Positions 1 to 64,000 of a DNA stretch of 64,000 nt are shown here, piece after piece. The translations under genes were made by a program, and so were the position numbers. The stretch is taken from NCBI GenBank assembly GCA_944380975.1, contig CALWJK010000002.1, positions 37,766 to 101,765 of the forward strand, read 5' to 3'. Position 1 is the first letter of the stretch; every line of letters begins with the position of its first letter. The stretch comes from an uncultured Agathobaculum sp. (GTDB lineage Bacteria > Bacillota > Clostridia > Oscillospirales > Butyricicoccaceae). A model generated the notes under the pieces. The model did no database searches. It had not been told where the DNA came from and saw nothing but the letters and a program-made list of their open reading frames with translations.

Positions 1-667
1 GTGCGCACGGGTGCGCCGTCCACCTCTGCGTCCGGCGGTCACTGCGAACCGGACACCGTCCCTGCCGCTCAAGCTTGGCACGGCGCCGACGGATGTGATT
101 ATCGGCCTTGGCGCGTCGACCGGCGGCACCGAAGCGACGCTTGAGGTGCTGCGCCGCCTGCCTGCCAATATACCGGGCATGGTGATCGTACAGCATATGC
201 CGCCCGGATTTACGCAGATGTATGCGGAACGTCTCAACCGCATTTGCCAGATGAAGGTCAAGGAAGCGGAGCACGGGGATGAGATCGTGCGCGGGCAGGT
301 GCTGATCGCGCCGGGCGATAAGCAGATGCGCGTGGTGCGCAACGGCAGCAGATATACGGTTTCCTGCCTGCCGGGCGAAAAGGTCAGCGGGCATTGCCCG
401 TCGGTGGATGCACTGTTCCTGTCGATGGCACAGAATGTCCGGTGCCGCATGGTTGGCATCATCATGACCGGCATGGGAAGCGATGGTGCTAAGGGTCTGC
501 TGGAAATGCGCAAGCAGGGTGCGTATACGATTGGACAGGATAAGGATTCCTGCGTGGTTTACGGCATGCCGATGGTTGCGCACAATATTGGCGCGGTGAT
601 GCAGCAGGCGTCCTGTGAAAATATTGCGGGTGTGCTGGTGCGGCATTTGAGCAATTCCAATAGGTAA
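1..667 (+). CDS. cheB: Protein-glutamate methylesterase CheB, catalytic domain (5' end outside window)
   Basis: The frame stays open to base 2, so the receiver domain lies upstream. Motifs GLGASTGGTEA, IVQHMPPGFT and IIMTGMGSDGA match the CheB Ser/His/Asp methylesterase domain. Confidence 0.9.
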   Translation, partial: CARVRRPPLRPAVTANRTPSLPLKLGTAPTDVIIGLGASTGGTEATLEVLRRLPANIPGMVIVQHMPPGFTQMYAERLNRICQMKVKEAEHGDEIVRGQVLIAPGDKQMRVVRNGSRYTVSCLPGEKVSGHCPSVDALFLSMAQNVRCRMVGIIMTGMGSDGAKGLLEMRKQGAYTIGQDKDSCVVYGMPMVAHNIGAVMQQASCENIAGVLVRHLSNSNR

Positions 668-692
668 GATGGGTTACTCTTAATAAAAAAAT

Positions 693-735
693 AGGCGTTA
701 AACAAAAAATGCAGTTTAACGCTTATTTTTTTTTG
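693..735 (+). terminator. Rho-independent terminator after cheB
   Basis: 9-bp stem GCGTTAAAC (695-703) / GTTTAACGC (714-722), followed by a T-run at 723-734. Confidence 0.7.
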
Positions 736-749
736 TTTCTTTCCGATAA
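723..749 (+). promoter_or_regulatory. Candidate sigma-28 (SigD/FliA) promoter of the flgM operon
   Basis: TTAT (723-726)-N15-TCCGATAA (742-749). Compare the B. subtilis SigD consensus TAAA-N15-GCCGATAT. The same architecture recurs at 16884, 22751, 24041, 25551 and 27654. Confidence 0.5.
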
Positions 750-809
750 GATAAATATCTGTAGCAACAAAAGCTATGTGGTAGTAATGAGGAATAGAGG
801 AGTTGACCG

Positions 810-1109
810 ATGATGATGGTTTCGAAAACAGGAGGAATGACCCCTCTCCAGAGGCCACACATGCAAATGGAAAGTGTGGAGGGGCAATACCGCTCTTCCG
901 GACAATATGACAGCGTGGAACTGAAAACCGCGCACTATTCTCAGGATCAGCGTTTTTCTTTGGAGCTGTCCAGTCGCCTCTCGCAGGAGGTGCGGACGCA
1001 GCAGTCCGAGGAAGTGCCGCAAGTCCGGCAGCAAGTCTTAAACGGTGACTATCAGATTGACATTGATAGTCTGGCGGCGCAGATTATGCTGTTTGGAGGT
1101 GTGTGCTGA
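810..1109 (+). CDS. flgM: Anti-sigma-28 factor FlgM
   Basis: 99 aa. The C-terminal ...QQVLNGDYQIDIDSLAAQIM resembles the FlgM sigma-28-binding helix. It precedes flgN-flgK as in B. subtilis. Confidence 0.85.
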   Translation: MMMVSKTGGMTPLQRPHMQMESVEGQYRSSGQYDSVELKTAHYSQDQRFSLELSSRLSQEVRTQQSEEVPQVRQQVLNGDYQIDIDSLAAQIMLFGGVC

Positions 1110-1573
1110 TGGCGAGCAGCTTTCAAGATATGCTGAAGTTGATTCGTGACCTCACGCACACGCTGGAGGGTTTGACGGAGACGCAAAAGAACGTTGTTTC
1201 TGCGGTGCGTACGGATGATTTGGAGAAGCTGGGCGAATGCATGAAGCGGGAGCAGGCGCTGTCTCTGGCACTGCGCAACGCAGATCAGCGCCGTATTAAG
1301 CTGCAGGCAGAGCTGGGACTGGAGAATATCCGGCTCGCACAGCTGCCGGAACATGTACAGGATGAAGCGATGCGTCAGGAGATCAAAGCTGCCGGAGAGG
1401 CGCTGACGACGCAGTATCGCGTGATGCAAAGTGCCGCCGAGGTGGCGCGTTCTGCTTTGGAATGCAGCCTGCATGAAGTGGAAGGCATGATGACCAATTT
1501 GGGATTTGATCCGGTGCAGACGAAGGAGCATACGGCTTCTGTGAGCGGTGCACACACGGATTTCCATGCATGA
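1109..1573 (+). CDS. flgN: FlgN-family export chaperone for hook-associated proteins
   Basis: Helical ~155-aa ORF between flgM and flgK. ATG 1109 overlaps the flgM stop (TGATG) and sits 10 nt after GGAGGT. The track start at 1103 is a GTG only 4 nt from the SD. Confidence 0.75.
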   Translation: MASSFQDMLKLIRDLTHTLEGLTETQKNVVSAVRTDDLEKLGECMKREQALSLALRNADQRRIKLQAELGLENIRLAQLPEHVQDEAMRQEIKAAGEALTTQYRVMQSAAEVARSALECSLHEVEGMMTNLGFDPVQTKEHTASVSGAHTDFHA

Positions 1574-1595
1574 CTGAAGAGGAGGTACCGCCCAT

Positions 1596-3950
1596 ATGGC
1601 GACTTTTGGTGAATTTACAGTAGCGCGTCTTGGTATGATTGCCAGTCAGATGGCGCTTAATGTAACTGGACAGAATATTTCTAACATCAATACGGCGGGA
1701 TATACCCGTCAACAGCTCGACCAGTACAGCTTTATCACGAATAGTTCGGGAATGTATCATTCGAGCAGTTCGGCTTCGGTTGGTTCGGGCGTTATGCTTG
1801 CGGGTGTGTCGCAGTTGCGTGACCCGTATCTCGATATTCGTTTCCGTAAGGAAATGTCGAGTGTCGGCTCGACCGATGCAACGCTGAACGTACTCGATCA
1901 GCTGCAAAGCGTTATCAATAACGTCGATAAAGAGGGTATCGTAACCCAGTTGCAGGACTTGTTCAGCCGTATCAGCGAGCTGGGCAGTCATGTGGGCGAA
2001 CAGGAATTTGAGACACTGATGCGTGAATCGGCGCAGGATCTGTGTACGCTGCTCAACTCCAGCGCGTCCAAGCTGCAGCAGGTTTATGACAATATCCTGC
2101 AGCAGTATAATGAGGATATTCAAGATACCAATAATATCCTGCAAAAAATTCAGGATTTGAACGAGCAGATTCGTATTGCGGATATCAACGGTGATTCTGC
2201 TTTGGAACTGCGCGACCAGCGTAATACGTTGATCGATTCGCTTTCCGAGTACATGAAGATTGACGTCACCTATGGCAAGGAAGATGTCGGTGCGGGTTTT
2301 GAAGTAGAAAAGCTGACCATCAAAATGGTGGATCAGACGACCGGCAAGCCGGGCCAGACGTTGATTGACGGCATTAGCCGTGCGGAACTGAGTTTGGTCA
2401 AAGATGACCCGGATATGTTCCTGAATGTCAGCGAACTGCATGATCCGGACGGTGCCCAGACGTCCAATACTGCCTCTCGCTTCACGATTGGCGGACTGAG
2501 CTTTGGGGATGGTGTGACAAGCGGACCTCAAACCATTCGAGTCAATTATACGGATGAGACGGGAAGCGAGAAGTTTGTTGACATTACATTCAATGTGACT
2601 GCTCCTGCCGATCCGAATGATGCGAACTCTGTTCAGCAAGCCCGGAATGCTACGCTGGCGAGTTTGCAGCAAGCGTTGCAGGATGACCCGACGTTGAAAG
2701 ATCGTTTCACCGTCAATTTGGCAAGCAATGGAATCAGTATGATTTCCAAACAGCAGGGTGGGGATGCGTTCAATATCACCAACATGGAGTTGGCTGGCGG
2801 TGCACAGATTTCTTTCAATACACAGAAATCCACGCCAGCAGTGGTGAGCAATGCAGGTGCAATTACGGACGGCATGGGTTACGGTGCGCTTGAGTCCACC
2901 CGCCAGATGCTGGTTGGCTCTGGTGAATTCAGCACGGATGCCGCTTATAGTAATATCCGTGGCATCCCGTACTATATGCACTCGCTGGACATGATGGCCA
3001 ACAAGCTGGCAACCGAAATGAACCGGGTCAACACCACCAATGCAGATGGCGAGTCGCTTGTTGATCTGGGTATTGAGGGCGCGGGCAACCTGTTTGTGGC
3101 GGATGGTGACGATCCGGACAACCCGACCAAGGTAATTACTGCGTCGAATATATCACTGTCTGACAAATGGCAGACTGGTGAGACAACGATTGTACCTTCA
3201 ACAAAACCGGGGGCAGGCAGTACGGAAAACGATAATATCAACCGCTTCATGAACATTTTGAATGAGGCATACGGCTATAAAGCCACGGATATTGTCCGGC
3301 AAGATAACACACCGTTTACCAGCGGAAAGTTGGAGCAAACGGGTGCCGCTGGACAGAATTTGCAGGCACAGATCACTTATATTGACAGCATGAATCAGCA
3401 GCATACCGTAACGGTAAGCTTCCAGTCCGGTGCGGATGCGGATGCGACGCTGGCGAATCTGCAGGCTGCCATCACAGCAAATCCGGATTTGGCTCAGTTT
3501 GCAAATGTGAATGTGGATAATGGTTCTATCACGATGACAGCCAACGATGGCAATATTGATGACGGCGTATTATGCAGTCTGGTGACGGATATCCAGATCA
3601 CAGACGATCAGGGTGCGGCGACAGATGACTTCAAAATGGGTGCCGGCAAGATTGGTGGAACGGTTGCCAGCTCCAATATCTATAAGGGTAACATCGAGAG
3701 CTGCTACTCTAATATGGAGGGTGTGCTGGGTTCGCATATCAACACAACTTCCACGATCTATGAAACTTACGCGACAGCGGCGGATGAGATCAATACCAGC
3801 CGTGACAGCGTATCGGGCGTGGATCTGAATGACGAGGGTATTAACCTTCTGCAATATCAAAAATCGTTCTCGGCAGCCTGCCGCTTGATGACTGCGCTGG
3901 ACGAAGCGATGGATAAGGTTATCAACGGCATGGGCGTTGTTGGACGCTGA
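1596..3950 (+). CDS. flgK: Flagellar hook-associated protein 1 FlgK (long, 784 aa)
   Basis: N-terminal rod/hook motif ALNVTGQNISNINTAGYTRQ. C-terminal GVDLNDEGINLLQYQKSFSAACRLMTALDEAMDKVIN. GAGGAGG RBS. Confidence 0.95.
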   Translation: MATFGEFTVARLGMIASQMALNVTGQNISNINTAGYTRQQLDQYSFITNSSGMYHSSSSASVGSGVMLAGVSQLRDPYLDIRFRKEMSSVGSTDATLNVLDQLQSVINNVDKEGIVTQLQDLFSRISELGSHVGEQEFETLMRESAQDLCTLLNSSASKLQQVYDNILQQYNEDIQDTNNILQKIQDLNEQIRIADINGDSALELRDQRNTLIDSLSEYMKIDVTYGKEDVGAGFEVEKLTIKMVDQTTGKPGQTLIDGISRAELSLVKDDPDMFLNVSELHDPDGAQTSNTASRFTIGGLSFGDGVTSGPQTIRVNYTDETGSEKFVDITFNVTAPADPNDANSVQQARNATLASLQQALQDDPTLKDRFTVNLASNGISMISKQQGGDAFNITNMELAGGAQISFNTQKSTPAVVSNAGAITDGMGYGALESTRQMLVGSGEFSTDAAYSNIRGIPYYMHSLDMMANKLATEMNRVNTTNADGESLVDLGIEGAGNLFVADGDDPDNPTKVITASNISLSDKWQTGETTIVPSTKPGAGSTENDNINRFMNILNEAYGYKATDIVRQDNTPFTSGKLEQTGAAGQNLQAQITYIDSMNQQHTVTVSFQSGADADATLANLQAAITANPDLAQFANVNVDNGSITMTANDGNIDDGVLCSLVTDIQITDDQGAATDDFKMGAGKIGGTVASSNIYKGNIESCYSNMEGVLGSHINTTSTIYETYATAADEINTSRDSVSGVDLNDEGINLLQYQKSFSAACRLMTALDEAMDKVINGMGVVGR

Positions 3951-3972
3951 TAGAAAGGAGTAGTGGGAAATT

Positions 3973-4989
3973 ATGATACGTGTTACCACAAACGGTACGC
4001 TGCGTACCTATCGTAGCCACTTGGCGCGGGCTACGCTCAATCAATATCAGTCGATGAATACGGTGCTGACACGACGGCGTTTTACGTCTTATGCGGAATC
4101 GCCGTCTTTGGCGACGCAGTCTTTCCGTCTGCATTCGTCATACGCCCGCAATACAGCTCAACAGAGTATGAGCGAGGAAATGATCAGCAAGTATGAGGCC
4201 GCAGGCAGCAGCTTGCAGAAGTTACAGGAGCAGTATCTGGATGCGCTGGATGCGGCGGAGCAGGGACAGGATGATAGCAAGGCAGGCGCGCGCCAGCAGT
4301 TGGGCGAGACGCTCAAGGGCATTGCAGAGGGCATGGTACAGACGCTCAATGCGCAGTACGGCGATAAATTTATCTTCGCAGGCACGGATGGTGAGAATGC
4401 TCCGTTTGAGTTGAAAGACGGAAAGCTGCTGTTCCGCGGTTTGGATGTAAATGATCCCGCTAATGAGGAAGCCTTTAAGGAAATGGCAAACGAGGCTGCA
4501 TATGTCGACATTGGTCTGGGCATGCAGTTGGACGAGAATGAGCAGGTGGTGCCGTCGACGGCATTCAATTCCGCTATCTCCGGTATTGGCTTGCTGGGAT
4601 ATGGTACGAATGGGGATGGTGTACCAAACAACATGATCAGCGCGATCGCGGAACTGGGCGAGATTTACTCTCGTGCAGATTCTGAGACAGGTGCTTTGAA
4701 TCCTGCCGATTCGGAGCGCGCAGAAGCGCTGTTCGGAAATTTACAGGAGTCCAATGCAGATTTCCGTGCTGAGTGGACTAAGCTGGACACCAAGGCGCAG
4801 TTCCTCAAATCCAATGATACACGCCTGACCTCAACCGGCGATACGTTGCAGACGCAGTATGAGGGCTTGGATCGCGTGGATCTGGCCGACGCACTGACAA
4901 CATTTGCATATGCACAGTATAGTTACAATGCGGCACTTCGAGTGGGAAATGATATTTTGTCGCAATCCTTCATTGACTATATGAGCTAA
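3973..4989 (+). CDS. flgL: Flagellar hook-associated protein 3 FlgL
   Basis: Flagellin-like N terminus (MIRVTTNG...) and C terminus (...AYAQYSYNAALRVGNDILSQSFIDYM). Follows flgK. Confidence 0.9.
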   Translation: MIRVTTNGTLRTYRSHLARATLNQYQSMNTVLTRRRFTSYAESPSLATQSFRLHSSYARNTAQQSMSEEMISKYEAAGSSLQKLQEQYLDALDAAEQGQDDSKAGARQQLGETLKGIAEGMVQTLNAQYGDKFIFAGTDGENAPFELKDGKLLFRGLDVNDPANEEAFKEMANEAAYVDIGLGMQLDENEQVVPSTAFNSAISGIGLLGYGTNGDGVPNNMISAIAELGEIYSRADSETGALNPADSERAEALFGNLQESNADFRAEWTKLDTKAQFLKSNDTRLTSTGDTLQTQYEGLDRVDLADALTTFAYAQYSYNAALRVGNDILSQSFIDYMS

Positions 4990-5029
4990 CAAAAAACTTC
5001 GTAAATAAAAGAGAAAGAGTGATGGATGG

Positions 5030-5632
5030 ATGGAGCGACTGATCGAAATAAAAACGGTTCCGATAGAACTGGAGATGAAGGTAAACCATGCACGGCTGGA
5101 CTATAAGCGTTCGACGGTTGATTTGGAGATTTCCAGAAATCAGGGAGGCTTGCAGATTCGAAGCAAGCCGATCAAAGTGAATATCGACACGTTCGAGGCG
5201 CGCAATTCGGTGTCGCCGACTGCGATGCGGAGCATCGAACAGGCGGCGCAGCGCGGACAGCAAAAGGTTTACGACACCACTGCAACTTATGCTCGTCGGG
5301 GTGATTTACTCTTGGAGGCAAAGATCGGAGAACAGCTGATTTCTCAGTTTGCGATGGAATCGCAGCAGGTCAATACCGATTTTGCGATGAAGTGGCTGCC
5401 CACGACCGGACCGGATATTTCTTGGGATGGCGGGGAACTCAATATTCGGTATGAAATGGATAAGCTTAATTTCGACTGGCGGATGGATCAAGGAAACGTA
5501 GAATTCATTCCGGGCAACATTGAGTTTACTGTTACACAGCAGCCGGATGTTATCATCAAATATATTGGCGGGCCGGTCTACGTTCCACCGTCTGCAGATC
5601 CGGATTATGTGCCGTTAGATGAACAGGCTTAA
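5030..5632 (+). CDS. YviE-like conserved protein of unknown function (I recall this slot being classed as DUF6470)
   Basis: 200-aa ORF in the flgL-fliW slot that yviE occupies in B. subtilis. No catalytic motif recognised. Confidence 0.6.
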   Translation: MERLIEIKTVPIELEMKVNHARLDYKRSTVDLEISRNQGGLQIRSKPIKVNIDTFEARNSVSPTAMRSIEQAAQRGQQKVYDTTATYARRGDLLLEAKIGEQLISQFAMESQQVNTDFAMKWLPTTGPDISWDGGELNIRYEMDKLNFDWRMDQGNVEFIPGNIEFTVTQQPDVIIKYIGGPVYVPPSADPDYVPLDEQA

Positions 5633-5645
5633 TAAGGAGCAAAAT

Positions 5646-6092
5646 ATGAAAATACAAACCAAATATTTTGGTGAGTTAAATATTGATGACAGCACAACGC
5701 TCCGGTTTTCGGATGGCTTGTTTGGATTTGAACAGGAAAAGGAATTTGTCCTCCTCTCTTTTTCGGAAGAGGAGGACTTCCTGCTCTGTTTACAAAGCGT
5801 AGTAACACCGTTTTTAGCGTTTACGCTACTCAATCCGTTCATGGTAATGCCGGAATACCGCCCTGTGCTGCCGCAGGAAGAATTGCAGCGGCTGGGGGTC
5901 GATCAAAGTGAGGACTTGTGCTATTATGTATTGTGCAGGGTGGAAAACCCTGTTTCCAAAAGTACGGTCAATTTGCGATGCCCGGTTGTGCTGAACGATC
6001 AGACGCGGCAGGCGCGGCAGGTGATTCTGGACGAGTATGAGATGCGATGCCCACTGTCATCGCTGAGAAAGAAGGATGACGGAGCATGCTGA
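5646..6092 (+). CDS. fliW: Flagellar assembly factor FliW (CsrA antagonist)
   Basis: MKIQTKYFGEL...GLFGFEQEKEF is a typical FliW N terminus. AAGGAG lies 7 nt before ATG 5646. The 3' end overlaps the csrA start. Confidence 0.9.
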   Translation: MKIQTKYFGELNIDDSTTLRFSDGLFGFEQEKEFVLLSFSEEEDFLLCLQSVVTPFLAFTLLNPFMVMPEYRPVLPQEELQRLGVDQSEDLCYYVLCRVENPVSKSTVNLRCPVVLNDQTRQARQVILDEYEMRCPLSSLRKKDDGAC

Positions 6093-6319
6093 TCCTGCAA
6101 CGAAAAGAAGGCCAGTCTCTTACGATTGACGATCGGATCGTGGTCACGGTTCAGGAAATCGGGCAGGGACGCGTGCGCTTGTCGGTGGATGCGCCGCGTG
6201 ATATTGCGGTGCTTCGGACGGAGCTGGTGGAGGCACAGCGGGAGAACCGTTCGGCCGCGCAGGAGAAGGAATCTCCGATGCAGCTGCTGCAGATGCTCCG
6301 CAAGGAAAACGAAAAATAA
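6086..6319 (+). CDS. csrA: Carbon storage regulator CsrA
   Basis: MLILQRKEGQSLTIDDRIVVTVQEIGQGRVRLSVDAPRDIAVLRTEL is a near-canonical CsrA sequence. Confidence 0.95.
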   Translation: MLILQRKEGQSLTIDDRIVVTVQEIGQGRVRLSVDAPRDIAVLRTELVEAQRENRSAAQEKESPMQLLQMLRKENEK

Positions 6320-6345
6320 TGCCGGAGTTTCGGCATGAATAGAAA

Positions 6346-6381
6346 CAAAAAATCCTGCGTCGGTTGACGCAGGATTTTTTT
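6346..6381. terminator. Bidirectional terminator between csrA and the convergent ComFB-domain gene
   Basis: 10-bp stem ATCCTGCGTC (6352-6361) / GACGCAGGAT (6366-6375) with loop GGTT. It is flanked by an A-run on the 5' side and a T-run on the 3' side. Confidence 0.8.
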
Positions 6382-6385
6382 GTAC

Positions 6386-7333
6386 TCAATGATGTGGATG
6401 CTCGTTGATGATGACGCAAGCACGCATCATTTGCACAGATAGTTCTTTTTCATAGCGGGCTGCATATACGCTCATATAAGCGGCGCGCTTGGATTTTTCC
6501 AGCACTACATATTTAGAGGGCAGATTGGTCAGCGCGAGTGCTTTCATATCGGCAATGCAGCGCTGGCATTGGCAATGCAGCATATTGGTGGTATAATACA
6601 CCGAAGTTTCCTCCGCCAATTCTTGCAGAACATTGGTATATTCTACGTCTTGTTCCCCAGTAGGGGTATAAATCTGCTCGGCAGGTGCTTCCGGCTGGGG
6701 CATTTTTACGGTAGGCTGTGCGGGTGCAGGAGGTTCGTCAGCAGAGGAAATAGCCTCAGGTGCGGGGGCTTGCGGAATCACTGGAGTCGGATCGGTTTCC
6801 GGTTCTGGGATAGATGCCGTCATGGCTTCTGACGCAGTGACCGGGCTCTCTTCGACCTCTTGCATCACAGTATCCTCTGCGACCGGCGTTTGGGATTCCG
6901 CAGCTGCGGGTGATTCGGACGGCTGCGCAGGTGCTTCCGCCTCAATCAGCGCCTGCAATAACCCTGATTTGATATCGTCGGAAACCTGTTGCTCCTTTTC
7001 CCGGACCGTTTGTACAATCGGGACTACGGGCTGTGGTGTAGGGACAGGGGCTGCCTGCGGCTGTTCTGCCGTAGGGAGTTCCTCGGAAACCACTGCAGGG
7101 GACTCCTGCGTTGGTTCGGCAGATACCGGGGCGGCTGACGCTGCTTTGGATGTTTTTTTGGGTTTGTTTGTGCTGGTGCGTTTTTTCTCCTTGGGGGGCT
7201 CTTCTGGTGTAGGCTGTGGTTCTACGGGAGCCGCCGGTGCAGCCGGCTGTTCTGGCTCGGCTGGCGTGGCTTCGCTGGGGGTTGTAATCAGATTCAACAC
7301 GCGTGCGGTTTTGTTACTGCGTTTTGATGCCAT
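6386..7333 (-). CDS. ComFB-domain protein with basic N-terminal peptide and ~200-aa P/A/E-rich disordered region
   Basis: The C-terminal ~90 aa carry a ComFB-type Cys cluster, HCQCQRCIADMKALALTNLPSKYVV. Residues ~20-224 are low-complexity Pro/Ala/Glu. The N terminus is MASKRSNKTARVLNLI. The gene starts 21 nt downstream of the ParA-like gene. Confidence 0.7.
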   Translation of the reverse strand: MASKRSNKTARVLNLITTPSEATPAEPEQPAAPAAPVEPQPTPEEPPKEKKRTSTNKPKKTSKAASAAPVSAEPTQESPAVVSEELPTAEQPQAAPVPTPQPVVPIVQTVREKEQQVSDDIKSGLLQALIEAEAPAQPSESPAAAESQTPVAEDTVMQEVEESPVTASEAMTASIPEPETDPTPVIPQAPAPEAISSADEPPAPAQPTVKMPQPEAPAEQIYTPTGEQDVEYTNVLQELAEETSVYYTTNMLHCQCQRCIADMKALALTNLPSKYVVLEKSKRAAYMSVYAARYEKELSVQMMRACVIINEHPHH

Positions 7334-7354
7334 TTTTAATTTTCCTTTCGTGGT

Positions 7355-8116
7355 TTAGGATTTATCAGCGAGGATTTCGTCTACAAGGGCAACAAAATCC
7401 ATAGCGGGCTTACAAGTGGGGGAATAAGAAACGATACTTTCCCCGTGTGCAGGCGCTTCTGCCACCATGACGCTTTGGCGGATTTTGGCCTCAAAAACTT
7501 TGGTGTCAAGCTGCTGGGCAATTTGCTGGGAGAGTTCCAGCACGTCGCGGTTGAGGTTCAAACGCGCGTTGAATTTGTTCAGCAGGATGCCGATGACCTT
7601 GAGGCTGGGGTTGTAATATTGCCGGACAGTTTCGATGGTCTCCTTGATCTGTGTTACACCCAGCAGGCTGAGGATTTCGGGGGCCATCGGGATGATGAGC
7701 TTGTCTGCGGCAACATATGCGTTAACGGTCAGCAAGTTGAGCGCCGGAGGCGTGTCGATGATGATATAGTCGTAGCGGTCAGAAACCAGAGAAAGCTCGG
7801 TTTTGAGCATATATTCGCGTCCAGGTTTGTTGCATTCCAGCTCTACACCGGAGAGCAGGATGTTGGAGGCGAGGAGGTCGCCATAGGTCATCGGGCAAAT
7901 GACCTGATCGATGGGAAGCTGTTTTTTGAATACTTCATACATGGTATGCACATTCTCAATGTCCACACCGAGGCTGAAACCAAGATTGCCCTGAGGGTCG
8001 AGATCGACGCCAAGAACTTTATATCCGCGCTCGGATAGCGACGCGATGAGAGCAGATGCTGTGGTCGTTTTTCCGACGCCGCCTTTCTGATTGGTGATGG
8101 CAATGATTTCCGCCAT
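7355..8116 (-). CDS. Orphan Soj/ParA-family ATPase (deviant Walker A)
   Basis: IAITNQKGGVGKTTTA (KGGxxGKT deviant Walker A) and VLGVDLDPQGN (ParA-type motif). ATG 8116 lies 8 nt after AGGAAG; the track start at 8125 is a GTG. No ParB gene is adjacent. Confidence 0.85.
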   Translation of the reverse strand: MAEIIAITNQKGGVGKTTTASALIASLSERGYKVLGVDLDPQGNLGFSLGVDIENVHTMYEVFKKQLPIDQVICPMTYGDLLASNILLSGVELECNKPGREYMLKTELSLVSDRYDYIIIDTPPALNLLTVNAYVAADKLIIPMAPEILSLLGVTQIKETIETVRQYYNPSLKVIGILLNKFNARLNLNRDVLELSQQIAQQLDTKVFEAKIRQSVMVAEAPAHGESIVSYSPTCKPAMDFVALVDEILADKS

Positions 8117-8165
8117 AGAAGACACTTCCTTATCTGAAAAAAATCTGAATATTCTCTTATGTTTA

Positions 8166-8193
8166 GTATACTACATGTCGAAATAAAAACATA
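8166..8193 (+). promoter_or_regulatory. Weak candidate sigma-28-type promoter of the fliD operon
   Basis: TTAT (8166-8169)-N16-GTCGAAAT (8186-8193). It has one core mismatch (CGAA instead of CGAT) and a spacing one nt longer than the other sites. Confidence 0.3.
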
Positions 8194-8276
8194 GAATAAA
8201 TTTTTCTTATTGCTTATTTTCTATTTCGTCAATCTTTGGTTGGCGGATAACAGTTATTTTGGAAGGAGCGATTAAC

Positions 8277-10880
8277 ATGGCAGTCAGCAGTGTAAGCAGT
8301 AGCAGTTCTTCCAGCATTTATGGAAGTCGTTCTAGCAATATTATCAGCGGCCTTGCAAGCGGTTTGGATACCGAATCCATGATTGAAGGAATGGTTTCGG
8401 GCATCAAATCAAAAATTGATACGCAGAAGCAGAATCAGCAGATCCTGCTGTGGCAGCAGGAGGCCTATCGCAGCATCAGCGATCAGCTTGTACAGATCTC
8501 CAGTAAGTATACGTCGTATACTTCGTCGACCAACCTGATGAGTTCGACGTTCTTCCAGCCCAGCATCATTACATCCCTGGGCAAAAATGCGAGCATGATC
8601 TCTGCCTCCGGCAGCACCAACAGCGATATTCAGATTAGCAAAGTTACACAGCTGGCAAAAACTGAGACAGTCAGCTTTTCTGGGCTTAATGGCGTATCCA
8701 ATACGACTACTATTTCGGGAGATCCCAGCAAAGCCGTAGATTTGAAAGGAACTGCAGATGTCAGCAATCTGGCGGGTCAGCAGATGTCGTTTAAATATGG
8801 CAATGAATCTTTCACCATCACGTTTGATAGCAACAAGGAGTATGAGGATTTAGATGATGTGGTGGATGAGATCAATAAGCAGCTGGGAAATGCATCTGTC
8901 ACCTTGTCCGATGGGTCGAGCATTAAGATGGATACCAAAGTCAAGGCGCAGGTCGTTGAGGCAATGGGAGCGGACGGCAAGCCGACTGGGGAGAAAACAA
9001 TTGCCTTTACTTTCAAGGAGGGGGCAAAGGAAAGCAATACGCTGGAAGTTCTCAGTTACTCTTCCCGATCTGTTTTGGATGCATTGAATTTTAATGCTGG
9101 TGATACCCTGACTGGCAGTGGTGTCATGGCATCGCATTCTACGATCAAGCCGGAAGATTTGAAGACTGAAAAGGATGTAAAAGACATCCTTGCAGGTGCA
9201 AGTATGAATGTAACCTATAACGGCACGACGGCGACGATCAAGATGCCGGAAAAGGGTACGGACGAGTATAATGAGATTTTTGTAAATTCCACAGACAAAA
9301 AAGATGCTGCTCAGAAGATGCAGGATTATCTGCAGACCCAGTTTGATCAAGCATTTGGCTATAAACGGATTAAAGTAAGCGGTGTGCAGTCAGATGGTTC
9401 TTTTGTGCCTTCTTTTGAACTGGTTTCCGGAAGTGATAGCGATACGTTATCCATCAATTCTGGCACTTTAAATGTAATTGGCAAGGGCGGTATCTTTGGT
9501 ATCGACCGCGGTGCCTCGAACAGAGTGAACACTGGCAAGACGCTTGGCGATTTGTATGGTACGGTTAAAGAATTGCAGGCGGATGGTACCTCAATTACTA
9601 AGATCGACGGAAAATATTTTGAACCGGTTGGTACTGATGAAAACGGCAATGCCACATATGCTCTGGAAATCAACGGTGTGCGGATTGGTGATAAGTATAC
9701 AGCGGACACTACGTTGGAAACTATTATCAATGATATCAACAGCAACGAGAAGGCAGGCGTTAAGGTCAGTTATTCTACTACATCTAATCAATTTGTATTT
9801 ACTTCCAAGCACGGCGGTGAAGGCGGTAGAATTGAGATCGGACATGATCTAGAAAATGGTACAGCCGGAACGAATTTAGCAGCAAGTTTGTTTGGATCGG
9901 TAGTATATGACTCTAACGGAGATATTTCTCAAGTGCGAGGAAATGCTGTTTCAACTCAAAAAGGCTTCAGTGTCATTCAAGGTCAAGATGCCGAGATGGA
10001 GGCATATATCAACGGCGTAAAAACTACGCTGACCAGCGGCACGAATACCTTCAATATTGATGGCTTCACGGTTACTGCAAACGGCACGTTTGAGGCTGAT
10101 AATGAGGGCGAGCGTGTTACGTTTGATAAAAAGGTTGATGCGGATAAGATCGTTGACGCGGTGAAGAGCTTTGTGGAGGATTATAATAAGGTTCTCGCGG
10201 AGATCAATGAACAATATTCCACGCAGCCCGATCATAAAAAGGAATATAAGCCGCTGACAGATGATCAGAAGGCTGACATGACAGAAAAGCAGATCGAGGA
10301 ATACGAAGCAAAGGCTAAGGAAGGTCTGCTGTTTGGTGATAGCGATTTAGGCGGTTTGTCTAATGGCTTGCGTTTTGTGTTCTCCAATCTGGATATGGAT
10401 GCAATTGGTATTAGTGTGTCGACCAGCTACTCGGATAAGGGCAAGATTACGTTGGATGAGACTAAGCTTCGCTCGGCGCTGGCAAGTGATCCGAATGCAG
10501 TGGCAGAAGCATTTACAGCACCGCTGGAGCAAAAGCAGGTTACCAATGCAGACGGCACGACCTCTTGGGTGGATGATACGTCTTCGGGCGGCGCAATGTC
10601 GCGCCTGAAAGTGCAGCTCGATAAGTATGCAGCGACAACCGGATCGACCAAGGGCATTCTGATCGAAAAGGCAGGTTCGCAGTATTCTCCGATGGCGCTG
10701 CTGGACAACACGCTGCAGGATAAGATCGACAGCTACGATGACGTGATTGATTCCCTGACCGAAAAACTGAATGATAAAATTGATTATTACACCTCGAAAT
10801 TCAGCAAATTGGAAGTATTGATCGCACAGATGAACTCGCAAAGTTCTTATTTGGCGAGTATGGGCGGCAGCAGCTATTGA
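8277..10880 (+). CDS. fliD: Flagellar filament cap FliD (long, 867 aa)
   Basis: N-terminal SGLASGLDTESMIEGMVS. C-terminal KIDYYTSKFSKLEVLIAQMNSQSSYL. ATG 8277 lies 8 nt after GGAAGGAG; the track start at 8259 is a TTG running into the RBS. Confidence 0.93.
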   Translation: MAVSSVSSSSSSSIYGSRSSNIISGLASGLDTESMIEGMVSGIKSKIDTQKQNQQILLWQQEAYRSISDQLVQISSKYTSYTSSTNLMSSTFFQPSIITSLGKNASMISASGSTNSDIQISKVTQLAKTETVSFSGLNGVSNTTTISGDPSKAVDLKGTADVSNLAGQQMSFKYGNESFTITFDSNKEYEDLDDVVDEINKQLGNASVTLSDGSSIKMDTKVKAQVVEAMGADGKPTGEKTIAFTFKEGAKESNTLEVLSYSSRSVLDALNFNAGDTLTGSGVMASHSTIKPEDLKTEKDVKDILAGASMNVTYNGTTATIKMPEKGTDEYNEIFVNSTDKKDAAQKMQDYLQTQFDQAFGYKRIKVSGVQSDGSFVPSFELVSGSDSDTLSINSGTLNVIGKGGIFGIDRGASNRVNTGKTLGDLYGTVKELQADGTSITKIDGKYFEPVGTDENGNATYALEINGVRIGDKYTADTTLETIINDINSNEKAGVKVSYSTTSNQFVFTSKHGGEGGRIEIGHDLENGTAGTNLAASLFGSVVYDSNGDISQVRGNAVSTQKGFSVIQGQDAEMEAYINGVKTTLTSGTNTFNIDGFTVTANGTFEADNEGERVTFDKKVDADKIVDAVKSFVEDYNKVLAEINEQYSTQPDHKKEYKPLTDDQKADMTEKQIEEYEAKAKEGLLFGDSDLGGLSNGLRFVFSNLDMDAIGISVSTSYSDKGKITLDETKLRSALASDPNAVAEAFTAPLEQKQVTNADGTTSWVDDTSSGGAMSRLKVQLDKYAATTGSTKGILIEKAGSQYSPMALLDNTLQDKIDSYDDVIDSLTEKLNDKIDYYTSKFSKLEVLIAQMNSQSSYLASMGGSSY

Positions 10881-10918
10881 CAAAGGGTGTAGAATAGAAA
10901 GGACGGGGTAATCCGGCT

Positions 10919-11290
10919 ATGGATATGCATGGCTACCAACAATACAAAGCGCAGTCAATCAATACGATGACGCCCGGCGAGCTGCTGATGCTGCTGTATG
11001 ACGAATTGATTAAGCGTTTGACCCGTGCGGAAATTGCATTGAAGAATGAAAATTTTGAGGTTTTTGATGAATCAATTATCCGTTGTCGGGAAATCCTAAG
11101 GTATCTGGATGATACGCTTGATATGCAGTATCCGATTAGCCATGATCTGCACCGTCTGTACGATTTCTTCTCCTATGAGTTGAGTCGTGTGCAGGCGGGG
11201 CGGAACGAGAAGGTTCTGGCCGAAGTAAAGCCCCGATTGACCGATCTCCGGGATACGTTCCGGCAGGCACAAAAGGCGGGCGGTGTATGA
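10919..11290 (+). CDS. fliS: Flagellin-specific chaperone FliS
   Basis: 123 aa. YQQYKAQSINTMTPGELLMLLYDELIKRL... is a typical FliS helix bundle. Follows fliD. Confidence 0.92.
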   Translation: MDMHGYQQYKAQSINTMTPGELLMLLYDELIKRLTRAEIALKNENFEVFDESIIRCREILRYLDDTLDMQYPISHDLHRLYDFFSYELSRVQAGRNEKVLAEVKPRLTDLRDTFRQAQKAGGV

Positions 11291-11661
11291 AAGAGCAGTG
11301 GATGAAGCTGCTGGTACAACTCAGAAAGCGTTATACGGCTTTGACAGAGACGTATGATTTAACCGTGCAGATGGGAGAGGCGCTGGACCGAAACGACCGC
11401 ACCTCTTTCAGCATGCTGTTATCCATGCGTCAGGAGCCTGTGCTTCGCATGCAGGAATTGGACGGCAATATCCGGCGCATTGTAGAAACTGATGCGCCGG
11501 ATATTGAAGTACGTTGGCAGGCACTGGTTGCTGGAGATACACCACGGGACGCAGATGAGCAGATGGTAGTAAATCAAATGCAGAAAAACAAGCGTGTGAT
11601 TGATCGTTTGGTACCGATTGATAGCAGAATCAATCGGGTGCTTACTGAAAGAAAGTCATAA
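11287..11661 (+). CDS. Helical protein in the fliT slot (FliT-like, positional call only)
   Basis: 124-aa ORF overlapping the fliS stop (ATGA). No diagnostic motif. Confidence 0.45.
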   Translation: MKEQWMKLLVQLRKRYTALTETYDLTVQMGEALDRNDRTSFSMLLSMRQEPVLRMQELDGNIRRIVETDAPDIEVRWQALVAGDTPRDADEQMVVNQMQKNKRVIDRLVPIDSRINRVLTERKS

Positions 11662-11662
11662 C

Positions 11663-12535
11663 GTGAGAAAAAAGAGCTGGACAAAACGAATAGGATTATG
11701 CTTTATGGCGGTTGCTTTCATTGGCGGAGCTGAGTTAGCGGCCAGCTATTGGCTTGACCCACCGATTTTCCATAAGATCGTTGATCCGATCATGGAGAAA
11801 ACGGGCGATTTGTGGCGCTTTGGAAGCGAGCAGGTGCGTGTGGCAGTGGACGGCGTGAAAGAGCGCATCGCAGAACGCAGTGCACTGCGGCAGGAGCAGA
11901 TCGAATCCCAGCGGGCAGGGGAACCAGCGATACCGGATGGCGGTGTGTTGATACAAGACCCTGCAATCACTGAACTGGTCACACGGGATGGGCAGGAAGT
12001 GCTCACGGGCGGTTCGGTGCCGATTGCGTATTTTGCGCAGAGTGACCCGGCTTGGAAGGATCAGCCGTATGGATCGGATAGCGTAGGCCCGTATGGCTGC
12101 GGGCCTACTGCCATGGCCATGGCAGTGAAGAGCCTGACGGGAACGGACACCGATCCAAAGCAGATGGCCAGCTGGTGTAGTCAAAACGGATATTGGGCTG
12201 CCGGAAGCGGGTCATATCATAGCATCGTGCGTGGTGTGGCCGATGCCTTTGGGTTGGAATGCGTTTCTCCAAGTTCTATGACACCGGAGGAATTGCGTAT
12301 ACAACTTTCCGGTGGCCGCATTGCGGTTGCACTAATGAGTGCCGGACATTTTACCAGCGGGGGACATTTTATCTTGCTACGTGGCGTAACACTGGATGGC
12401 AATATTCTAGTTGCTGATCCGAACAGTAGAGCACGTAGTCTGCAGGAATGGGACGCCTCCATTATTTTAAATGAATTAAGTTCCAGCAAAACGGCGGGCG
12501 CACCGCTTTGGCTTTTATCTAAGCAAATGGATTAG
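11663..12535 (+). CDS. Membrane-anchored papain-fold (Peptidase_C39-like) cysteine peptidase
   Basis: N-terminal signal-anchor RKKSWTKRIGLCFMAVAFIGGA. Candidate catalytic Cys in GPYGCGPTAMAMAV and His in TSGGHFILLRGV. AQSDPAWKDQPYG precedes the Cys, as in C39_2-type domains. GTG 11663 starts 1 nt after the upstream stop. Confidence 0.6.
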   Translation: MRKKSWTKRIGLCFMAVAFIGGAELAASYWLDPPIFHKIVDPIMEKTGDLWRFGSEQVRVAVDGVKERIAERSALRQEQIESQRAGEPAIPDGGVLIQDPAITELVTRDGQEVLTGGSVPIAYFAQSDPAWKDQPYGSDSVGPYGCGPTAMAMAVKSLTGTDTDPKQMASWCSQNGYWAAGSGSYHSIVRGVADAFGLECVSPSSMTPEELRIQLSGGRIAVALMSAGHFTSGGHFILLRGVTLDGNILVADPNSRARSLQEWDASIILNELSSSKTAGAPLWLLSKQMD

Positions 12536-12567
12536 TGGCGCCTAACCGATCGAGTAGGAGGTTTACT

Positions 12568-13287
12568 GTGCCACAGATAGAGATGCAGCATGTAACCAAA
12601 TATTTTAGCAATGAGCAAAGACGTTTTGCAGCGATTGATGATGTTTCGCTCTCCATCGACCGCGGTGAGTTCGTTTTCTTGATTGGAAGTAGCGGCGCAG
12701 GAAAAACTACTTTGCTGCGGCTGCTGGCCAATCAGATCGTAGCGGACGAGGGGAAAATATGGCTGGATAACGTGGAGCTGACACGACTGCGCGGTTGGCG
12801 GCGTCCGGTATACCGTAGAAATATCGGTCAGGTTTGGCAGGATGCAAGCCTGATTCGGAAAAAGACTGTACGTCAGAATCTGGAGCTTGTGCAGCGGGCG
12901 CTTGGTGTCAAATCCAAGGTGATTCCGGAAAATACACAGAAAGCATTGTCGATCGTCGGCATGCGTGCCATGGAGGATCGATATCCGTTTGAGCTGTCCG
13001 GCGGGCAGGTCAAAATGGTGGAGCTGGCACGTGCGATTATTTGTAATCCGCCCATTTTGATTGTGGATGAAATTACAGCAAATTTGGATTATGATACAGG
13101 CTGGGATATCATGAATATCCTCAATGAGATCAACCGCTGTGGTACAACTGTCATTATGGCGACACATGCAAAGGATTTTGTCAATATCATGTGCCGCAGA
13201 GTGATCACATTGGTTGCCGGCAAAGTGGCCGGTGATGTTGAGAAGGGCAAATACGGCGAGTTAAGAGCAACAAACCGATTTGAATAA
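12568..13287 (+). CDS. Divergent FtsE-like ABC ATPase with no FtsX partner nearby
   Basis: Walker A GSSGAGKTT, signature LSGGQVKMVELARA, Walker B ILIVDEITANLD, H-loop MATHA. The overall layout is FtsE-like. GTG 12568 lies 6 nt after AGGAGG. The next gene is an MCP, not a permease. Confidence 0.75.
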   Translation: MPQIEMQHVTKYFSNEQRRFAAIDDVSLSIDRGEFVFLIGSSGAGKTTLLRLLANQIVADEGKIWLDNVELTRLRGWRRPVYRRNIGQVWQDASLIRKKTVRQNLELVQRALGVKSKVIPENTQKALSIVGMRAMEDRYPFELSGGQVKMVELARAIICNPPILIVDEITANLDYDTGWDIMNILNEINRCGTTVIMATHAKDFVNIMCRRVITLVAGKVAGDVEKGKYGELRATNRFE

Positions 13288-13330
13288 AACATAAAAGGTA
13301 TATAGTTTTAGTTGGGAGGCACATTTTGGT

Positions 13331-15226
13331 ATGCAACTAAAAAACATGAAAATCAATCAAAGACTAATCTTGGGATTTGCAATTCCCGTTATTTTGGCGG
13401 TTCTTTTGCTTGTAATTGCGCTGACGAACTCGCTTTCGATGCGCAACCAGTATGAAGAACTGTTGAATCATGAAGTACAGTTGGAACTTCAGATTATGAA
13501 TTGCCGTGTGCAAACGAATACGGCAGCGCGTTTTGCGCGTGATATGGTACTCGATACCGAGAAGACAAACTTCAACAGCAACCAGTCCCAGCTGAATGAT
13601 GCGTTGGATGCATTAACGGAATCGCAGAATTATGTTGCGGAGAATTGTACGCTGGGCGATGGTAAGGAGGACAGTTATCTGGCCGCTGTGAGCGCATGGG
13701 AAAATATCATTCCCAAAATTCTCAGCGCAGTGGAAGCGAACGACTTTGAACAAGCGCAGACAATTCTGGTCAACGAATGCACACCGGCACTCAATGAACT
13801 GCGTGACAATGCAGTGGAACTCAATCAGGCAATTGAAGATAGTATCACAGAGGTACGGACGGCACAGGAACAGTCGGTTACCCGGATGCTGATTCTCATG
13901 ATTGTATTGCTGGTAGTATTTGTGATTTTGGTGATCATGTTTGCAACACGGCTGATCCGCTCCATTTTGATTCCGCTGAACGAAACCAAAATGGCGCTGC
14001 AGGATATGCGCGATGGTGATATGAGCCATCAGATTACATATGAATCGAGAGATGAATTTGGTGATATGGCAGACGCTCTGCGGGGAAGCCAGCAAATGTT
14101 GAGCTCTGCTCTTGATGAAATTACCCGCATCACGACTGCTATGGTAGATGGCGACTTCAGCGTTAATTGTGAAGTTGAACTGCCTGGCGCATTCCATACG
14201 ATCACGGAGTCTCTGGCGCAGCTGACCAGCCAGATGCGTAAGATGATCGCCAATGTCAAGGCTTCTGTGGATCAGGTTGCTTCCGGTGCGGCTCAGGTTT
14301 CTACCGGCGCGCAGTCTCTGGCACAGGGTGCGACGGAACAGGCCAGTGCAGTTGAGCAGCTTTCGGCCACCATCAACGATATTGCAACTGCTGCGCGTAA
14401 AAATACCGAGGCGGCGCAGTCGGCCAAGGAAAATGCGGATGCCGCTGGTTCGCAGAATGAGGAAAGCCAGCAGCAGATGACACAGATGATTAACGCGATG
14501 AACGAAATCACGTCTACATCGCAGGAAATCAGCAAGATCATTAAGACAATCGAAGATATTGCGTTCCAGACCAATATTCTTGCGCTCAATGCGGCTGTGG
14601 AAGCAGCGCGTGCTGGTTCTGCGGGCAAGGGCTTTGCAGTTGTTGCGGATGAGGTTCGGAATCTTGCATCGAAATCTGCAGAGGCGGCTAAGAATACCAC
14701 TACTTTGATTGAAAATTCGATCAAGGCGGTTGAGAATGGATCCAATATTGCACATGCGGCGGCAGAATCTATTACTTCCAGCACTGATCTGACGAGCAAA
14801 GCGGTTGAAAAGATCACGCAGATCGCAGCGGCAGCAGAGCGTGAGTCCGAGTCGATTGAGCAGATCACGCAGGGCATTGATCAGATTGCAACGGTTGTTC
14901 AGACTAACTCTGCTACCAGCGAGGAATCTGCGGCGGCCAGCCAGGAGCTTTCCTCGCAGGCACATATGCTGCACCAGATCTTCTCTGCTTTCCGTGTTGG
15001 CAAGGAGGATGTTGCTCCGGCAGCGTTGCCGGCTTCAACAGCAGCATCGGCGTCTTCGTTTGACTATCAAGCTCCGGCAGCGGCACCGGCCTTTGAAAGC
15101 AGCTCTTCCACCTCTGTAAACAGCGGCAGCTTTCATGCAGGAGGTTCTTCCCCCGTATCGGGGGATAGGTTTCCAGAAAGCCATCACACCTCTTTCTCCA
15201 GCTACGACGATTCCGGTAAGTACTAA
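13331..15226 (+). CDS. Methyl-accepting chemotaxis protein (4-helix-type sensor, HAMP) with long S/A-rich C-terminal tail
   Basis: Two TM segments. Conserved signalling hairpin [39 protein letters not shown]. An ~80-aa low-complexity tail precedes the stop at 15224. Confidence 0.93.
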
Positions 15227-15248
15227 GAGATATGAGGTTACGCCAGAC

Positions 15249-15629
15249 TTGGAAACGGGCAATGATTTGATCGATTCCGAGCACCGTATGTTGTTTGATG
15301 CGATCAATGACCTGATGGACGCATGTAATTCAGGTCATGGTCGTGATAAAATCGGTGAAACCGCAGACTTCCTTGCAGATTATGTCGATCAACATTTCGC
15401 GGATGAGGAAGATTTGCAGCGGAAGAATCATTATCCCTACTACGAGGCGCATCACAATTTCCATTTGAATTACAAGCAGAAAATTCGCGAATTGGCGAAC
15501 GAGATTCGTACGGAAGGTCCCAATGTGAAAAACTTGGGTGAAGTCAATTCGCAGGCGAGTGTGCTGATCAACCATATTCGCCATGAAGATAAGCGCTTGG
15601 CGGAGTTTATTAAAAACAATGCTGAGTGA
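15249..15629 (+). CDS. Hemerythrin-like di-iron protein (start codon uncertain)
   Basis: Complete ligand pattern: DSEH, HFADE (HxxxE), HHNFH (HxxxH), HIRHED (HxxxxD). The domain begins about 5 nt after the MCP stop, in the +1 frame. In-frame starts are only ATG 15135 (inside the MCP gene, no SD) and TTG 15249 (GAGG 11 nt upstream). Confidence 0.75.
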   Translation: METGNDLIDSEHRMLFDAINDLMDACNSGHGRDKIGETADFLADYVDQHFADEEDLQRKNHYPYYEAHHNFHLNYKQKIRELANEIRTEGPNVKNLGEVNSQASVLINHIRHEDKRLAEFIKNNAE

Positions 15630-15684
15630 TGATTCAGCTTGCCAGTTATGGCAGATCATGATCAGATGAATGGGTAGGAGCCGG

Positions 15685-15760
15685 CGGTATACAGCCCAAG
15701 CTTGTGGGTCGGATGATGTTGTGATGATGCAACACGGATTCGAACTTGGGCTGTATGCTG
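15685..15760 (+). repeat. Long inverted repeat / hairpin in the hemerythrin-cheX spacer
   Basis: Perfect 12-bp arms ATACAGCCCAAG (15689-15700) / CTTGGGCTGTAT (15745-15756), extendable with G-U pairs. An inner 5-bp hairpin is TGTTG/CAACA (15717-15734). Confidence 0.6.
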
Positions 15761-15891
15761 TGGCTTCTTCGCAATGCCAACCTGATCCAATTCACGTCTC
15801 CATATCGCGTCCATGCAACGAGTGGGAGGCGTGATTTGCGTATATGCAGTATTGGAACAAGGGATTTTGAGTAAAAATAGGAGGTAGTACG

Positions 15892-16350
15892 TTGGGCACA
15901 CTCACGCAAGCAGAGATTCAAAATGTTTTGGATCAAGTCATGCAGGATATGACCAAGCGTATTGGTGGTATATGCCTGTGTAAACGGGATACTGTGCTTT
16001 CCAGTGACATGTGTACAATCTATACTACGTTTGAAGGAAGTTACCGTGGCGCTTTGATATTATGTGCGGACACCACGTTTTGGGCCCGTCTGGCACGTTA
16101 TGTCATGCAGGAAGATACAGTAGATCCAAATGACTTTGAGGATCTTGCGAAAGAATATTTTAATGTCGTCTGTGGGCAAATTGCGGCCGGGCTGTATCGT
16201 CTTTCGCATAGTCCATCCCGTTTCCGCATCCCGGTATTTTATATGGGACGTTATATCCCCATAGAGGATGATGGAACGCAGAATGTCATCAATTATGCGA
16301 GCGACCAAAATGAAGGGGCACAACTAATTCATCAATTGATCTCTGCATAA
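15892..16350 (+). CDS. cheX: CheX-type CheY-P phosphatase
   Basis: Exact CheC/CheX/FliY active-site pattern D-X3-E-X2-N-X22-P, as DLAKEYFN(22 aa)P at residues 84-114. TTG start lies 7 nt after AGGAGG. Confidence 0.75.
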   Translation: MGTLTQAEIQNVLDQVMQDMTKRIGGICLCKRDTVLSSDMCTIYTTFEGSYRGALILCADTTFWARLARYVMQEDTVDPNDFEDLAKEYFNVVCGQIAAGLYRLSHSPSRFRIPVFYMGRYIPIEDDGTQNVINYASDQNEGAQLIHQLISA

Positions 16351-16387
16351 AAGTATTTGCAGATGATATATGAAAAGGAGTTATATT

Positions 16388-16756
16388 ATGTCAAAGAGAG
16401 TCATGGTAGTAGACGATTCTCGTATCGTTCACATGCAGCTGAAGAAGATTTTGGCGGATACAGACTATCAGATCGTTGCATGCTGCCAAAGTGGGGAAGA
16501 GGCTCTGGAGAAATATGGCGAAGTTGAGCCGGATCTGGTGACAATGGATATTCTGATGCCGGGCATTGATGGGTTGGAAACAGCGCGTCAGCTTTTAAAA
16601 GCGCATCCGCATGCCCGTATTCTGATGGTCTCCTCGCTCGCCTATGACGATACCATCAACGAAGCACATGATGTTGGTGTGAAGGGATTTGTGTATAAGC
16701 CGTTTGAGCGCAGCCAGATACTTGAGTCGATGTCGCATGCGTTGTGTGATGCATAA
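16388..16756 (+). CDS. Single-domain CheY-like response regulator
   Basis: Receiver motifs VMVVDDS, DLVTMDILMPGIDG, MVSSL and KGFVYKPF. AAAGGAG precedes ATG 16388. Confidence 0.88.
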   Translation: MSKRVMVVDDSRIVHMQLKKILADTDYQIVACCQSGEEALEKYGEVEPDLVTMDILMPGIDGLETARQLLKAHPHARILMVSSLAYDDTINEAHDVGVKGFVYKPFERSQILESMSHALCDA

Positions 16757-16883
16757 GCACATAAAAGAAAATAGATGCTGTGGTTTTAAGTCTTGTATAA
16801 CAAGACAGAGCGCACAAAATATACAAAAAATATAGGCATAAAATGCACATTGTGCCAAAAAAAATTAAAAACAAAATTTTGGC

Positions 16884-16910
16884 TTATTTATTTTTGCGCG
16901 CAACCGATGA
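16884..16910 (+). promoter_or_regulatory. Candidate sigma-28 promoter of flagellin gene
   Basis: TTAT (16884-16887)-N15-ACCGATGA (16903-16910). The GCTTAT-to-CCGAT spacing (22 nt) is identical to the flgM site. Confidence 0.5.
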
Positions 16911-17017
16911 TATGAATGTAAGTTAACCCCCGGCAAATGTGCAGGGGAAATGCATTTCCAGCTTTCAAACGGGGTGTAACTGTCTCGTCTGAAATAGAAG
17001 AACATTCACCAAATGGA

Positions 17018-17060
17018 CCGCAAGCAAAAGGATTTGCTGCGGACGGATTCTGTAAAGGAG
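17018..17060 (+). promoter_or_regulatory. Putative CsrA binding sites in flagellin leader
   Basis: Hairpin 17018-17042: 10 bp with a 1-nt bulge, presenting AGGA (17029-17032) as the tetraloop. A second GGA lies in the SD AAAGGAG (17054-17060). Confidence 0.55.
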
Positions 17061-17069
17061 TAGTGAATC

Positions 17070-18620
17070 ATGAGAATCCAACATAACATTATGGCAATGA
17101 ATGCCTACCGCAATTATTCCAACAACACTTCGGCTCTGTCTAAGAACCTCGAGAAGCTGTCTTCCGGTTACAAGATCAACCGTGCTGGCGACGACGCGGC
17201 TGGTCTGGCGATTTCTGAGAAGATGCGTGCCCAGATCACCGGTCTGGAAACCGCTCAGAAGAACGCGAAGGACGGTATCTCCCTCGTTCAGACCGCTGAA
17301 GGCGCGCTGACTGAAGTTCATGACATGCTCAACCGTATGGTCGAGCTGGCTAACCAGTCTGCAAACGGCACCTATGACAACGAGACCGACCGTGCGAACC
17401 TCCAGAAGGAAGTTGAGCAGCTGAAGAGCGAAATCGACCGTATTGCTGATTCCGCAAACTTCAACGGCATCAAGCTGCTGGACGGCTCGCTGAGCGAGAG
17501 CGGCAACAAGAGCATTGAGATCTCCGGCATTGCGACAACCTTTGCGCAAGGCAGCGCAAGCATTGCGTCGACTTCGGCGTCGTTGGCTGCATCTACTGCG
17601 ATTGGTGCTGGTTTTGCATCTGGTGACACGATTGAGCTTACCCTTGCTGTTGACAACGGCAAGAGCTACAGCATCAAGCTGACGCGCGATGGCAATACGC
17701 TGGTTGACGAGAATGGCAAGTCTTATAAGATTTCCTCCACGGCAAAGGCTTCGGAGGTCAATGCGGCGATCGCCGGCGCGATCAAGGATGCAACCGGTGG
17801 CGCATTTACTGCAACCGGTGGTATTGGCTCTAAGTTGACTATTACCAGCACAGAGACCGGTGCAAACGCCCCGTCGGTGACCGGTATTACCGGTTCTGTT
17901 GATGGCACGGCAGCATCAGTCACTACGACTGTAAATGCGCCGGTGGCGGATAAGATTAACATTGCATCTAATGCTATCACGGCAGCCGGCACTAATGCTA
18001 CGGCTTCGGCTGTAACGGTCTTTACCATCAATGGACAGAAGTTTGCGCTGGCTGCTACCGATGCTGCACTGGATCATGTACAGAAGCTGGCAGGCGATGA
18101 TGTCAAGGTTGTTATCGGTGCTAACATTGGTGAAGCTGCGCAGCAGTTGGCAGATGCTACCGGTCTGAATATTGAGAAGCAGGTCGGCAATAATGGTATT
18201 TCGATCAGCACTGCCAGCGGCAAGGCGCTGACCCTGCAGATCGGCGATACCTCTGATTCCTACAACAAGCTGCAGGTATCCGTTCAGGATATGCACACTG
18301 GTTCGCTCGGCATCGCGGGCATCGACATTGGCACGCAGGACGGCGCTGCTGCGGCAGTTGACCTCATCAAGAATGCAATCAATATCGTTTCTGACGTACG
18401 TGGTACGCTTGGTGCTACCCAGAACCGTCTGGACCACACCATCAACAACCTGTCCGTCATGACTGAGAACATTCAGGATGCTGAGTCCACCATCCGCGAC
18501 ACCGACGTTGCAGACGAGATGATGGCTTACACCAAGAACAACATTCTGGTTCAGTCTGCGCAGGCTATGCTGGCACAGGCCAATCAGGTTCCGCAGGGCG
18601 TTCTCCAGCTCCTGCAGTAA
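17070..18620 (+). CDS. fliC: Flagellin (516 aa) with S/T/A-rich central variable domain
   Basis: Conserved N terminus [15 protein letters not shown]...[18 protein letters not shown]. Conserved C terminus [15 protein letters not shown]...[23 protein letters not shown]. Confidence 0.97.
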
Positions 18621-18653
18621 GCCAAACCAACAGTTTAGTTCAACCATACAGAG

Positions 18654-18682
18654 CGGGGCGGGCATTTGCCCGTCCCGTTTTT
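18654..18682 (+). terminator. Terminator hairpin after flagellin gene
   Basis: 10-bp G/C-rich stem 18654-18663 / 18668-18677 (one G-U pair) with a 4-nt loop, then only TTTTT. The next ORF region starts 6 nt later. Confidence 0.7.
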
Positions 18683-18708
18683 CTGTAATGGATAAAGGAG
18701 AGTCCGGA

Positions 18709-20646
18709 ATGAGCAGTAATACAATTGATCTTGCTCGTCGTTTAGCAGAGTTAGGACAGAAAGAGGATGCGCAGCAGGCTTATCTTATGGTTCTGCAGGA
18801 GGTTTCTGAGAAACAGCCGGAATTGGAGATGGAAGCTGCCAGCTTTATCTTTTTTTCAGAGGGCGATTATCAAATCGCCTACACAACATTTGTTTCTTTA
18901 TATAATCGTGGTTTCTATCAGGCTGAACTGATGGATTTGATGACACAGGCGTTTTATCTGCCGAATGTTGCCGAGCAGATGAAGCGATATGAACAGAATT
19001 GTGAGCGGTTAGGACGTTATCCTTATCTGTTTCGTAAGGATTTTTTGGCATTTGGTGATCTGCCGATTAAGTTTTTTCCCTTCAATGATGAAGGATATAT
19101 CCCGTATTATAAAGCGGAAAATCGGTTTGGTAGCTATGTGAATTTTAACGATCCGGTGATCGACCGCTATTTCTTTAATGATTTGGAAAATCCCATCCTT
19201 GCAAAGGATGTTTATTCACAATATCAGTTAGAGTACTTGACCGATAACGTACGTAAAAGTGAGTGGGTCGGTCGGGAAAATCACATATATTTGCATTACA
19301 CAGATTGGGCAGTATTTTGTGCCTATTTGCAATGCCTTTCTATCTATAATTTGTTGCGAGACAGCAAACAGGTGTTTTTGATTGGAAATGAAGTGTCACA
19401 GTATCCGATTGATTTCAAAGAGCGTTTTGGAATTGATTATAGTAAATATCCTGTCAAGCCGGTCAGTATCCGAGAGGTAAACCGCCTGATTTGGCACACG
19501 CAGCTTGCAGCACATAACGGCGGCGACTTCTTTAATGAAATTTTTTATGGCCATCCGAATTTGCTGTCATTTGAGTCGATTTTGTTTGATACAGTTTTGT
19601 CTCAGATTAAAGAATATCGCGAGCAGTTGAAGAAAAAGCGTTGTAAATCAAAGCTTGGTATTCAACTTTCTCAGCTTCAACATCCAACAGACAAGGATTT
19701 TTTGGTTGCGTTGTTTTTAGAAACCGCACCGGATTCTGTTCATACATGCCGGATTGCACCTGCACTTTTTTTCCAACCCCATTTCCATAATGTGATATGC
19801 GAAATGCGTGTTGATGACAAAACAGGAAAAACATTATTGTATTCTGAGCAGTTTGATGAACTTTCTAAGTCCTCTATTTTCCAGCATTTTAAGTATATCA
19901 AGACCTTTACTCCAATGAGGCGTATTACGACAAGTTATGCGGCAACCATTCGTTTTATGAGAAACTCTAATTTTCAGAGTAGTGACGCTGTTACCCCTGA
20001 TGTAATGGCTGAAAGGTTGCTGAATCGGAGTTTTATGGTTGATCGCTATAATCGTTTGTATCGAGATAGCGTGCTTGTCCGTTTTGAGGATGGTAAGTTA
20101 AATCCTAAGGCAACATTTACTGCATTAGCTGAGTTTTTGGATATTCCTTATACGGAAAGTATGACATATTGCTCTAGTAAAGATGGGATTAATCCTGAAT
20201 CATTAAAAGGTAATGTGCGTGGCTTTGATACAGCTACTGTTTATCGAACCTATGATGAATTCGCAAATGATGACGAGCGTGCCTTTATTGAGTATTTCAT
20301 GCGGGATGCTTATGAATATTATGGATATGATTTTCAGTATTATAAGGGTGAACCTGTCGATGAGCAATGGGTGACTAATAAAATTAAAGGATTTACTTGC
20401 ATTAATGAAGTCATAGAAAAATCGTGGGAAGATAATTTGTTGTCAAAGAAGGATGAAGAACAGCAATATGAGGACATTGTTGCGCAGGCAAAGCGAGTGA
20501 CGGAAAATTATGATGAGAATCGTATGAATATTGCGCATCTTCTGATGAGAGGCTTGCGCTTTGTTAACAAGCAAGGCCAGCCGCTGCACATGATGATGCC
20601 GCTTCGTCTTGACCCGGATCTTCTGGAGCAGCCGCTCTATCACTAA
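18709..20646 (+). CDS. Two-part protein: TPR-like helical N-terminal half plus sulfotransferase-like C-terminal half
   Basis: C-terminal half: G-rich loop plus FYGHPNLL (in the 5'-PSB position), TPMRRITTSYAA (resembling the 3'-PB R-x-P...S motif), and VLVRFEDGKLNPKATFTALAEFLDIPY (resembling the YEDLxxxPxxxxxxxxxFLGL tail of sulfotransferases). ATG 18709 lies 8 nt after AAAGGAG. Confidence 0.45.
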   Translation: MSSNTIDLARRLAELGQKEDAQQAYLMVLQEVSEKQPELEMEAASFIFFSEGDYQIAYTTFVSLYNRGFYQAELMDLMTQAFYLPNVAEQMKRYEQNCERLGRYPYLFRKDFLAFGDLPIKFFPFNDEGYIPYYKAENRFGSYVNFNDPVIDRYFFNDLENPILAKDVYSQYQLEYLTDNVRKSEWVGRENHIYLHYTDWAVFCAYLQCLSIYNLLRDSKQVFLIGNEVSQYPIDFKERFGIDYSKYPVKPVSIREVNRLIWHTQLAAHNGGDFFNEIFYGHPNLLSFESILFDTVLSQIKEYREQLKKKRCKSKLGIQLSQLQHPTDKDFLVALFLETAPDSVHTCRIAPALFFQPHFHNVICEMRVDDKTGKTLLYSEQFDELSKSSIFQHFKYIKTFTPMRRITTSYAATIRFMRNSNFQSSDAVTPDVMAERLLNRSFMVDRYNRLYRDSVLVRFEDGKLNPKATFTALAEFLDIPYTESMTYCSSKDGINPESLKGNVRGFDTATVYRTYDEFANDDERAFIEYFMRDAYEYYGYDFQYYKGEPVDEQWVTNKIKGFTCINEVIEKSWEDNLLSKKDEEQQYEDIVAQAKRVTENYDENRMNIAHLLMRGLRFVNKQGQPLHMMMPLRLDPDLLEQPLYH

Positions 20647-20660
20647 AGAGGGAGAACGCC

Positions 20661-21800
20661 ATGGATAACAAAGGAACGGTTTATTTTTTTACGGGTCTTT
20701 CTGGTGCAGGAAAGACCACGATTGGCGGTTTGTTTTATCAGCGCCTGAAAAAGACCAAGCCCAATGCGGTTTATCTGGATGGAGACGAGATGCGCCCTGC
20801 ATTTGGTGAGGATATTGGCTATACGCACGAGGAGCGGCTGCGCTGGGCAGGACGAATTTTTCGTGTCTGTCAATTGCTTTCTAATCAGGGAATTGATGTG
20901 GTTTGCTGTAGTATTGCGATGTTTGCAACAATACGGCAGTGGAACAGGGAAAATATCGCCAACTACAAGGAAATCTATATCAAGGTTAAAAAGGAGACAC
21001 TCCTGTCCCGCAATCAGAAAGGCTTATATACGGCAGGACATAATGTGGTAGGTGTGGATTTGCCGTTTGACGAGCCGAAAAATCCGGATCTAATCGTGCA
21101 AAATGATGGCGATGAGAGCCCGATAGAGGTTGTTAAGCGGATTGAAAAGATCTTGTATCCGTGTATTGTGCAGAATCCGATTGACAATACGGCATATTGG
21201 AATCAATACTATCAAAATCGTATTTGTTCTACAGAGCCGTCGCCGTTTGCACGTTATGTCGCAACTTTGGTAGATCCAGGGAAAACACTGGTGGATTTGG
21301 GCTGTGGAAATGGCAGAGATTCTTTGTTTTTTGCTGATATTGGTTTGAATGTGTTGGCGATTGATCTTTCGGATACAGCGATACAGCAGCAGGATATTTC
21401 TGAAAAGAGCAATATCAGATTCTTATGCGATGACTTCGTCAATTGCGAGGAACATCAACCGGAAACGTATGATTATGCTTACAGTAGGTTTACTATTCAT
21501 TCCATCAACGTCAATCAGGAGCAGCTTTTGCTGCAAACCATGTACCGGTCGTTGAAAAAAGGTGGTAAATTCTTTATTGAAGTTCGCAGTGTAAAAGATC
21601 CTCTCTATGGAAGAGGAGAAGCGCTGGAAAGAAATGCATTTTATTACGATAATCATTATCGGCGTTTTATCGTGATGGATGAGCTGATAGACCGCATGAA
21701 AGAACAAGGGTTTTTAATTGAGTATGCCGAAGAAAAAACCGGTTTTGCGCCATATGGGAATGACGATCCTCCGATTATCCGAGTGGTTGCAAAAAAGTAG
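20661..21800 (+). CDS. Fusion of APS-kinase-like (CysC-family) domain and class I SAM-dependent methyltransferase
   Basis: The N-terminal domain aligns by eye with CysC: VYFFTGLSGAGKTTIG, YLDGDEMR, DIGYTHEER, QKGLY. The C-terminal domain has SAM motif I, LVDLGCGNGRDSLFFA, plus KKGGKFFIEV. Confidence 0.7.
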   Translation: MDNKGTVYFFTGLSGAGKTTIGGLFYQRLKKTKPNAVYLDGDEMRPAFGEDIGYTHEERLRWAGRIFRVCQLLSNQGIDVVCCSIAMFATIRQWNRENIANYKEIYIKVKKETLLSRNQKGLYTAGHNVVGVDLPFDEPKNPDLIVQNDGDESPIEVVKRIEKILYPCIVQNPIDNTAYWNQYYQNRICSTEPSPFARYVATLVDPGKTLVDLGCGNGRDSLFFADIGLNVLAIDLSDTAIQQQDISEKSNIRFLCDDFVNCEEHQPETYDYAYSRFTIHSINVNQEQLLLQTMYRSLKKGGKFFIEVRSVKDPLYGRGEALERNAFYYDNHYRRFIVMDELIDRMKEQGFLIEYAEEKTGFAPYGNDDPPIIRVVAKK

Positions 21801-21811
21801 AGGGTTAGGCA

Positions 21812-22642
21812 ATGAAAAATAGGATGATGGTTGATCTGCATACCCATACTTCGGCTTCCGATGGACAGTATAGCCCGTCTCAGGTAGTAGAAATGGCAAA
21901 ACGGGCAGGAATTACTTGTCTAGCCATTACAGACCATGACACGATATCCGGATTGCAGGAGGCGCAAGCAGCAGGCAAGGAATACGGTATATCGGTTGTG
22001 CGGGGAATCGAATTGGGTGCAAAGGAAGACCGGCATTTGCATATTGTTGGACTGGGCTTTTGCGAGAACGCCACAGAATTGCAGCTGCTTTGCAATAAGC
22101 TGCGGCAAAGTAGAGATGAACGCAAGTATCGTATCGTGGATTTCCTACGGGAAAAAGGAATAGAGGTTTCGCTGGATGAGGTCACCGAGTTGGCCGGCGG
22201 AGAGGTGATTGCGCGACCGCATTTTGCACAGGTGATGTTACGGCACGGCTATGTATCTTCGATACGTGAGGCATTTGACCGCTATTTGGACACTGATGAG
22301 TATCAGCGTATCGAGCGTTTCAAAGCGTCTGCGGCAGAGTGTATTGAGGTGATTCATCAAGGTGGCGGAAAGGCAGTGCTCGCGCATCCGTATCAGCTTG
22401 GAATGCCGGATGATGCTTTGGAGCAGATGATCGCTCGGCTTAAAGCGGAAGGTTTGGACGGAATTGAATGCTATTATCCGCAGCATACACCAGAAATGAC
22501 CCAGCGCTATCTGGAGTTCGCGCAAAAGTATGCGTTATATGTCTCAGGCGGCAGTGATTTTCATGGGGAAGCAGTACATCCAGACAATTTGTTAAAGCCA
22601 ATTCCGCTGGATATATCTTGGCTGTTAGGGTTTGCTACATAA
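21812..22642 (+). CDS. PHP-domain phosphoesterase (TrpH/YciV-like; candidate 3',5'-bisphosphate nucleotidase)
   Basis: VDLHTHTSASDG, AITDHDT, LAHP and GGSDFHG are PHP metal ligands. The gene starts 11 nt after the upstream gene. Confidence 0.75.
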   Translation: MKNRMMVDLHTHTSASDGQYSPSQVVEMAKRAGITCLAITDHDTISGLQEAQAAGKEYGISVVRGIELGAKEDRHLHIVGLGFCENATELQLLCNKLRQSRDERKYRIVDFLREKGIEVSLDEVTELAGGEVIARPHFAQVMLRHGYVSSIREAFDRYLDTDEYQRIERFKASAAECIEVIHQGGGKAVLAHPYQLGMPDDALEQMIARLKAEGLDGIECYYPQHTPEMTQRYLEFAQKYALYVSGGSDFHGEAVHPDNLLKPIPLDISWLLGFAT

Positions 22643-22662
22643 ATCCTTCAAATGCAGGGTTT

Positions 22663-22697
22663 AAACCGGTAAGTGCAGAAGCACTTACCGGTTTTTT
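22663..22697 (+). terminator. Strong terminator ending the post-flagellin cassette
   Basis: 14-bp perfect stem AAACCGGTAAGTGC / GCACTTACCGGTTT with loop AGAA, followed by a T-run. Confidence 0.85.
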
Positions 22698-22750
22698 GCT
22701 GCTTTATTTCCATACATGCTCTTGACAGAAAAATATAATCCATAATACGC

Positions 22751-22777
22751 TAAGGAAATAGAAAATATGGTCGATAT
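22751..22777 (+). promoter_or_regulatory. Candidate sigma-28 promoter of G5/3D hydrolase gene
   Basis: TAAG (22751-22754)-N15-GTCGATAT (22770-22777). Confidence 0.45.
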
Positions 22778-22820
22778 ATTAAGATAAGCATATTTGGTAC
22801 TTGGGGGAGGCAATGACAGA

Positions 22821-24032
22821 TTGGAAAAATCACGCGGCAAAAAAGAGCCTCAAAAAAGGAAAATAGATTTCAAACTGCTTGCTATCTTAATTGCTATCAC
22901 CTGTTTGCTGCTCTTCTGTATATTTCGGATTATCGTTATCCGCAGCGCAGCCTGCACCTATGTGATGACGGATGGCGAACGATATGAGACGGTGCGGCTG
23001 TATCCGGGTTCTGTAGAAGAAGCATGCAGCAAGGCTGGTTTCCGGAATGTAGAGGTCGTGAATCGGAAAGACGATGACGGCATTGTATATTTGACGCTTA
23101 AAGAAACCTTTGATGTGTCGATCCAGACCAGTGAAGAGACATTGACCGTGCGCACAGCACCCTGTACAGTGGGAGAGCTGTTGGAAGCAAACGGTATCAG
23201 TGTGGGCAGCGATGATATCGTTACGCCGGATGTGGATGATTGGCTTTCCGACAGCACTCAGGTTACAGTGACCCGCGTCAGTTATTCAACCGTTACGGAA
23301 ACCGAGGACGTACCGTTCTCCGTGGAAGTACAATATGACAGCCAGATGCTTAAGGGGCAGCAGGAAATTGCTCGATACGGCGAAAACGGAGAAAAGAGCC
23401 TTGAGTACCGCGTGGAAGAGCACGACGGGGAAGAGGTTTCCCGCGAGCTGGTCAAGGAGGAAGAAGTAAAGGCGCCGATCAATTGCATCGTCAAGCAAGG
23501 CATCCGGATTGCGCAGAATGCGCAGGAGAAGCAGGCGACTTCTGAGGAAGCCAAAGCAGCGGCGGCGAGCAGCCAGACCTTACCATCGAGTCAGCCGGAA
23601 ACCGAGAGAGAAAGTACTGGGGAATTGTCTACGGCCGGTCGATCTCAGGTTTGGTCTGTGCCGGCAGGAATTACTGATGACACAGAGAATAAAATCATTA
23701 CAGCCGGTGACGGCTCAAGCTATGAGTATACAGCGGTGATTGATGTAACAGCCACTGCCTATCATCGGGTGGAGGACGGCGGTGAAATCACTGCATCCGG
23801 CACAGTGACCCAATACGGAACCATTGCGGTGGATCCGCGTGTCATTCCGTTGGGTAGCAGGCTGTATGTCGTATCAGACGGCGGCGATCAATCATGGTCC
23901 TACGGACCGGGGCTTGCAGAGGATACAGGCGGTTTGATCAAGGGAACAAAGATCGATTTGTTTTTCATGACAGGTGATGAAGCTGATGATTTTGGTATTC
24001 GTCCGGCAAAGGTATATATTTTAAAAGATTGA
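22821..24032 (+). CDS. YabE/RpfB-like cell-wall protein (TM anchor, DUF348/G5-like region, C-terminal 3D domain)
   Basis: The C terminus, TATAYH...TASGT...GTIAVDPRVIPLGSRLYV...DTGGLIKGTKIDLFF, is typical of a 3D (MltA-like) domain. TTG 22821 lies 10 nt after GGGGGAGG. The track start at 22794 would lie only ~10 nt downstream of the predicted transcription start. Confidence 0.75.
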   Translation: MEKSRGKKEPQKRKIDFKLLAILIAITCLLLFCIFRIIVIRSAACTYVMTDGERYETVRLYPGSVEEACSKAGFRNVEVVNRKDDDGIVYLTLKETFDVSIQTSEETLTVRTAPCTVGELLEANGISVGSDDIVTPDVDDWLSDSTQVTVTRVSYSTVTETEDVPFSVEVQYDSQMLKGQQEIARYGENGEKSLEYRVEEHDGEEVSRELVKEEEVKAPINCIVKQGIRIAQNAQEKQATSEEAKAAAASSQTLPSSQPETERESTGELSTAGRSQVWSVPAGITDDTENKIITAGDGSSYEYTAVIDVTATAYHRVEDGGEITASGTVTQYGTIAVDPRVIPLGSRLYVVSDGGDQSWSYGPGLAEDTGGLIKGTKIDLFFMTGDEADDFGIRPAKVYILKD

Positions 24033-24040
24033 TAGATAGC

Positions 24041-24067
24041 CTTAACTGTCATTCGGCACGGTCGATA
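24041..24067 (+). promoter_or_regulatory. Candidate sigma-28 promoter of yjfB-like gene
   Basis: TTAA (24041-24044)-N15-GTCGATAC (24060-24067). Confidence 0.45.
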
Positions 24068-24119
24068 CTAACAATAGCGATCCGGACAAGGGTCGCAAAT
24101 GCTAAGGGAGGTGGCTTGA

Positions 24120-24296
24120 ATGATGGATAGCATCGCCGCGGTGTCTGTGAACATGCATGCGGCACAGCTGCAGCAGAGTGTTTCGATCTCTGTGGCAAAG
24201 AAAGCAATGGATTCCGCAGAATTAGCGGCACAGGAAATGTTACAGATGCTTCCGGATACTTCCGGCAGAGGACAGGTCATTGACACGTATGCATAA
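24120..24296 (+). CDS. yjfB: YjfB-family small putative motility protein (58 aa; below ORF-track cutoff)
   Basis: Hand translation gives MMDSIAAVSVNMHAAQLQQSVSISVAKKAMDSAELAAQEMLQMLPDTSGRGQVIDTYA. The pattern matches the YjfB family (MS..Q.Q..ASISV.KKAMD). AGGGAGGTG lies 6 nt upstream. Confidence 0.75.
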   Translation: MMDSIAAVSVNMHAAQLQQSVSISVAKKAMDSAELAAQEMLQMLPDTSGRGQVIDTYA

Positions 24297-24330
24297 AAAA
24301 GAACGGCACATGAAGTGCCGTTCTTTTTTT
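24295..24330. terminator. Bidirectional terminator
   Basis: 11-bp stem AAGAACGGCAC / GTGCCGTTCTT with loop ATGAA, flanked by A- and T-runs. Confidence 0.8.
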
Positions 24331-24335
24331 GACTT

Positions 24336-25412
24336 TTAAGGCGTATTGGCTGTCTTGACTGCGGTTTCGCCTTCGGTGGGCAGATCTTCTGGCATATCCT
24401 CTGGGAATTCGATCTCCTCGACCTCGTCCGAGGTATCGCCTACCTGACGATACAATGTGGTACAATCAGAAGAAATGAAGTAGGTGCCCATCAGGGAGTT
24501 GGTTCCAACCGAGTTCTTTCCGTATACGTACACTGTCAGACACGCCTTGCCGTCGACCATGACAAAACCGGGGCCGGGCTTGAGGCTGTATTCCGACATA
24601 GATTCGCCAGGCAGCCCAATCTCAGCCGGTGTGACAGTACTCATCATCGCTTTGGCGCCGGAGAACGAAAGGAATGTACCGGCTTCCTGAAGGGAAGTGA
24701 CGAAGTCCTCGCCTGCAATCTTGTCCAGCGTAATCAGGCAGCTGGTGGGCGTCCAGTCGATGCGCACACGGAATTGCATTTGCGTATCGTATTCATAATC
24801 GGAATAAGGGAGAAGCGTGGATTCTGCAGAGGAGTCCTCTTCACCCTCTCCTTCTTCCGTATCTTCGCTCTCTGCATCTGTTTCCGTCGAGGCGGTTGCT
24901 GTGGCCTTGGTTTGCGGCGCGCCGTTGCTGTCGGTCGCCACAGCCTGCCGAATCAGAGTAACCGAACCTGCGTTGCTATCAAAGGACGGTTCATCTTTGC
25001 CCTCAGTGTGAAGGGAGATATCATCGCCTTCCAAAAGCTCAACATAAGATTTGGCAATGGACGCGGGCTTGCCTTCTGTGAATTGCTGATAATCGTAAGA
25101 AAGATAATTTTGTACTTCCTCGGTGCCAGTGGTTTGATCGGCATCGGTTTCATCCGTGGCATCCTGCTCATCGGTCTCTTCCGATGTTCCTTCTTCTCCG
25201 TTCTCTCCTGATGCATTCGGGCTAAGCGTCGCCACCAGACGTCCGCCGGTATCATCGTTGAGAAACTGTTCAATAGAAGGAATGGTATCGCCTTCAAACG
25301 TATAGTAAGCGAGAGATTCATCGCCCGACTCGCCTTTGTCGCCGCAGCCAGTCAGCAGCGTGCACAGGATCAGGCAAAACAATAACCCTTGTTTTTTCAT
25401 TCGCTTCATCAA
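24336..25412 (-). CDS. Highly acidic lipoprotein of unknown function
   Basis: Signal peptide with lipobox LLTGC (MMKRMKKQGLLFCLILCTLLTGCG). Contains D/E/T-rich low-complexity segments. No recognisable domain. Confidence 0.6.
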   Translation of the reverse strand: MMKRMKKQGLLFCLILCTLLTGCGDKGESGDESLAYYTFEGDTIPSIEQFLNDDTGGRLVATLSPNASGENGEEGTSEETDEQDATDETDADQTTGTEEVQNYLSYDYQQFTEGKPASIAKSYVELLEGDDISLHTEGKDEPSFDSNAGSVTLIRQAVATDSNGAPQTKATATASTETDAESEDTEEGEGEEDSSAESTLLPYSDYEYDTQMQFRVRIDWTPTSCLITLDKIAGEDFVTSLQEAGTFLSFSGAKAMMSTVTPAEIGLPGESMSEYSLKPGPGFVMVDGKACLTVYVYGKNSVGTNSLMGTYFISSDCTTLYRQVGDTSDEVEEIEFPEDMPEDLPTEGETAVKTANTP

Positions 25413-25443
25413 ATCTCCTTTGGACTAGTTTTTTATAGTAATA

Positions 25444-25472
25444 ATAGTACATGTTTTTGCATGGAAACGCAA
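25444..25472 (-). promoter_or_regulatory. Candidate sigma-A promoter for lipoprotein gene
   Basis: On the - strand: TTGCGT-N17-TACTAT. Confidence 0.35.
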
Positions 25473-25550
25473 GGGAAAACCTGTAAAAAAACCTCATATT
25501 GAGAAAAAGGCAGGGATAAAGAAAAAATAAGGAAAAATCGAAAACGGTCG

Positions 25551-25577
25551 TTAATTAAAACCAGATTTTGACGATAT
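25551..25577 (+). promoter_or_regulatory. Candidate sigma-28 promoter of dCache MCP gene
   Basis: TTAA (25551-25554)-N15-GACGATAT (25570-25577). Confidence 0.5.
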
Positions 25578-25625
25578 ATGAAATATCATGCTTTTAAAGT
25601 TAAGTCAAAAAAGGATGGGTATGAA

Positions 25626-27599
25626 ATGAAAAGTGTGAAAGGAAAAATATTACTTGGCATGGTTGCCACAATAGTAATAGGCATGTTGGTTGTTGGTATT
25701 GTCAGTATAGTGCTGAGTCTGCAAAGCTCGCATTCACTGTTGAAGACTGCTATGCAGGGAACGGCAGACATCGCGGCGGGCCGTGTGCAATATGAATTGA
25801 CTTCTTATATTCAGATTGCTACTGCGGCAGGACAGAACCAGGTCTTGGGCAGTGATGAAGTTCCTCTGGATGAAAAGGAGGAGTACATCAATCAATTAGC
25901 GACGAACAATAATATGACGCGCGGCAATCTGCTTGATTTGGATGGCAACAGCTATTTTGACGGAAACAACTATTCGGATCGTGAGTATTTCCAGCGGGCT
26001 GTGGCTGGTGAAAGTTTTGTTTCGACGCCGACGTTGAGCAAGGTGACAGGCGAGCTTTCTATTTTGGTTGCGGCTCCGGTGTATCGAGATGGTGACGGAA
26101 GAAACGATATTGTAGGCGTTGTGTACTTCGTTCCGGAAGAAACTTTCCTCAATAATATTATGACGTCTATTGATGTCAGCCAAAACAGCGAAGCGTTTAT
26201 GTTGGATAAGACCGGTACTACCATTGCAGATATTACGATGGATACAGTCGCAAGACAGAATATTGAAGAAGAGGCTCAGTCGGATTCTTCATTAAAGCAG
26301 TTGGCTATTTACGCGGCTGATATGCGGGCAGGCAATAGCGGTGTAGGTAAATATAAGATCAATGGTACTACAAAATTATTGGCATATGCACCTATTAGTG
26401 ATACGGATGGATGGAGCATAGGTGTTGCGGCTCCGGAAAGTGATTTCATGGGTGCGGTTTACCGTGCAGCTATCATCATTTGTATTTTGATCGTTGTAGT
26501 TGTTTTGATTGGCGTATTTGTTGCGATTCGTATGGCAACTTCGATCGGCAGACCGATTCAGCTTTGCGCAGATCGTATTCACAAGCTGAGCGAAGGTGAT
26601 CTGAGTTCTCCGGTTCCGGAAATTAAAACCAAGGATGAAACCGGCAGATTGGCGCAACAGACTGTTATCATCGTCAAGAGTTTGCAGGACTTGATTGGCG
26701 ACATTGGTTATCTGCTTGGCGAAATGGCGCGTGGCAATTTCAATGTTCGTTCCCGTGATTACAACTATTACATTGGCGATTACGAGCAGTTATTGTTGCA
26801 TGTGCGCGGTATCAATAAGGAATTGAGCAATACGCTGGCGCAGATCAATACTGCATCGGCACAGGTCTCTGCGGGTGCAGAGCAAGTTTCCTCTGGTGCG
26901 CAGTCGTTGGCGCAGGGCGCAACGGAACAGGCGAGTGCGGTTCAGGAGCTTTCGGCGACGATCAACGATATTTCGACGGATAGCCAGCGGACAGCTCAGC
27001 TTGCACTTCAGGCAAAAACGGCAGCAGATAATGCGGGTGAGGAGCTGCAAACAAGCAGTGAATATATTGCAACACTTGGCAATGCTATGAGCAATATTTC
27101 CGAATCTTCGCAGGAAATCAGCAAGATCATTTCGACGATTGAGAATATTGCATTCCAGACCAATATTCTGGCACTCAATGCAGCAGTAGAGGCGGCACGT
27201 GCAGGCACTGCGGGCAAGGGTTTTGCAGTTGTTGCGGATGAGGTTCGCAATCTGGCGCATAAGTCGGATCAGGCAGCTAAGGCTACGAAGGATCTGATTG
27301 AGAAATCTATCAACGCGGTTAATGAAGGCGTTGACATGATGCAGAAGGTAAGCGAAGCCGTTGGCAGCGTAATGGAATCGGCTGGTGTGGCAGTATCCGG
27401 TATGGATGAGGTTGCGGATGCGGTTCAGCGTGAAACTGACTCGATTGTCCAGATCACGCAAGGTATTGACCAGATCTCCAGCGTTGTACAGACCAATTCC
27501 GCGACTGCGGAAGAGTCTGCGGCAGCAAGTGAAGAACTTTCCGGTCAGTCTGAGATGCTCAAAAACCTGATCGCTGGCTTCCAGCTGCGGCAGGAATAA
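25626..27599 (+). CDS. Methyl-accepting chemotaxis protein with dCache-like periplasmic sensor and HAMP
   Basis: TM1, a ~250-aa extracytoplasmic region, TM2, HAMP, and the signalling hairpin [39 protein letters not shown]. The track ATG at 25578 abuts the predicted -10 element, so ATG 25626 is preferred. Confidence 0.9.
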
Positions 27600-27612
27600 T
27601 AGTATAAGTACA

Positions 27613-27650
27613 AACAAGCTCCCGTCGATTTAGACGGGGCTTGTTTTTTT
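27613..27650 (+). terminator. Terminator after MCP gene
   Basis: Stem AACAAGC(T)CCCGTC / GACGGGGCTTGTT followed by a T-run. Confidence 0.8.
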
Positions 27651-27653
27651 GCC

Positions 27654-27680
27654 TTATTTTTCTGTCGCTCTGGACGATAT
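27654..27680 (+). promoter_or_regulatory. Candidate sigma-28 promoter of SLH surface protein gene
   Basis: TTAT (27654-27657)-N15-GACGATAT (27673-27680). Confidence 0.5.
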
Positions 27681-27713
27681 AATTTATATGGATTCTAAGA
27701 GGATAGGAAGGAG

Positions 27714-29963
27714 ATGGCGTTTCAGATGAAACAGGCATGGAGAAGATTGATAGCGCTGGTTTTATCGGCGCTTGTTTTGGTTCCTCCCGCGGCGTTGGCA
27801 GGCGATGAGGGAGAAGACCTAACGAATGGTGTTGCTGTCAAATTTACACAAAAGTCATCATTTACTGTGGATCCGGCAGATGAATCCGTTTTCGTTGGAG
27901 CCAATGACACGCAGGATTTCAAAATTACTTTGGACGAAGGACGAAGGCTGGATAAGGTTACGTTTGAAGTGGCGACCAGTGCTATGCCAGACAAGAAAGA
28001 ATCTGTTGAATTGGATAGTACTCATCTGGAGGGGACCGCAAAAGGCGTTTCTATTAAAATGAATGCATGGCCGGAGCGGTCGCGTAACTTCACACTGACT
28101 GTCTCTACTAATGCATTGTCTGGATTGTTTGATGCCAGCATCAACTGCCAAAGCACTTCCGAAGGATATAACGTGCGCATTCACGAGGAATCCGGGAATG
28201 CGAAAGTGAACGGAAATGAAGATGGTGAAGTCAATCGCGGCAAAGAGGTTTCACTGAGCGTTGTTCCGGAGGACGGATATCGTCTTAAAAGTCTAATAAT
28301 AAAATACGGTACGGTAACAGAGACTCTGACGGCGGGCAATACCAATTGGAATGGTCTGAATGTGAAATGGAACGCTGAAGAGGAAAGTACAGTTTCAGGA
28401 GAACTGTATGCCGATCTGGATGTAGAAGCTGTTGTGGAAGAAATCCCCATCGTCTATGAACTGACGGTAGATGTGGATGATGGCTTGGAGTTGGAGAGGC
28501 CGAGCAGCCGTGTGACCAGTGTCGGGCAAGGTGAAACTTGCGAAGTGCGAGTCAGTACGCGTCCGGGCTATATCATCAGTGATTTCACTGTTCAGTATGG
28601 AAAAAGCTATGCGAGCTGGGCAACAGGACAGACTTTTCTGGTAATGGGTAATGACAGAGTACAGGTTCGCGAAAAATCCGGCGAGGTCTGGTTTATTCTT
28701 CCGGAAATGTACTCGGATACCAATATATATTTTACGTCGGATTATGATCCGGATAATATTCCGATCGAGATCGATGAGGGCACACGCATTAACATTGATA
28801 CCAACTGCGGTGAAACGGTAGCGCGTGGTGATGATGTGGAGTTTTATATCAGCACCACTTCTGACCGATACTCTGTCAAAAAAATTACGCTTACCATTGG
28901 TGATAGCTCGGGTTCTGCCGAGCCGGAGGATGGCGAAATCCGCGTAGGCAACAAGAATTACGAGATTGAGGATTTGGGTGACGGAGAATATGCGGTATAC
29001 GTGGATAATGTCACGGAACCGGTGACAATATATGCAACTTCGTCAGGATCGAGTTCGGTTTCTAGACCATATCTTACCATTAATTCTTCCAGCCATATGA
29101 AGATCACCAAGAGTGTTTCTTCCAGTAGAATTGATGCAGGGGATGATGTAACATTCTACTTTACGCCGGATACGAATTATCAAATTGACGAAATCACAGT
29201 AAAAATCGGCAGCAATAGCCGAACAGTTGGGGCAGAAAAAACCTCAATCCGTGTCGGCAGCACGACCTATCAGATGAGCCGCAACTCAAATGGTGTGGTT
29301 TCCGTTTATTTGACGGATATTGATGAGAACGTGACGGTTTCGGGACGGGCGTATTATTCTAAGGATCCGGTTACACCGACCAATACAATACGGTTGAATA
29401 CGTCCAGCCGCAGCGCATTTATGAACGGCTATTCTGATGGTACATTTCGACCGGAAAACTATATGACACGCGCGGAAGCGGTGGTCATGTTGTATCGCTT
29501 GAGCACAGTCAATGTCGAAAATGACTCATCGCAAAGTGTGTATCAGGATGTGCCATGGGGCATGTGGTGCGCACAGGAAGTCAACGCTTTTGCAAATGCA
29601 GGAATTATTGACCGAACCACATATTTTTATCCAGATCAATATATTACACGTGCTGAACTGACGGAGATGCTTTATCGTTTGTCCGGATCTCCGAGCGTGA
29701 GCAGTAGTACTGCGACGCGTTTCAGCGATATCAGCGGAACATCGAGCAGCGATGCAATCCGTTATGCATCATCCGCAGGGTGGATCAACGGCTATTCTGA
29801 TGGAACTTTCCGGCCTTATGCGTACATTGTGCGCAGTGAGGTTGCGACCATGATGACCCGGGTGCTGAACCGGACAACGGGCGGCGGTGGCGTTTACTAT
29901 AAGGACGTGCCCTACTCATATTGGGCATATCGTTATATTCAGCTTGCATCTTCTTATGTATAG
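27714..29963 (+). CDS. Secreted multi-repeat surface protein with three C-terminal SLH domains
   Basis: Signal peptide LIALVLSALVLVPPAALAG. At least four repeats of a ~90-aa module ending in ...GY(R/I)...(I/T)...G, of B-repeat type. SLH motifs: FMNGYSDGTFRPENYMTRAEAVVMLYRL, FYPDQYITRAELTEMLYRL and INGYSDGTFRPYAYIVRSEVATMMTRVL. Confidence 0.85.
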   Translation: MAFQMKQAWRRLIALVLSALVLVPPAALAGDEGEDLTNGVAVKFTQKSSFTVDPADESVFVGANDTQDFKITLDEGRRLDKVTFEVATSAMPDKKESVELDSTHLEGTAKGVSIKMNAWPERSRNFTLTVSTNALSGLFDASINCQSTSEGYNVRIHEESGNAKVNGNEDGEVNRGKEVSLSVVPEDGYRLKSLIIKYGTVTETLTAGNTNWNGLNVKWNAEEESTVSGELYADLDVEAVVEEIPIVYELTVDVDDGLELERPSSRVTSVGQGETCEVRVSTRPGYIISDFTVQYGKSYASWATGQTFLVMGNDRVQVREKSGEVWFILPEMYSDTNIYFTSDYDPDNIPIEIDEGTRINIDTNCGETVARGDDVEFYISTTSDRYSVKKITLTIGDSSGSAEPEDGEIRVGNKNYEIEDLGDGEYAVYVDNVTEPVTIYATSSGSSSVSRPYLTINSSSHMKITKSVSSSRIDAGDDVTFYFTPDTNYQIDEITVKIGSNSRTVGAEKTSIRVGSTTYQMSRNSNGVVSVYLTDIDENVTVSGRAYYSKDPVTPTNTIRLNTSSRSAFMNGYSDGTFRPENYMTRAEAVVMLYRLSTVNVENDSSQSVYQDVPWGMWCAQEVNAFANAGIIDRTTYFYPDQYITRAELTEMLYRLSGSPSVSSSTATRFSDISGTSSSDAIRYASSAGWINGYSDGTFRPYAYIVRSEVATMMTRVLNRTTGGGGVYYKDVPYSYWAYRYIQLASSYV

Positions 29964-29968
29964 TGCAA

Positions 29969-30001
29969 GAGCGGGTTCGGTGAAAGCCGGACCCGCTTTT
30001 T
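29969..30001 (+). terminator. Terminator after SLH protein gene
   Basis: 10-bp stem GCGGGTTCGG / CCGGACCCGC followed by a T-run. Confidence 0.75.
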
Positions 30002-30047
30002 CTCCCGCAGGGAATCAAGGAATGTTGGGAAAGCAATATTTTCCACA

Positions 30048-30075
30048 TTGAAAAAACCCGTATACTTCATACAAT
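30048..30075 (+). promoter_or_regulatory. Distal sigma-A-like promoter upstream of flgB
   Basis: TTGAAA-N16-TACAAT. Confidence 0.35.
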
Positions 30076-30242
30076 TTACAAAATTGATGAATCATATGCT
30101 GTTTTTGTAATTCAAAATTTCAAAATACAATTAAATTGCTCGGAATAGCATATGTTAAATGCTCAAAATGATAGGAAAAGGTGCAAAATTGCTTTTATTG
30201 TGAAAAATGCCGAGTAGGGCTATAAAAATATGTCGAAAGTGA

Positions 30243-30271
30243 TTGAAAAAATCAACAAATTATAGTACAAT
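30243..30271 (+). promoter_or_regulatory. Proximal sigma-A-like promoter of the flgB operon
   Basis: TTGAAA (30243-30248)-N17-TACAAT (30266-30271), 53 nt upstream of the flgB ATG. Confidence 0.55.
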
Positions 30272-30324
30272 ATAAAAAAATCTTTAGGTTGCGCAAATTG
30301 CGCTGATACGGGAGGTCCGATTAT

Positions 30325-30708
30325 ATGAATTCAATAACTAGTAACTCGCTTCTGATGATGGAGCGCTCCATGGACTTCTTGTGGACCAAGCAGACGGCGA
30401 TTTTAGATAATCTCGCTAATGTGGAGACACCAAACTATAAAACCAAATATGTCACCTTTGAAGAGACATTCCGGTCGCGCTTGCAGGCGGCGGCGAATGG
30501 CAATGCATCTGATATGCGGGATGCGTTGGAAAATGCACAGGCTACGGTGCATGTTGCGGACAACGAAACCGCCCGTATGGATGGAAATGGTGTGGATGCG
30601 ACAGAGCAGAGCATCGAACTGGCCAGAAACGCTTTACAGCAGCAGCACGTAATGAATGCGATTTCTACGGATCTTTCGCTGATTCGTGCCGCAATTCGTG
30701 GACAATAA
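30325..30708 (+). CDS. flgB: Flagellar basal-body rod protein FlgB
   Basis: 127 aa. Rod motif LDNLANVETPNYK. First gene of the operon. Confidence 0.92.
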   Translation: MNSITSNSLLMMERSMDFLWTKQTAILDNLANVETPNYKTKYVTFEETFRSRLQAAANGNASDMRDALENAQATVHVADNETARMDGNGVDATEQSIELARNALQQQHVMNAISTDLSLIRAAIRGQ

Positions 30709-30726
30709 GGGAAGGAGTAAAAGGTC

Positions 30727-31194
30727 ATGGCATTCTTAAGTTCAATGAACATTACCGGTTCTGCGCTGACAGCGCAGCAGCTGCGGTTAGATGTTATTTC
30801 GGAAAATGTTGCAAACATCAATACCACACGTGTTGAGGGTGGAGAAGGCCCTTATCAACGTAAGATGGTGGTTATGGAAGCCGACGGAGGTCGGAATACA
30901 TTTCGTGAGGTGCTCGCTCAAGCGGCGGGTAATGTTCCCGCGGAAACATATAATTTGTCACAAGCGGGCGGTGTCCGCGTCACGCAGATCGTGGAGGATA
31001 CCAGCCCGTTTAAGTTGCAATATGACCCGACACATCCGGATGCGAATGCAGAGGGATATGTTGAAATGCCCAATGTGGATTTGGTCAAGGAAGTGACAGA
31101 TGCCATGGCGGCTACGCAGGCCTATTCGGCAAATGTTACAGCGTTCAATACCTTGAAAACGGTTGCCACGCGGGCACTTGATATCGGTAGATAA
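30727..31194 (+). CDS. flgC: Flagellar basal-body rod protein FlgC
   Basis: SALTAQQLRLDVISENVANINTTR and the C-terminal EMPNVDLVKEVTDAMAATQAYSANV. Confidence 0.95.
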   Translation: MAFLSSMNITGSALTAQQLRLDVISENVANINTTRVEGGEGPYQRKMVVMEADGGRNTFREVLAQAAGNVPAETYNLSQAGGVRVTQIVEDTSPFKLQYDPTHPDANAEGYVEMPNVDLVKEVTDAMAATQAYSANVTAFNTLKTVATRALDIGR

Positions 31195-31221
31195 CTGTAA
31201 ATAAATAAGGAGGCAAAGAAC

Positions 31222-31536
31222 ATGGTGACAATTGGTTCGATACAGCCTTTGTGGGATACGATTTCTCTGGATAAAACGAACACAAAAGAGAATACCGCTT
31301 CTTCGCAGAATGGCTTTCCGGTGTTTGCGGATGTATTTCAGAATGCGATCAATAACGTAAAGCAAACAGATGCAGAGTACAGCGAGGCGCAGTACTTGTT
31401 GGCGACAGGTCAGCTGGACAATCCGGCTGTAGCTACCATTGCTGGCACGAAAGCGACGCTTTCTGTTCAGTTGCTCGCGGAATTGAGAAATAAAGCACTG
31501 GATGCCTATAGCGAAATTTCACGCATGAGCATTTAA
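31222..31536 (+). CDS. fliE: Flagellar hook-basal body protein FliE
   Basis: 104 aa with C-terminal ...KATLSVQLLAELRNKALDAYSEISRMSI. Sits between flgC and fliF. Confidence 0.9.
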   Translation: MVTIGSIQPLWDTISLDKTNTKENTASSQNGFPVFADVFQNAINNVKQTDAEYSEAQYLLATGQLDNPAVATIAGTKATLSVQLLAELRNKALDAYSEISRMSI

Positions 31537-31594
31537 TCGTGCAACTGCGAACCCTCTGAAATGAGGGAAACTCTGGGACGAGGCGGAGAAGATT

Positions 31595-33214
31595 GTGAAA
31601 GAGAAATTTCAGAGCGGCCTGAAAAAAGTCAAAGACTTATATGCTGGGGAAAACAAATCCAAGTATATCAAAATTACCGCGGTCGCATTGATCGTGGTTA
31701 TTGCTGTTGCTGTTATCCTGGCATTGGTTTTGAATAATCAGCCGTATGAAACACTGGTCACGGGGCTCACGACCGACGAAGCTTCAGCGATTGTGGGCAA
31801 GCTGGACGAGTATGGTGCGACGGACTATAAAATAGAGGGCGACACAATCAAGGTGCCGCAGGATCAGGTGACCAACCTGCAAGCCAAGCTGCTGGTAGAC
31901 GGTTATCCTAAGAGTGGCTTCCTGTACGGTACATATTTGGATAACGTCGGCATGATGTCGAGCGAATCCGATCGGGAAACCCTGAAGAACTACGAGCTGC
32001 AGGATCGCATGGCTGCGGTTATCCGTAATTTCTCGGGCGTCAAAAACGCGGTCGTGGATATCACCCCCGGTTCGGACCAGCGCTATGTGCTGGACAGCGA
32101 TAACGCAACGCCTGCAACTGCGGCGGTATTTGTCGAGATGCAGGACGGCGGTGCGCTGCCGGACAGCTATGTGGATGCGATCGGCAACTTTGTTGCGCAC
32201 AGTGTGCAGGGGTTGGATTTCGAAAGCGTAACGATCACAGACTCCATTGGCAACAGCTATACCCCCGGCAGCACGGATACTTCGACGGCGTCCGCGTCGG
32301 ATCTGAAGCTGCGTTTGGAGAATCAGGTCAACAACCGTGTCCGTAATGAAGTGTTGCAGGCGCTTAGCCCGATTTATGGCGCGGATAATGTACGGGTCAG
32401 CGTGACCAGTACAGTGGATGTCAGCCACCGCGTACAGGAGACGACCGAATATACCACACCGGAAGGTGCGCCGGATGGCGAAGGCATCATCGGCCACCGG
32501 GAATATGATCAGGAACTGATACGCGGCGAGGACACCGAAAATGGCGGTGTTGTTGGTACAACGACCAATGCCGATATTCCGACTTACATGGAGTCGCAGA
32601 ATGCCGTAAACGGTGATGAGCAGTATCTGAAAAACAGCGGTACGGAGGATATGCATGTCAATACCTCGACGCAGCAGAGTGAGCAGAACTTTGGTGTGGT
32701 AACCGATGTGATGATTGCGGTCACCATCAATCAGGACACAGCCGGCAATGTTGGCACGGCGCAGCTCATCAGTCACATCGCGCGCGCGGCCGGTATTTCT
32801 ACCGATCAGCAAGCGGACAAGATCAATGTGCTGGTAGCACCGTTTTACAATCCGGATGCGGAGAACGCGACGACCACGCCGCTCCTGCCGGGTCTGCAGA
32901 TTCATAAGTGGGCGCTGTATGTCGGCGCAGGCGTATTTGGACTGCTGTTGCTGCTCATTGTTCTGCTGGTCATCCGTTCCAAGCGCCGCAAGAAGGCAGA
33001 GGAATTGCTGCTTGCTCAGCAGGCTGAGGAGCTTGCAGCGCAAGAGGCGCTGGCTGCTGAGGAGAGCAAGGAGCAGATTGATAATGTTCTGGAGATCAAG
33101 AACGAAAAGAGTATGGAACTGAAGCAGGAGATCCGCAAGTTTACGGAGGAGAATCCGGAAATTGCGGCTCAGATGATCCGTACATGGCTCAGAGGGGAGG
33201 GTGCAAATGGCTGA
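31595..33214 (+). CDS. fliF: Flagellar MS-ring protein FliF
   Basis: 539 aa. N-terminal TM, YscJ/FliF-type domain, second TM (ALYVGAGVFGLLLLLIVLLVI) and a C-terminal FliG-binding tail. GTG start after GGCGGAG. Confidence 0.93.
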   Translation: MKEKFQSGLKKVKDLYAGENKSKYIKITAVALIVVIAVAVILALVLNNQPYETLVTGLTTDEASAIVGKLDEYGATDYKIEGDTIKVPQDQVTNLQAKLLVDGYPKSGFLYGTYLDNVGMMSSESDRETLKNYELQDRMAAVIRNFSGVKNAVVDITPGSDQRYVLDSDNATPATAAVFVEMQDGGALPDSYVDAIGNFVAHSVQGLDFESVTITDSIGNSYTPGSTDTSTASASDLKLRLENQVNNRVRNEVLQALSPIYGADNVRVSVTSTVDVSHRVQETTEYTTPEGAPDGEGIIGHREYDQELIRGEDTENGGVVGTTTNADIPTYMESQNAVNGDEQYLKNSGTEDMHVNTSTQQSEQNFGVVTDVMIAVTINQDTAGNVGTAQLISHIARAAGISTDQQADKINVLVAPFYNPDAENATTTPLLPGLQIHKWALYVGAGVFGLLLLLIVLLVIRSKRRKKAEELLLAQQAEELAAQEALAAEESKEQIDNVLEIKNEKSMELKQEIRKFTEENPEIAAQMIRTWLRGEGANG

Positions 33215-34214
33215 GCAGGAGTTGACGCCCGCACAAAAAGCGGCAACCGTGATCGTTGCCATTGGCACGGAAAAAGCATCCCGGATTTATCAGTACATGA
33301 ATTCGGATGAGCTTGAGCAGCTGACTATCGAGGTTGCAAAGCTCGGTTATATTGATCCGGAACAGACGGAGCAGGTGCTGGAAGATTTCTATCAGATGTG
33401 CCTGACCAACAAGGCCATTACCGAGGGCGGCATGGAATATGCCCGTTCGGTACTGCAAAAGGCATTTGGCGATCAGGCGGCCGAGCAGCTGCTGAGCAAG
33501 GTGACCAAGGCACTGAGCAACCGTTCGTTCTCGTTCCTCAACAAGACGGACGCAAAGACATTGCTTTCTACATTGCAGCATGAACGTGCGCAGACCATTG
33601 CGCTCGTGCTGTCGTATGTCGATCCTGATAAGGCGGCGGCGGTTCTGGAAGAGTTGCCGCCCAAGAAGAAGCTGCGCGTGGTAAAGAGCATCGCGCGTAT
33701 GGAGAGCGCATCGCCGACGGCGGTCAAGATGATCGAGGACGAACTGCAGAAGAAGTTCTCCAGCCTTATTGTCACGGAGAACGTGCAGATCGGCGGTCTG
33801 GATCATATTGCTGCGATCATGAACAATTTGGAGCGTTCGAGCGAAAAGGCTATTTTCGACGGCTTGGAAGAAAACGACGATACGCTGGCCGAGGAAATCC
33901 GCAAGCGTATGTTCGTGTTCGAGGATATCGTACATATGGACGACCGTTCGGTACAGCGTTTTGTCCGCGATTGCGATATGCGCGATATTGTTCTGGCGCT
34001 CAAGGGCGCCAACAAGGATGTCGCCAACAAGCTGTTTACCAACATGTCTACCCGTATGCGTCAGAATATCGAGGAAGACCTCGAAATTACGACCAATGTG
34101 CGTATTCGTGACGTGGAAGAGGCACAGCAGCGTATTGTTGGTATCATTCGTGATTTGGAAGAGCGCAATGAAATCATTATTCTGAAGGGCGGAAAGGATG
34201 AGATCATTGCCTAG
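33207..34214 (+). CDS. fliG: Flagellar motor switch protein FliG
   Basis: LTPAQKAATVIVAIGTEKASRIYQYMNSDELEQLT and RKRMFVFEDI motifs. ATG 33207 lies 8 nt after GGAGGG. Confidence 0.95.
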   Translation: MAEQELTPAQKAATVIVAIGTEKASRIYQYMNSDELEQLTIEVAKLGYIDPEQTEQVLEDFYQMCLTNKAITEGGMEYARSVLQKAFGDQAAEQLLSKVTKALSNRSFSFLNKTDAKTLLSTLQHERAQTIALVLSYVDPDKAAAVLEELPPKKKLRVVKSIARMESASPTAVKMIEDELQKKFSSLIVTENVQIGGLDHIAAIMNNLERSSEKAIFDGLEENDDTLAEEIRKRMFVFEDIVHMDDRSVQRFVRDCDMRDIVLALKGANKDVANKLFTNMSTRMRQNIEEDLEITTNVRIRDVEEAQQRIVGIIRDLEERNEIIILKGGKDEIIA

Positions 34215-35073
34215 TATTCTGAAGTATTTCATGAAACCGAAGGCTGAAGAATACGAGCTGCCGGATGAGGAACAACTGGTCAGCCAGTTGGAGGAGATGA
34301 TCCGCCTCAAAGAAAGCGTTCCCAGCGAGGGAGCGGACGGTGGAAAGCCTGCGCAGGAAGCGAAAGCAGTGCATACTGCTGAAGCGGAAGCGCAGGAGGA
34401 AGAAATACAGGAGCCGGAAAGCGGCAGCTTTGAGCGAGCGCTTTCTATGGCGCAGGCACAGGCAGATGAATTGATCCGGAATGCGCAGGCGCAGGCCGAG
34501 CATATCATAGAACAGGCAAAGCAAGCAGCCGAAGCTGAGGTGGCAAGAATCCACCAACAGGCATCGGAAGAAGGCTATAACCAAGGCTATGTAGAAGGTC
34601 AGCGCAAAGGCCAGCAAGAGGCATCCGCCGCGATGCACAAAGCGGCACAGGAATCTGTGGAGGCGGTGCAGCGGTTTCTCACGCAGGCAAGCAATATGCG
34701 CGATGAGAAGATAGATAAGCTGAGCGGCGAACTACTGGATGTTGCGGTGACGGTGGCGGAAAAGGTGATTCACGTTAGTCTAAAAAGCAGCGAAGAAATC
34801 ATCAAACGCATGATCGTTGCGGCGACAGAAAAGTTAAAGCGCCGCGAATGGGTGCAGATATATGTTGCAGACTGCGATGTAAAGGGTGTCGCGCAAAGTG
34901 ATCCATCTCTCTCTGCGGCGCTGTCCAGTTTATCTGATCATATCAAGATCGTACCCATGCGGGATGCCGAATCAGGAACCTGCATTGTGGAAATGCCCGA
35001 TGAGATCATTGATGCAAGTGCGTCAACGCAGCTGGAAAATATCCGTTCGGTTATCCATGAGAACTTTTCATAG
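34198..35073 (+). CDS. fliH: Flagellar export apparatus protein FliH
   Basis: E/A/Q-rich coiled N-terminal half and a FliH-type C-terminal domain. Sits between fliG and fliI. Confidence 0.85.
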   Translation: MRSLPSILKYFMKPKAEEYELPDEEQLVSQLEEMIRLKESVPSEGADGGKPAQEAKAVHTAEAEAQEEEIQEPESGSFERALSMAQAQADELIRNAQAQAEHIIEQAKQAAEAEVARIHQQASEEGYNQGYVEGQRKGQQEASAAMHKAAQESVEAVQRFLTQASNMRDEKIDKLSGELLDVAVTVAEKVIHVSLKSSEEIIKRMIVAATEKLKRREWVQIYVADCDVKGVAQSDPSLSAALSSLSDHIKIVPMRDAESGTCIVEMPDEIIDASASTQLENIRSVIHENFS

Positions 35074-35093
35074 CCTGTTCGGGGAGAAAACCT

Positions 35094-36395
35094 ATGTTTG
35101 AGCAAGTCATTCAACAAATTAAAGACGGTGATATGCTGAGTCGCACTGGTAAAATCGAGAACATCGTCGGTATGTCGATCGAGGCATCGGGTGGCCGCGG
35201 GGCAATCGGTGATATTTGCCGCATTTACTCGGCGGAATCGAACAGCCAGGTGTTGGCTGAGGTGGTTGGCTTCAAAAGCGACCGCATGCTGCTCATGCCG
35301 TATCAAAATATGAATGGACTTGCACCTGGCAGCTTTGTCCGCAACACAGGACGGCGGCTGCGGTTACAGGTAGGAGATTTCCTCCGCGGGAGAATCATCA
35401 ATGCAATGGGGAAACCCATTGACGGGCTGGAGCCCTTCCCGGAAGGGGACAGTTATTATGTGGACAGCCCATATATCAACCCGTTGACGCGTCCGCCGAT
35501 TCGGGAGCGTGTGGACTTTGGCGTGCGTGCCATTGACTCCACGCTGACGATTGGTAAAGGACAGCGTATCGGCATTTTTGCAGGTTCTGGTGTTGGTAAG
35601 TCTACACTGATGGGCATGATCGCAAAAAATGTTAAAACGGACATCAACGTCATCGCGCTGGTTGGCGAACGTGGACGTGAGGTGCTGGAATTCGTTCAGA
35701 AGGATCTGGGCGAGGAAGGCATGCGGCGTTCGGTTCTGGTGGTTGCGACCTCCGATCAGCCTGCCATGCTGCGTATGAAATGCCCGTCAGTTGCGACGGC
35801 TATCGCGGAGTATTTCCGGGATCAGGGAAAAGATGTTTTGCTGATGATGGATTCGCTGACGCGTTTTGCCATGGCGCAGCGTGAAATCGGCCTTGCGGTT
35901 GGTGAACCGCCGGTGGCACGCGGCTATACGCCGTCCATCTATGCAGAGCTTCCCAAATTGCTAGAGCGAAGCGGTAATTTTGAGCGCGGTTCTATCACTG
36001 GCGTTTACACCGTACTGGTAGAAGGCGACGACACCAATGAGCCGATTGCAGATACTGTTCGAGGTATTCTGGATGGACATATCGTTTTGTCGCGTAAGCT
36101 CGCCAACGCAAACCATTTTCCAGCGATTGACGTATCGGCTAGCATTTCCCGTTTGATGGTTGAGATCGTTTCTCCGAAACATAGGGAATTGGCCAGTAAG
36201 TTGCGCGATATCTTGAGCGTCTATGAGAAAAACGAGGATTTGTTGTCCATCGGCGCTTATAAGGCGGGCACAAACCCTCGACTCGATTATGCGATTTCAA
36301 AGATCGATCAGATCAATGCGTTTCTGATGCAGGGTATCAATGAATCATTCAGTTATGATGACAGTCTGCACCAGTTGGAAACGATTTTACAGTAA
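35094..36395 (+). CDS. fliI: Flagellum-specific ATPase FliI
   Basis: Walker A GIFAGSGVGKSTL and Walker B DVLLMMDSLTRFA. T3SS/F1-type ATPase. Confidence 0.97.
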   Translation: MFEQVIQQIKDGDMLSRTGKIENIVGMSIEASGGRGAIGDICRIYSAESNSQVLAEVVGFKSDRMLLMPYQNMNGLAPGSFVRNTGRRLRLQVGDFLRGRIINAMGKPIDGLEPFPEGDSYYVDSPYINPLTRPPIRERVDFGVRAIDSTLTIGKGQRIGIFAGSGVGKSTLMGMIAKNVKTDINVIALVGERGREVLEFVQKDLGEEGMRRSVLVVATSDQPAMLRMKCPSVATAIAEYFRDQGKDVLLMMDSLTRFAMAQREIGLAVGEPPVARGYTPSIYAELPKLLERSGNFERGSITGVYTVLVEGDDTNEPIADTVRGILDGHIVLSRKLANANHFPAIDVSASISRLMVEIVSPKHRELASKLRDILSVYEKNEDLLSIGAYKAGTNPRLDYAISKIDQINAFLMQGINESFSYDDSLHQLETILQ

Positions 36396-36432
36396 TTCTT
36401 GAAGGAATGCGAAAGAAAAGGGGATGATTCCA

Positions 36433-36888
36433 ATGAAGAAGTTCCGTTTCTCCATGGAAACAGTGCTGCACTACCGGGAACAGCTTCTGGATACGCTCCG
36501 TATCGAGCATGCGGCTGCTATTGCGCGTGTACGCGAACAGGAAGCGGTTGTCGCAGCGTTGCAGCAGCGGTTTGACGAAGTCAATCAGGAATATCGAGAG
36601 AAAAAGCAGCAGGGCATGACGATTGCAGATGCCGTCGGATATGACCTGATGCTGCAAGTACAGGAAATGGAGATCCAAAAGGCACAGGAAACGCTGGCTT
36701 TACGCAAAAGAGAAGAAGAAAGCAAGCGGAATGAAGTTATTCATGCCAAAACGGATAAAGCAACCATTGAAAAGCTCAAAGAAAAGAAGTGGCAGCTTTA
36801 TCAAAAGTCTGTGCAAAAGAGCGAAGAACAGTTTATTGATGAGTTTGTATCCAACGCCCGTGTGATGGCAGGCGCAGCGGTCCATTAA
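36433..36888 (+). CDS. fliJ: Flagellar export chaperone/stalk FliJ
   Basis: ~150-aa coiled-coil protein after fliI, starting MKKFRFSMETVLHYRE. Confidence 0.85.
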   Translation: MKKFRFSMETVLHYREQLLDTLRIEHAAAIARVREQEAVVAALQQRFDEVNQEYREKKQQGMTIADAVGYDLMLQVQEMEIQKAQETLALRKREEESKRNEVIHAKTDKATIEKLKEKKWQLYQKSVQKSEEQFIDEFVSNARVMAGAAVH

Positions 36889-36959
36889 ATGGGCGTTGCG
36901 GGCGTTGTCACAAAGCCGCGCCTGTCCTTATCCTTAGGTGAAAGGAGGTGAGAGAGAAA

Positions 36960-38092
36960 TGAATATGGAGCAGATCAACATGATGATGCAGATGATCATG
37001 CAGCAAGGTCAGGTGTCTGGTTCCAACACTGGCAAGGATTCGAATGGGGATTCTTTTCAGGACATGATGTCGCAGAAGCAAGACGCGGTATCGTCCAATA
37101 AACCCAGTTCGAACGATCAGCAGACACAGTCGAAACCGGCGCAGAATGACAAAACGCAGCAGACCGATCAGCAAACTCCGCAGGAGAATGTCCCGGAAGT
37201 TTCCGATGATGTGCGGCAGGCTATGGCGGCTTTGTTACTCCAGCCATATGTGGTGCAGGATGTTGCAGTGCAGCAGACCGCGCAGGAGAATGTGGATATG
37301 GTAGCCACAATGCCTACAGTGGACGCAGCAGTCGCTCAGACCGTGCAAACCGCAGTGGCAGGCGAGACGATGGCTCCCGCAGTACAGCAGGAGGCAGCGC
37401 AGCCGACCGTGCAAGTCCCGCAGCAGGCAGCGCCTGAGCAGATGCAGACCGCTCCCGAGGTCACGGCACCGCAGGAGGGCGTGCAGCAGCAAGGTTTGCA
37501 GAATGCATCGGCACAGACTGAGCAGCAATCGACCGGAGAGGCCGCTACCGAACAGAAAATGGTAGAAGTAGACCAGCCGGACGATCAATCTGTTGTTGTG
37601 ACGAAGCAGGAGCAGCCTTTGTTCCGTGATGTGGAGACCGTACCCGTCAAGGTGGGCGATGCTACGCCGACGGTCGACGTCAATGCACCGGATATGGAGA
37701 AGCAGCTTGCAGATACCATTCAGGCAAAGCTGAATACCGTGGGTGACAAGGTGCAGATCCAATTGCAGCCGGAAAACCTCGGTCATATCACAATCGAACT
37801 AGTGCAGCATGGCGGCAAAATGGGCTTGGTGATTTTTGCGGATAATGCAAAGACCACTTCGCTGCTGGCGCAGCATGCAGGCAATCTGGGCGCGTTGCTG
37901 GAAGACCGTACCGGCCAGACAGTGCATGTTCAGGTGCAGCAGCAGGAGCCGGAGCAGCCGCAGTATGATGGACACAACCAGCAGAACCGGCAGCAGCAGG
38001 AAGAGCAATCCCATCCGAAGCAGAGCAAAGCGGAGCAAGACAGTTTTCTGGGTCAACTGCGCCTAGGGCTTTATCAACTCGATGCGGTTTGA
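36960..38092 (+). CDS. fliK: Hook-length control protein FliK
   Basis: Q/P-rich N-terminal half. C-terminal Flg_hook-type segment LQPENLGHITIELVQHGGKMGLVIFADN. ATG 36960 follows AAGGAGGTG. Confidence 0.85.
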
Positions 38093-38114
38093 TGAAAGGA
38101 AGTGAGAAAGTATA

Positions 38115-38711
38115 ATGAGCTATATGAGCGATTTGTTTACTCCTACGATAGCGAGAACCTCTAATCAGAACACAAATGCTTATAATAACAGTAAGCAGAC
38201 AAACAAAGCCTCGGATGCAGATACGGATAATAATGTCGGTTATTTGAAGGATAGCAGCGCGGATAATCTGACGCTGACGATGGAGGACTTTCTTCAGATG
38301 ATGATTGTCCAGTTCCAGAATCAGGATATTGATAATCCGGCGTCTACAAGCGATATGATGAATCAGCTGCTTTCGATGTCGACGATTCAGTCTATGGCAA
38401 CCATGACGGACGCGGCGACGATGTCCTATGCGGCTTCTCTGGTTGGCAAGACGGTTACGATTGGTGAATACACCAGCGGCACCGGCTTGAACGAAATTGT
38501 CGGTGAAGTAACCGGTACGGGAACGTATAACGGCGAACAGGTCATTTTTGTGAATGGTAAGTCGTATTCACTCAGCTCCATTATGGCGGTTGGTAAATTG
38601 CCGGAGGAAGAAGACGGAGGAGACACGGATCTGCCTGATCCGGATAACCCGGATCCTGATTTTGGGGTTGACCCGGACAAACAGCTTCCCGATCCTTTGA
38701 ACGCGGAGTGA
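38115..38711 (+). CDS. flgD: Hook capping protein FlgD
   Basis: FlgD motif LTMEDFLQMMIVQFQNQDIDNP. Confidence 0.9.
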   Translation: MSYMSDLFTPTIARTSNQNTNAYNNSKQTNKASDADTDNNVGYLKDSSADNLTLTMEDFLQMMIVQFQNQDIDNPASTSDMMNQLLSMSTIQSMATMTDAATMSYAASLVGKTVTIGEYTSGTGLNEIVGEVTGTGTYNGEQVIFVNGKSYSLSSIMAVGKLPEEEDGGDTDLPDPDNPDPDFGVDPDKQLPDPLNAE

Positions 38712-38739
38712 ATCCGGGTAGGAAAGATGGCGATAAAAA

Positions 38740-39129
38740 ATGATTGACCGAATTAGTGGAAGCAGTTCATTAGGCCAACCATTACAACAGACAGCGCAGA
38801 CCTCAGCAGGTACTTTTGGTGATCTGCTTCGGCAGCGAATGGAGCAGCTCGGCACGGCGCAGCAAACAACGCCGACCGTGGAGTTTTCCAAGCATGCGCA
38901 ACAGCGCGCAGAGGAGCGGGGTATCGAGATGACCGACGATCTGATGAGTCAGCTGGCGCATTCTGTTGGTAAGGCGCAGGAAAAAGGCGCCAAGAATATT
39001 TTGGTGCTGGATGCAGGGCGTGCGTTTATTGTAAACGTGCCGCAAAGTAAAGTGATTACAGCCATTTCACAAGATGAAATGCGCGACAATGTATTTACCA
39101 ATATAGACGGTGCTGTTCTTCTTCGGTAA
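38740..39129 (+). CDS. Small conserved flagellar operon protein (flgD-flgE slot)
   Basis: VEFSKHAQQRAEERGIEMT... is a pattern typical of the small protein found between flgD and flgE in Firmicutes and spirochaetes. Confidence 0.7.
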   Translation: MIDRISGSSSLGQPLQQTAQTSAGTFGDLLRQRMEQLGTAQQTTPTVEFSKHAQQRAEERGIEMTDDLMSQLAHSVGKAQEKGAKNILVLDAGRAFIVNVPQSKVITAISQDEMRDNVFTNIDGAVLLR

Positions 39130-39220
39130 GAAAGCAGGTCCTTTTTAGGGTGCTTTGGAAGCTTGTCCGTATGACGGCTGCCGACCGCACCGTATGAATT
39201 GGAAGGAGCAAATATAACTT

Positions 39221-40315
39221 ATGACAGGTTCTATGTACGCTGCAATTGCGGGTTTGCAGACCCACATGCAGAAAATGAATGTAATCGGCAACAACATTGC
39301 CAATGCCAATACATATGGCTTTAAGCCGGGCGTTACTTCGTTCAGCGAGTCTATGTATACTTCGATCAGCAACAGTACGGCGGGCGGTACCCAGTATGGT
39401 GGTACCAACGCATCTCAGATCGGCTATGGCTCGCAAGTTGCCTCCATTGATTTGAATATGTCTGGCGGCACCTATGCGCCGACCGGTATCAATTCCAACC
39501 TCTATTTGAATGGCAATGGTTTCTTTATGGTTGGTCCGAAGCCGGATGAGGATGTTGGTTATGAGCCGGATCCGAATAATCTGACGCTCAAGCGAGTTGG
39601 TAATTTCTTCTTAGATTCGGATGGTTATCTGGTCGATAACAATGGTTATTGTGTCTATGGCTTTATGCCGCAGGGCGATGCAAACGGTAACTTGTCCAAA
39701 GATGCCGATGGAAATGTGCAATGGGATACCTGCTTGCGTCCGATTCGTTTGCCGGTTTCTGCACCGGCGAGTGATGCTGGTACGGGCATTAAAGAAGGCG
39801 GTGCGTTGTATCCGACATTAAATCCTGATGACAATACCCTGACGTGGCCGGATGTTGATGGCACGGCTGCCGATGAAGATAAGCGTGTAAACGTGCAAAG
39901 TGTTAACTTAAGTGTTGATAAAAACGGCCTTATCACTGCGGTAACGCAAGATAATCAGGCGCTTACCGTCGGCATTATCCCGATTGGCAGCGTTGTTAAC
40001 CCGAATGGCCTGACCAAGGAAAGCGATGGCTATTATAGGGCTGGCAACAACGCAGGCGACGTTGTAGTGGGTACTTGTGGCGGTACCGTCGTAGGTGCAC
40101 TCAATAATAATACTGACGTAGACGATACCGAAAGAATTGTACTCACCGGTGCTGGAAAGACCCAGATCCTGTCGGGTGGCTTGGAGTCCTCCAAGACGGA
40201 CGTTGCAACGGAATTTGCTGATCTGATCACGACACAGCGCGGTTTCCAGGCAAATACCAAGATCATTACTGTAACAGATGAAATGTTGTCCGATCTGGTT
40301 AGTATGAAACGTTAA
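39221..40315 (+). CDS. flgE: Flagellar hook protein FlgE
   Basis: N terminus MYAAIAGLQTHMQKMNVIGNNIANANTYGFK. C terminus LESSKTDVATEFADLITTQRGFQANTKIITVTDEML. Confidence 0.95.
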   Translation: MTGSMYAAIAGLQTHMQKMNVIGNNIANANTYGFKPGVTSFSESMYTSISNSTAGGTQYGGTNASQIGYGSQVASIDLNMSGGTYAPTGINSNLYLNGNGFFMVGPKPDEDVGYEPDPNNLTLKRVGNFFLDSDGYLVDNNGYCVYGFMPQGDANGNLSKDADGNVQWDTCLRPIRLPVSAPASDAGTGIKEGGALYPTLNPDDNTLTWPDVDGTAADEDKRVNVQSVNLSVDKNGLITAVTQDNQALTVGIIPIGSVVNPNGLTKESDGYYRAGNNAGDVVVGTCGGTVVGALNNNTDVDDTERIVLTGAGKTQILSGGLESSKTDVATEFADLITTQRGFQANTKIITVTDEMLSDLVSMKR

Positions 40316-40416
40316 TGATTCTCTTGTGAGATATATCGCGTAAATGAAGGCGGCCGGGGGCGCGTATTGCGCCCCCCAAAGCCTGAAATCTTCTGAAGTG
40401 GGGAAAGGTGAACGAC

Positions 40417-40644
40417 ATGATCCGGCTGACAAAACTGAACAGAGAACCATTTTTATTGAACCATATGCAGATTGAGACAATTGAAATGATTCCTGAAACT
40501 AAAATCATTATGATGAACCATGATTATTATATCGTACGGGAAACGCCGGAGGCAGTGGTTCGCCAGATTGAAAACTACACCGCACGCGTGCGGGATATTT
40601 ACCGTGAAATCACGATCTCCGATAAACGCGGAGACTTAATATAG
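40417..40644 (+). CDS. flbD: Flagellar protein FlbD
   Basis: MIRLTKLNREPFLLNHMQIETIEMIPETKI is a typical FlbD sequence. Precedes motA. Confidence 0.88.
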   Translation: MIRLTKLNREPFLLNHMQIETIEMIPETKIIMMNHDYYIVRETPEAVVRQIENYTARVRDIYREITISDKRGDLI

Positions 40645-40704
40645 ATACAACTGCATTCTGACAGCTCGTCTTTGGACGGATTCAGATTGGGGGACGTGTA
40701 AGAA

Positions 40705-41541
40705 ATGAATTTAACATTTATTTTGGGTATCGTTGGCGGCATTATTTTGCTTGTTTTAGGTATGTCAATCGGCGGCGATCCGGGACCGTTTGACTTTACA
40801 CAGCTTACCAACTTTGGTGATGCCGCCAGTGTTTTTATTGTTTTGGGTGGTACGTTAGCAACAATTATTGCAGGTCATCCTGGAAAAATGTTGGCAAAAT
40901 TTCCAAAGCATATTGGAATCATTTTGAACCAGAAAAAATTCAATTCATCGGCTATTATTGACGAGATTGTTGAGTTTGCGCAGATTGCTCGTAAAAATGG
41001 TCTTCTGGCACTGGAAGAGCGTGCCAATCAGTTGGAAGATCCGTTTTTTAAGAAAAGTATTATGTTGATCGTGGATGGTAACGATTCCGATAAGGTGCGG
41101 GATATGCTGACAAGCGATATCGAGCAGCTGAGCACGCGACATGATGATGTTGCTTCCATGTACGAGAAGGCATCTGCGGCTGCACCGGCTTTCGGTATGG
41201 TTGGTACGCTGATCGGTCTGATTAACATGCTGGTTAATATGGATCCGGAAGGCGGTTCCTCCAATATTGGTAAGGATATGGGTGTTGCGTTGATTACTAC
41301 GTTCTATGGCGTTATTTTGGCTAACCTGGTTTTTAACCCGATTGCCAACAACCTGCGTACCCGAGATGAGGAAGAATGCCTCTGCAGACAGTTGATCGTC
41401 GAGGGTGTTATGGCGATCCAGTCTGGTGAAAATCCGAAGTTTATTCGTGAAAAGCTGGAGGGCTATCTGGAGCAGAATGCAACAGGTGGCGGCTCTGAGA
41501 AGAAAAAAGGGCGCGGGGGCCGAGGCAAGGAGCAGGAATAA
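40705..41541 (+). CDS. motA: Flagellar stator protein MotA
   Basis: Four predicted TM segments and the MotA/TolQ/ExbB motif AAPAFGMVGTLIGLINML. Confidence 0.93.
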   Translation: MNLTFILGIVGGIILLVLGMSIGGDPGPFDFTQLTNFGDAASVFIVLGGTLATIIAGHPGKMLAKFPKHIGIILNQKKFNSSAIIDEIVEFAQIARKNGLLALEERANQLEDPFFKKSIMLIVDGNDSDKVRDMLTSDIEQLSTRHDDVASMYEKASAAAPAFGMVGTLIGLINMLVNMDPEGGSSNIGKDMGVALITTFYGVILANLVFNPIANNLRTRDEEECLCRQLIVEGVMAIQSGENPKFIREKLEGYLEQNATGGGSEKKKGRGGRGKEQE

Positions 41542-41580
41542 ACGCTCTGCCTTGAAAGAAAGAGAAAGGAAGTCGCAGAT

Positions 41581-42357
41581 GTGAAAAGACGGAGAAAGGG
41601 TGGGGGCGGAGCTAACTGGCAGGATACATATGGTGATATGGTCACGCTGCTTCTCTGCTTTTTCGTTCTGCTGTATAGTATGTCCACCATCAATGAGACC
41701 AAATGGGCGATGATTGTGCAAAGCTTTAAGCGCGAATCTACGTCTGAAACGATGGGTACACCCGGTCAGGGCACTGGTCAGGAAAATGATGATACCAAGG
41801 ATGCCGAATTGATTTCACAGGCAGACGTCACTGCAGCGCTCAATCAGATTGCAATGGCGCTCAATGAATATAGTGAGAAGAATAATCTGCAGCAGCAGAT
41901 GTCAATCACACAGGGCGCGGACTATGTTTTTATCACGTTCCGTGACGCCGTATTTTTTGAAGGCGACAGTTATGTGCTGCTGGATTCAGGCAAGCGTATG
42001 CTGGATGAGGTGGCAAAAGCGATTGCGCCGCAAAATGAGTTGATCGATGAAATGCGTGTTATGGGACATACCTCGCAAGGCGATCCGTCAAAACCCAATA
42101 ATCCTACGGTTGACCGTTTTCTTGCCTCCAATCGTGCGGCAACGGTAACGGTGTATTTGCAAGAAAAGAACGTAATTGATCCGGATAAGCTGGTCAGTGT
42201 GGGATACGGGCAGTGGCGTCCGATTGCCGGTTTTGATACCGATGCGGAACGGGCTCAGAACCGCCGTGTCGAGATTATGATCACCGGTATGGACGCAGAC
42301 AGTGCGGAAACCAGCGTAGATCAGTATTTTACGATACGCGAAGGCGGAGCCGAGTAG
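41581..42357 (+). CDS. motB: Flagellar stator protein MotB
   Basis: N-terminal WQDTYGDMVTLLLCFFVLLYS (conserved Asp before the TM) and OmpA-like C terminus NRRVEIMI. GTG start after AAGGAAG. Confidence 0.92.
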   Translation: MKRRRKGGGGANWQDTYGDMVTLLLCFFVLLYSMSTINETKWAMIVQSFKRESTSETMGTPGQGTGQENDDTKDAELISQADVTAALNQIAMALNEYSEKNNLQQQMSITQGADYVFITFRDAVFFEGDSYVLLDSGKRMLDEVAKAIAPQNELIDEMRVMGHTSQGDPSKPNNPTVDRFLASNRAATVTVYLQEKNVIDPDKLVSVGYGQWRPIAGFDTDAERAQNRRVEIMITGMDADSAETSVDQYFTIREGGAE

Positions 42358-42383
42358 AGTAAAGAGTAAAAGGATTTGTTATA

Positions 42384-43415
42384 ATGTCTGAAGTTTTATC
42401 ACAAAGTCAGATTGATGCCCTGCTTGCTGCTGCGCGCAACGGCGACATGGACATGTCATCGACCGAAAAGGATAAATCCGAAGAAAAAAAGTATCCAAAA
42501 TACGATTTCTATAGCCCGAAAAAATTCACGCGCGATCGCTTGAAGATGATCAGCAGTATTTTTGAAAGCTATGTGCGGATTTTATCCTCCCGGTTGAATG
42601 CAATGCTGCACATGTCGTGCGAGTTGGAGGTTGACTCGGTAGAGGAGCAACGGTATTTTGAATTCTCAAATGCCTTGTCAGAGCGGGATGTACTGACGTT
42701 AGCACAAGATTCATTTGATGATACGGCGGAGAAGGAACCGATTCTCTTTCATATCACGACAGGCATCATGTTGAGTATGCTTGACCGGTTGCTCGGTGGA
42801 GATGGTGAAACCGAGGGAGAAGTGAGTTCGGATTATCAGTATACGGATATTGAATTGCGTCTGTATACCGATCTCATGACGAATTTGATTGACAGCCTGT
42901 CCAGTGCGTGGAAAAATTATATTGATCTCAACTTCCGATTTCAGAGAGTGGAGGTCAACCCCACGCTGGTGCAGTTGATCGGATTGGAAGAGGCTGTCGT
43001 CATTGTTGGTATCACAATTCGTACACCGGTGTGCAACGGTCGTTTCAGTATCGTTTTGCCGGGTACCATGCTTAGTGATGTGTTTGGCCAGATGAACCGA
43101 GAAACGGCAAGCATCTGGCAGACCAATCAACATGACAGCGAAGAGATTATGGATTACTTGCGTGGTTCAGATTTGGAGATTACGGCGGAGTTTCAGCATA
43201 CTACCCTGCGGCTGGAGGATATTTATCATCTGCATGTCGGGGACGTAATCTTTCTGGATCAGCCAAAAGATTCAAAAATCTTTTTGAATATTGGTGGAAA
43301 GCGATGGTTCGACGGCAAAATGGGAGTGTTTCAAAAGAATAAGGCGGTGCGGATAGACAATACTTACGTGCTATCCGACATGGAAAATGTGCAGGATGAA
43401 GGAGAGAGGCAGTAA
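42384..43415 (+). CDS. fliM: Flagellar motor switch protein FliM
   Basis: N-terminal LSQSQIDALL CheY-P-binding peptide. FliM middle domain and a SpoA-like C-terminal domain. Confidence 0.95.
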   Translation: MSEVLSQSQIDALLAAARNGDMDMSSTEKDKSEEKKYPKYDFYSPKKFTRDRLKMISSIFESYVRILSSRLNAMLHMSCELEVDSVEEQRYFEFSNALSERDVLTLAQDSFDDTAEKEPILFHITTGIMLSMLDRLLGGDGETEGEVSSDYQYTDIELRLYTDLMTNLIDSLSSAWKNYIDLNFRFQRVEVNPTLVQLIGLEEAVVIVGITIRTPVCNGRFSIVLPGTMLSDVFGQMNRETASIWQTNQHDSEEIMDYLRGSDLEITAEFQHTTLRLEDIYHLHVGDVIFLDQPKDSKIFLNIGGKRWFDGKMGVFQKNKAVRIDNTYVLSDMENVQDEGERQ

Positions 43416-43417
43416 GA

Positions 43418-44797
43418 ATGGGATCGAATGTATTTAGCCCAATGGCGATTGATGCGATTGGGGAAATCTTTAATATCAGTCTAGGCTCCTCCGCGACTGC
43501 GGTTTCCAATATGCTTGCGCGTCGTGTTGATATTACGACGCCGAGGGTAAGCGTGGTATCTGCACAGGACTTTACGCTGGGGGATTTGCAGCCTGCAATC
43601 GGTGTCAAGATTGACTATGTAGCAGGTCTGAGCGGCAGCAATATCATGCTGCTCAAGCGAAGCGACGTGCGGGCAATCGTTGATATCCTGATGGGCAGTA
43701 CGACCAAGGATGAGGACTTCCAGATCAACGAACTCAACATGAGCGCGATTTGTGAAGTCATGAATCAGATGATGGGTGCAGCCTCCACGGCGATGTCCGA
43801 CTTCCTCAATCGCATGGTCAACATTTCCACACCGCAGGCGTTTGAGATCGGCAGTTTGCATGAGTTCGTGGATAAGTATTTCCCGTCAAATGGCATGCTG
43901 GTTGTCGTTCGCTTCAAGTTCAGCATTGAAGATGCGGTGGAAAGCGAATTTATGAGTGCGCTCAGTATGGATTTGGTACGCGAACTGCTGAAGGGCTTTG
44001 GTATCGAAGGGGAAGATGTTGGCATGGGAGCTGATCTGGAATCTGAACCTGCGCCTGCCGTGCAGTCTGCTGTGGCAGCTGAACCGGAAGAGCCTCGCGA
44101 TAGCGGAGCACCTTTGAGCCAAGTGGAAATTGAAAAGCTGTTGGCTCAGAATATGGGCGGCGATCAGGCAGCAGAGCCCGAGCCGCAGCCGGCGGCACCG
44201 GCAGTAGTAGAGCAGCCGGCACAGCCGCAGGTAGCTGCTGCTCCCGCGCAGCCGCAAGCAGCGCCGCAGCAAACGCCTCCCGCTATGCCGCAGCAGCAGC
44301 CTGTAGCACAGACACAGCCGCAGCAAGCATCAGTTCCGCAGCCGATGCAGCAAATGCCGCCGGAAATGCAGCAGCAATATGCTGCTATGGGATATCCGCC
44401 GTATGGCATGCAGATGCCGTATCCGCCGATGTACTATATGCCGCCGCAGCAGCAGGCGGCGCCGGAGCCGAAAACTATTAAGACATCCAAGCCGGCTATG
44501 CCGAAGTTTGAGGAACGTGCTACCAGCCTGAACGAGGAGCAGGAAGGCAATCTGGATTTGCTGATGTCTGTTCCGGTAGATGTTTCGGTAGAAATCGGAC
44601 GGACGCGTCGTCGTGTCAAGGATATTTTGAATTACACCAAGGGTTCACTTGTGGTGTTGGACCGCTTGGCAGGTGACCGAGCAGACCTCTATGTCAATGG
44701 TAAGTGCATTGCCAAGGGCGATATTGTTGTCGTGGACGACAGTTTTGGATTGCGCATCGCCGAAATTATCGAGCCGCTTGCGCTGGAAGACCTCTAA
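43418..44797 (+). CDS. fliY: Switch protein/phosphatase FliY (CheC-like N domain, long Q/P-rich linker, FliN C domain)
   Basis: Two exact D/S-X3-E-X2-N-X22-P sites: DAIGEIFN...P and SAICEVMN...P. The C terminus, LLMSVPVDVSVEIGRT...GKCIAKGDIVVVDDSFGLRI, is FliN/SpoA-like. Confidence 0.93.
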   Translation: MGSNVFSPMAIDAIGEIFNISLGSSATAVSNMLARRVDITTPRVSVVSAQDFTLGDLQPAIGVKIDYVAGLSGSNIMLLKRSDVRAIVDILMGSTTKDEDFQINELNMSAICEVMNQMMGAASTAMSDFLNRMVNISTPQAFEIGSLHEFVDKYFPSNGMLVVVRFKFSIEDAVESEFMSALSMDLVRELLKGFGIEGEDVGMGADLESEPAPAVQSAVAAEPEEPRDSGAPLSQVEIEKLLAQNMGGDQAAEPEPQPAAPAVVEQPAQPQVAAAPAQPQAAPQQTPPAMPQQQPVAQTQPQQASVPQPMQQMPPEMQQQYAAMGYPPYGMQMPYPPMYYMPPQQQAAPEPKTIKTSKPAMPKFEERATSLNEEQEGNLDLLMSVPVDVSVEIGRTRRRVKDILNYTKGSLVVLDRLAGDRADLYVNGKCIAKGDIVVVDDSFGLRIAEIIEPLALEDL

Positions 44798-44851
44798 TAA
44801 GCAATAATACTTCATATATTATTTTGAAAAATGAAAAGGATGGGATGAACC

Positions 44852-45217
44852 ATGGCAAAGATTTTGTTAGTAGATGATGCAGCTTTCATGCGAATGATGG
44901 TAAAGAACACGCTCAATGAGAACGGCTACACGGATACATATGAAGCCAGCGACGGTGCGGAAGCGGTCAATAAATATGCCGAGTTACAGCCGGATCTGGT
45001 CATCATGGATATCACGATGCCCAATATGGACGGTCTGGAGGCACTGAAGGCAATCCGCAAGGCAGACCCCAATGCGTCGGTCGTTATGTGCTCCGCAATG
45101 GGTCAGGAAGCAATGGTTATCGAGGCCATCAAATCCGGTGCAAAGGACTTCATTGTAAAGCCGTTTAAGCCGGACCGTATTATTAAGACTGTGAGCTCGA
45201 TCGTAGGACAGCCGTAA
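44852..45217 (+). CDS. cheY: Chemotaxis response regulator CheY
   Basis: ILLVDDAAFMR, DLVIMDITMPNMDG, MCSAMG and DFIVKPF. Confidence 0.95.
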   Translation: MAKILLVDDAAFMRMMVKNTLNENGYTDTYEASDGAEAVNKYAELQPDLVIMDITMPNMDGLEALKAIRKADPNASVVMCSAMGQEAMVIEAIKSGAKDFIVKPFKPDRIIKTVSSIVGQP

Positions 45218-45221
45218 AAGG

Positions 45222-45581
45222 ATGAAGTGGTTTTCTTTAATTGGCATGTGCCTGTGCGTTGCGGTGATTTTATATCTGGCGTATTGGGTTACGCGCCGCA
45301 TCGCAATGGGGAATATGGGTGGTGCCATCACATCCGGCGGCCATATGCGAATTTATGATCGTTTGCCGCTTGGGCAAAATAAGGCAGTGGTAGTAGCGCG
45401 AGTCGGGTTGCGCTGGCTCGTGCTGGGTGTTTCTGACGAAGAGATCACATTGCTTACCGAGTTGAGCGAAGAAGAATCGCGTATCTGGAGACAGACAAAA
45501 CAGGTGAGCAGCGAAGCTGCCGTACCGAAATTTTCGGACATTATCTCAGATGTGTTACGCAAGAAAAATGACAAGAAGTAG
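45222..45581 (+). CDS. fliO: Flagellar biosynthesis protein FliO/FliZ
   Basis: 119 aa with a single N-terminal TM. Sits immediately before fliP. Confidence 0.8.
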   Translation: MKWFSLIGMCLCVAVILYLAYWVTRRIAMGNMGGAITSGGHMRIYDRLPLGQNKAVVVARVGLRWLVLGVSDEEITLLTELSEEESRIWRQTKQVSSEAAVPKFSDIISDVLRKKNDKK

Positions 45582-45596
45582 GAAGGAGAGTGTTTC

Positions 45597-46262
45597 ATGC
45601 CGGATAGTCTGATCAATGTAAACGGCGACAGTGTGCAAACACTGGAAATACTTTTCCTGACTACTGTAATTGCACTGTTGCCGTCCATGCTGATCATGAT
45701 GACCTCGTTTACGAGAATCATCATTTCGCTTTCTTTTTTGCGGACGGCCATGGGAACGTCACAGAATCCACCCAATATGGTACTGATCGGCATTGCATTG
45801 TTTCTGACGCTGTTTATCATGAATCCGGTGCTGACAGAGATTCAGGAGACGGCATACGAGCCGTACACAAGGCAGGAAATCACACAGGAGGAAGCGATCG
45901 ATCGCGCATCGGTTCCTTTGAAGGAGTTCATGCTACGTAATACGGAGCCATCGTCGTTGACCTTATTCTGCGATTTAGCAGGTGTGGACGAGCCGGCAAC
46001 GGATGAGGAGGCTATGGCGCTTTCCATGCGTGTTATCATTCCGTCTTATATGACCAGCGAACTGAAGGCGGCATTCCAGATCGGCTTTTTCCTGTATATC
46101 CCATTCATGCTGATTGATATTGTGGTTTCTTCGACGTTGATGAGCATGGGCATGATTATGCTGCCGCCGGCGATGATATCCATGCCGTTTAAGCTCTTGT
46201 TGTTCATTACAGTGGATGGTTGGCAGCTTTTGTTCTCTACGCTGGCGCAGGGCTTCCGATAG
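45597..46262 (+). CDS. fliP: Flagellar export gate protein FliP
   Basis: SFTRIIISLSFLRTAMG, PNMVLIGIALFLT and GFFLYIPFMLIDIVVSS motifs. Confidence 0.96.
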   Translation: MPDSLINVNGDSVQTLEILFLTTVIALLPSMLIMMTSFTRIIISLSFLRTAMGTSQNPPNMVLIGIALFLTLFIMNPVLTEIQETAYEPYTRQEITQEEAIDRASVPLKEFMLRNTEPSSLTLFCDLAGVDEPATDEEAMALSMRVIIPSYMTSELKAAFQIGFFLYIPFMLIDIVVSSTLMSMGMIMLPPAMISMPFKLLLFITVDGWQLLFSTLAQGFR

Positions 46263-46283
46263 CACATGGGAGGAGGTTGAGCG

Positions 46284-46544
46284 TTGGATCAGAACCAGAT
46301 TATTGATATTTTACGGGAGGGGATATGGGTTGCGCTCAAAATTGGCGGGCCAATGCTGATTGCCAGTATGGCAGTTGGCGTGTTGGTGGCAATTTTTCAG
46401 GCTGCAACACAGATTCACGAACAAACGCTGTCTTTTATTCCCAAGCTTTTGTTGATCATCGCATTTCTCCTCCTTGCAGGCAGTTGGATGCTCAATACGA
46501 TGCAGGATTTTACAAGGATGATATTCACCCAAATGATTGCTTAG
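46284..46544 (+). CDS. fliQ: Flagellar export gate protein FliQ
   Basis: 86-aa two-TM protein containing FQAATQIHEQTLSFIPK. TTG start 7 nt after GGGAGGAGG. Confidence 0.93.
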   Translation: MDQNQIIDILREGIWVALKIGGPMLIASMAVGVLVAIFQAATQIHEQTLSFIPKLLLIIAFLLLAGSWMLNTMQDFTRMIFTQMIA

Positions 46545-46566
46545 AAGGAAGGGGACAGCGAGCGCA

Positions 46567-47343
46567 ATGATAGATGATGCACAATTGACGCTGTTCCTGT
46601 ATATTCTCATGCGCATGACCGGGTTTATGGTATTTAACCCGCTGTTGGGAGGGCGTTCGAATGTTCCGGGGCTGGTGAAAGCAGGGGCAAGCCTGATGCT
46701 GGCTGTGGCGGTCTATTCACTGACCGATCTGCCGTTGCCGGAAGTACCGACAACGGTGCTCGAGTTTGCCGTCCGATCGCTGCTGGAACTTGCGCTGGGC
46801 TATTTGGTCGCTTTGCTCGTCCACTTCTTTTTTTATGTGGTTTTGCAGGCTGGTCAAATGATTGATGCACAAATGGGTATGAATATGTCGGAGACGTATG
46901 ATCCCTCCATGGGAACCAATGTCTCCATGACGGGTACGCTGCTGAATATTATGATGGCGCTGCTATTTTTTGTGGCAGGCGGCCATATCACTCTGCTGCG
47001 TATTCTGTTAAATTCCGGACAGGTGATTCCATATGGATCTGCTTCGTTTGGCACGTCGGCATCTACCTACGTGTTGGAGATGTTTGCGTCCTGTGCTGTT
47101 CTGGCGATGAAATTGTGTTTGCCGATTCTGGCAGCTGAATTGATCGGCCAGTTGGGAATGGGTATTCTGATGAAAGTCATTCCTCAAATCAATGTTTTTG
47201 CAATCAATTTTGAACTGAAAATTATTCTGGGGCTGGTGATGGTGATTTTGCTTCTGCCGCTGATGGGCGAATTTGTCCTTGGGCTGGAAAAGCAGATGCT
47301 GGTCGCCATTGAACAGGCCGTGAAAGTAGTTGCAGGTGGTTAG
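46567..47343 (+). CDS. fliR: Flagellar export gate protein FliR
   Basis: Polytopic membrane protein after fliQ. ATG 46567 follows GAAGGAAGGGG. Confidence 0.92.
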   Translation: MIDDAQLTLFLYILMRMTGFMVFNPLLGGRSNVPGLVKAGASLMLAVAVYSLTDLPLPEVPTTVLEFAVRSLLELALGYLVALLVHFFFYVVLQAGQMIDAQMGMNMSETYDPSMGTNVSMTGTLLNIMMALLFFVAGGHITLLRILLNSGQVIPYGSASFGTSASTYVLEMFASCAVLAMKLCLPILAAELIGQLGMGILMKVIPQINVFAINFELKIILGLVMVILLLPLMGEFVLGLEKQMLVAIEQAVKVVAGG

Positions 47344-47368
47344 GTAGGCCCAAAGGGGGGAACCAAGC

Positions 47369-48445
47369 ATGCCGGGCGGAGCGGACGAAAAAACAGAAAA
47401 AGCCACACCAAAAAAGCGACGTGACGAGCGAAAAAAAGGTAACGTCATGATGAGTCAGGATGTCGTGGCGGTGGCAACGCTGTTTGCAAGCTACGCTGCG
47501 CTGCGCTTTGGGCTTTCGTTTATGGTGGATGCAATGACTGGAATCGTCCGTTATTGCATTGGTTTGGTCGGCAGTGTACCGACCGGCGGCGCGAGCGCCA
47601 TTGGAACTGAACTGAGCGCAAAGTCGGTTATGGCGTTGGCGCAGTCGGTTGCTATTCCATTGCTGGCGACAGTTTTGGCAGCTGTGGTTGCGACCTTTGC
47701 ACAAACCAGACTACTGGTTTCTTTTGAAACCATGAAACCAAAATTCAGCCGCATGAACCCATTGCAGGGTATCAAACGACTGTTTTCGCTGAAAAGTATC
47801 ATTGAATCGCTTAAAGGCGTGCTGAAGATCACCATCCTTTTGGTGTTGATTTATAAGTTTGTCAGCGGCTCGCTCTTGGTCTTTTCGCGCTATATGAGCA
47901 GTGACATCGGTGTTGCACTGGCTTCTATGCGTGATTTAGGCTTTAAGCTGATTTTGCAGGTCGGCGTCGCATTTCTGATCCTTTCTTTCTTTGATTATCT
48001 GTATCAATGGTGGGAGTTTGAACGACAACTCAAAATGTCCAAGCAGGAAATCAAAGAAGAATATAAGCAAACCGAAGGCGATCCGAAAATTAAGGGTAAA
48101 ATTAAAGAAGCGCAGCGTAAAATGGCGCAGTCCCGCATGATGCAGGCTGTTCCGGGCGCGGATGTCGTCATCCGTAACCCGACGCACTTTGCGGTTGCGC
48201 TTCGCTATAAACCGGGGCAGGATGCCGCGCCGGTCGTGGTGGCTAAGGGTCAGGATGAGTTGGCGCTCCGTATCGTTGCGGTGGCGGAAGAGCATGGCGT
48301 TTCTGTAGTGGAAAACAAGCCGTTGGCACGTGCGCTGTATGCTGCTGCAGACATCGGTCAGATGATTCCGGCCGAGCAATACGGCCCGGTGGCTGAAATT
48401 CTTGTTTATGTTTATAAACTCAATAAGCGGAGTTTACCGCAGTAA
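47369..48445 (+). CDS. flhB: Flagellar export switch protein FlhB
   Basis: EKTEKATPKKRRDERKKG N terminus and the NPTH autocleavage motif (VIRNPTHFAVAL). Confidence 0.96.
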   Translation: MPGGADEKTEKATPKKRRDERKKGNVMMSQDVVAVATLFASYAALRFGLSFMVDAMTGIVRYCIGLVGSVPTGGASAIGTELSAKSVMALAQSVAIPLLATVLAAVVATFAQTRLLVSFETMKPKFSRMNPLQGIKRLFSLKSIIESLKGVLKITILLVLIYKFVSGSLLVFSRYMSSDIGVALASMRDLGFKLILQVGVAFLILSFFDYLYQWWEFERQLKMSKQEIKEEYKQTEGDPKIKGKIKEAQRKMAQSRMMQAVPGADVVIRNPTHFAVALRYKPGQDAAPVVVAKGQDELALRIVAVAEEHGVSVVENKPLARALYAAADIGQMIPAEQYGPVAEILVYVYKLNKRSLPQ

Positions 48446-48475
48446 TGTTGAAACTGGTATAGAAATGGTGGAGTT

Positions 48476-50551
48476 ATGAAGCGACTTTTTGACAACGTAA
48501 TATCGGTGTTTGTCGTGGTCATCGTATTGTTCTTGTTGATCCCTCTGCCGCCGTTTCTGTTGGATGTATTTTTTATCATCAATATCTCTCTGGCGCTGAT
48601 TATTCTGCTGATTACCATGAATACTCATGAGCCGTTGGAGTTTTCGATTTTCCCATCGCTGCTGCTGATTACCACGCTGTTCCGGTTGGGACTGAACGTA
48701 TCTTCCACTCGTCTGATTCTTTCCAATGGCGGTGAGGCAGGACAGGTCATCAAGGTTTTCGGTGAATTTGTTATTCAAGGCAATGTGGTCATCGGTGTCA
48801 TCATCTTCCTGATCATCGTTTTGATGCAGTTCATCGTTATCACCAAGGGCGCGGAGCGCGTTGCTGAGGTAGCAGCTCGCTTTACGCTGGATTCGATGCC
48901 CGGCAAGCAGATGGCGATTGACGCGGATTTGTCGTCCGGCCTGATCAATGAGCAGGAAGCAAAGCTGAGACGATACAAGGTGCAGCGCGAAGCGGACTTC
49001 TACGGCGCAATGGACGGTGCTACCAAGATCGTCAAGGGCGACGCGATCATGTCTATCATCATCACGTCGATCAACTTTATCGCCGGCTCCATTATTGGTA
49101 TTGTTCAGTCTGGTATGGAGCTGAGCGAAGTACTCAGCGTTTATTCGATTGCAACGATCGGTGACGGTCTGGCTTCCCAGTTGCCGGCGCTGATGATTTC
49201 CACGGCAACCGGTATGATCGTCACCCGTGCGGTTTCTGAGGGCAGCTTGAACAACGACGTGATCAAGCAGTTCCTTGCGCAGCCGCAGTCTTTGATGATT
49301 GCCGGTTTGATTCTGGCTGTGTTTGCGATTTTCCCTGGCACGCCTCATATCCAGTTGATTCTGATTGCAGCGGCGCTGATTCTGGTCAGCCGTCGTGTGG
49401 CGCATCAAATGGAGGCGTTGCAGAAAGAGAAGGAAGAATTGCCTGCGGCGCAGGAGGCTGCCCGAAAACAGGCAGAAGCGCAGCAAAGCGAAATGGATTA
49501 TTACAAGGATGTCAACAATATCTATTCGCTGATCAATGTTGAACCAATTGAGATGGAATTTGGTTACAGCCTGATTCCTTTGGTGGATGAGTCGCGCGGC
49601 GGTAAGCTCATCAGCCGAATTGTTATTTTCCGCCGGCAATATGCGCAGGATATGGGCTTTGTGGTGCCGTCGATTCGTCTGCGCGATGCGTCTATGCTGG
49701 GCACCAACCAATATGTCATCAAGATCAAGGGTGAAGAAGTGGCCCGCGGCGAAATTCTGCTGGATTATTATCTTGCCTTGGAGCCTGCGAATCCGGCGGG
49801 CGAAATTGAGGGCATTGAAACGATTGAGCCAGCATACGGCATTCCGTCTCGTTGGATTTTGCCGGAAAACAAGGAAATGGCCGAGATTTATGGCTATACG
49901 GTCATTGATCCCTTGTCCGTTATGCTGACACACCTGTCTGAGACGGTTAAAAAGCACACCTATGAGCTGCTCAACCGTGCAGAGACCATTCAGCTGGTGG
50001 AGAATCTCAAGCGTTCTGCGCCGCAGCTGGTGGAAGAAGCCTTTCCAGGTGTGGTGTCCTATGCTATGCTGGAGAAGATTCTTTGCAATCTGCTGAAGGA
50101 AGGCATCCCGATCAAGGATATGGGAACGATTGTGGAGACCACGGTCGATGCCTTGGCCATCACCCGCGATGTCGATTTGATTACAGAGAGCGTGCGTGCG
50201 CAGCTCAAGCGTACCATCACGCACCGGTTCTGTGAGGACGGTCGTCTCAGCGTCATCACGCTGGACGCAGAAGTAGAGAAAAAGATTGTTGCCAGCCTGA
50301 CCAAAAACGATCAGGGTGTATACCTTGCGTTGGGACCGGATCTGATGCAGAAGCTGCTGTCACAGCTCAACGAGCACATCAAAAAGTTCTCGGAGTTGTC
50401 ACAAAAGCCGATTCTGCTCACCAGCCATATCATCCGGATCTATTTGAGCCGTTTGCTGGAGCAGTTCTATCCGGATCTTACCGTACTGTCTTTTAATGAG
50501 GTGATTACGAGCGTACAGATACAGGCGCTGGGCAATATCACACTTTCGTAA
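48476..50551 (+). CDS. flhA: Flagellar export gate protein FlhA
   Basis: 691 aa. Contains the conserved FHIPEP-region sequence EVAARFTLDSMPGKQMAIDADL. Confidence 0.97.
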   Translation: MKRLFDNVISVFVVVIVLFLLIPLPPFLLDVFFIINISLALIILLITMNTHEPLEFSIFPSLLLITTLFRLGLNVSSTRLILSNGGEAGQVIKVFGEFVIQGNVVIGVIIFLIIVLMQFIVITKGAERVAEVAARFTLDSMPGKQMAIDADLSSGLINEQEAKLRRYKVQREADFYGAMDGATKIVKGDAIMSIIITSINFIAGSIIGIVQSGMELSEVLSVYSIATIGDGLASQLPALMISTATGMIVTRAVSEGSLNNDVIKQFLAQPQSLMIAGLILAVFAIFPGTPHIQLILIAAALILVSRRVAHQMEALQKEKEELPAAQEAARKQAEAQQSEMDYYKDVNNIYSLINVEPIEMEFGYSLIPLVDESRGGKLISRIVIFRRQYAQDMGFVVPSIRLRDASMLGTNQYVIKIKGEEVARGEILLDYYLALEPANPAGEIEGIETIEPAYGIPSRWILPENKEMAEIYGYTVIDPLSVMLTHLSETVKKHTYELLNRAETIQLVENLKRSAPQLVEEAFPGVVSYAMLEKILCNLLKEGIPIKDMGTIVETTVDALAITRDVDLITESVRAQLKRTITHRFCEDGRLSVITLDAEVEKKIVASLTKNDQGVYLALGPDLMQKLLSQLNEHIKKFSELSQKPILLTSHIIRIYLSRLLEQFYPDLTVLSFNEVITSVQIQALGNITLS

Positions 50552-50581
50552 GTTTTGATTTAAGATTAGGGGGGAAACGCC

Positions 50582-51364
50582 TTGGGATCACAAAATGATT
50601 GGGAGCAGATGACGAATGAGGCGCTTCTCGAAGAATATAAGCAAACCGGAGACCCTGAACTGAAGAAGGTCCTCGTGATGCGGTATTCCTATCTTGTAAA
50701 AAATGTAGCATTGAAGCTGAGAGGGGTTTATTTAAGCTTCGCTCAGGTCGATGATATGATTAATGAGGGAATTATTCTGCTGATGGGCGCGCTGGATAAA
50801 TTTGACCTGAGCCAGAATGTCAAGTTTGAAACCTACGTTTCCAAACGCCTGCGCGGCATGATTATTGACTTGGCGCGCCGTCAGGATTGGCTGCCGCGGT
50901 CGGTTCGGAAGCGTATGCGTGAAATTGATACGGCGAGCAGCGAATTGTTTTCTCAGCTGGGCCGTGCGCCAACCGATAAGGAAATTGCCGACCATATGGG
51001 ACTGAGCGAGGCGCGCTATCAGGAGGAACTGGCAAAGACGGCGCTCTGCAATGTGTTGTCGCTCGACATGCTGTTGGACGAACGGGATTCCGATGTTCCG
51101 GCAAAGCACCTGCCGCAATCGGATGCGGATGCGCAGCCAGAGGAGAATTATCAAAAAAAAGAGCTGTATGAAGAGCTAAAACGAAGCATCAGTGAACTGC
51201 GTGAAAAGGAACAGATGGTTTTGTCCTTGTATTATCAAAAATCTTTTCAGATGAAGGAAATTGCGCAGGTGCTCGGTGTGAGCGAACCGCGCGTATCACA
51301 GATACATTCCAATGCGATCCGCAAGCTGCGAATCTCAATGCAAAAATATATATACGGTACATAA
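50582..51364 (+). CDS. fliA: Flagellar sigma factor sigma-28 (FliA/SigD)
   Basis: Region 2 (DDMINEGIILLMGALDKFD), region 3, and region 4 HTH (MKEIAQVLGVSEPRVSQIHSNAIRKLR). TTG start after AGGGGGG. Confidence 0.93.
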   Translation: MGSQNDWEQMTNEALLEEYKQTGDPELKKVLVMRYSYLVKNVALKLRGVYLSFAQVDDMINEGIILLMGALDKFDLSQNVKFETYVSKRLRGMIIDLARRQDWLPRSVRKRMREIDTASSELFSQLGRAPTDKEIADHMGLSEARYQEELAKTALCNVLSLDMLLDERDSDVPAKHLPQSDADAQPEENYQKKELYEELKRSISELREKEQMVLSLYYQKSFQMKEIAQVLGVSEPRVSQIHSNAIRKLRISMQKYIYGT

Positions 51365-51382
51365 GCAGAGGAGATTGAGGAT

Positions 51383-52138
51383 ATGTTTAAAGGGTTCTAT
51401 GATTTGAGTTCCGCCATGTTGACCCAGACCAGAAATCTGGATGTTGTGGGCAACAATATGAGCAACACGGCAACGGTGGGTTATAAGGCGGACCGTTATG
51501 CGGATACGACCTTTGATGAAGTGATGCGCAGCCAGATCGGCAACAAGCAGAAGAATCCGCAGGAGCTTGGTACGACCACCAGCTACATCACTGCATTGGA
51601 TGAGGTATATACTGACCATTCTCAGGGGGCTTTGCAATCGACAGGATTGCCTTTGGATTTCGGCCTGGAAGGGGATGGCTATTTTGCCGTTCAGACGAAT
51701 GCAGGACGGATCTATACCCGTAATGGCTCGTTCATGCTCGACGATCAGGGATATCTGGCTTTGGCAGGACAGGGCCGCGTACTCGGACGCAACGGTGAGC
51801 AAATTTATCTGGGAACGGATAAAATCAATGCTGCGGCAGATGGAACCATTTCTACGGAAGATGGGCAGGTGCTTGGCCAGCTTGGCGTATTCACCTTTGC
51901 CAACCCTGCGCAGGATTTGGAAAAGACCGGCGAGGGGATGTTCACCGCAGCCGGACAGCCGCAGCTGGCGAATGGCACGGTGGTGCATCACCGGATGGTG
52001 GAGCGCGCCAATACCGATCTGGTGCAGCAAATGACGGAAATGATCACCTGCCAGCGTGCGCTGCAAAGTGCATCTCAGTTGAGCAAGATGTACGATCAGA
52101 TCATGTCAAAGACAGCGACCGAGTTGGGCCGCGTATAA
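51383..52138 (+). CDS. flgF: Flagellar rod protein, FlgF/FlgG family (FlhO-like)
   Basis: N terminus TQTRNLDVVGNNMSNTATVGYK. C terminus VERANTDLVQQMTEMITCQRALQS. Confidence 0.85.
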   Translation: MFKGFYDLSSAMLTQTRNLDVVGNNMSNTATVGYKADRYADTTFDEVMRSQIGNKQKNPQELGTTTSYITALDEVYTDHSQGALQSTGLPLDFGLEGDGYFAVQTNAGRIYTRNGSFMLDDQGYLALAGQGRVLGRNGEQIYLGTDKINAAADGTISTEDGQVLGQLGVFTFANPAQDLEKTGEGMFTAAGQPQLANGTVVHHRMVERANTDLVQQMTEMITCQRALQSASQLSKMYDQIMSKTATELGRV

Positions 52139-52160
52139 TGGGGGAAAGGAGTCAATCCAG

Positions 52161-52880
52161 ATGAACCAATCTTTCTATGCCGCGGCGGTTGCGGCCTCGC
52201 AGCAGCAGCAGCGGCTGAATGTGACGGCGAATAACTTGGCAAATGTCAATACGGTAGGTTTTAAGTCGGAGCAGGCGAACTTTTCGGATTTGCTGTACCG
52301 CAACTGGACCGGACCGGACAACGCGCAGCTTCCTCGCGGTTCTGGCAGCCGGATGATCCAGACAACGACTGATTTTGCAGAGGGCGCGATGATGGATCGG
52401 CAGGGCGGTCAGAATTACGCCATCAACGGCAGCGGCTTTTTTGCACTGCTGAATCCGCAAACGGGGGAGATCAGCTACAGCCGTGCGGGCAATTTCCATT
52501 GGGGCAGCGTGACACAGGGTGGTCTGGAGACCTTTTACCTCTGCGATCCCGATGGATATTATGTGCTCGATCAGAATCAGCAGCCGATTGCGCTGGGAGA
52601 GGATGCCGAAGCCGATTATCCGGTTGGTGTGTTTGACTTTGCCAATACGGATAATATGCAGCATTTGGGCAGCAATCGCTTTGCGCCGGTGGCCAAGAAT
52701 GGCCCGGTGATGCAGGGAGAGGGCAGAGCGATTCACGGCATGCTGGAAGCATCCAATGCGGATGTCGGTACGGAATTTGTCAAGGTGATTGAGGCACAGC
52801 GTTCGTTTACTTATGCGCTGAAGATGGTTCAGACGCAGGATGAAATCGAGTCAACGATCAATGGCTTGCGGAACGGTTAA
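52161..52880 (+). CDS. flgG: Flagellar distal rod protein, FlgG family (FlhP-like)
   Basis: N terminus QQRLNVTANNLANVNTVGFK. C terminus LEASNADVGTEFVKVIEAQRSFTYALKMV. Confidence 0.88.
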   Translation: MNQSFYAAAVAASQQQQRLNVTANNLANVNTVGFKSEQANFSDLLYRNWTGPDNAQLPRGSGSRMIQTTTDFAEGAMMDRQGGQNYAINGSGFFALLNPQTGEISYSRAGNFHWGSVTQGGLETFYLCDPDGYYVLDQNQQPIALGEDAEADYPVGVFDFANTDNMQHLGSNRFAPVAKNGPVMQGEGRAIHGMLEASNADVGTEFVKVIEAQRSFTYALKMVQTQDEIESTINGLRNG

Positions 52881-52897
52881 AGGAAGTGTGGTAGTTC

Positions 52898-53518
52898 GTG
52901 TTAAAAAAGTATGAGGAGATGAATTCCCTACAAATTGACGCGCTGCGTGAAATAGGCAGTATCGGTACAGGCAACGCAGCAACATCGTTGTCGAGCTTAC
53001 TGGGAATTGAAGTGCGTATCCCTCTCCCAGAGGTTCAAATTCTGGAATTTAACGACGCAGTTGAAAAGCTTGGTGGTTTTGAAACGATTGCCGCGGGTAT
53101 CATTTCCGATTTGCGTGGCGAGATCAACGGCCTGATGCTGGCGCTTTTTCAGCTCGATGCAATCAATCTTCTGCTGGGGCGCACCATGGGCAAGCAGATC
53201 AAGGATTACGACGAACTGACGGAGATCGAAAATTCTGCTGTGATTGAGATTGGAAATATTTTGATTTCGTCGTTTATCAATGCGCTGTCCGGACTGTCGG
53301 GCGTTCGCATTACGCCTTCGGTGCCGCAGTTGTCGATCGACATGCAGGGCGCTATTATTACGGTGCCGATGGCGGCATATGGCAACCAGTCGGATTATAT
53401 TATGCTGATTGGCGGCAGCTTTTTGGTGGAAGGAAAAGAGGTGCCGTGCAGGTTGCTGCTCGCACCTGATATGCGGTCCCTGAACTATCTGTTAAATAAA
53501 TTGGGGATATGTGAATGA
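52898..53518 (+). CDS. cheC: CheY-P phosphatase CheC
   Basis: The first site, DALREIGS...P, has N replaced by S. The second site, SAVIEIGN-X22-P, is intact. Followed by cheD. Confidence 0.88.
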   Translation: MLKKYEEMNSLQIDALREIGSIGTGNAATSLSSLLGIEVRIPLPEVQILEFNDAVEKLGGFETIAAGIISDLRGEINGLMLALFQLDAINLLLGRTMGKQIKDYDELTEIENSAVIEIGNILISSFINALSGLSGVRITPSVPQLSIDMQGAIITVPMAAYGNQSDYIMLIGGSFLVEGKEVPCRLLLAPDMRSLNYLLNKLGICE

Positions 53519-53994
53519 ATAAGCTGACTATTGGCATTGCGGATATGAAAATGGCCAGGGGCGAAGGGGTTCTGATCACTTACGCGTTGGGGTCGTGCAT
53601 CGGCATCTGCCTTTATGATCCCGTCATTCGTTTGGGCGCATTGGTTCATATCATGCTGCCGATCAATATGGAGACCAATCGGACTTCTCCACTCAAATAC
53701 GCAGACACAGGTATTCGCACGACACTGAGCAAAATGGAGCAAATGGGGGCACGGCGCTCTCGTATCGTGGCAAAGATCGCGGGCGGCGCTAAAATGTTTG
53801 ATGTTGCCGGAAATGGCAGCCTGGGCAATATCGGACAGCGAAACATTGACAGTGTGCATCATGTGCTGCAGCAGGAGCGTATTCGGCTTCTGTGCGAGGA
53901 TGTTGGCGGCTCCACTGCGCGCACCCTTTTGTTTGATGTTGCCACGGGAGAAGGCTGTATCAAAATATATGGCAAGGCGGAGCGTATTCTTTGA
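53515..53994 (+). CDS. cheD: Chemoreceptor glutamine deamidase CheD
   Basis: LITYALGSCIGICLYD (catalytic Cys), LVHIMLP and AKIAGGAKMF. Confidence 0.93.
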   Translation: MNKLTIGIADMKMARGEGVLITYALGSCIGICLYDPVIRLGALVHIMLPINMETNRTSPLKYADTGIRTTLSKMEQMGARRSRIVAKIAGGAKMFDVAGNGSLGNIGQRNIDSVHHVLQQERIRLLCEDVGGSTARTLLFDVATGEGCIKIYGKAERIL

Positions 53995-54018
53995 TAGAAT
54001 TGAGAAGGAGTGAGAGAA

Positions 54019-54954
54019 ATGCAGGAAAATGAACGCGGTAAAATCTTGCTGGAATCCGGTACGAACGAGATCGAGATCATGCAGTTTACGATTGATGATA
54101 ACTTGTATGGTATCAATGTGGCAAAGGTAAGGGAGATCATGATGAGCGCTCCCGTCAAGTCGATGCCGCATGCGCATCCTGCGGTCGAGGGCATCTTCAA
54201 GCCCCGCGATACGGTTCTGACGGTGGTCGATCTGCCGTATTACCTGACGGGTAAGCGGTCTGAGCCGGATCCAAAGCATTTGTTTATCGTAACCAATTTC
54301 AATAAAATGTACATTGCCTTCCGCGTGCATACGGTGGTTGGTATCAGCCGTATTTCGTGGACCGCGATCCAAAAGCCGGATAAGACCATTTCCGGCGGGG
54401 AAGAGGGCGTGGCAACCGGCATTGCGCAGTGTGATGACCAGCTGGTAACCGTGCTGGATTTTGAAAAGATCGTGGCGGAAATTGCGCCGGAAACCACCAT
54501 CCAGATGAAGGAAATCGAGAGAATGGGCAACCGCGTTGACCGGGATTGCCCCATCCTGATCGCAGAAGATTCGATTTTGCTTTCGCGCATGATTCAGGAA
54601 GCGCTGAATAAGGCGGGATATACGAATTTGACCATGTTTGCCAATGGACAGGAGCTTTGGGATTATATCAGCCCGTTGGCAAAGGAGCCGGATTCGCTTT
54701 CGAAGAAGGTCGCGATGGTTATTACGGATATCGAAATGCCGAGCATGGATGGACATCGCCTTACTAGGCTGATTAAGTCGGATAATGTGCTGAAACAGGT
54801 GCCGGTCATTATCTTCTCTTCGCTTGTCACGGAGGAAATGAGAATCAAAGGCAAGCAGCTCGGTGCAGATGAGCAGTTGTCCAAACCGGAAATCGGTCAT
54901 TTGGTGGACGTGATGGATGGGCTGCTGGAGCGTCGAGGCAATAGCACGAATTGA
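54019..54954 (+). CDS. cheV: Chemotaxis coupling protein CheV (CheW-like plus receiver domains)
   Basis: N-terminal CheW-like domain (LYGINVAKVREI) and a C-terminal receiver (ILIAEDS, VITDIEMPSMDG, SKP). Confidence 0.9.
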   Translation: MQENERGKILLESGTNEIEIMQFTIDDNLYGINVAKVREIMMSAPVKSMPHAHPAVEGIFKPRDTVLTVVDLPYYLTGKRSEPDPKHLFIVTNFNKMYIAFRVHTVVGISRISWTAIQKPDKTISGGEEGVATGIAQCDDQLVTVLDFEKIVAEIAPETTIQMKEIERMGNRVDRDCPILIAEDSILLSRMIQEALNKAGYTNLTMFANGQELWDYISPLAKEPDSLSKKVAMVITDIEMPSMDGHRLTRLIKSDNVLKQVPVIIFSSLVTEEMRIKGKQLGADEQLSKPEIGHLVDVMDGLLERRGNSTN

Positions 54955-54974
54955 GGAAAACGGGGGCGGCAACC

Positions 54975-56252
54975 ATGGAAAGAAGCAGATTCATCGTAAG
55001 ACAGGCCATTAAGGATGCGGATAACCACATCCTTGGGTATGAAATCAAATATTCCGGCAGCGAAGCTTATGGCGGGGAAAGCGGAAACGATATTTCGGCA
55101 GCGGAAACGATTTACAACTTTTTGATGCAAAATTCAGAAAAAGGACTTCGTGATTCCCGCAGCTTTATGACATTTACCAGCTCTCTGCTGGCCAAGCGGA
55201 CGCCACACTTGTTTAAAAGCAAGGATCTGGTGATTCAAATTGATGACAGCGTGATCATCCATCCGTTTGCGATGCATTTGGTGCAGCAATATGTCAAGGA
55301 AGGTTATGAAATCGCGGCCAATGATTTTCAGTTCATGCCGAGATATCTGGCGTTGATGGAGTACCTGGCTTATATCAAGATCGATTTGAAGGAGATGAGT
55401 CAGGCATCGGCGGAAAACATCATGCGGGTAGCGCATAGCATGCACAAAAAAGTTATTGCGACCGGCGTGGATACGCAGGAACTGCGTGATATGGCGATTA
55501 GCTTGGGCGTTTATGGCATGCAGGGTACATATGTTGCCGATCAGATGGCCAACAAAGTGCATCAGAGCACCTATCTGCGCAGCAATTTCTTCCGTCTGGT
55601 GGTTGCGGTCACAAGAGAAGAGCCGGATATCCATGAGATTGAGCAGATTGTATCGACCGATGTTACACTGTCGTACAGCCTGTTGAAAATTGCAAACTCT
55701 GCGTATTTTGCGCGCAGAACACAGACGACCTCGATTCAGCAAGCCATTGTAACGCTGGGTCTGAGCCAGCTCAAGCGTTGGGTTTATCTGTTGAGCGCAG
55801 GAGATCAGGATGAGGAGCAATTGGGCGACTCTGAAGAGTTTATCAAGATTTCCTTTATGCGCGCCAGCTTTGCAAGCGAGCTGCAGAAGTATATTAAGAA
55901 GCCCGTGCTGACACGCTCGGAGGCGTATCTGCTTGGTATGTTCTCAACCTTGGAGTATTTGATTGATGCACCGATGGAAGAGATTATCGCAGATATCCCG
56001 ATGGTGGATGAACTGAAGAACGCACTGCTTCGTCATGAGGGTCAAGGCGGTCTGCTGCTGGAGCTGGTTATCAGCTATGAAAAGGCTGACTGGAAGAACA
56101 TTACTGCGGATGCAGAAGAGCTTGGTATCCCGTCTGCGCAGCTGGCGACTATTTACTTTAACTGCATGGAAGAGGTCAACCGGATTTGGGATCAGATGCT
56201 GAATCCGTCTCCGGCGGCAAAACAAGAGGTTGCGGAGCAACCCTTGGAATAA
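54975..56252 (+). CDS. Degenerate EAL plus HDOD domain protein (likely non-catalytic c-di-GMP sensor)
   Basis: The EAL-fold order is retained but key positions are altered: YEIKY for YE(A/L)LxR, ANDFQF for DDFGTG, ATGVDTQE for EGVETxE. The HDOD-like segment is VSTDVTLSYSLLKIANSAYFARRTQTTSIQQAIVTLG. Confidence 0.7.
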   Translation: MERSRFIVRQAIKDADNHILGYEIKYSGSEAYGGESGNDISAAETIYNFLMQNSEKGLRDSRSFMTFTSSLLAKRTPHLFKSKDLVIQIDDSVIIHPFAMHLVQQYVKEGYEIAANDFQFMPRYLALMEYLAYIKIDLKEMSQASAENIMRVAHSMHKKVIATGVDTQELRDMAISLGVYGMQGTYVADQMANKVHQSTYLRSNFFRLVVAVTREEPDIHEIEQIVSTDVTLSYSLLKIANSAYFARRTQTTSIQQAIVTLGLSQLKRWVYLLSAGDQDEEQLGDSEEFIKISFMRASFASELQKYIKKPVLTRSEAYLLGMFSTLEYLIDAPMEEIIADIPMVDELKNALLRHEGQGGLLLELVISYEKADWKNITADAEELGIPSAQLATIYFNCMEEVNRIWDQMLNPSPAAKQEVAEQPLE

Positions 56253-56294
56253 CAAGTGAAAATAATCTAAATATTGCATGAAGATTGCAATGAT

Positions 56295-56336
56295 GGCGGC
56301 GGCAGGGGTGTAAAAACAGCCTTGCCGCCGCCTTTT
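56295..56336 (+). terminator. Terminator-like hairpin after EAL-HDOD gene
   Basis: Stem GGCGGCGGCA.../...TGCCGCCGCC (10 bp or more), then TTTT. Confidence 0.55.
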
Positions 56337-56376
56337 CAATCCATCCTGAGCATTTACGGAACAAAGGAAGAACACA

Positions 56377-57624
56377 ATGATTCAATTATCCAATGAAAGT
56401 TTGTATGAAATAATCACGCGCTCCCTCAATCGTATGAACGATTTGTTGGTGGGACATGGCGAACGCGTCGCATATGGTGTAATGTGCTTTCTGGAACAGG
56501 ATGGACGTTTTTCTGAAAATGAAATTGGGCAAATCGTTTGGACCGTACTGTTCCACGATATTGGGAGCTTTCGGAAAACCGATACATGGAATGTGGTGCA
56601 GCTGGATACCGAAGAGAATTGCCCCCATGCGATCTATGGTTTTCTGTTTCTGAAAACATTTTTCCCATTTTCGCAATATGCGCCAATCGTTCGTTATCAT
56701 CATGCGAGCGATGCAGAGATCGCCAATTCTGGCGTAGACGAAAAGCTGGAATGGGTGATGAAATGCTTGCGCATCGTGGATGAGACTGATCTGGTCTTTA
56801 TCAAGCATGGGCGGAAAGATATGGACGCTGTCAGATATTTTTTCCGAGAGCGGTCTAAAAAGATTTTTGCTGAAGAAGAGCCGGTGCAGGTCGAAGGGTT
56901 TTCTGCCATGCAGGATATGGATGCCATTCATAGCTTGCTGCTCAAGCGCATGCGGAAAATGACACTAAGCAGTGCAGAAAAGGAGGCGCTATTGCGCACG
57001 CTGGTCTGTTCTATGGACTTCCGAAGCCACTATACTGCGTTGCATTGCTCTATGATGGTTCGAGCCAGCGATATGCTTGCGGACTACTTTGATCTGGATG
57101 AAGACGTCAAAAACGCCGTTCATGTTGGGGCGATTCTACATGATTTGGGGAAAATCGCAATACCGGTCGAGATTTTGGAGTGCCCTGGAAAGCTAGACGG
57201 CCGTGCGTGGGAAATTATGAAATCCCATGTTATGATTACGGAGGATATTCTCAAAGGGTATGTCAGCGATGAAATTTTGCAAATCGCCATTCGGCATCAT
57301 GAGACACTGGACGGATCGGGATATCCGCGCGGTATCGGTGCAAAGGATTTGACATTGCCGCAATGTATCGTAGCGGTAAGTGATATTGTCAGCGCGTTAT
57401 CAGAGGAAAGAAGCTATAAACAGGCGTTTCCCTTGCATGAAGTGATGAGTATTTTGAATCAAATGTGTGATGCAGGTAAAATTTGTCCTAGGGTGATCAA
57501 AATGCTGGAGGATCATTGTGAAGATATTTACCATGCTGTATTAGAAGAGGGACTGCACACGGCGGAGGCATTTGAGCATATCTATGCAGAGTACTATGGA
57601 CTAACACAACCCAGCGTGGAATAA
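56377..57624 (+). CDS. Tandem HD-domain protein: GYP-less N-terminal HD domain plus canonical C-terminal HD-GYP phosphodiesterase domain
   Basis: N-terminal domain: HGERVAY...LFHDIGSF...RYHHAS. C-terminal domain: ILHDLGKIAIP...MKSHV...IRHHETLDGSGYPRG. Confidence 0.85.
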   Translation: MIQLSNESLYEIITRSLNRMNDLLVGHGERVAYGVMCFLEQDGRFSENEIGQIVWTVLFHDIGSFRKTDTWNVVQLDTEENCPHAIYGFLFLKTFFPFSQYAPIVRYHHASDAEIANSGVDEKLEWVMKCLRIVDETDLVFIKHGRKDMDAVRYFFRERSKKIFAEEEPVQVEGFSAMQDMDAIHSLLLKRMRKMTLSSAEKEALLRTLVCSMDFRSHYTALHCSMMVRASDMLADYFDLDEDVKNAVHVGAILHDLGKIAIPVEILECPGKLDGRAWEIMKSHVMITEDILKGYVSDEILQIAIRHHETLDGSGYPRGIGAKDLTLPQCIVAVSDIVSALSEERSYKQAFPLHEVMSILNQMCDAGKICPRVIKMLEDHCEDIYHAVLEEGLHTAEAFEHIYAEYYGLTQPSVE

Positions 57625-57626
57625 TT

Positions 57627-57665
57627 TTTGAAAAGGGAGACAAAATTTTCAATCCATGGTATAAT
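57627..57665 (+). promoter_or_regulatory. Candidate extended -10 promoter for the GGDEF-EAL gene
   Basis: TGgTATAAT (57657-57665). Confidence 0.45.
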
Positions 57666-57718
57666 GAGGACATAATAGGGTCAGGTGAAATAGATCGAGG
57701 GAAAAGAGGGAGAGGAAG

Positions 57719-60700
57719 TTGCGCGTGGAATTTCCATGGGAGTTCTTTGAAGAACTGGGAGATATGGTCTATGTTTCCGATGTGGAAACCAATACATTGG
57801 TGTATATGAATGCATACCTGCGCAATGCATTGGGATATCATTCCCACGAGGAATATGTGGGAAAGAAATGTTATTGTGTCCTGCAAGGAAATGATTCGCC
57901 GTGCCGTTTTTGCAATAATGGCAGGCTTGAACCGGGAAAGTTCATCACATGGACTTATAAAAATCCCATTATGGAAAGACGCTTCTTGGTAAAAGATAGT
58001 TTGTTCCATTATAATGGGAAAAAATATCGGATTGAAATCGCCTTAGATATGGATTCGGAGGAGCTGGGGCAGGCGAAACTGTTGCCCCCGCGTACAGCTG
58101 AAATCCTTAACGGCTGTTTGCAGTGTGCGTTTGAAACAACCAGTCCGGATACGGCTTTAAACAACATTTTAGCCTACATTGGCGAGAATCTGCTTTGTGA
58201 TCGGGTCTATATTTTCGAGTGGAACCATTCGGACCGAATGCGCAATACATATGAATGGTGTGCAGAAGGTGTGGCACCACAAAAACAGATTTTGCAGAAT
58301 GAGTCTGTGGATAGCATCCAATGTCTTTTCCCGATATTAGAGGAGAAAAAAGTAATCGTTATTGATGATATCGAGACGATTGCAAAGCAATATCCCGCGG
58401 CATATGTGTTTTTTAAATCTTTGGATATTTCTTCGTTTGCGGCAGGGCCGATGAAGAACGATGGTGAAATTGTGGGCTTCGTCGGTGTGGACGAGCCGGC
58501 CCCGCGCATGTTGCCTCTGATTATGCCGATATTGGAAGTCATTGGTTACTTTGTGGTTTCACTGCTGAAGAAACGTGAAATGATTCATCATTTGCAGGAG
58601 ATCGGATTTCACGATCCCTTAACAGGCGCATATAACCGAAATGCTCTCATAGAGTTCGCGGAAAAGGGTTCCATGTCCTCCGCTGGTGTGATTTATTGCG
58701 ACATTACGGGATTGAAAAAGATAAACGATGTGTTTGGACATGTGCAGGGCGATCAGATGATCCGACACTGCTATGATCTGATCCATGGTGCATTAGACAC
58801 AAATTTGATCTATCGAACCGGCGGAGACGAGTTTGTAGTGTTGTGTCCGCAGTACAGCCAAGAGAACTTTAACGAAAAAGTGCGGCAGCTCAAGCGCCTG
58901 ATTCGGAAAGATGAGTACCATATTGCCATTGGTTATGCATGGTCTGATCAGCAGCCGCTACAATTGGAGGCAATGATCGATCAGGCGGACTGCATGATGT
59001 ATGCAGATAAGCGGAATTATTATACATGGCAGGTTGCGGCGCATGACGACTACCATACCTATGGGTTCGCGAGAGAGGTGGATCGGTGCGGACAGTCAAA
59101 AACACAGTTTTGTAGATTTTTGGAAAATACCTACAACGACATGGAACTGGTGTTTGAATCCATCGCGCAGCAAAATTCGTCAAGCTATTTTTATTTTGGC
59201 GATATGCAGAAGGATCTGTTCTACATTTCGGATAACATGCGGGAAGATTTTGGCTTTGAAAACAATGTTGTCTCCGGTTTGTTCCGCTTGTGGTCGCAGC
59301 GAATCAGTACACCGGAATTTCAGGATATTTTCTGGCAGGATGTTTCCGCGATGCTGCGCGAAAAACGCAGTTCACACGATTTGCGCTATCAGGTGCGCGA
59401 TGTTCATGGCAATATCAAATGGGTGCATTGCTATGGCATTATGAAATGGAGCGAGGATAAGAGCACACCTCTGTTCTTCTCTGGACGTGTTTCGCATCAG
59501 GATACGGATTTTGTCGTTGACCCCATTACGAATTTCCCACGAGAGACCTCTGCGTTCAATCAATTGGATGAATTGCGCAGAAATGGGCAAAAAACACAGA
59601 TCATTGGCTTTAGCCTCAACAGCATCACGGAGATCAACAGCACAAAAGGGCGCGCATATGCGGATCGTCTGATCCATAATATCGCTAATAAGCTGACCGA
59701 AGCGCTGTCATGGAAGATGACTTTCCATCGGTTAGAGGGGATGCGCTGCATGGCGGTGGTCAATCCGATGTGCGTGGAACCGAATGCAGACGCGGTCGCA
59801 CAGATTCGTGAGATCATAGAGGAGTGCTATGACTCCATGGGTATTGCGATCCATCATGTGTGCTCGTTCGCGGTGATGGAATATCCCTTTGAAGATTTGA
59901 CATCAGAGGATATGGTGGAGAATCTGGTGGCGCTCATTCGGATTGCTAAGCAGGAGACCGATCAGCCATATATGGAATACTCTGCGGAAAGCATCAAACG
60001 AATTCAGCAAATGTCGAATATGGCGTTGGCGCTTGAGCAGGATGTCCTGAATGATATGAAGAATTTCCGTGTTGTGGTGCAGCCAGTGGTATCCGCAAAG
60101 GATGGAACAGTGATTGGCGGAGAGACGTTGCTGCGCTGGAACTTCAAAGGAAAGGATGTTTCACCTGCTGTATTTATTCCAATTTTGGAAAGAGATAGCA
60201 TGATCCATATTGCAGGACGATGGGTCTTTGAGCAGGCTGCTCGAAATTGCATGCAGATGATTACGTATATCCCGGGGTTCTATCTGACCTTCAATGTCAG
60301 CTTGAACCAGCTTTCCGACACAGAACTAATCAGCTTTATGCAGGAAACCTTGCAGAAGTATCAGTTGGACGGCTCTCATTTGGTGGCGGAGCTGACCGAA
60401 AGCTGTCTGGATGAGCAGCCGGAAATGTTGGAGCATTTTGTGGATGCTTGCAGCAAGATGGGGATGCGGATTGCACTAGACGATTTCGGCAGCGGTTATT
60501 CCTCGCTACGGATGCTGCTGCAATATCCGTCCAGTATCATCAAGCTGGACCGTTCTTTGCTGCATGAAATCACGGAATCCGATCAGAAGATGCATTTTAT
60601 TCGCAGTATTGTTTATGCATGCCATCAGTTCGGTAAAAAAGTATGCTGTGAAGGCGTTGAACGTACCGATCAGAATACCATTATCCGCGATACGGGCTGC

Positions 60701-60781
60701 GACATGATCCAAGGCTATTATTATTATCGGCCGATGGAATTATCGGCGGTATATAGCTTACTCAGCGAGAAAGCAAATTGA
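57719..60781 (+). CDS. Multidomain c-di-GMP enzyme: Cys-rich PAS, GAF, GGDEF, PAS, degenerate GGDEF, EAL
   Basis: Intact YRTGGDEFVV. The second cyclase-like domain has HRLEGMRCMAV in place of GGDEF. EAL motifs: GGETLLRW, LDDFGSGYSSL, KLDRSL, CCEGVERTDQ and QGYYYYRP. CxCx8CxxC lies at residues 51-65. Confidence 0.88.
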   Translation: MRVEFPWEFFEELGDMVYVSDVETNTLVYMNAYLRNALGYHSHEEYVGKKCYCVLQGNDSPCRFCNNGRLEPGKFITWTYKNPIMERRFLVKDSLFHYNGKKYRIEIALDMDSEELGQAKLLPPRTAEILNGCLQCAFETTSPDTALNNILAYIGENLLCDRVYIFEWNHSDRMRNTYEWCAEGVAPQKQILQNESVDSIQCLFPILEEKKVIVIDDIETIAKQYPAAYVFFKSLDISSFAAGPMKNDGEIVGFVGVDEPAPRMLPLIMPILEVIGYFVVSLLKKREMIHHLQEIGFHDPLTGAYNRNALIEFAEKGSMSSAGVIYCDITGLKKINDVFGHVQGDQMIRHCYDLIHGALDTNLIYRTGGDEFVVLCPQYSQENFNEKVRQLKRLIRKDEYHIAIGYAWSDQQPLQLEAMIDQADCMMYADKRNYYTWQVAAHDDYHTYGFAREVDRCGQSKTQFCRFLENTYNDMELVFESIAQQNSSSYFYFGDMQKDLFYISDNMREDFGFENNVVSGLFRLWSQRISTPEFQDIFWQDVSAMLREKRSSHDLRYQVRDVHGNIKWVHCYGIMKWSEDKSTPLFFSGRVSHQDTDFVVDPITNFPRETSAFNQLDELRRNGQKTQIIGFSLNSITEINSTKGRAYADRLIHNIANKLTEALSWKMTFHRLEGMRCMAVVNPMCVEPNADAVAQIREIIEECYDSMGIAIHHVCSFAVMEYPFEDLTSEDMVENLVALIRIAKQETDQPYMEYSAESIKRIQQMSNMALALEQDVLNDMKNFRVVVQPVVSAKDGTVIGGETLLRWNFKGKDVSPAVFIPILERDSMIHIAGRWVFEQAARNCMQMITYIPGFYLTFNVSLNQLSDTELISFMQETLQKYQLDGSHLVAELTESCLDEQPEMLEHFVDACSKMGMRIALDDFGSGYSSLRMLLQYPSSIIKLDRSLLHEITESDQKMHFIRSIVYACHQFGKKVCCEGVERTDQNTIIRDTGCDMIQGYYYYRPMELSAVYSLLSEKAN

Positions 60782-60794
60782 AGATCATAGGTAT

Positions 60795-60829
60795 AAAAAA
60801 CCGACTGCTAATTGTGCAGTCGGTTTTTT
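60795..60829. terminator. Bidirectional terminator
   Basis: 14-bp stem AAAAAACCGACTGC / GCAGTCGGTTTTTT with loop TAATTGT. Confidence 0.85.
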
Positions 60830-60859
60830 ATGTTTTAACAGGTATGGATATGGGACTAA

Positions 60860-61546
60860 TCATTCCTCAGATGCCGTATGGCGCAAATCCCAATCAATCG
60901 GAGGAATACCGTTTTGTTCCAGAAAGGCGTTACATTTGGAGAAGTGACGGCAGCCGAAAAAGCCGTTGTAGGCAGAGAGGGGAGAGGGGTGTGCGCATTC
61001 CAGCACAAGGTGCTGCGGTGCAGTGATAAGTTTCTTTTTGGATCGCGCGTTGCCGCCCCAGAGTAGGAATACAATCGGCTTTTCGCGTTCATTCAGTTTC
61101 TCAATGACGTGATCGGTGAAAGTAGTCCAGCCGATATTTTTGTGGCTATTGGCCTGTCCGCGCCGCACCGTTAGCGTCGTGTTGAGCAGCAGTACGCCGT
61201 GCTTGGCCCAAGGGGTGAGCGTACCGTTTTGCGGTGGGTCAATGCCAAGATCACTTTTCAGTTCTTTGAATATATTTTGCAGGCTGGGGGGCGGCGTAAC
61301 GCCCGGCTGCACAGAGAAGCACAAGCCGTGCGCCTGTCCGGGGCCGTGATACGGGTCCTGACCGAGTAAAACGGCTTTCACATCCGCATAAGCGGTATAG
61401 CGCAGTGCATTGAAAATGTCATTCATAGGAGGGTAAATGGTTTGCTCTGCATATTCTTTTTTCAGCCAATAGCGGATGCGTTTGTAATATTCCTGCTGAA
61501 ACTCATCCGCCAGAATTTCGTCCCAGTCATTTCCTAAATGTACCAT
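60860..61546 (-). CDS. ung: Uracil-DNA glycosylase
   Basis: VLLGQDPYHGPGQAHGLCFSV, LLLNTTLTV and HPSPLS motifs. Confidence 0.95.
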   Translation of the reverse strand: MVHLGNDWDEILADEFQQEYYKRIRYWLKKEYAEQTIYPPMNDIFNALRYTAYADVKAVLLGQDPYHGPGQAHGLCFSVQPGVTPPPSLQNIFKELKSDLGIDPPQNGTLTPWAKHGVLLLNTTLTVRRGQANSHKNIGWTTFTDHVIEKLNEREKPIVFLLWGGNARSKKKLITAPQHLVLECAHPSPLSAYNGFFGCRHFSKCNAFLEQNGIPPIDWDLRHTASEE

Positions 61547-61689
61547 AACAGCCTCCTAAACAAGTTTGCACTCATTATACCATAAGCATGACCAAAAAGC
61601 CATTGACAGAATGTGTGGATTTGATTATACTATAACTGTACTAAGACACACAATGCAGTTAGAACACATGTGGGAAAGGAGGCGCGGAT

Positions 61690-62061
61690 GTGATCAAGAT
61701 TGACTATCGGGATGCGCGACCAATCTATGAACAAATCGTCGATGGCGTGGAAACACTTGCATTGCGTGGCGCACTGCAATCCGGCAGCCAGCTGCCCAGT
61801 GTCAGACAGTTGGCAATGGAGCTTTCCATCAATCCGAACACCATTCAGCGTGCATATGCGGAATTGGAGCGGCGCGGTGTGATCTACGCGGCCAAGGGGC
61901 GCGGAAACTTTATTTCAGATGATACAGCGACGTTGTGTAAGCGACGCTTGGATGAAATCGGCGCACAGGTACATGCGCTGGCAGATCAGGCACGTTCGCT
62001 TGGCGCTAAGGAAGAGCAGATACGCGAATGGGTGGAGCAGAAAGGAGATGGAACGGAATGA
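61690..62061 (+). CDS. GntR-family (YtrA-like) transcriptional regulator
   Basis: 123 aa. Winged-helix segment LPSVRQLAMELSINPNTIQRAYAELERRGVIY. GTG start 8 nt after AAGGAGG. Confidence 0.88.
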   Translation: MIKIDYRDARPIYEQIVDGVETLALRGALQSGSQLPSVRQLAMELSINPNTIQRAYAELERRGVIYAAKGRGNFISDDTATLCKRRLDEIGAQVHALADQARSLGAKEEQIREWVEQKGDGTE

Positions 62062-62957
62062 TTACAGCGGAAAATGCAACCAAACGATTTGATACCATTA
62101 CTGCGGTCGATCATATATGTGCAGAGGTGCGTGATGGTTCGGTTTATGGGCTGATTGGATCAAATGGTGCTGGCAAATCGACGTTTTTGCGTATGCTGGC
62201 GGGCATTCTGCAGCCGGACGAGGGTACGGTGCGCATTGACGGTACAGATATTTTTGAAAACACGGCTCTGAAAGAGCGATTTTTCTTCATTTCGGATGAG
62301 CAGTTCTTTTTCTCCAACTGCACGCCTGCGGAAATGAAGGATTATTACAAGCGCTTTTACCGTCATTTTAATGAGGAGCGCTACCGTAAGCTGATGCAGG
62401 GATTTGGGCTGGACGAAAAACGTAAAATCCGTACCTTTTCCAAGGGAATGAAAAAGCAGGTATCGGTGATTTGCGGCATTTGTGCGGGCACGGATTATCT
62501 GTTCTGTGATGAAACATTTGACGGACTGGATCCGGTTGTGCGCCAGACAGTCAAGAGCTTGTTTGCCGAGGATGTGGAAAGCCGCGGTCTGACGCCGGTC
62601 ATCGCGTCGCACAACCTGCGTGAGCTGGAGGACATTTGCGACCACGTTGGTTTGCTGCATCGCGGAGGTATCCTGTTCTCACGCGATTTGGATGAGATGA
62701 AGCTGGATATGTTCAAGATGCAGTGTATTTTTACGGGTGCGCTGCCTGCCGATGCATGGCAGGGTATCGATGTACTGCGACTCGAGCAGCGCGGCTCGCT
62801 GTATACGCTTACGGCGCGCGGCAGTCGAGAGGAACTGCTGGCAAAGGTAAACGCCATGAATCCCAGCTTCTGTGAGCTGCTCCCGCTGACGCTGGAGGAA
62901 ATATTTATCAACGAAACGGAGGTGGCCGGCTATGACATCAAAAAGCTTCTCTTCTAA
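62058..62957 (+). CDS. ABC transporter ATP-binding protein
   Basis: Walker A GSNGAGKST, signature FSKGMKKQV, Walker B YLFCDETFDGLD. ATG 62058 overlaps the regulator stop (ATGA). Confidence 0.9.
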   Translation: MITAENATKRFDTITAVDHICAEVRDGSVYGLIGSNGAGKSTFLRMLAGILQPDEGTVRIDGTDIFENTALKERFFFISDEQFFFSNCTPAEMKDYYKRFYRHFNEERYRKLMQGFGLDEKRKIRTFSKGMKKQVSVICGICAGTDYLFCDETFDGLDPVVRQTVKSLFAEDVESRGLTPVIASHNLRELEDICDHVGLLHRGGILFSRDLDEMKLDMFKMQCIFTGALPADAWQGIDVLRLEQRGSLYTLTARGSREELLAKVNAMNPSFCELLPLTLEEIFINETEVAGYDIKKLLF

Positions 62958-64000
62958 AGGCCTGCTGGGCGATAGCCTGCGTCGGAATCTGTGGGGCTTT
63001 GTGCTGGGCGGTGTGGGGTTCTTCTTTTCTCTGCTGCTGCCGATTCTGATGACCATGCAGCGCGCGTTGGAAACCCGCGCACATCAATTGCAGCAGTACC
63101 CGGATTTAGTTGACCAAGACTGGCAGAGTGCGCTTTCGGCCGTGTCCTCCTTACTGGGGGGCGGTAACCCCTTTGTGAAAACAACATTTGTTGTGATGGC
63201 GATTGTGTGTGGTGTTGCGATGTTTGCATATCTGCATGCGCGGCAAAAGGTAGATTTTTATCACAGCCTGCCGATCTCTCGCACGCAGCTGTTTGTCAAT
63301 AACTATTTGACTGGCGTGATTTTTGCTGTGTCAACTTATGTGGTGATGCTGGCTATTGCGTTGGCTTGCACCTTTGCCATGGGCTTTGGCGCGGCAGTCG
63401 ATTGGAGTGCGATTGGCGGCGCGGTGTTGAGTCACCTGATTGTATTCCTGTTGCTGTATGCGCTGACCGTGTTGACAACGGTGGTATGCGGTAATACAGT
63501 GATCGCACTGCTGTTGCTTGCATGGGTGATGCTTTCTCCGATGCTGGTTTATATGCTGTACAGCGGTTTGTGCAATAAATTTTACCAAACCTACACGATG
63601 CAGTCGGTCAATATGAAGGCGGTATTCCACTTGTCGCCGCTGGTGCAGTTCTTTTCGCTCGATGGCTTGCACTATGAACGTGTGGAATATGTGGAGCAAA
63701 CTTCGGCTCTGGGGCTGTTATTGGTGTATTTGGTGGTGGCGGTTGCCGTCACGGTGCTGAGTTGGTATCTTTTCCGTATTCGCAAAAGCGAAAGAGCTGG
63801 TGTGGCGCTGGCGTTTATGCCTGCCAAGCTGCCGATCAAAGTATATATGTGCTTGGTCATGGGTGTGGCATTCGGTCTGGTTTTCAACATGATTGCAGGG
63901 GACTTCTGGCTCTGGGTCGGTCTTGTACTGGGCACGGTGCTGTTCCACTGGATCGTGGAAATGATCTATGCGTTTGATTTCCACGCCATTTTCGCAAAGC
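62932..64000 (+). CDS. Polytopic membrane protein, probable ABC-2-type permease partner (3' end outside window)
   Basis: Hand-translated open frame from ATG 62932 (7 nt after GGAGGTG) to the window end, with multiple hydrophobic segments. Absent from the ORF track because no stop lies in the window. Confidence 0.6.
   Translation, partial: MTSKSFSSKGLLGDSLRRNLWGFVLGGVGFFFSLLLPILMTMQRALETRAHQLQQYPDLVDQDWQSALSAVSSLLGGGNPFVKTTFVVMAIVCGVAMFAYLHARQKVDFYHSLPISRTQLFVNNYLTGVIFAVSTYVVMLAIALACTFAMGFGAAVDWSAIGGAVLSHLIVFLLLYALTVLTTVVCGNTVIALLLLAWVMLSPMLVYMLYSGLCNKFYQTYTMQSVNMKAVFHLSPLVQFFSLDGLHYERVEYVEQTSALGLLLVYLVVAVAVTVLSWYLFRIRKSERAGVALAFMPAKLPIKVYMCLVMGVAFGLVFNMIAGDFWLWVGLVLGTVLFHWIVEMIYAFDFHAIFAK

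Follow-up and report, generated by a model that had tools for sequence, protein, structure and literature searches.

A ParA-type ATPase paired with a ComFB-domain protein in flagellar loci of gut Clostridia: a candidate accessory module of the motility apparatus

The gene pair and its surroundings

The stretch of DNA considered here, which we call the window, covers 64 kb from an uncultured Agathobaculum sp. Within it, a gene for a ParA-type ATPase and a gene for a 315-aa partner protein, for which we use the name ComFBx, lie side by side among flagellar genes. For comparison we employed 79 species-level loci from the Oscillospirales and Lachnospirales, which represent the best 80 of 223 hits. 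The features of the pair are as follows.

6347..6380, either strand: hairpin flanked by A- and T-runs, a putative intrinsic terminator that would serve the pair and, read on the opposite strand, csrA (from sequence)
6386..7333, minus strand: ComFBx, 315 aa, made up of an N-terminal tag, disordered region 1, a helix, disordered region 2, and a ComFB domain
6389..6652, minus strand: ComFB domain (aa 228-315), in which four Cys are invariant and a P-H-H lies C-terminally (PF10719, 4WAI profile, Foldseek)
6935..7036, minus strand: central motif and amphipathic helix, aa 100-133, PQPVVPIVQTVREKEQQVSDDIKSGLLQALIEAE (conservation and AlphaFold2)
7283..7333, minus strand: basic/hydrophobic N-terminal peptide, aa 1-17, MASKRSNKTARVLNLIT, proposed as a ParA-docking, ATPase-stimulating tag
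7334..7354, minus strand: intergenic spacer of 21 nt with ribosome-binding site AAAGGAAA, an operonic junction (from sequence)
7355..8116, minus strand: ParA/Soj-type deviant-Walker-A ATPase, 253 aa from ATG 8116 (Pfam AAA_31, CbiA)
8154..8186, plus strand: putative sigma-28 (FliA/SigD)-type promoter toward fliD, CTCTTAT-N16-GTCGAAAT (conserved across orders)

An earlier note on this DNA had described an orphan ParA-type gene with KGGVGKTT and DLDPQGN motifs, followed after 21 nt by a 315-aa open reading frame, and the sequence confirms all of this. A longer reading frame for ParA is possible (7355..8125, minus strand, with a GTG start at 8125); the likely start is ATG 8116, which is preceded by AAGGAAG. 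The terminator hairpin that follows the ComFBx gene has a 15-pair stem and a T-run on the minus strand.

On the plus strand, FlgM, FlgN-like, FlgK, FlgL, DUF6470, FliW, and CsrA genes run convergent toward the pair, whereas FliD and FliS diverge from it. The pair is wedged convergently after csrA, as had been stated, and the flagellin gene is found instead at a distance from it (17070-18620). Also as stated, flhF and flhG are missing from the core operon, in which flhA abuts fliA directly, and a c-di-GMP module closes the main operon, with EAL-HDOD, HD-GYP, and PAS-GAF-GGDEF-EAL genes at its end. Several methyl-accepting chemotaxis proteins (MCPs) and che genes are encoded within the window. 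An Rfam scan of the whole window returned no riboswitch and no other RNA family.

The conserved element at 8154..8186 is the sole copy of a sigma-28-type promoter in the window, with a palindromic core overlapping the stretch that has to hold the ParA promoter. We considered it as the ParA promoter and rejected this assignment on the basis of co-directional loci, in which the consensus CTTAA-N15-GCCGATAA is likewise found upstream of fliD; the element is best read as a sigma-28-type fliD promoter.

The ATPase and its partner

The N-terminal stretch of ParA reads MAEIIAITNQKGGVGKTT...DLDPQGN, and its deviant Walker A motif, NQKGGVGKTT, is that of the ParA/MinD superfamily. Pfam matches are to AAA_31 (2e-52) and CbiA (6e-29), and the catalytic residues K11, K16, and D40 are invariant in the 67 orthologues compared (best 80 of 223 hits). 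ParA is 40% identical to B. subtilis Soj over its full length, begins 10 residues ahead of the P-loop, and has a C-terminus that coincides with that of Soj. Its top PDB matches are ParA 8RAY, HpSoj, and TtSoj (E 1e-37 to 2e-48), those to MinD being far weaker (E about 1e-18). FlhF/FlhG (FleN, YlxH) likewise involve a ParA/MinD-family ATPase from flagellar gene clusters, but the protein described here is Soj-like rather than MinD-like and has the length of Soj. It has no MinD-type core, no N-terminal extension with the activator motif, and no extra C-terminal amphipathic membrane helix such as characterise FlhG/FleN, and no membrane-targeting helix is apparent in it.

The nonspecific DNA-binding patch of B. 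subtilis Soj consists of R189, K201, R215, and R218 (PMC6393308). The first of these is matched in ParA by R185, an Arg in 61 of 67 orthologues; K201 is matched by A200 (Ala in 64 of 67, basic in none), and R215 and R218 by Q214 and M217, positions that are again basic in 0/67 (all from the best 80 of 223 hits). An invariant R213 neighbours the R215 position, and K181 and R190 are further basic residues left in the protein. Two to three of the four basic residues of the Soj patch are thus gone and, because the patch is reduced, nucleoid-based positioning by this ATPase is not assured. The motif L45-G46-F47 is invariant in the ParA clade (best 80 of 223 hits) and missing from B. subtilis Soj; the HpParB peptide MAKNKVLGRG contacts HpParA L50-G51-F52 via its Lys, Leu, and Arg (PMC11229316).

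ComFBx starts with MASKRSNKTARVLNLI and includes HCQCQRCIADMKALALTNLPSKY. The earlier note had assigned it about 200 aa of Pro/Ala/Glu-rich disorder, and the composition (P 20%, A 16%, E 14%) bears this out; the region is not continuous, however: aa 106-133 within it make up a conserved helix, which AlphaFold2 predicts with a pLDDT of about 90. Within the central motif, I121 and L125 are invariant in a 27-sequence alignment (A1). Partner genes that appear split in three loci (L046, L058, and L074) contain masked N runs within the repeat-rich disordered region, and we do not regard these as genuine splits.

The C-terminal Cys-cluster domain was said to be of ComFB type, which is confirmed, with its conserved Cys set corrected to four (C254, C256, C259, and C306). 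Pfam ComFB (PF10719) matches aa 236-313 at 37 bits against a cut-off of 25, AlphaFold2 gives a pLDDT of about 95 across aa 228-315, and Foldseek matches the predicted fold to B. subtilis ComFB (4WAI, TM 0.77, rmsd 2.3 A) and also to CdgR (8HJA, probability 1.0). A search of PDB sequences with ComFBx as a single sequence gave nothing relevant; it was the fold search and the family profile (E 8.5e-4) that found 4WAI. Since ComFBx scores only 19.7 bits against the NCBIfam equivalog for B. subtilis ComFB, for which the threshold is 120, it is not an orthologue of that protein.

B. subtilis ComFB and cyanobacterial CdgR/SyComFB, with which ComFBx has the four-helix ComFB fold in common, are receptors of c-di-GMP/c-di-AMP (PMC12448109, PMC10068817). 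ComFBx carries the Bacillota-type Cys cluster and conserved equivalents of D33, A36, L37, Y46, and V47 of the B. subtilis protein, whose gene is also linked to late flagellar genes, lying just upstream of flgM-flgK-flgL-fliW-csrA. It differs from both receptors in its roughly 230 extra N-terminal residues and its operonic ParA, and its clade is set apart from B. subtilis ComFB by an invariant K274, an invariant C-terminal P-x-H, and Y290, present in 76/80 (best 80 of 223 hits).

A further difference concerns the ligand-binding residues. The c-di-GMP contacts of B. subtilis ComFB are D33, A36, L37, N40, K/R41, V47, and Y55, and binding requires the N40-K/R41 dyad (PMC12448109). Among the equivalents, D262, A265, L266, and V276 are conserved in ComFBx, and the pairing of Y290 with Y55 is uncertain. 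The dyad, in contrast, is T/S-N/G/S in the ComFBx clade: N40 becomes T269 (T 62, S 12, and N 5 among 79 relatives) and K/R41 becomes N270 (N 53, G 17, S 8, and K/R 0), both counts being from the best 80 of 223 hits. Because of this replacement, the cyclic-dinucleotide control through the ComFB domain proposed in the earlier note is doubtful.

Conservation of the pair and the link between peptide and ATPase

The pair is kept in 67 of the 79 loci (best 80 of 223 hits), across two orders, and occurs in its flagellar setting far beyond chance. Carriers include Agathobaculum, Butyricicoccus, Acutalibacter, Lawsonibacter, Lachnospiraceae, and others. The gaps between ParA and partner genes are short in related loci too, and fliD-fliS adjoin the pair in nearly all 79 loci (best 80 of 223 hits). 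The main operon, flhA-fliA-flgF-flgG-cheC-cheD-cheV-[EAL-HDOD], is syntenic and is often abutted or continued by the pair, so that the association with c-di-GMP genes suggested earlier extends to the EAL-HDOD gene of relatives. In 12 loci (best 80 of 223 hits) this flagellar/chemotaxis operon runs on into the pair, with ParA directly after cheC-cheD-cheV, and the gap from the cheV or EAL-HDOD gene is 8-20 nt in the three loci measured. In many other loci the operon is convergent on the pair.

As the earlier note had surmised, our survey of the 79 loci (best 80 of 223 hits) ties the pair to motility loci without flhF/flhG at the canonical site. None of the pair-bearing genomes has these genes between flhA and fliA in the loci examined, and no FlhF or FlhG was found in the window or the inspected loci (best 80 of 223 hits). 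A paper on Roseburia/Eubacterium motility loci (PMC3720852) mentions neither flhF/flhG nor ParA. The idea that ParA is a stand-in for the missing genes is weakened by ParA-less relatives, which are likewise without flhF/flhG and have flhA followed directly by fliA, so that ParA is not simply a one-for-one substitute for FlhG.

The N-terminal peptide of ComFBx is its candidate link to the ATPase. Its basic core is KRSNKTARVLNLI, the net charge of aa 1-17 is +4, K8, T9, V12, and L13 are invariant (27-sequence alignment A1), and AlphaFold2 predicts a helix over aa 8-17. The peptide is encoded in 67/67 ParA-bearing loci and in 0/9 complete ParA-less loci (best 80 of 223 hits), the latter belonging to two clades, so that the co-loss of peptide and ParA amounts to two independent events only. 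ParA-less loci retain the central helix, including its motif, and the ComFB domain, which suggests that the ComFB core works without ParA. That the peptide tracks ParA is the pattern that a ParA-docking tag predicts, and the basic peptide was well chosen by the earlier note as a ParA-linked element. A search for covariation of peptide position 11 (R or H) with ParA columns gave clade-specific differences only, and these are absent as a common set in the independent R-type loci L016 and L079.

ParA is conserved far more than ComFBx (76% versus 33% in one locus, L010), and an ATPase that is better conserved than its adaptor is typical of ATPase/adaptor pairs. Partners of ParA/MinD ATPases work through an N-terminus that is disordered and positively charged, and their genes usually adjoin that of the ATPase (PMC10241942); ComFBx has such a charged N-terminus and a gene spaced 21 nt from that of the ATPase, with which it is predicted to make physical contact. 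The closest design is that of McdA/McdB, which positions carboxysomes (PMC10241942), and in which a small ParA-type ATPase gene likewise lies directly upstream of a partner gene, and the partner is mostly disordered, has a short positively charged N-terminal peptide, and diverges much faster than the ATPase. What sets the present pair apart is the ComFB domain at the end of its partner, a flagellar instead of a carboxysomal locus, and an ATPase that keeps the signature lysine with only part of the DNA-binding patch.

These data also bear on whether ParA might be an ordinary chromosome- or plasmid-partition Soj, with ParB encoded elsewhere and the ComFB neighbour incidental. Databases do label relatives "chromosome partitioning protein," and the likeness to Soj/Spo0J (ParABS) includes the ATPase sequence and motifs, as seen in the full-length identity to B. 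subtilis Soj and the chromosomal ParA/Soj proteins among the best PDB matches, together with a partner peptide of similar type, basic then hydrophobic (cf. HpParB MAKNKVLGRG). However, there is no ParB or parS near the pair, ComFBx is without ParB domains, and ParA is without most of the nonspecific DNA-binding Arg/Lys, the K201, R215, and R218 equivalents never being basic in the clade (best 80 of 223 hits). The absence of a ParB gene noted earlier holds more widely, as the ParB box II motif (GERRxRA) is found neither in the 64-kb window nor in any of the 79 loci (best 80 of 223 hits). No second deviant-Walker-A protein is encoded within the 64 kb. Given also that ParA stays strictly syntenic with ComFBx and the flagellar genes across 67 loci (best 80 of 223 hits) of two orders, and is lost jointly with the peptide, we consider a partition role very improbable.

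Equally remote is a reading of the peptide as a signal for flagellar type III export or for a chaperone, by which ComFBx would be a disordered regulator secreted in the manner of FlgM, with ParA either acting as a targeting factor or lying next to it without any relation. The gene does sit among those for late substrates and chaperones (FlgK, FlgL, FliD, FliS, FlgN-like, and FlgM), and most of ComFBx is disordered, but the peptide is gone exactly where ParA is missing even though the export apparatus is kept (FlhA and FlhB in ParA-less loci L020, L040, L043, and L049), and a folded domain with four metal-binding Cys would be an unlikely export substrate.

What the module may do

We give a probability of roughly 60% to the reading that ParA and ComFBx are a cognate ParA/MinD-family ATPase and partner, dedicated to the flagellar/chemotaxis apparatus in the Oscillospirales and Lachnospirales. 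The ParA-plus-adaptor idea of the earlier note is supported in this form, an ATPase with a dedicated partner and not a partition Soj, by the strict synteny and the co-loss of peptide and ParA. The module looks like an undescribed accessory system of that apparatus, and our literature search found no paper on a ParA-ComFB pair.

It might operate as follows. ATP-bound ParA would make a sandwich dimer, as suggested by its intact signature lysine and Walker motifs, while a Zn-stabilised ComFB domain would dimerise ComFBx, so presenting two basic N-terminal peptides on long, flexible Pro/Ala/Glu tethers. Docking of these peptides on the ParA dimer would stimulate its hydrolysis of ATP, in the way of ParB, MinE, and McdB. 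The ComFB domain and central helix would bind the real target. Since B. subtilis ComFB inhibits the function of flagella through a target that is unknown (bioRxiv 10.1101/2025.07.11.664319; PMC12448109), a flagellar component is, by analogy, the likeliest candidate. Where or when ComFBx acts would then be set by the ParA cycle, and the output might be flagellar number or spacing, or a motility brake that is delivered or withheld. Modulation by c-di-GMP, with either ComFBx or the degenerate EAL-HDOD protein of the syntenic gene as mediator, is possible and is the weakest step of this scheme.

A related possibility, which we hold only tentatively, is a regulatory switch without patterning, in which ComFBx is a c-di-GMP-gated motility inhibitor that ParA sequesters and releases, or whose oligomeric state it sets. 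It would fit the inhibition of flagellar function by c-di-GMP-bound B. subtilis ComFB (PMC12448109; bioRxiv 10.1101/2025.07.11.664319), the two clades that have the ComFB core without ParA, the eroded DNA-binding patch and lack of a membrane helix in ParA, and the synteny of c-di-GMP genes with the pair. Set against it are the clade-wide loss of the N40-K/R41 dyad (best 80 of 223 hits), the retention of R185 and R213 plus the basic K181 and R190 in ParA, and the fact that studied ParA-family ATPases with tagged partners are spatial regulators (PMC10241942).

Should the pair instead position chemoreceptor arrays, as ParC/ParP does in Vibrio or PpfA/TlpT in Rhodobacter, the cargo would be chemotaxis clusters rather than flagella. 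ParC and PpfA are encoded in che operons. The 12 loci (best 80 of 223 hits) in which cheC-cheD-cheV directly precede ParA in one operon resemble that arrangement, a ParA-like gene inside a motility/chemotaxis operon with its partner adjoining, and the MCPs and che genes of the window are in keeping with it; the likeness is one of gene arrangement. However, by Pfam ComFBx has no CheW-like, AIF, or MCP-type domain, the constant neighbour of the pair is fliD-fliS rather than che genes, cheC-cheD-cheV persist in the second ParA-less clade, and the sole functional data on a Firmicutes ComFB protein concern flagellar activity. We therefore regard array positioning as unlikely.

Returning to the cognate pair, a bolder proposal is that gut Clostridia without FlhF/FlhG organise their flagella by a ParA-driven system not recognised before. 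In it, an ATPase derived from Soj would pattern a ComFB-domain protein, or deliver it, and this protein would act on the flagellar motor or the basal body, perhaps responding to c-di-GMP by way of ComFBx itself or of the syntenic EAL-HDOD protein. This is speculative, and we would set it on a level with the regulatory switch.

ParA/MinD ATPases position chromosomes, plasmids, carboxysomes, chemoreceptor arrays, the divisome, and polar flagella, and a new class of partner means a new cargo. Many abundant, motile Clostridia of the gut, whose flagella and flagellins matter for host immunity, have conserved the module described here, which is embedded in the flagellar gene set and joins a ParA tag to the ComFB domain, a family only recently shown to bind c-di-GMP and inhibit flagellar function. 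As such, it offers a testable route to two questions: by what means ComFB proteins affect motility, and how flagellar number and placement are governed in peritrichous Firmicutes without FlhF/FlhG. If the ParA-driven flagellar system proves true, ComFBx would be the first adaptor of a ParA/MinD ATPase to have the fold of a second-messenger receptor, and its target would reveal the motility target of ComFB in Bacillus.

The gene pair and its two proteins

Features of the pair and its control region in the window.
7355-8125, minus strand: open reading frame (ORF) of ParA, a Soj-type ATPase, starting at GTG
Between ParA and ComFBx, 21 nt: intergenic spacer carrying the ribosome-binding site AAAGGAAA
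6386-7333, minus strand: ORF of ComFBx, the 315-aa partner protein
8154-8186, plus strand: sigma-28-type promoter toward fliD, CTCTTAT-N16-GTCGAAAT, in the divergent fliD/ParA intergenic region

Both ORFs lie where the earlier note placed them, and the Pfam searches bear out its domain calls: ParA matches AAA_31/CbiA (2e-52), and ComFBx residues 236-313 match ComFB PF10719 (37 bits against a cut-off of 25). Read from the ATG at 8116, which follows AAGGAAG, ParA has 253 aa, with 10 residues ahead of the P-loop (MAEIIAITNQKGGVGKTT). A 15-bp hairpin with T-runs on both strands separates the ComFBx stop codon from the converging csrA, and the pair is therefore a self-contained two-gene operon.

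The flanking genes run on the plus strand. On the upstream side they encode FlgM, an FlgN-like protein, FlgK, FlgL, DUF6470, FliW, and CsrA; the downstream side has FliD and FliS, then a small conserved ORF and the gene for a C39-like peptidase. A flagellin gene lies 9 kb away. The DUF6470 gene (5030-5632, plus strand, between flgL and fliW; 50-99% identity in related loci) occupies the position of B. subtilis yviE. The fliD ORF was called mechanically from TTG 8259 (plus strand), and ATG 8277, after GGAAGGAG, is the likelier start. The small ORF (124 aa, no Pfam match, in the position of a FliT- or FlgN-like chaperone) and the gene for the C39-like peptidase-domain protein (both within 11287-12535, plus strand) adjoin fliS in most of the best 79 of 223 loci. 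At 17070-22642 (plus strand), three genes come after that for flagellin (516 aa), encoding a 652-aa protein that matches no Pfam family, a fusion of APS kinase and methyltransferase, and a protein with a PHP domain; the group may be a flagellin-modification cluster. Immediately upstream (15892-16756) are the genes for CheX and a single-domain response regulator.

The best solved relatives of ParA are chromosomal ParA/Soj proteins (8RAY at 2e-48, 4PFS, HpSoj, and TtSoj), with MinD matching at about 1e-18 in the same search; it is a member of the ParA/MinD superfamily. It is 40% identical end to end to B. subtilis Soj, whose R189/K201/R215/R218 numbering agrees with PMC6393308. K11 (the signature lysine), K16 of Walker A, and D40 do not vary across the 67 orthologues from related loci, so ParA should bind ATP, dimerize, and hydrolyze. 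In the same orthologues, the Soj DNA-binding patch is kept only in part: R189 corresponds to ParA R185 (R in 61/67), the K201 position is Ala in 64/67, and the R215 (Q/S/T/A) and R218 (A/S/M/V) positions are basic in 0/67, with an invariant R213 adjoining the former.

This erosion bears on the view that ParA serves ordinary chromosome partition. It is alike in design to Soj of the ParABS Soj/Spo0J system, but with its DNA patch partly eroded and no ParB at the loci (the window and the best 79 loci have no ParB box II motif, and the earlier note likewise saw no ParB gene), ParA is unlikely to be a ParABS Soj. Nor does it pass as FlhG: there is no N- or C-terminal extension fit for an FlhG activator motif or a MinD-type membrane helix. 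Among the invariant residues in which the ParA clade differs from Soj are L45-G46-F47, directly after DLDPQGN. The equivalent HpParA loop, L50-G51-F52, clamps Arg9 of the ParB N-terminal peptide (PMC11229316), and by analogy L45-G46-F47 is a lead for a peptide-contact loop.

A search of 5.8 billion proteins returned 107 ComFBx relatives, nearly all with a ComFB domain; the few named ones are each a "late competence development ComFB family protein" from Agathobaculum or Butyricicoccus. When they are aligned, three modules stand out as conserved, with Pro/Ala/Glu/Thr-rich sequence that is hypervariable between them: a basic N-terminal peptide or tag, M-x-x-K-R-S-N-K-T-A-R-V-L-N-L-I (in the 27-sequence alignment A1, K8, T9, V12, and L13 do not vary); a central motif, PQPVVPIVQxVREKEQxLSDxIxSGLLxAL; and the ComFB domain, with C254, C256, C259, C306, D262, A265, K274, Y275, and the terminal P-x-H invariant or nearly so.

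Structured segments of ComFBx in an AlphaFold2 prediction from an 87-sequence alignment.
Residues 8-17: weak helix, pLDDT about 60
Residues 106-133: confident helix, pLDDT about 90
Residues 228-315: ComFB domain, pLDDT about 95

Elsewhere, pLDDT is <50. Disordered sequence is thus present, as the earlier note had proposed, but its stretch of about 200 aa is not continuous: the confident, conserved helix 106-133 intervenes, leaving two linkers that flank it. In Agathobaculum, the first linker carries a lysine-rich patch, KEKKRTSTNKPKKTSK (window 7187-7234, minus strand; ComFBx aa 34-49/47-62), although the sequence around it is acidic; the net charge of the second linker is -16. Foldseek matched the predicted ComFB domain to B. 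subtilis ComFB (BsComFB; 4WAI, TM 0.77, rmsd 2.3 A) and also to CdgR (8HJA). The NCBIfam equivalog for BsComFB scored 19.7 bits where 120 are required; on these scores, ComFBx is a ComFB family member and not a BsComFB orthologue.

Synteny, the tag, and transcription

The family alignment, run against one genome per GTDB species with both the tag itself and ComFB as retrieval patterns (the latter brought in loci lacking ParA), gave 223 confirmed relatives. The best 79 loci were retained, and the proteins of the window served as tblastn queries against them. Represented are Agathobaculum, Butyricicoccus, Acutalibacter, Lawsonibacter, Pygmaiobacter, Evtepia, Anaerotignum, Mediterraneibacter, Dorea, other Lachnospiraceae and Oscillospiraceae, and Clostridium sp. 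ASF356. A ParA orthologue (52-98% identity) directly precedes the ComFB gene in 67 of the 79; three are cut by contig ends and nine are complete without ParA. No locus has a second ParA/MinD-like gene, and ParA is the only deviant-Walker-A protein that the 64-kb window encodes.

The association with motility genes that the earlier note wished to see surveyed is extensive. In nearly all of these best 79 loci fliD-fliS adjoins the pair, diverging from ParA (the window's arrangement) or coming directly after ComFBx, and in at least 35 the pair abuts the end of the main fla/che operon (flhA-fliA-flgF-flgG-cheC-cheD-cheV, often then an EAL-HDOD gene). In 12 it continues that operon, with gaps of 8-20 nt as measured in three of them (after cheV, 20 nt in locus L026 and 8 nt in L031; after the EAL-HDOD gene, 12 nt in L027). 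The absence of flhF/flhG from the core operon also holds: flhA is followed directly by fliA in the window (48476-51364) and adjoins it, with neither gene between, in every locus showing both, those lacking ParA included.

The tag follows ParA closely. A relaxed motif, K-[TS]-x-[RHK]-[VIL]-[LM]-x-[LMV]-[ILMV], occurs directly downstream of ParA in 67/67 loci and on the coding strand of 0/9 complete loci without it, strengthening the proposed connection between the two. (In loci L046, L058, and L074, the apparent split of the partner gene into two ORFs, or missing tag, is an artefact of masked N runs in the repetitive linker.) In loci without ParA the partner proteins are 172-249 aa long; they start a little ahead of the central helix and retain it together with the ComFB domain. 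In a neighbor-joining tree of ComFB domains they form two separate clades, one with a ParA-containing sister (locus L025), which implies that ParA and the tag were lost or gained together at least twice, the helix and ComFB core persisting. Such a pattern is expected if the tag is a ParA-interaction element, and it agrees with the established rule that ParA/MinD partners, whose genes lie next to that of the ATPase, work through an N-terminus that is disordered and carries positive charge (PMC10241942). Were ComFBx instead exported as an FlgM-like regulator, the tag would be a flagellar export signal, but genomes lacking ParA retain FlhA and FlhB without the tag, which argues against this.

The promoter element between fliD and ParA occurs once in the window, and it is conserved in Oscillospirales and Lachnospirales alike. 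Outside the window the fliD-directed form is TTAAx-N15/16-G(T/C)CGATAA, and co-directional loci have a matching CTTAA-N15-GCCGATAA between ComFBx and fliD. The TCGA core and the AGTATACT spacer of this element are palindromes of unusual conservation, and it may therefore act for the two divergent genes as a shared bidirectional promoter; 7/51 loci give a sigma-28-like reading in the ParA direction. The window lacks the strict B. subtilis SigD consensus, and no ParA promoter was identified. It is therefore operon continuity in other species, rather than a mapped promoter here, that supports placing the pair in the flagellar regulon.

The c-di-GMP question

The earlier note suggested that the ComFB domain may be a nucleotide receptor, which the sequence makes doubtful. 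BsComFB binds c-di-GMP through D33, N40, and K41, plus A36, L37, V47, and Y55, and the substitutions D33A and N40A impair it strongly (PMC12448109). When ComFBx is placed on 4WAI and 8HJA by profile alignment, D262, A265, L266, and V276 are conserved among the contact positions. The N40 position is T269 (among 79 relatives, T 62, S 12, N 5) and the K/R41 position is N270 (N 53, G 17, S 8, K/R never). With this dyad replaced, nucleotide binding by ComFBx cannot be assumed, though invariant K274 and nearly invariant Y290 might compensate.

c-di-GMP genes do end the core operon, as had been noted.

Last gene of the fla/che operon in the window.
54951-56252, plus strand: EAL-HDOD protein

This protein has only the C-terminal half of EAL (profile positions 104-234) and an HDOD domain, and is probably a non-catalytic c-di-GMP-related protein. 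After it (56377-60781, plus strand) come genes for an HD-GYP-type (HD_5) protein and a 1020-aa PAS-GAF-GGDEF-EAL protein, which by their domains form a local c-di-GMP turnover module. An EAL-HDOD orthologue is a neighbor of the pair in 22 loci, and in four it directly precedes ParA; the c-di-GMP genes are thus genuinely linked to ParA-ComFBx.

A proposed ParA-ComFBx cycle

In design, the pair is like McdA/McdB, ParC/ParP, PpfA/TlpT, and MinD/MinE. We propose that ParA-ATP dimers would be engaged by the two N-terminal tags of one ComFBx dimer, which would stimulate ATP hydrolysis, and that the ParA cycle would set where or when ComFBx binds its target; a pure sequestration switch is a rival to such a cycle. 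The helix and ComFB domain would bind a component of the flagellar machinery. Chemoreceptor-array positioning would place that target in the chemotaxis machinery, which we consider less likely. An analogy is B. subtilis ComFB, which is an inhibitor of flagellar function rather than of flagellar synthesis (bioRxiv 10.1101/2025.07.11.664319).

Full-text literature searches turned up neither a described ParA-ComFB pair nor a mention of ComFB-fliD synteny; a published ComFB survey noted flagellar neighborhoods without naming an ATPase partner. In B. subtilis, comFB also lies immediately upstream of flgM-flgK-flgL-fliW-csrA, and the link between ComFB and the late flagellar genes is thus old in the Firmicutes.

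Follow-up and report, generated by a model that had tools for sequence, protein, structure and literature searches.

Flagellin-modification islands comprise Maf/glycosyltransferase systems, the TPR-bearing FlmG of Caulobacter, the type A and type B loci of C. difficile, and lysine methylation by FliB. In C. jejuni, Cj1415–1418 lead to CDP-phosphoramidate 3'-phosphate, the likely donor of the MeOPN group, whereby Cj1415—a member of the APS-kinase family—is the cytidine diphosphoramidate 3'-kinase and its CDP-X product a look-alike of PAPS (PMC11800397). The MeOPN transferases of this organism carry DUF2972 (PMC5808241). Here, we describe three genes behind a flagellin gene within a 64,000-nucleotide stretch of DNA from an uncultured Agathobaculum sp. 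(the window, to which all positions refer). On balance, we read this trio as the type A variant of a modular system with which Oscillospirales would modify flagellin, and of which the literature holds no description. The trio would be one version of a widespread, swappable toolkit in the relatives of this gut Clostridium-type bacterium, which most likely puts small charged groups on the flagellar filament.

The trio (18709–22642) lies 3' of the flagellin gene fliC (17070–18620, + strand; 516 aa; Flagellin_N 1.2e-44, Flagellin_C 1.2e-26), surrounded by a core flagellar cluster. Its three open reading frames on the + strand (18688/18709–20646, 20661–21800, and 21812–22642) are separated by gaps of only 14 and 11 nt, in agreement with the tight packing described in the earlier note. 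Gene 1 likely starts at the ATG at 18709, because an AAGGAG ribosome-binding site is found 6–7 nt upstream and homologues begin there; the alternative ATG at 18688 abuts the terminator U-run. Two strong terminator hairpins bracket the trio, as had been proposed, and in a comparison of folding energies with 200 shuffled sequences none folded as well as either of them (0/200). The hairpin and U-run between fliC and gene 1 (18647–18687, + strand; dG −30 kcal/mol, z −7.8) is a predicted intrinsic terminator or attenuator, with about 24 nt between its U-run and the start of gene 1, while the cassette-closing intrinsic terminator combines a perfect stem of 14 bp with a downstream U6 run (22663–22697, + strand; dG −25.7 kcal/mol, z −6.7). 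A simple consensus terminator scan picked up neither. Since a strong hairpin stands directly 5' of gene 1, expression of the cassette probably depends on read-through and stays below the flagellin level. With a GC content of 0.40–0.43 for genes 1 and 2 and 0.49 for gene 3 against 0.54 for fliC, the composition of the cassette is foreign. Neither the cassette nor the ~8 kb around it contains a glycosyltransferase or sugar-nucleotide gene, which upholds the earlier reading on this point, and all motifs it quoted are present (FYGHPNLL, TPMRRITTSYAA, VLVRFEDGKLNPKATFTALAEFLDIPY, FFTGLSGAGKTT, LDGDEMR, DIGYTHEER, KGLY, and LVDLGCGNGRD). The central variable region of the flagellin (aa 146–425, nt 17505–18344), previously described as S/T-rich, indeed contains 22.5% Ser+Thr and 1.1% Tyr; we infer that this protein is the acceptor of the modification.

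Gene 1 (G1; 18709–20646, + strand; 645 aa), the presumed flagellin-acting group transferase, represents a new protein family without a match above cut-off in curated Pfam or NCBIfam. Taken singly, the protein stays below threshold with Sulfotransfer_3 (17.7 bits; cut-off, 27), a model that 22 of 48 family members match; its assignment to the sulfotransferases required a family profile together with a modelled structure. In a Foldseek search of the PDB, the best 16 matches of the AF2 model (pLDDT 92.6, pTM 0.91) are sulfotransferases without exception, with the protein-modifying TPST1/2 at the top (TPST2, 8e-6; TPST1, TMt 0.57), and the family profile finds the CurM ST domain (2.9e-8) and TPST1 (5e-7) in the PDB. 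According to this high-confidence model, the C-terminal half adopts a sulfotransferase fold nearest to tyrosylprotein sulfotransferases, which bears out the landmarks noted before. The TPR-like N-terminal half, also proposed there, shrinks to about aa 1–103; aa ~120–250 form a separate α/β domain with invariant R182, S184, N191, H192, and K220. For this extra ~250-aa N-terminal module as a whole, a PDB search finds no match. The sulfotransferase-fold domain (aa ~255–560) bears the motifs WHTQLxxHNGGDFFNE, RIxPxxFxQPHF, TPMRRxTTS, and RFEDGKLNPKATF, and its nearly invariant R404 aligns with the 3'-phosphate-binding Arg position of sulfotransferases. In the 5'-PSB loop, the canonical K/R-S-G-T-T is replaced by H-N-G-G-D, so that nucleotide binding by G1 is predicted from the fold. 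The core motifs are the same across all cassette types—Sat-linked ones included—and the G1 proteins of one type A and one type C cassette of F. plautii are 95% identical. Hence, no donor-specific signature is visible in G1, and cassette chemistry is tied to it only by gene context.

Gene 2 fuses a CysC-like kinase to a class I methyltransferase, just as the earlier note had it. The N-terminal domain (20661–21170, + strand; PF01583 1.1e-26; PDB APS kinases at 1e-21 to 1e-11) belongs to the PRK05541 subfamily of the APS-kinase-family P-loop kinases: it passes NF004041/PRK05541 with 156.3 bits against a cut-off of 127 and fails the apsK model TIGR00455 with 98.9 against 138.7. It has Trp in place of the Asn of the ENI(K/R)R motif found in Sat-linked kinases, a loss that is not fully diagnostic, as the Asn is also missing in the alignment from the 'probable' APS kinase 2yvu. 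We presume that this domain is a 3'-kinase making a 3'-phosphorylated nucleotide donor. The C-terminal domain (21171–21800, + strand; Methyltransf_25/23/11 ~1e-13, TehB 1e-11) is a TehB/TPMT-like class I SAM methyltransferase with the motif LVDLGCGNGRD, whose best NCBIfam matches, MduS and TehB, all stay under their cut-offs and whose PDB search leads to phosphoethanolamine N-methyltransferases (1e-14). Gene 3 (21812–22642, + strand; PHP 6.8e-16) encodes a PHP-family phosphoesterase and was rightly placed with the Cv1693/YciV (TrpH) type, with homologues in 9etk (2e-43), Cv1693 (2yb1, 7e-35), and the E. coli 5'-3' exoribonuclease (7ug9, 2.5e-33). It stays below both NCBIfam equivalog cut-offs (NF041577, 193 against 400; NF047791, 198 against 375) and is presumably a nucleoside 3',5'-bisphosphate phosphatase that clears the by-product of the transfer.

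Among 80 species-level Oscillospirales loci, the flagellin–transferase–kinase synteny is near-obligate, which supports the three genes as one functional unit: the 3' end of a flagellin gene is located no more than 700 nt upstream of G1 in 62 of 65 loci (within 1.5 kb in all 65), and an APS-kinase-family gene follows the G1 homologue within 300 nt in 71/74. Of 50 cassettes, 33 have a PHP gene close by, usually as the last gene, where it closes the 3' end of variable genes in cassettes of many types; it is missing from the other 17. Flanking genes vary between loci (e.g., F. plautii versus the window), and genomes with two to four flagellin genes carry a G1 and cassette of its own behind each flagellin. 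The kinase–methyltransferase fusion occurs in 28/81 loci.

What is swapped between cassettes is the set of additional genes. The type A cassette of the window has none between kinase and PHP, and a nucleotidyltransferase gene is absent from all 28 type A loci, as are Sat and CysDN. Type D bears a PPDK-like PRK05849 protein (922 bits), a Cj1417-like hydrolase, an NTP transferase, and a methyltransferase; type E a cytidylyltransferase–PEP mutase (TIGR02320, 393 bits), Ppd, and an aminotransferase; type F an ATP sulfurylase, a Na/H-exchanger-type membrane protein, and a PK-like gene; and type G IspD and an epimerase, with types G and H holding extra genes that include a LicD-family transferase. 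In locus L092, TagD (equivalog passed, 210 against 165) is the sole extra gene, and since no other transferase is present, G1 must there use the product of the cassette. A whole Cj1416–1418-like set adjoins G1-family genes in L026, L045, and L084. Two kinase subfamilies track this chemistry. All cassette kinases without Sat, the window's included, pass NF004041 at 145–181 bits, and PRK05541-type kinases adjoin cytidylyltransferase pathways (MeOPN-like, phosphonate, TagD, and IspD). Sat-linked kinases, on the contrary, are canonical (DREANIKR, NISP), match apsK models best, and reach only 103–106 bits with NF004041. The nearest neighbor of a kinase shares its cassette type in 59 of 70 cases, against 15 expected by chance.

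The logic of donor activation, transfer, and clean-up with a flagellin target is well supported: its joint encoding, pointed out before, fits every cassette variant. In the proposed mechanism, the kinase domain of gene 2 would phosphorylate the 3'-OH of a nucleoside 5'-diphospho-X, giving a PAPS-like donor. G1 might dock on cytoplasmic, unexported flagellin via its TPR-like and α/β N-terminal part, and its sulfotransferase-fold domain would place the terminal group X-P/S, of the sulfuryl or phosphoryl type, on side-chain hydroxyls of the surface-exposed central flagellin domain, with Ser/Thr as the most likely residues. The released nucleoside 3',5'-bisphosphate would be converted to the 5'-monophosphate by the PHP enzyme, and the fused TehB-like methyltransferase might methylate the head group, either on the donor or after transfer. 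Both the 3'-phospho-nucleotide donor and the role of the PHP enzyme are inferred. The strong hairpin 3' of fliC and the third of cassettes that have no PHP gene count against this mechanism, as do the replaced 5'-PSB loop and the lack of a donor-specific signature in G1. For the head group, a phosphoryl-type and probably methylated moiety from a common nucleotide seems more likely than plain sulfate. An O-methyl-phosphate-like group is our tentative best guess, sulfate from PAPS is rather unlikely, and what probability remains falls to a head group whose genes lie outside the cassette, in another part of the genome.

Flagellin sulfation by this cassette, the main proposal of the earlier note, would require that gene 2 encodes a genuine APS kinase, with its APS coming from a Sat encoded elsewhere in the genome, that G1 O-sulfates flagellin, that the PHP enzyme clears pAp, and that the methyl mark is independent. 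The G1 fold nearest to protein tyrosine sulfotransferases, the APS_kinase domain with its homology to solved APS kinases, and the relation of the PHP enzyme to the pAp phosphatase family are all consistent with it. Furthermore, six sibling cassettes bear Sat and kinase behind flagellin and G1; as the G1 core motifs are identical, G1-type enzymes are very probably able to use PAPS, and the ATP sulfurylase makes true flagellin sulfation likely in these other species. However, these cassettes bring their own canonical kinase—found only there—in place of the PRK05541 type, which does not occur together with Sat in any of the loci. The subfamily of the window's kinase, its failure of the apsK equivalog, and the lack of Sat and CysDN in the window and the 28 type A loci make PAPS sulfation doubtful here. 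A further, weak point is that the 120 sequences most closely related to the cassette Sat include none from Flavonifractor or Agathobaculum. The alternative named in the earlier note, a Cj1415-like kinase with a non-sulfate group, is hence the better-supported reading.

Less probable still is a target other than the flagellin polypeptide—a flagellin-bound glycan, another flagellar or surface polymer, or a small molecule—with the adjacency to fliC reflecting co-regulation. Distant G1-family members do occur in such settings, namely in L086 with GT2, dTDP-sugar genes, kinase, and Sat, and in L084, a MeOPN-like cluster without flagellin; MeOPN itself sits on sugars, and the extra genes of types G and H fit as well. 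Against this stand the position directly behind flagellin in 65/65 loci of the flagellin-linked clade, one cassette per flagellin, the lack of a glycosyltransferase around the trio, and minimal cassettes such as L092 without any glycan-building gene. It is very improbable that the three genes are unrelated neighbors, with gene 1 encoding a flagellin chaperone or regulator of the TPR type whose sulfotransferase-like domain is dead, gene 2 acting in sulfur or nucleotide metabolism, and gene 3 being the housekeeping RNase AM/YciV. The lost canonical 5'-PSB loop, equal PHP scores for RNase RNM and bisphosphate phosphatase, and the absence of PHP from a third of cassettes (17/50) would be compatible with this. 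However, R182, S184, N191, H192, R348, H358, R404, E460, D461, and K463 are invariant down to 24% identity, and such polar residues argue for catalysis. Gaps of 11–17 nt, the retained kinase, a PHP gene closing the variable block across many cassette types, and the single protein of L084 fusing a G1-family transferase to a PRK05541-type kinase inside a MeOPN-like gene set also speak against coincidence.

Flagellin modification by a phosphoryl-type group thus remains our preferred reading, and the cassette shares features with several described systems. Like the MeOPN pathway, it has a methyltransferase (there Cj1419/1420) and a large dedicated transferase (there the paralogous ~600-aa Cj1421/1422), with Cj1415 and Cj1421 set beside gene 2 and G1 by description and domains. 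Unlike that pathway, it lacks Cj1416–1418 homologues, includes a PHP clean-up enzyme, presumably acts on a protein instead of a capsule sugar, and relies on a transferase family in which no member matches DUF2972, even at E<=10. With PAPS sulfotransferases (TPST1/2, the CurM and OLS ST domains, and Stf9), G1 shares the fold of its C-terminal half, an RFEDL-x-x-P...FL-x-P C-terminal motif, and the 3'-phosphate-binding Arg position, but it scores below the Pfam gathering threshold and differs in its HNGGD loop and N-terminal module. The logic of donor kinase and pAp removal is that of PAPS systems, and type F siblings even have Sat and the canonical kinase; the window, in contrast, has a non-canonical kinase and no Sat. 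Over its entire length, gene 3 aligns with 2yb1 and 7ug9 of the Cv1693/YciV (TrpH, RNase AM) enzymes and has their HxH...D metal motifs, but falls under both equivalog cut-offs and sits in a modification cassette instead of standing alone. As in flagellin islands, modifier genes lie directly behind flagellin, a catalytic domain comes with a TPR-like module at the N-terminus (e.g., FlmG), content differs by strain or species, and several flagellin–modifier modules occur per genome. In contrast to these islands, the cassette has no glycosyltransferase, Maf, or nonulosonic-acid gene; its catalytic domain is of the sulfotransferase fold, and its predicted donors are 3'-phospho-nucleotide-activated sulfuryl or phosphoryl groups instead of nucleotide sugars.

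The window comes from an Agathobaculum-like member of the Oscillospirales and covers its core flagellar gene cluster, which encodes FlgK, FliD, flagellin, FliF, FliI, FliK, rod and hook proteins, FliY/N, FlhA, MCPs, CheX, and CheY. Its nearest genome locus is that of Agathobaculum sp. LCP25S3_E8, with 89% identity of the gene 1 protein. Directly behind fliC (17070-18620), three genes follow on the forward strand: gene 1 (18709-20646), a putative group transferase whose family is termed G1 here, gene 2 (20661-21800), a kinase–methyltransferase fusion, and gene 3 (21812-22642), a PHP phosphoesterase. The intergenic distances of 14 and 11 nt and all motifs quoted in the earlier note were found in these ORFs, and so were its bounding terminators: folding places a hairpin with a trailing U-run on either side of the cassette, at 18647-18687 (ΔG −30 kcal/mol, z −7.8) and 22663-22697 (ΔG −25.7 kcal/mol, z −6.7), neither of which is picked up by a consensus terminator scan of the window. 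Gene 1 probably starts at ATG 18709, since AAGGAG lies just upstream and this start agrees with the homologues. The GC content is 0.40 in gene 1 and 0.43 in gene 2, compared with 0.54 in fliC and 0.49 across the window; by composition, genes 1 and 2 (18709-21800) are foreign, as would fit horizontal exchange. A domain search of genes 1–3 and their neighbours within ~8 kb returned no glycosyltransferase, Maf, or nucleotide-sugar gene, in line with what had been claimed from the sequence alone.

The surroundings of fliC show some further features. Its 5′ leader is long (16890-17069) and holds a hairpin, CCGCAAGCAAA-AGGA-TTTGCTGCGG, at about 17018-17045, whose loop carries GGA; the Shine-Dalgarno sequence AAAGGAG provides a second GGA. 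The B. subtilis hag leader contains two CsrA-binding sites, and the two GGA sites resemble this pair. Near 16905, a CCGATGAT box is a candidate −10 element of the SigD type. A hemerythrin-domain gene recurs beside the flagellin–cassette block in differing orientations (window 15135-15629; F. plautii L001:5431-5829; L007:13389-13784; L-numbers denote related loci from other genomes).

The G1 family is of modest size—426 clusters at 50% identity—and is annotated as hypothetical proteins. Searches with the single gene 1 sequence gave no match in PDB or NCBIfam, and the best Pfam model, Sulfotransfer_3, stays below threshold (17.7 bits versus a gathering score of 27). A 48-member G1 profile, however, matches the sulfotransferase CurM (2.9e-8) and TPST1 (5e-7) in the PDB, and sulfotransferase Pfams reach best E-values of 1e-6 and 2e-7 in these members, with weak matches in 22 (Sulfotransfer_3) and 14 of the 48. 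An AF2 prediction from 19 close homologues reached a pLDDT of only 42.6; hence, a 62-sequence alignment was used instead, yielding a pLDDT of 92.6 and a pTM of 0.91. The top 16 PDB matches of this model in Foldseek are all sulfotransferases (probability 1.00, TMt 0.50–0.57), the best being protein-modifying tyrosylprotein sulfotransferases. The label "sulfotransferase-like" given to gene 1 in the earlier note, which had named the lack of this fold as a ground for rejection, holds for the structure model and fails at the curated Pfam gathering score; by score, G1 lies outside every curated sulfotransferase family.

The model comprises a TPR-like helical region (aa 1–103), an alpha/beta domain (about aa 120–250) with the invariant polar residues R182, S184, N191, H192, and K220 and no match in the PDB, and the sulfotransferase-fold domain (about aa 255–560). 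Within the latter, the nearly invariant R404 aligns with the "RD...S" motif of TPST and CurM, followed by the conserved T407, T408, and S409, so that G1 is predicted to keep the 3′-phosphate-binding Arg position and the Ser/Thr after it. Where the canonical 5′-phosphosulfate loop would read (K/R)-S-G-T-T, the alignment shows H269-N-G-G-D273, of which Gly alone is conserved. A search for donor-specific residues by cassette type found identical core motifs in every type; hence, no donor specificity is assigned to G1. Campylobacter members were sought among AT-rich cluster representatives, which all proved to be Bacillota metagenome proteins.

The kinase of gene 2 bears the APS_kinase P-loop domain (PF01583, 1.1e-26) and matches solved APS kinases down to 2.8e-21. 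It scores 98.9 bits against the canonical apsK equivalog TIGR00455, below the cut-off of 138.7, and passes NF004041/PRK05541 with 156.3 bits (cut-off 127). The description of gene 2 as a CysC-like kinase fused to a methyltransferase thus stands for the family and the fusion, and falls short for the canonical apsK type. Across the cassettes two subfamilies can be told apart. Kinases linked to ATP sulfurylase (Sat)—including one in a non-flagellar locus, L086—best match canonical apsK, fail NF004041 at 103–106 bits, and carry the motifs DREANIKR and NISP; the other cassette kinases, that of the window included, pass NF004041 and carry ERLRWAGRIFRV and CSIAMF, the window reading E-R-L-R-W-A-G-R and C-S-I-A-M-F at the two positions. 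In APS kinase structures, the Asn of DREANIKR takes part in sulfate binding. Its loss is an imperfect marker and not fully diagnostic, as 2yvu lacks it too. The two kinase subfamilies track cassette chemistry.

The C-terminus of gene 2 is a class I SAM methyltransferase with the motif LVDLGCGNGRD; it exceeds the cut-offs of Methyltransf_25, _11, and _23, the best matches are TehB/TPMT-like, and the top PDB matches are phosphoethanolamine N-methyltransferases. This part (21171-21797) also weakly matches MduS- and TehB-type models and the methyltransferase portion of the NCBIfam ArsM/DUF2284 selenoprotein fusion model; a methyltransferase–DUF2284 association is likewise seen in some sibling cassettes (type C below), which encode a free-standing DUF2284 protein (e.g., L033:4568-5107). 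For gene 3, the assignment to the TrpH/YciV type is borne out by homology: beside the PHP domain (PF02811, 6.8e-16), full-length alignments link it to PDB 9etk (2e-43), to E. coli YciV/RNase AM (7ug9, 2.5e-33), and to Cv1693, a 3′,5′-nucleotide bisphosphate phosphatase (2yb1, 6.6e-35, residues 7–253). It is not borne out at equivalog level, where gene 3 stays below the NCBIfam cut-offs (NF041577, 193.3 versus 400; RNase RNM, 198.5 versus 375).

Species-representative genomes, scanned with an alignment of 12 closer G1 sequences, returned 218 loci, and the comparative counts rest on the best 80 of these, all from Oscillospirales. The linkage to flagellin that had been proposed as a check recurs in these genomes: a flagellin 3′ end lies ≤700 nt 5′ of G1 in 62 of 65 loci and ≤1.5 kb in all 65 (median gap 118 nt), and an APS-kinase-family gene lies ≤300 nt 3′ of G1 in 71 of 74 (median gap 17 nt). 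A PHP gene on the same strand is found within 10 kb in 33 of 50 loci, mostly as the last gene, and the genes flanking the modules vary among species. Some genomes carry two to four flagellin–G1–kinase modules of differing types, each with its own flagellin (L023/L027/L042/L067; L036/L062/L073; L039/L044/L074; L046/L055/L069; L053/L064; L006/L014). Evtepia MAG033, for example, combines a Sat type with one resembling the C. jejuni O-methyl phosphoramidate (MeOPN) pathway, and Lawsonibacter holds fusion, IspD, and phosphonate types in one genome; F. plautii ATCC 29863 has both type A and type C loci (types as defined below). A TnpB/IS605-like ORF of ~392 aa (cluster c5), named by eye from its N-terminus only, lies near flagellin–G1 modules in 14 loci (e.g., L055:6427-7605).

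The genes between kinase and PHP, classified by tblastn markers, define the cassette types. Type A, with a methyltransferase fused to the kinase and no other extra gene, accounts for 28 of 81 loci, including the window, F. plautii, and Agathobaculum. Type C (4 loci) adds an SDR, DUF2284, and a nucleotidyltransferase. Type D (3 loci) adds a methyltransferase, a PPDK-like protein (NF004508/PRK05849, 922 bits), an NTP transferase, and a Peptidase_C26 protein best matching gamma-glutamyl-CDP-amidate hydrolase—the architecture of Cj1418/1417/1416. Type E (14 loci and L017) encodes a cytidylyltransferase–PEP mutase (TIGR02320, 393 bits) and a phosphonopyruvate decarboxylase, to which a class-V aminotransferase or radical SAM protein may be added; type F (6 loci) encodes Sat, an Na/H-exchanger-type membrane protein, and a pyruvate-kinase-like protein; type G (9 loci), an IspD-type cytidylyltransferase and an epimerase/dehydratase; type H (2 loci), a cytidylyltransferase–oxidoreductase fusion, LicD, and an aminotransferase; and type I (1 locus), a nucleotidyltransferase–choline-kinase fusion, a second nucleotidyltransferase, and a transporter. 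The metagenomic locus L092 holds TagD (TIGR01518, 210 bits versus a cut-off of 165) and PHP only. Agathobaculum desmolans ATCC 43058 (L017) was ruled out as a separate type with kinase and PHP only, since its phosphonate genes—Ppd, a radical SAM protein, and two cytidylyltransferase-type proteins that include a CT-PEP mutase fusion—precede flagellin (L017:4178-8172) instead of following the kinase. Of the unfused kinases, that of L017 is the one most closely related to the kinase of the window (77% identical). No other transferase is present in L092 or in types D and E, and G1 is therefore the only candidate user of the cassette product. In type H, a LicD-family phosphotransferase (L050:13804-14811) lies alongside G1; it is therefore a second candidate transferase there, which would use unphosphorylated CDP-X.

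For the kinase, the nearest neighbour belongs to the same cassette type in 59 of 70 cases, with ~15 expected by chance, and for G1 in 41 of 70. Between two F. plautii strains, G1 is 95% identical (L001:8042-10379 versus L006:1-2338), after which one strain continues with kinase–methyltransferase and PHP (type A), whereas the other continues with kinase, SDR, DUF2284, and nucleotidyltransferase (type C); the nucleotide homology of 91% breaks off after the first ~420 nt of the kinase gene, at a recombination breakpoint. Because G1 stays nearly the same and homology ends within the kinase gene, the cassettes can be said to be swapped behind a transferase that is almost constant.

Distant G1 members (26–29% identity) reside in the non-flagellar loci L084, L086, and L087. 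In L084, three G1 paralogues stand beside an MeOPN-like gene set and flagellin is absent: two precede an 836-aa fusion of a G1-family transferase with a PRK05541-type kinase (L084:12001-14511), and methyltransferase, PPDK-like, and Peptidase_C26 genes follow, the locus adjoining McrBC, T4SS, and ClpP genes. L086 places a G1 member beside a canonical kinase and Sat in a glycan locus, and L087 beside a PHP gene. As distant members occur in such loci, the transferase–kinase(–PHP) triad predates its attachment to flagellin. A PAPS module in which canonical APS kinase and Sat are accompanied by a small Mor-family protein also recurs (L086:8447-10285; L088/L089:7490-11736; L090:272-2101), with an Na/H-exchanger-type membrane protein and a pyruvate-kinase-like protein after the Mor gene in L088/L089; its kinase, Sat, exchanger, and pyruvate-kinase-like genes are the content of type F flagellin cassettes, and flagellin-free glycan or teichoic-type loci of Lachnospiraceae contain the module as well.

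By analogy and gene context, the kinase would 3′-phosphorylate an NDP-X, G1 would move the terminal X-phosphoryl or sulfuryl group onto flagellin, PHP would recycle the nucleoside 3′,5′-bisphosphate, and the fused TehB-like methyltransferase would methylate the head group. The earlier note had proposed Ser, Thr, and Tyr of an S/T-rich flagellin domain as targets; this richness is confirmed for the central domain (22.5% S+T) and Tyr is scarce (1.1%), making Ser/Thr the likelier acceptors. The same note favoured PAPS as the donor, and the fold of G1 would suit sulfate transfer. For type A we nevertheless consider PAPS sulfation unlikely, because its kinase belongs to the non-Sat subfamily and the Sat cassettes bring their own canonical kinase. 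Sat is found neither in the 64-kb window nor in the flanks of the 28 type A loci, and, as a weak hint, no Flavonifractor or Agathobaculum Sat is among the best 120 listed relatives of the cassette Sat. Nucleotidyltransferases are likewise absent from the window and all 28 type A loci, so the kinase must draw on a common metabolite or on a substrate that other parts of the genome produce.

A somewhat better, if still tentative, candidate for type A is a phosphoryl-type group from a common nucleotide that is methylated by the fused domain, which would make it an amide-less analogue of MeOPN. The window has no homologues of Cj1416/1417/1418; siblings that do have them are L026, L045, and L084, with kinases 50–54% identical to that of the window. 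Otherwise, the head group might come from another locus and be, for example, a phosphonate; the L017 kinase beside phosphonate genes and the phosphoethanolamine N-methyltransferase matches are both weak hints at this possibility. Taking all types together, it comes close to an even chance that Oscillospirales—including the abundant human-gut Flavonifractor, Agathobaculum, Lawsonibacter, and Oscillibacter—use a "PAPS logic" beyond sulfate, in which a PRK05541-type kinase turns CDP-X into 3′-phospho-CDP-X, the sulfotransferase-fold G1 family puts X-phosphoryl, or sulfate from PAPS, directly on flagellin side chains, and cassettes swap. Here, X may be glycerol, a ribitol-like alditol, an aminoethylphosphonate-type phosphonate, phosphoramidate, or a choline-like group, and in the minimal type A a methylated phosphate.

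If true, several modules per genome would create a combinatorial, non-glycan surface chemistry of the filament, the now "hypothetical" G1 family with its 426 clusters would gain a function, and an explanation would be at hand for a large source of diversity at the flagellar surface of common human-gut commensals that has gone unrecognised. Gut Clostridia have flagellins that act as TLR5 ligands and, in Crohn's disease, as dominant antigens. Because strains of Flavonifractor plautii and Agathobaculum are in culture, the idea can be tested directly. To our knowledge, the modifications described for flagellin so far comprise glycans and lysine methylation. Full-text literature searches and one preprint gave no description of flagellin sulfation, a flagellin-linked APS-kinase/sulfotransferase cassette, or the G1 family, and no account of direct flagellin decoration driven by a nucleotide 3′-phosphate, sulfuryl or phosphoryl, was found in the literature searched.

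Compared with flagellin glycosylation islands, which carry Maf/glycosyltransferase and nucleotide-sugar genes, genes 1–3 and their neighbours within ~8 kb include none of these. G1 shares the fold and the 3′-phosphate Arg position of PAPS-dependent sulfotransferases, but not their (K/R)SGTT loop, and the window kinase shares the P-loop domain of canonical APS kinase (CysC), but neither the Sat-linked motifs nor the pairing with Sat. In C. jejuni, Cj1415-1418 make CDP-phosphoramidate 3′-phosphate, the probable donor from which Cj1421/1422 transfer MeOPN (PMC11800397, PMC3907429). The window cassette lacks the Cj1416-1418 set of this pathway, whereas its siblings L026, L045, and L084 possess it. 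The C. jejuni MeOPN transferases bear DUF2972 (PF11186) as their C-terminal domain (PMC5808241), whereas the G1 family shows no match to it, neither at E ≤ 0.1 in 48 members nor at E ≤ 10 in 8 distant ones, including those in MeOPN-like loci. The principle of the PAPS/MeOPN donors would, if our reading is true, extend to a family of CDP-X 3′-phosphates. Activated-group transfer of the PAPS/MeOPN type is already known; the novelty here lies in the protein family, in the presumed acceptor, and in donors that can be exchanged.
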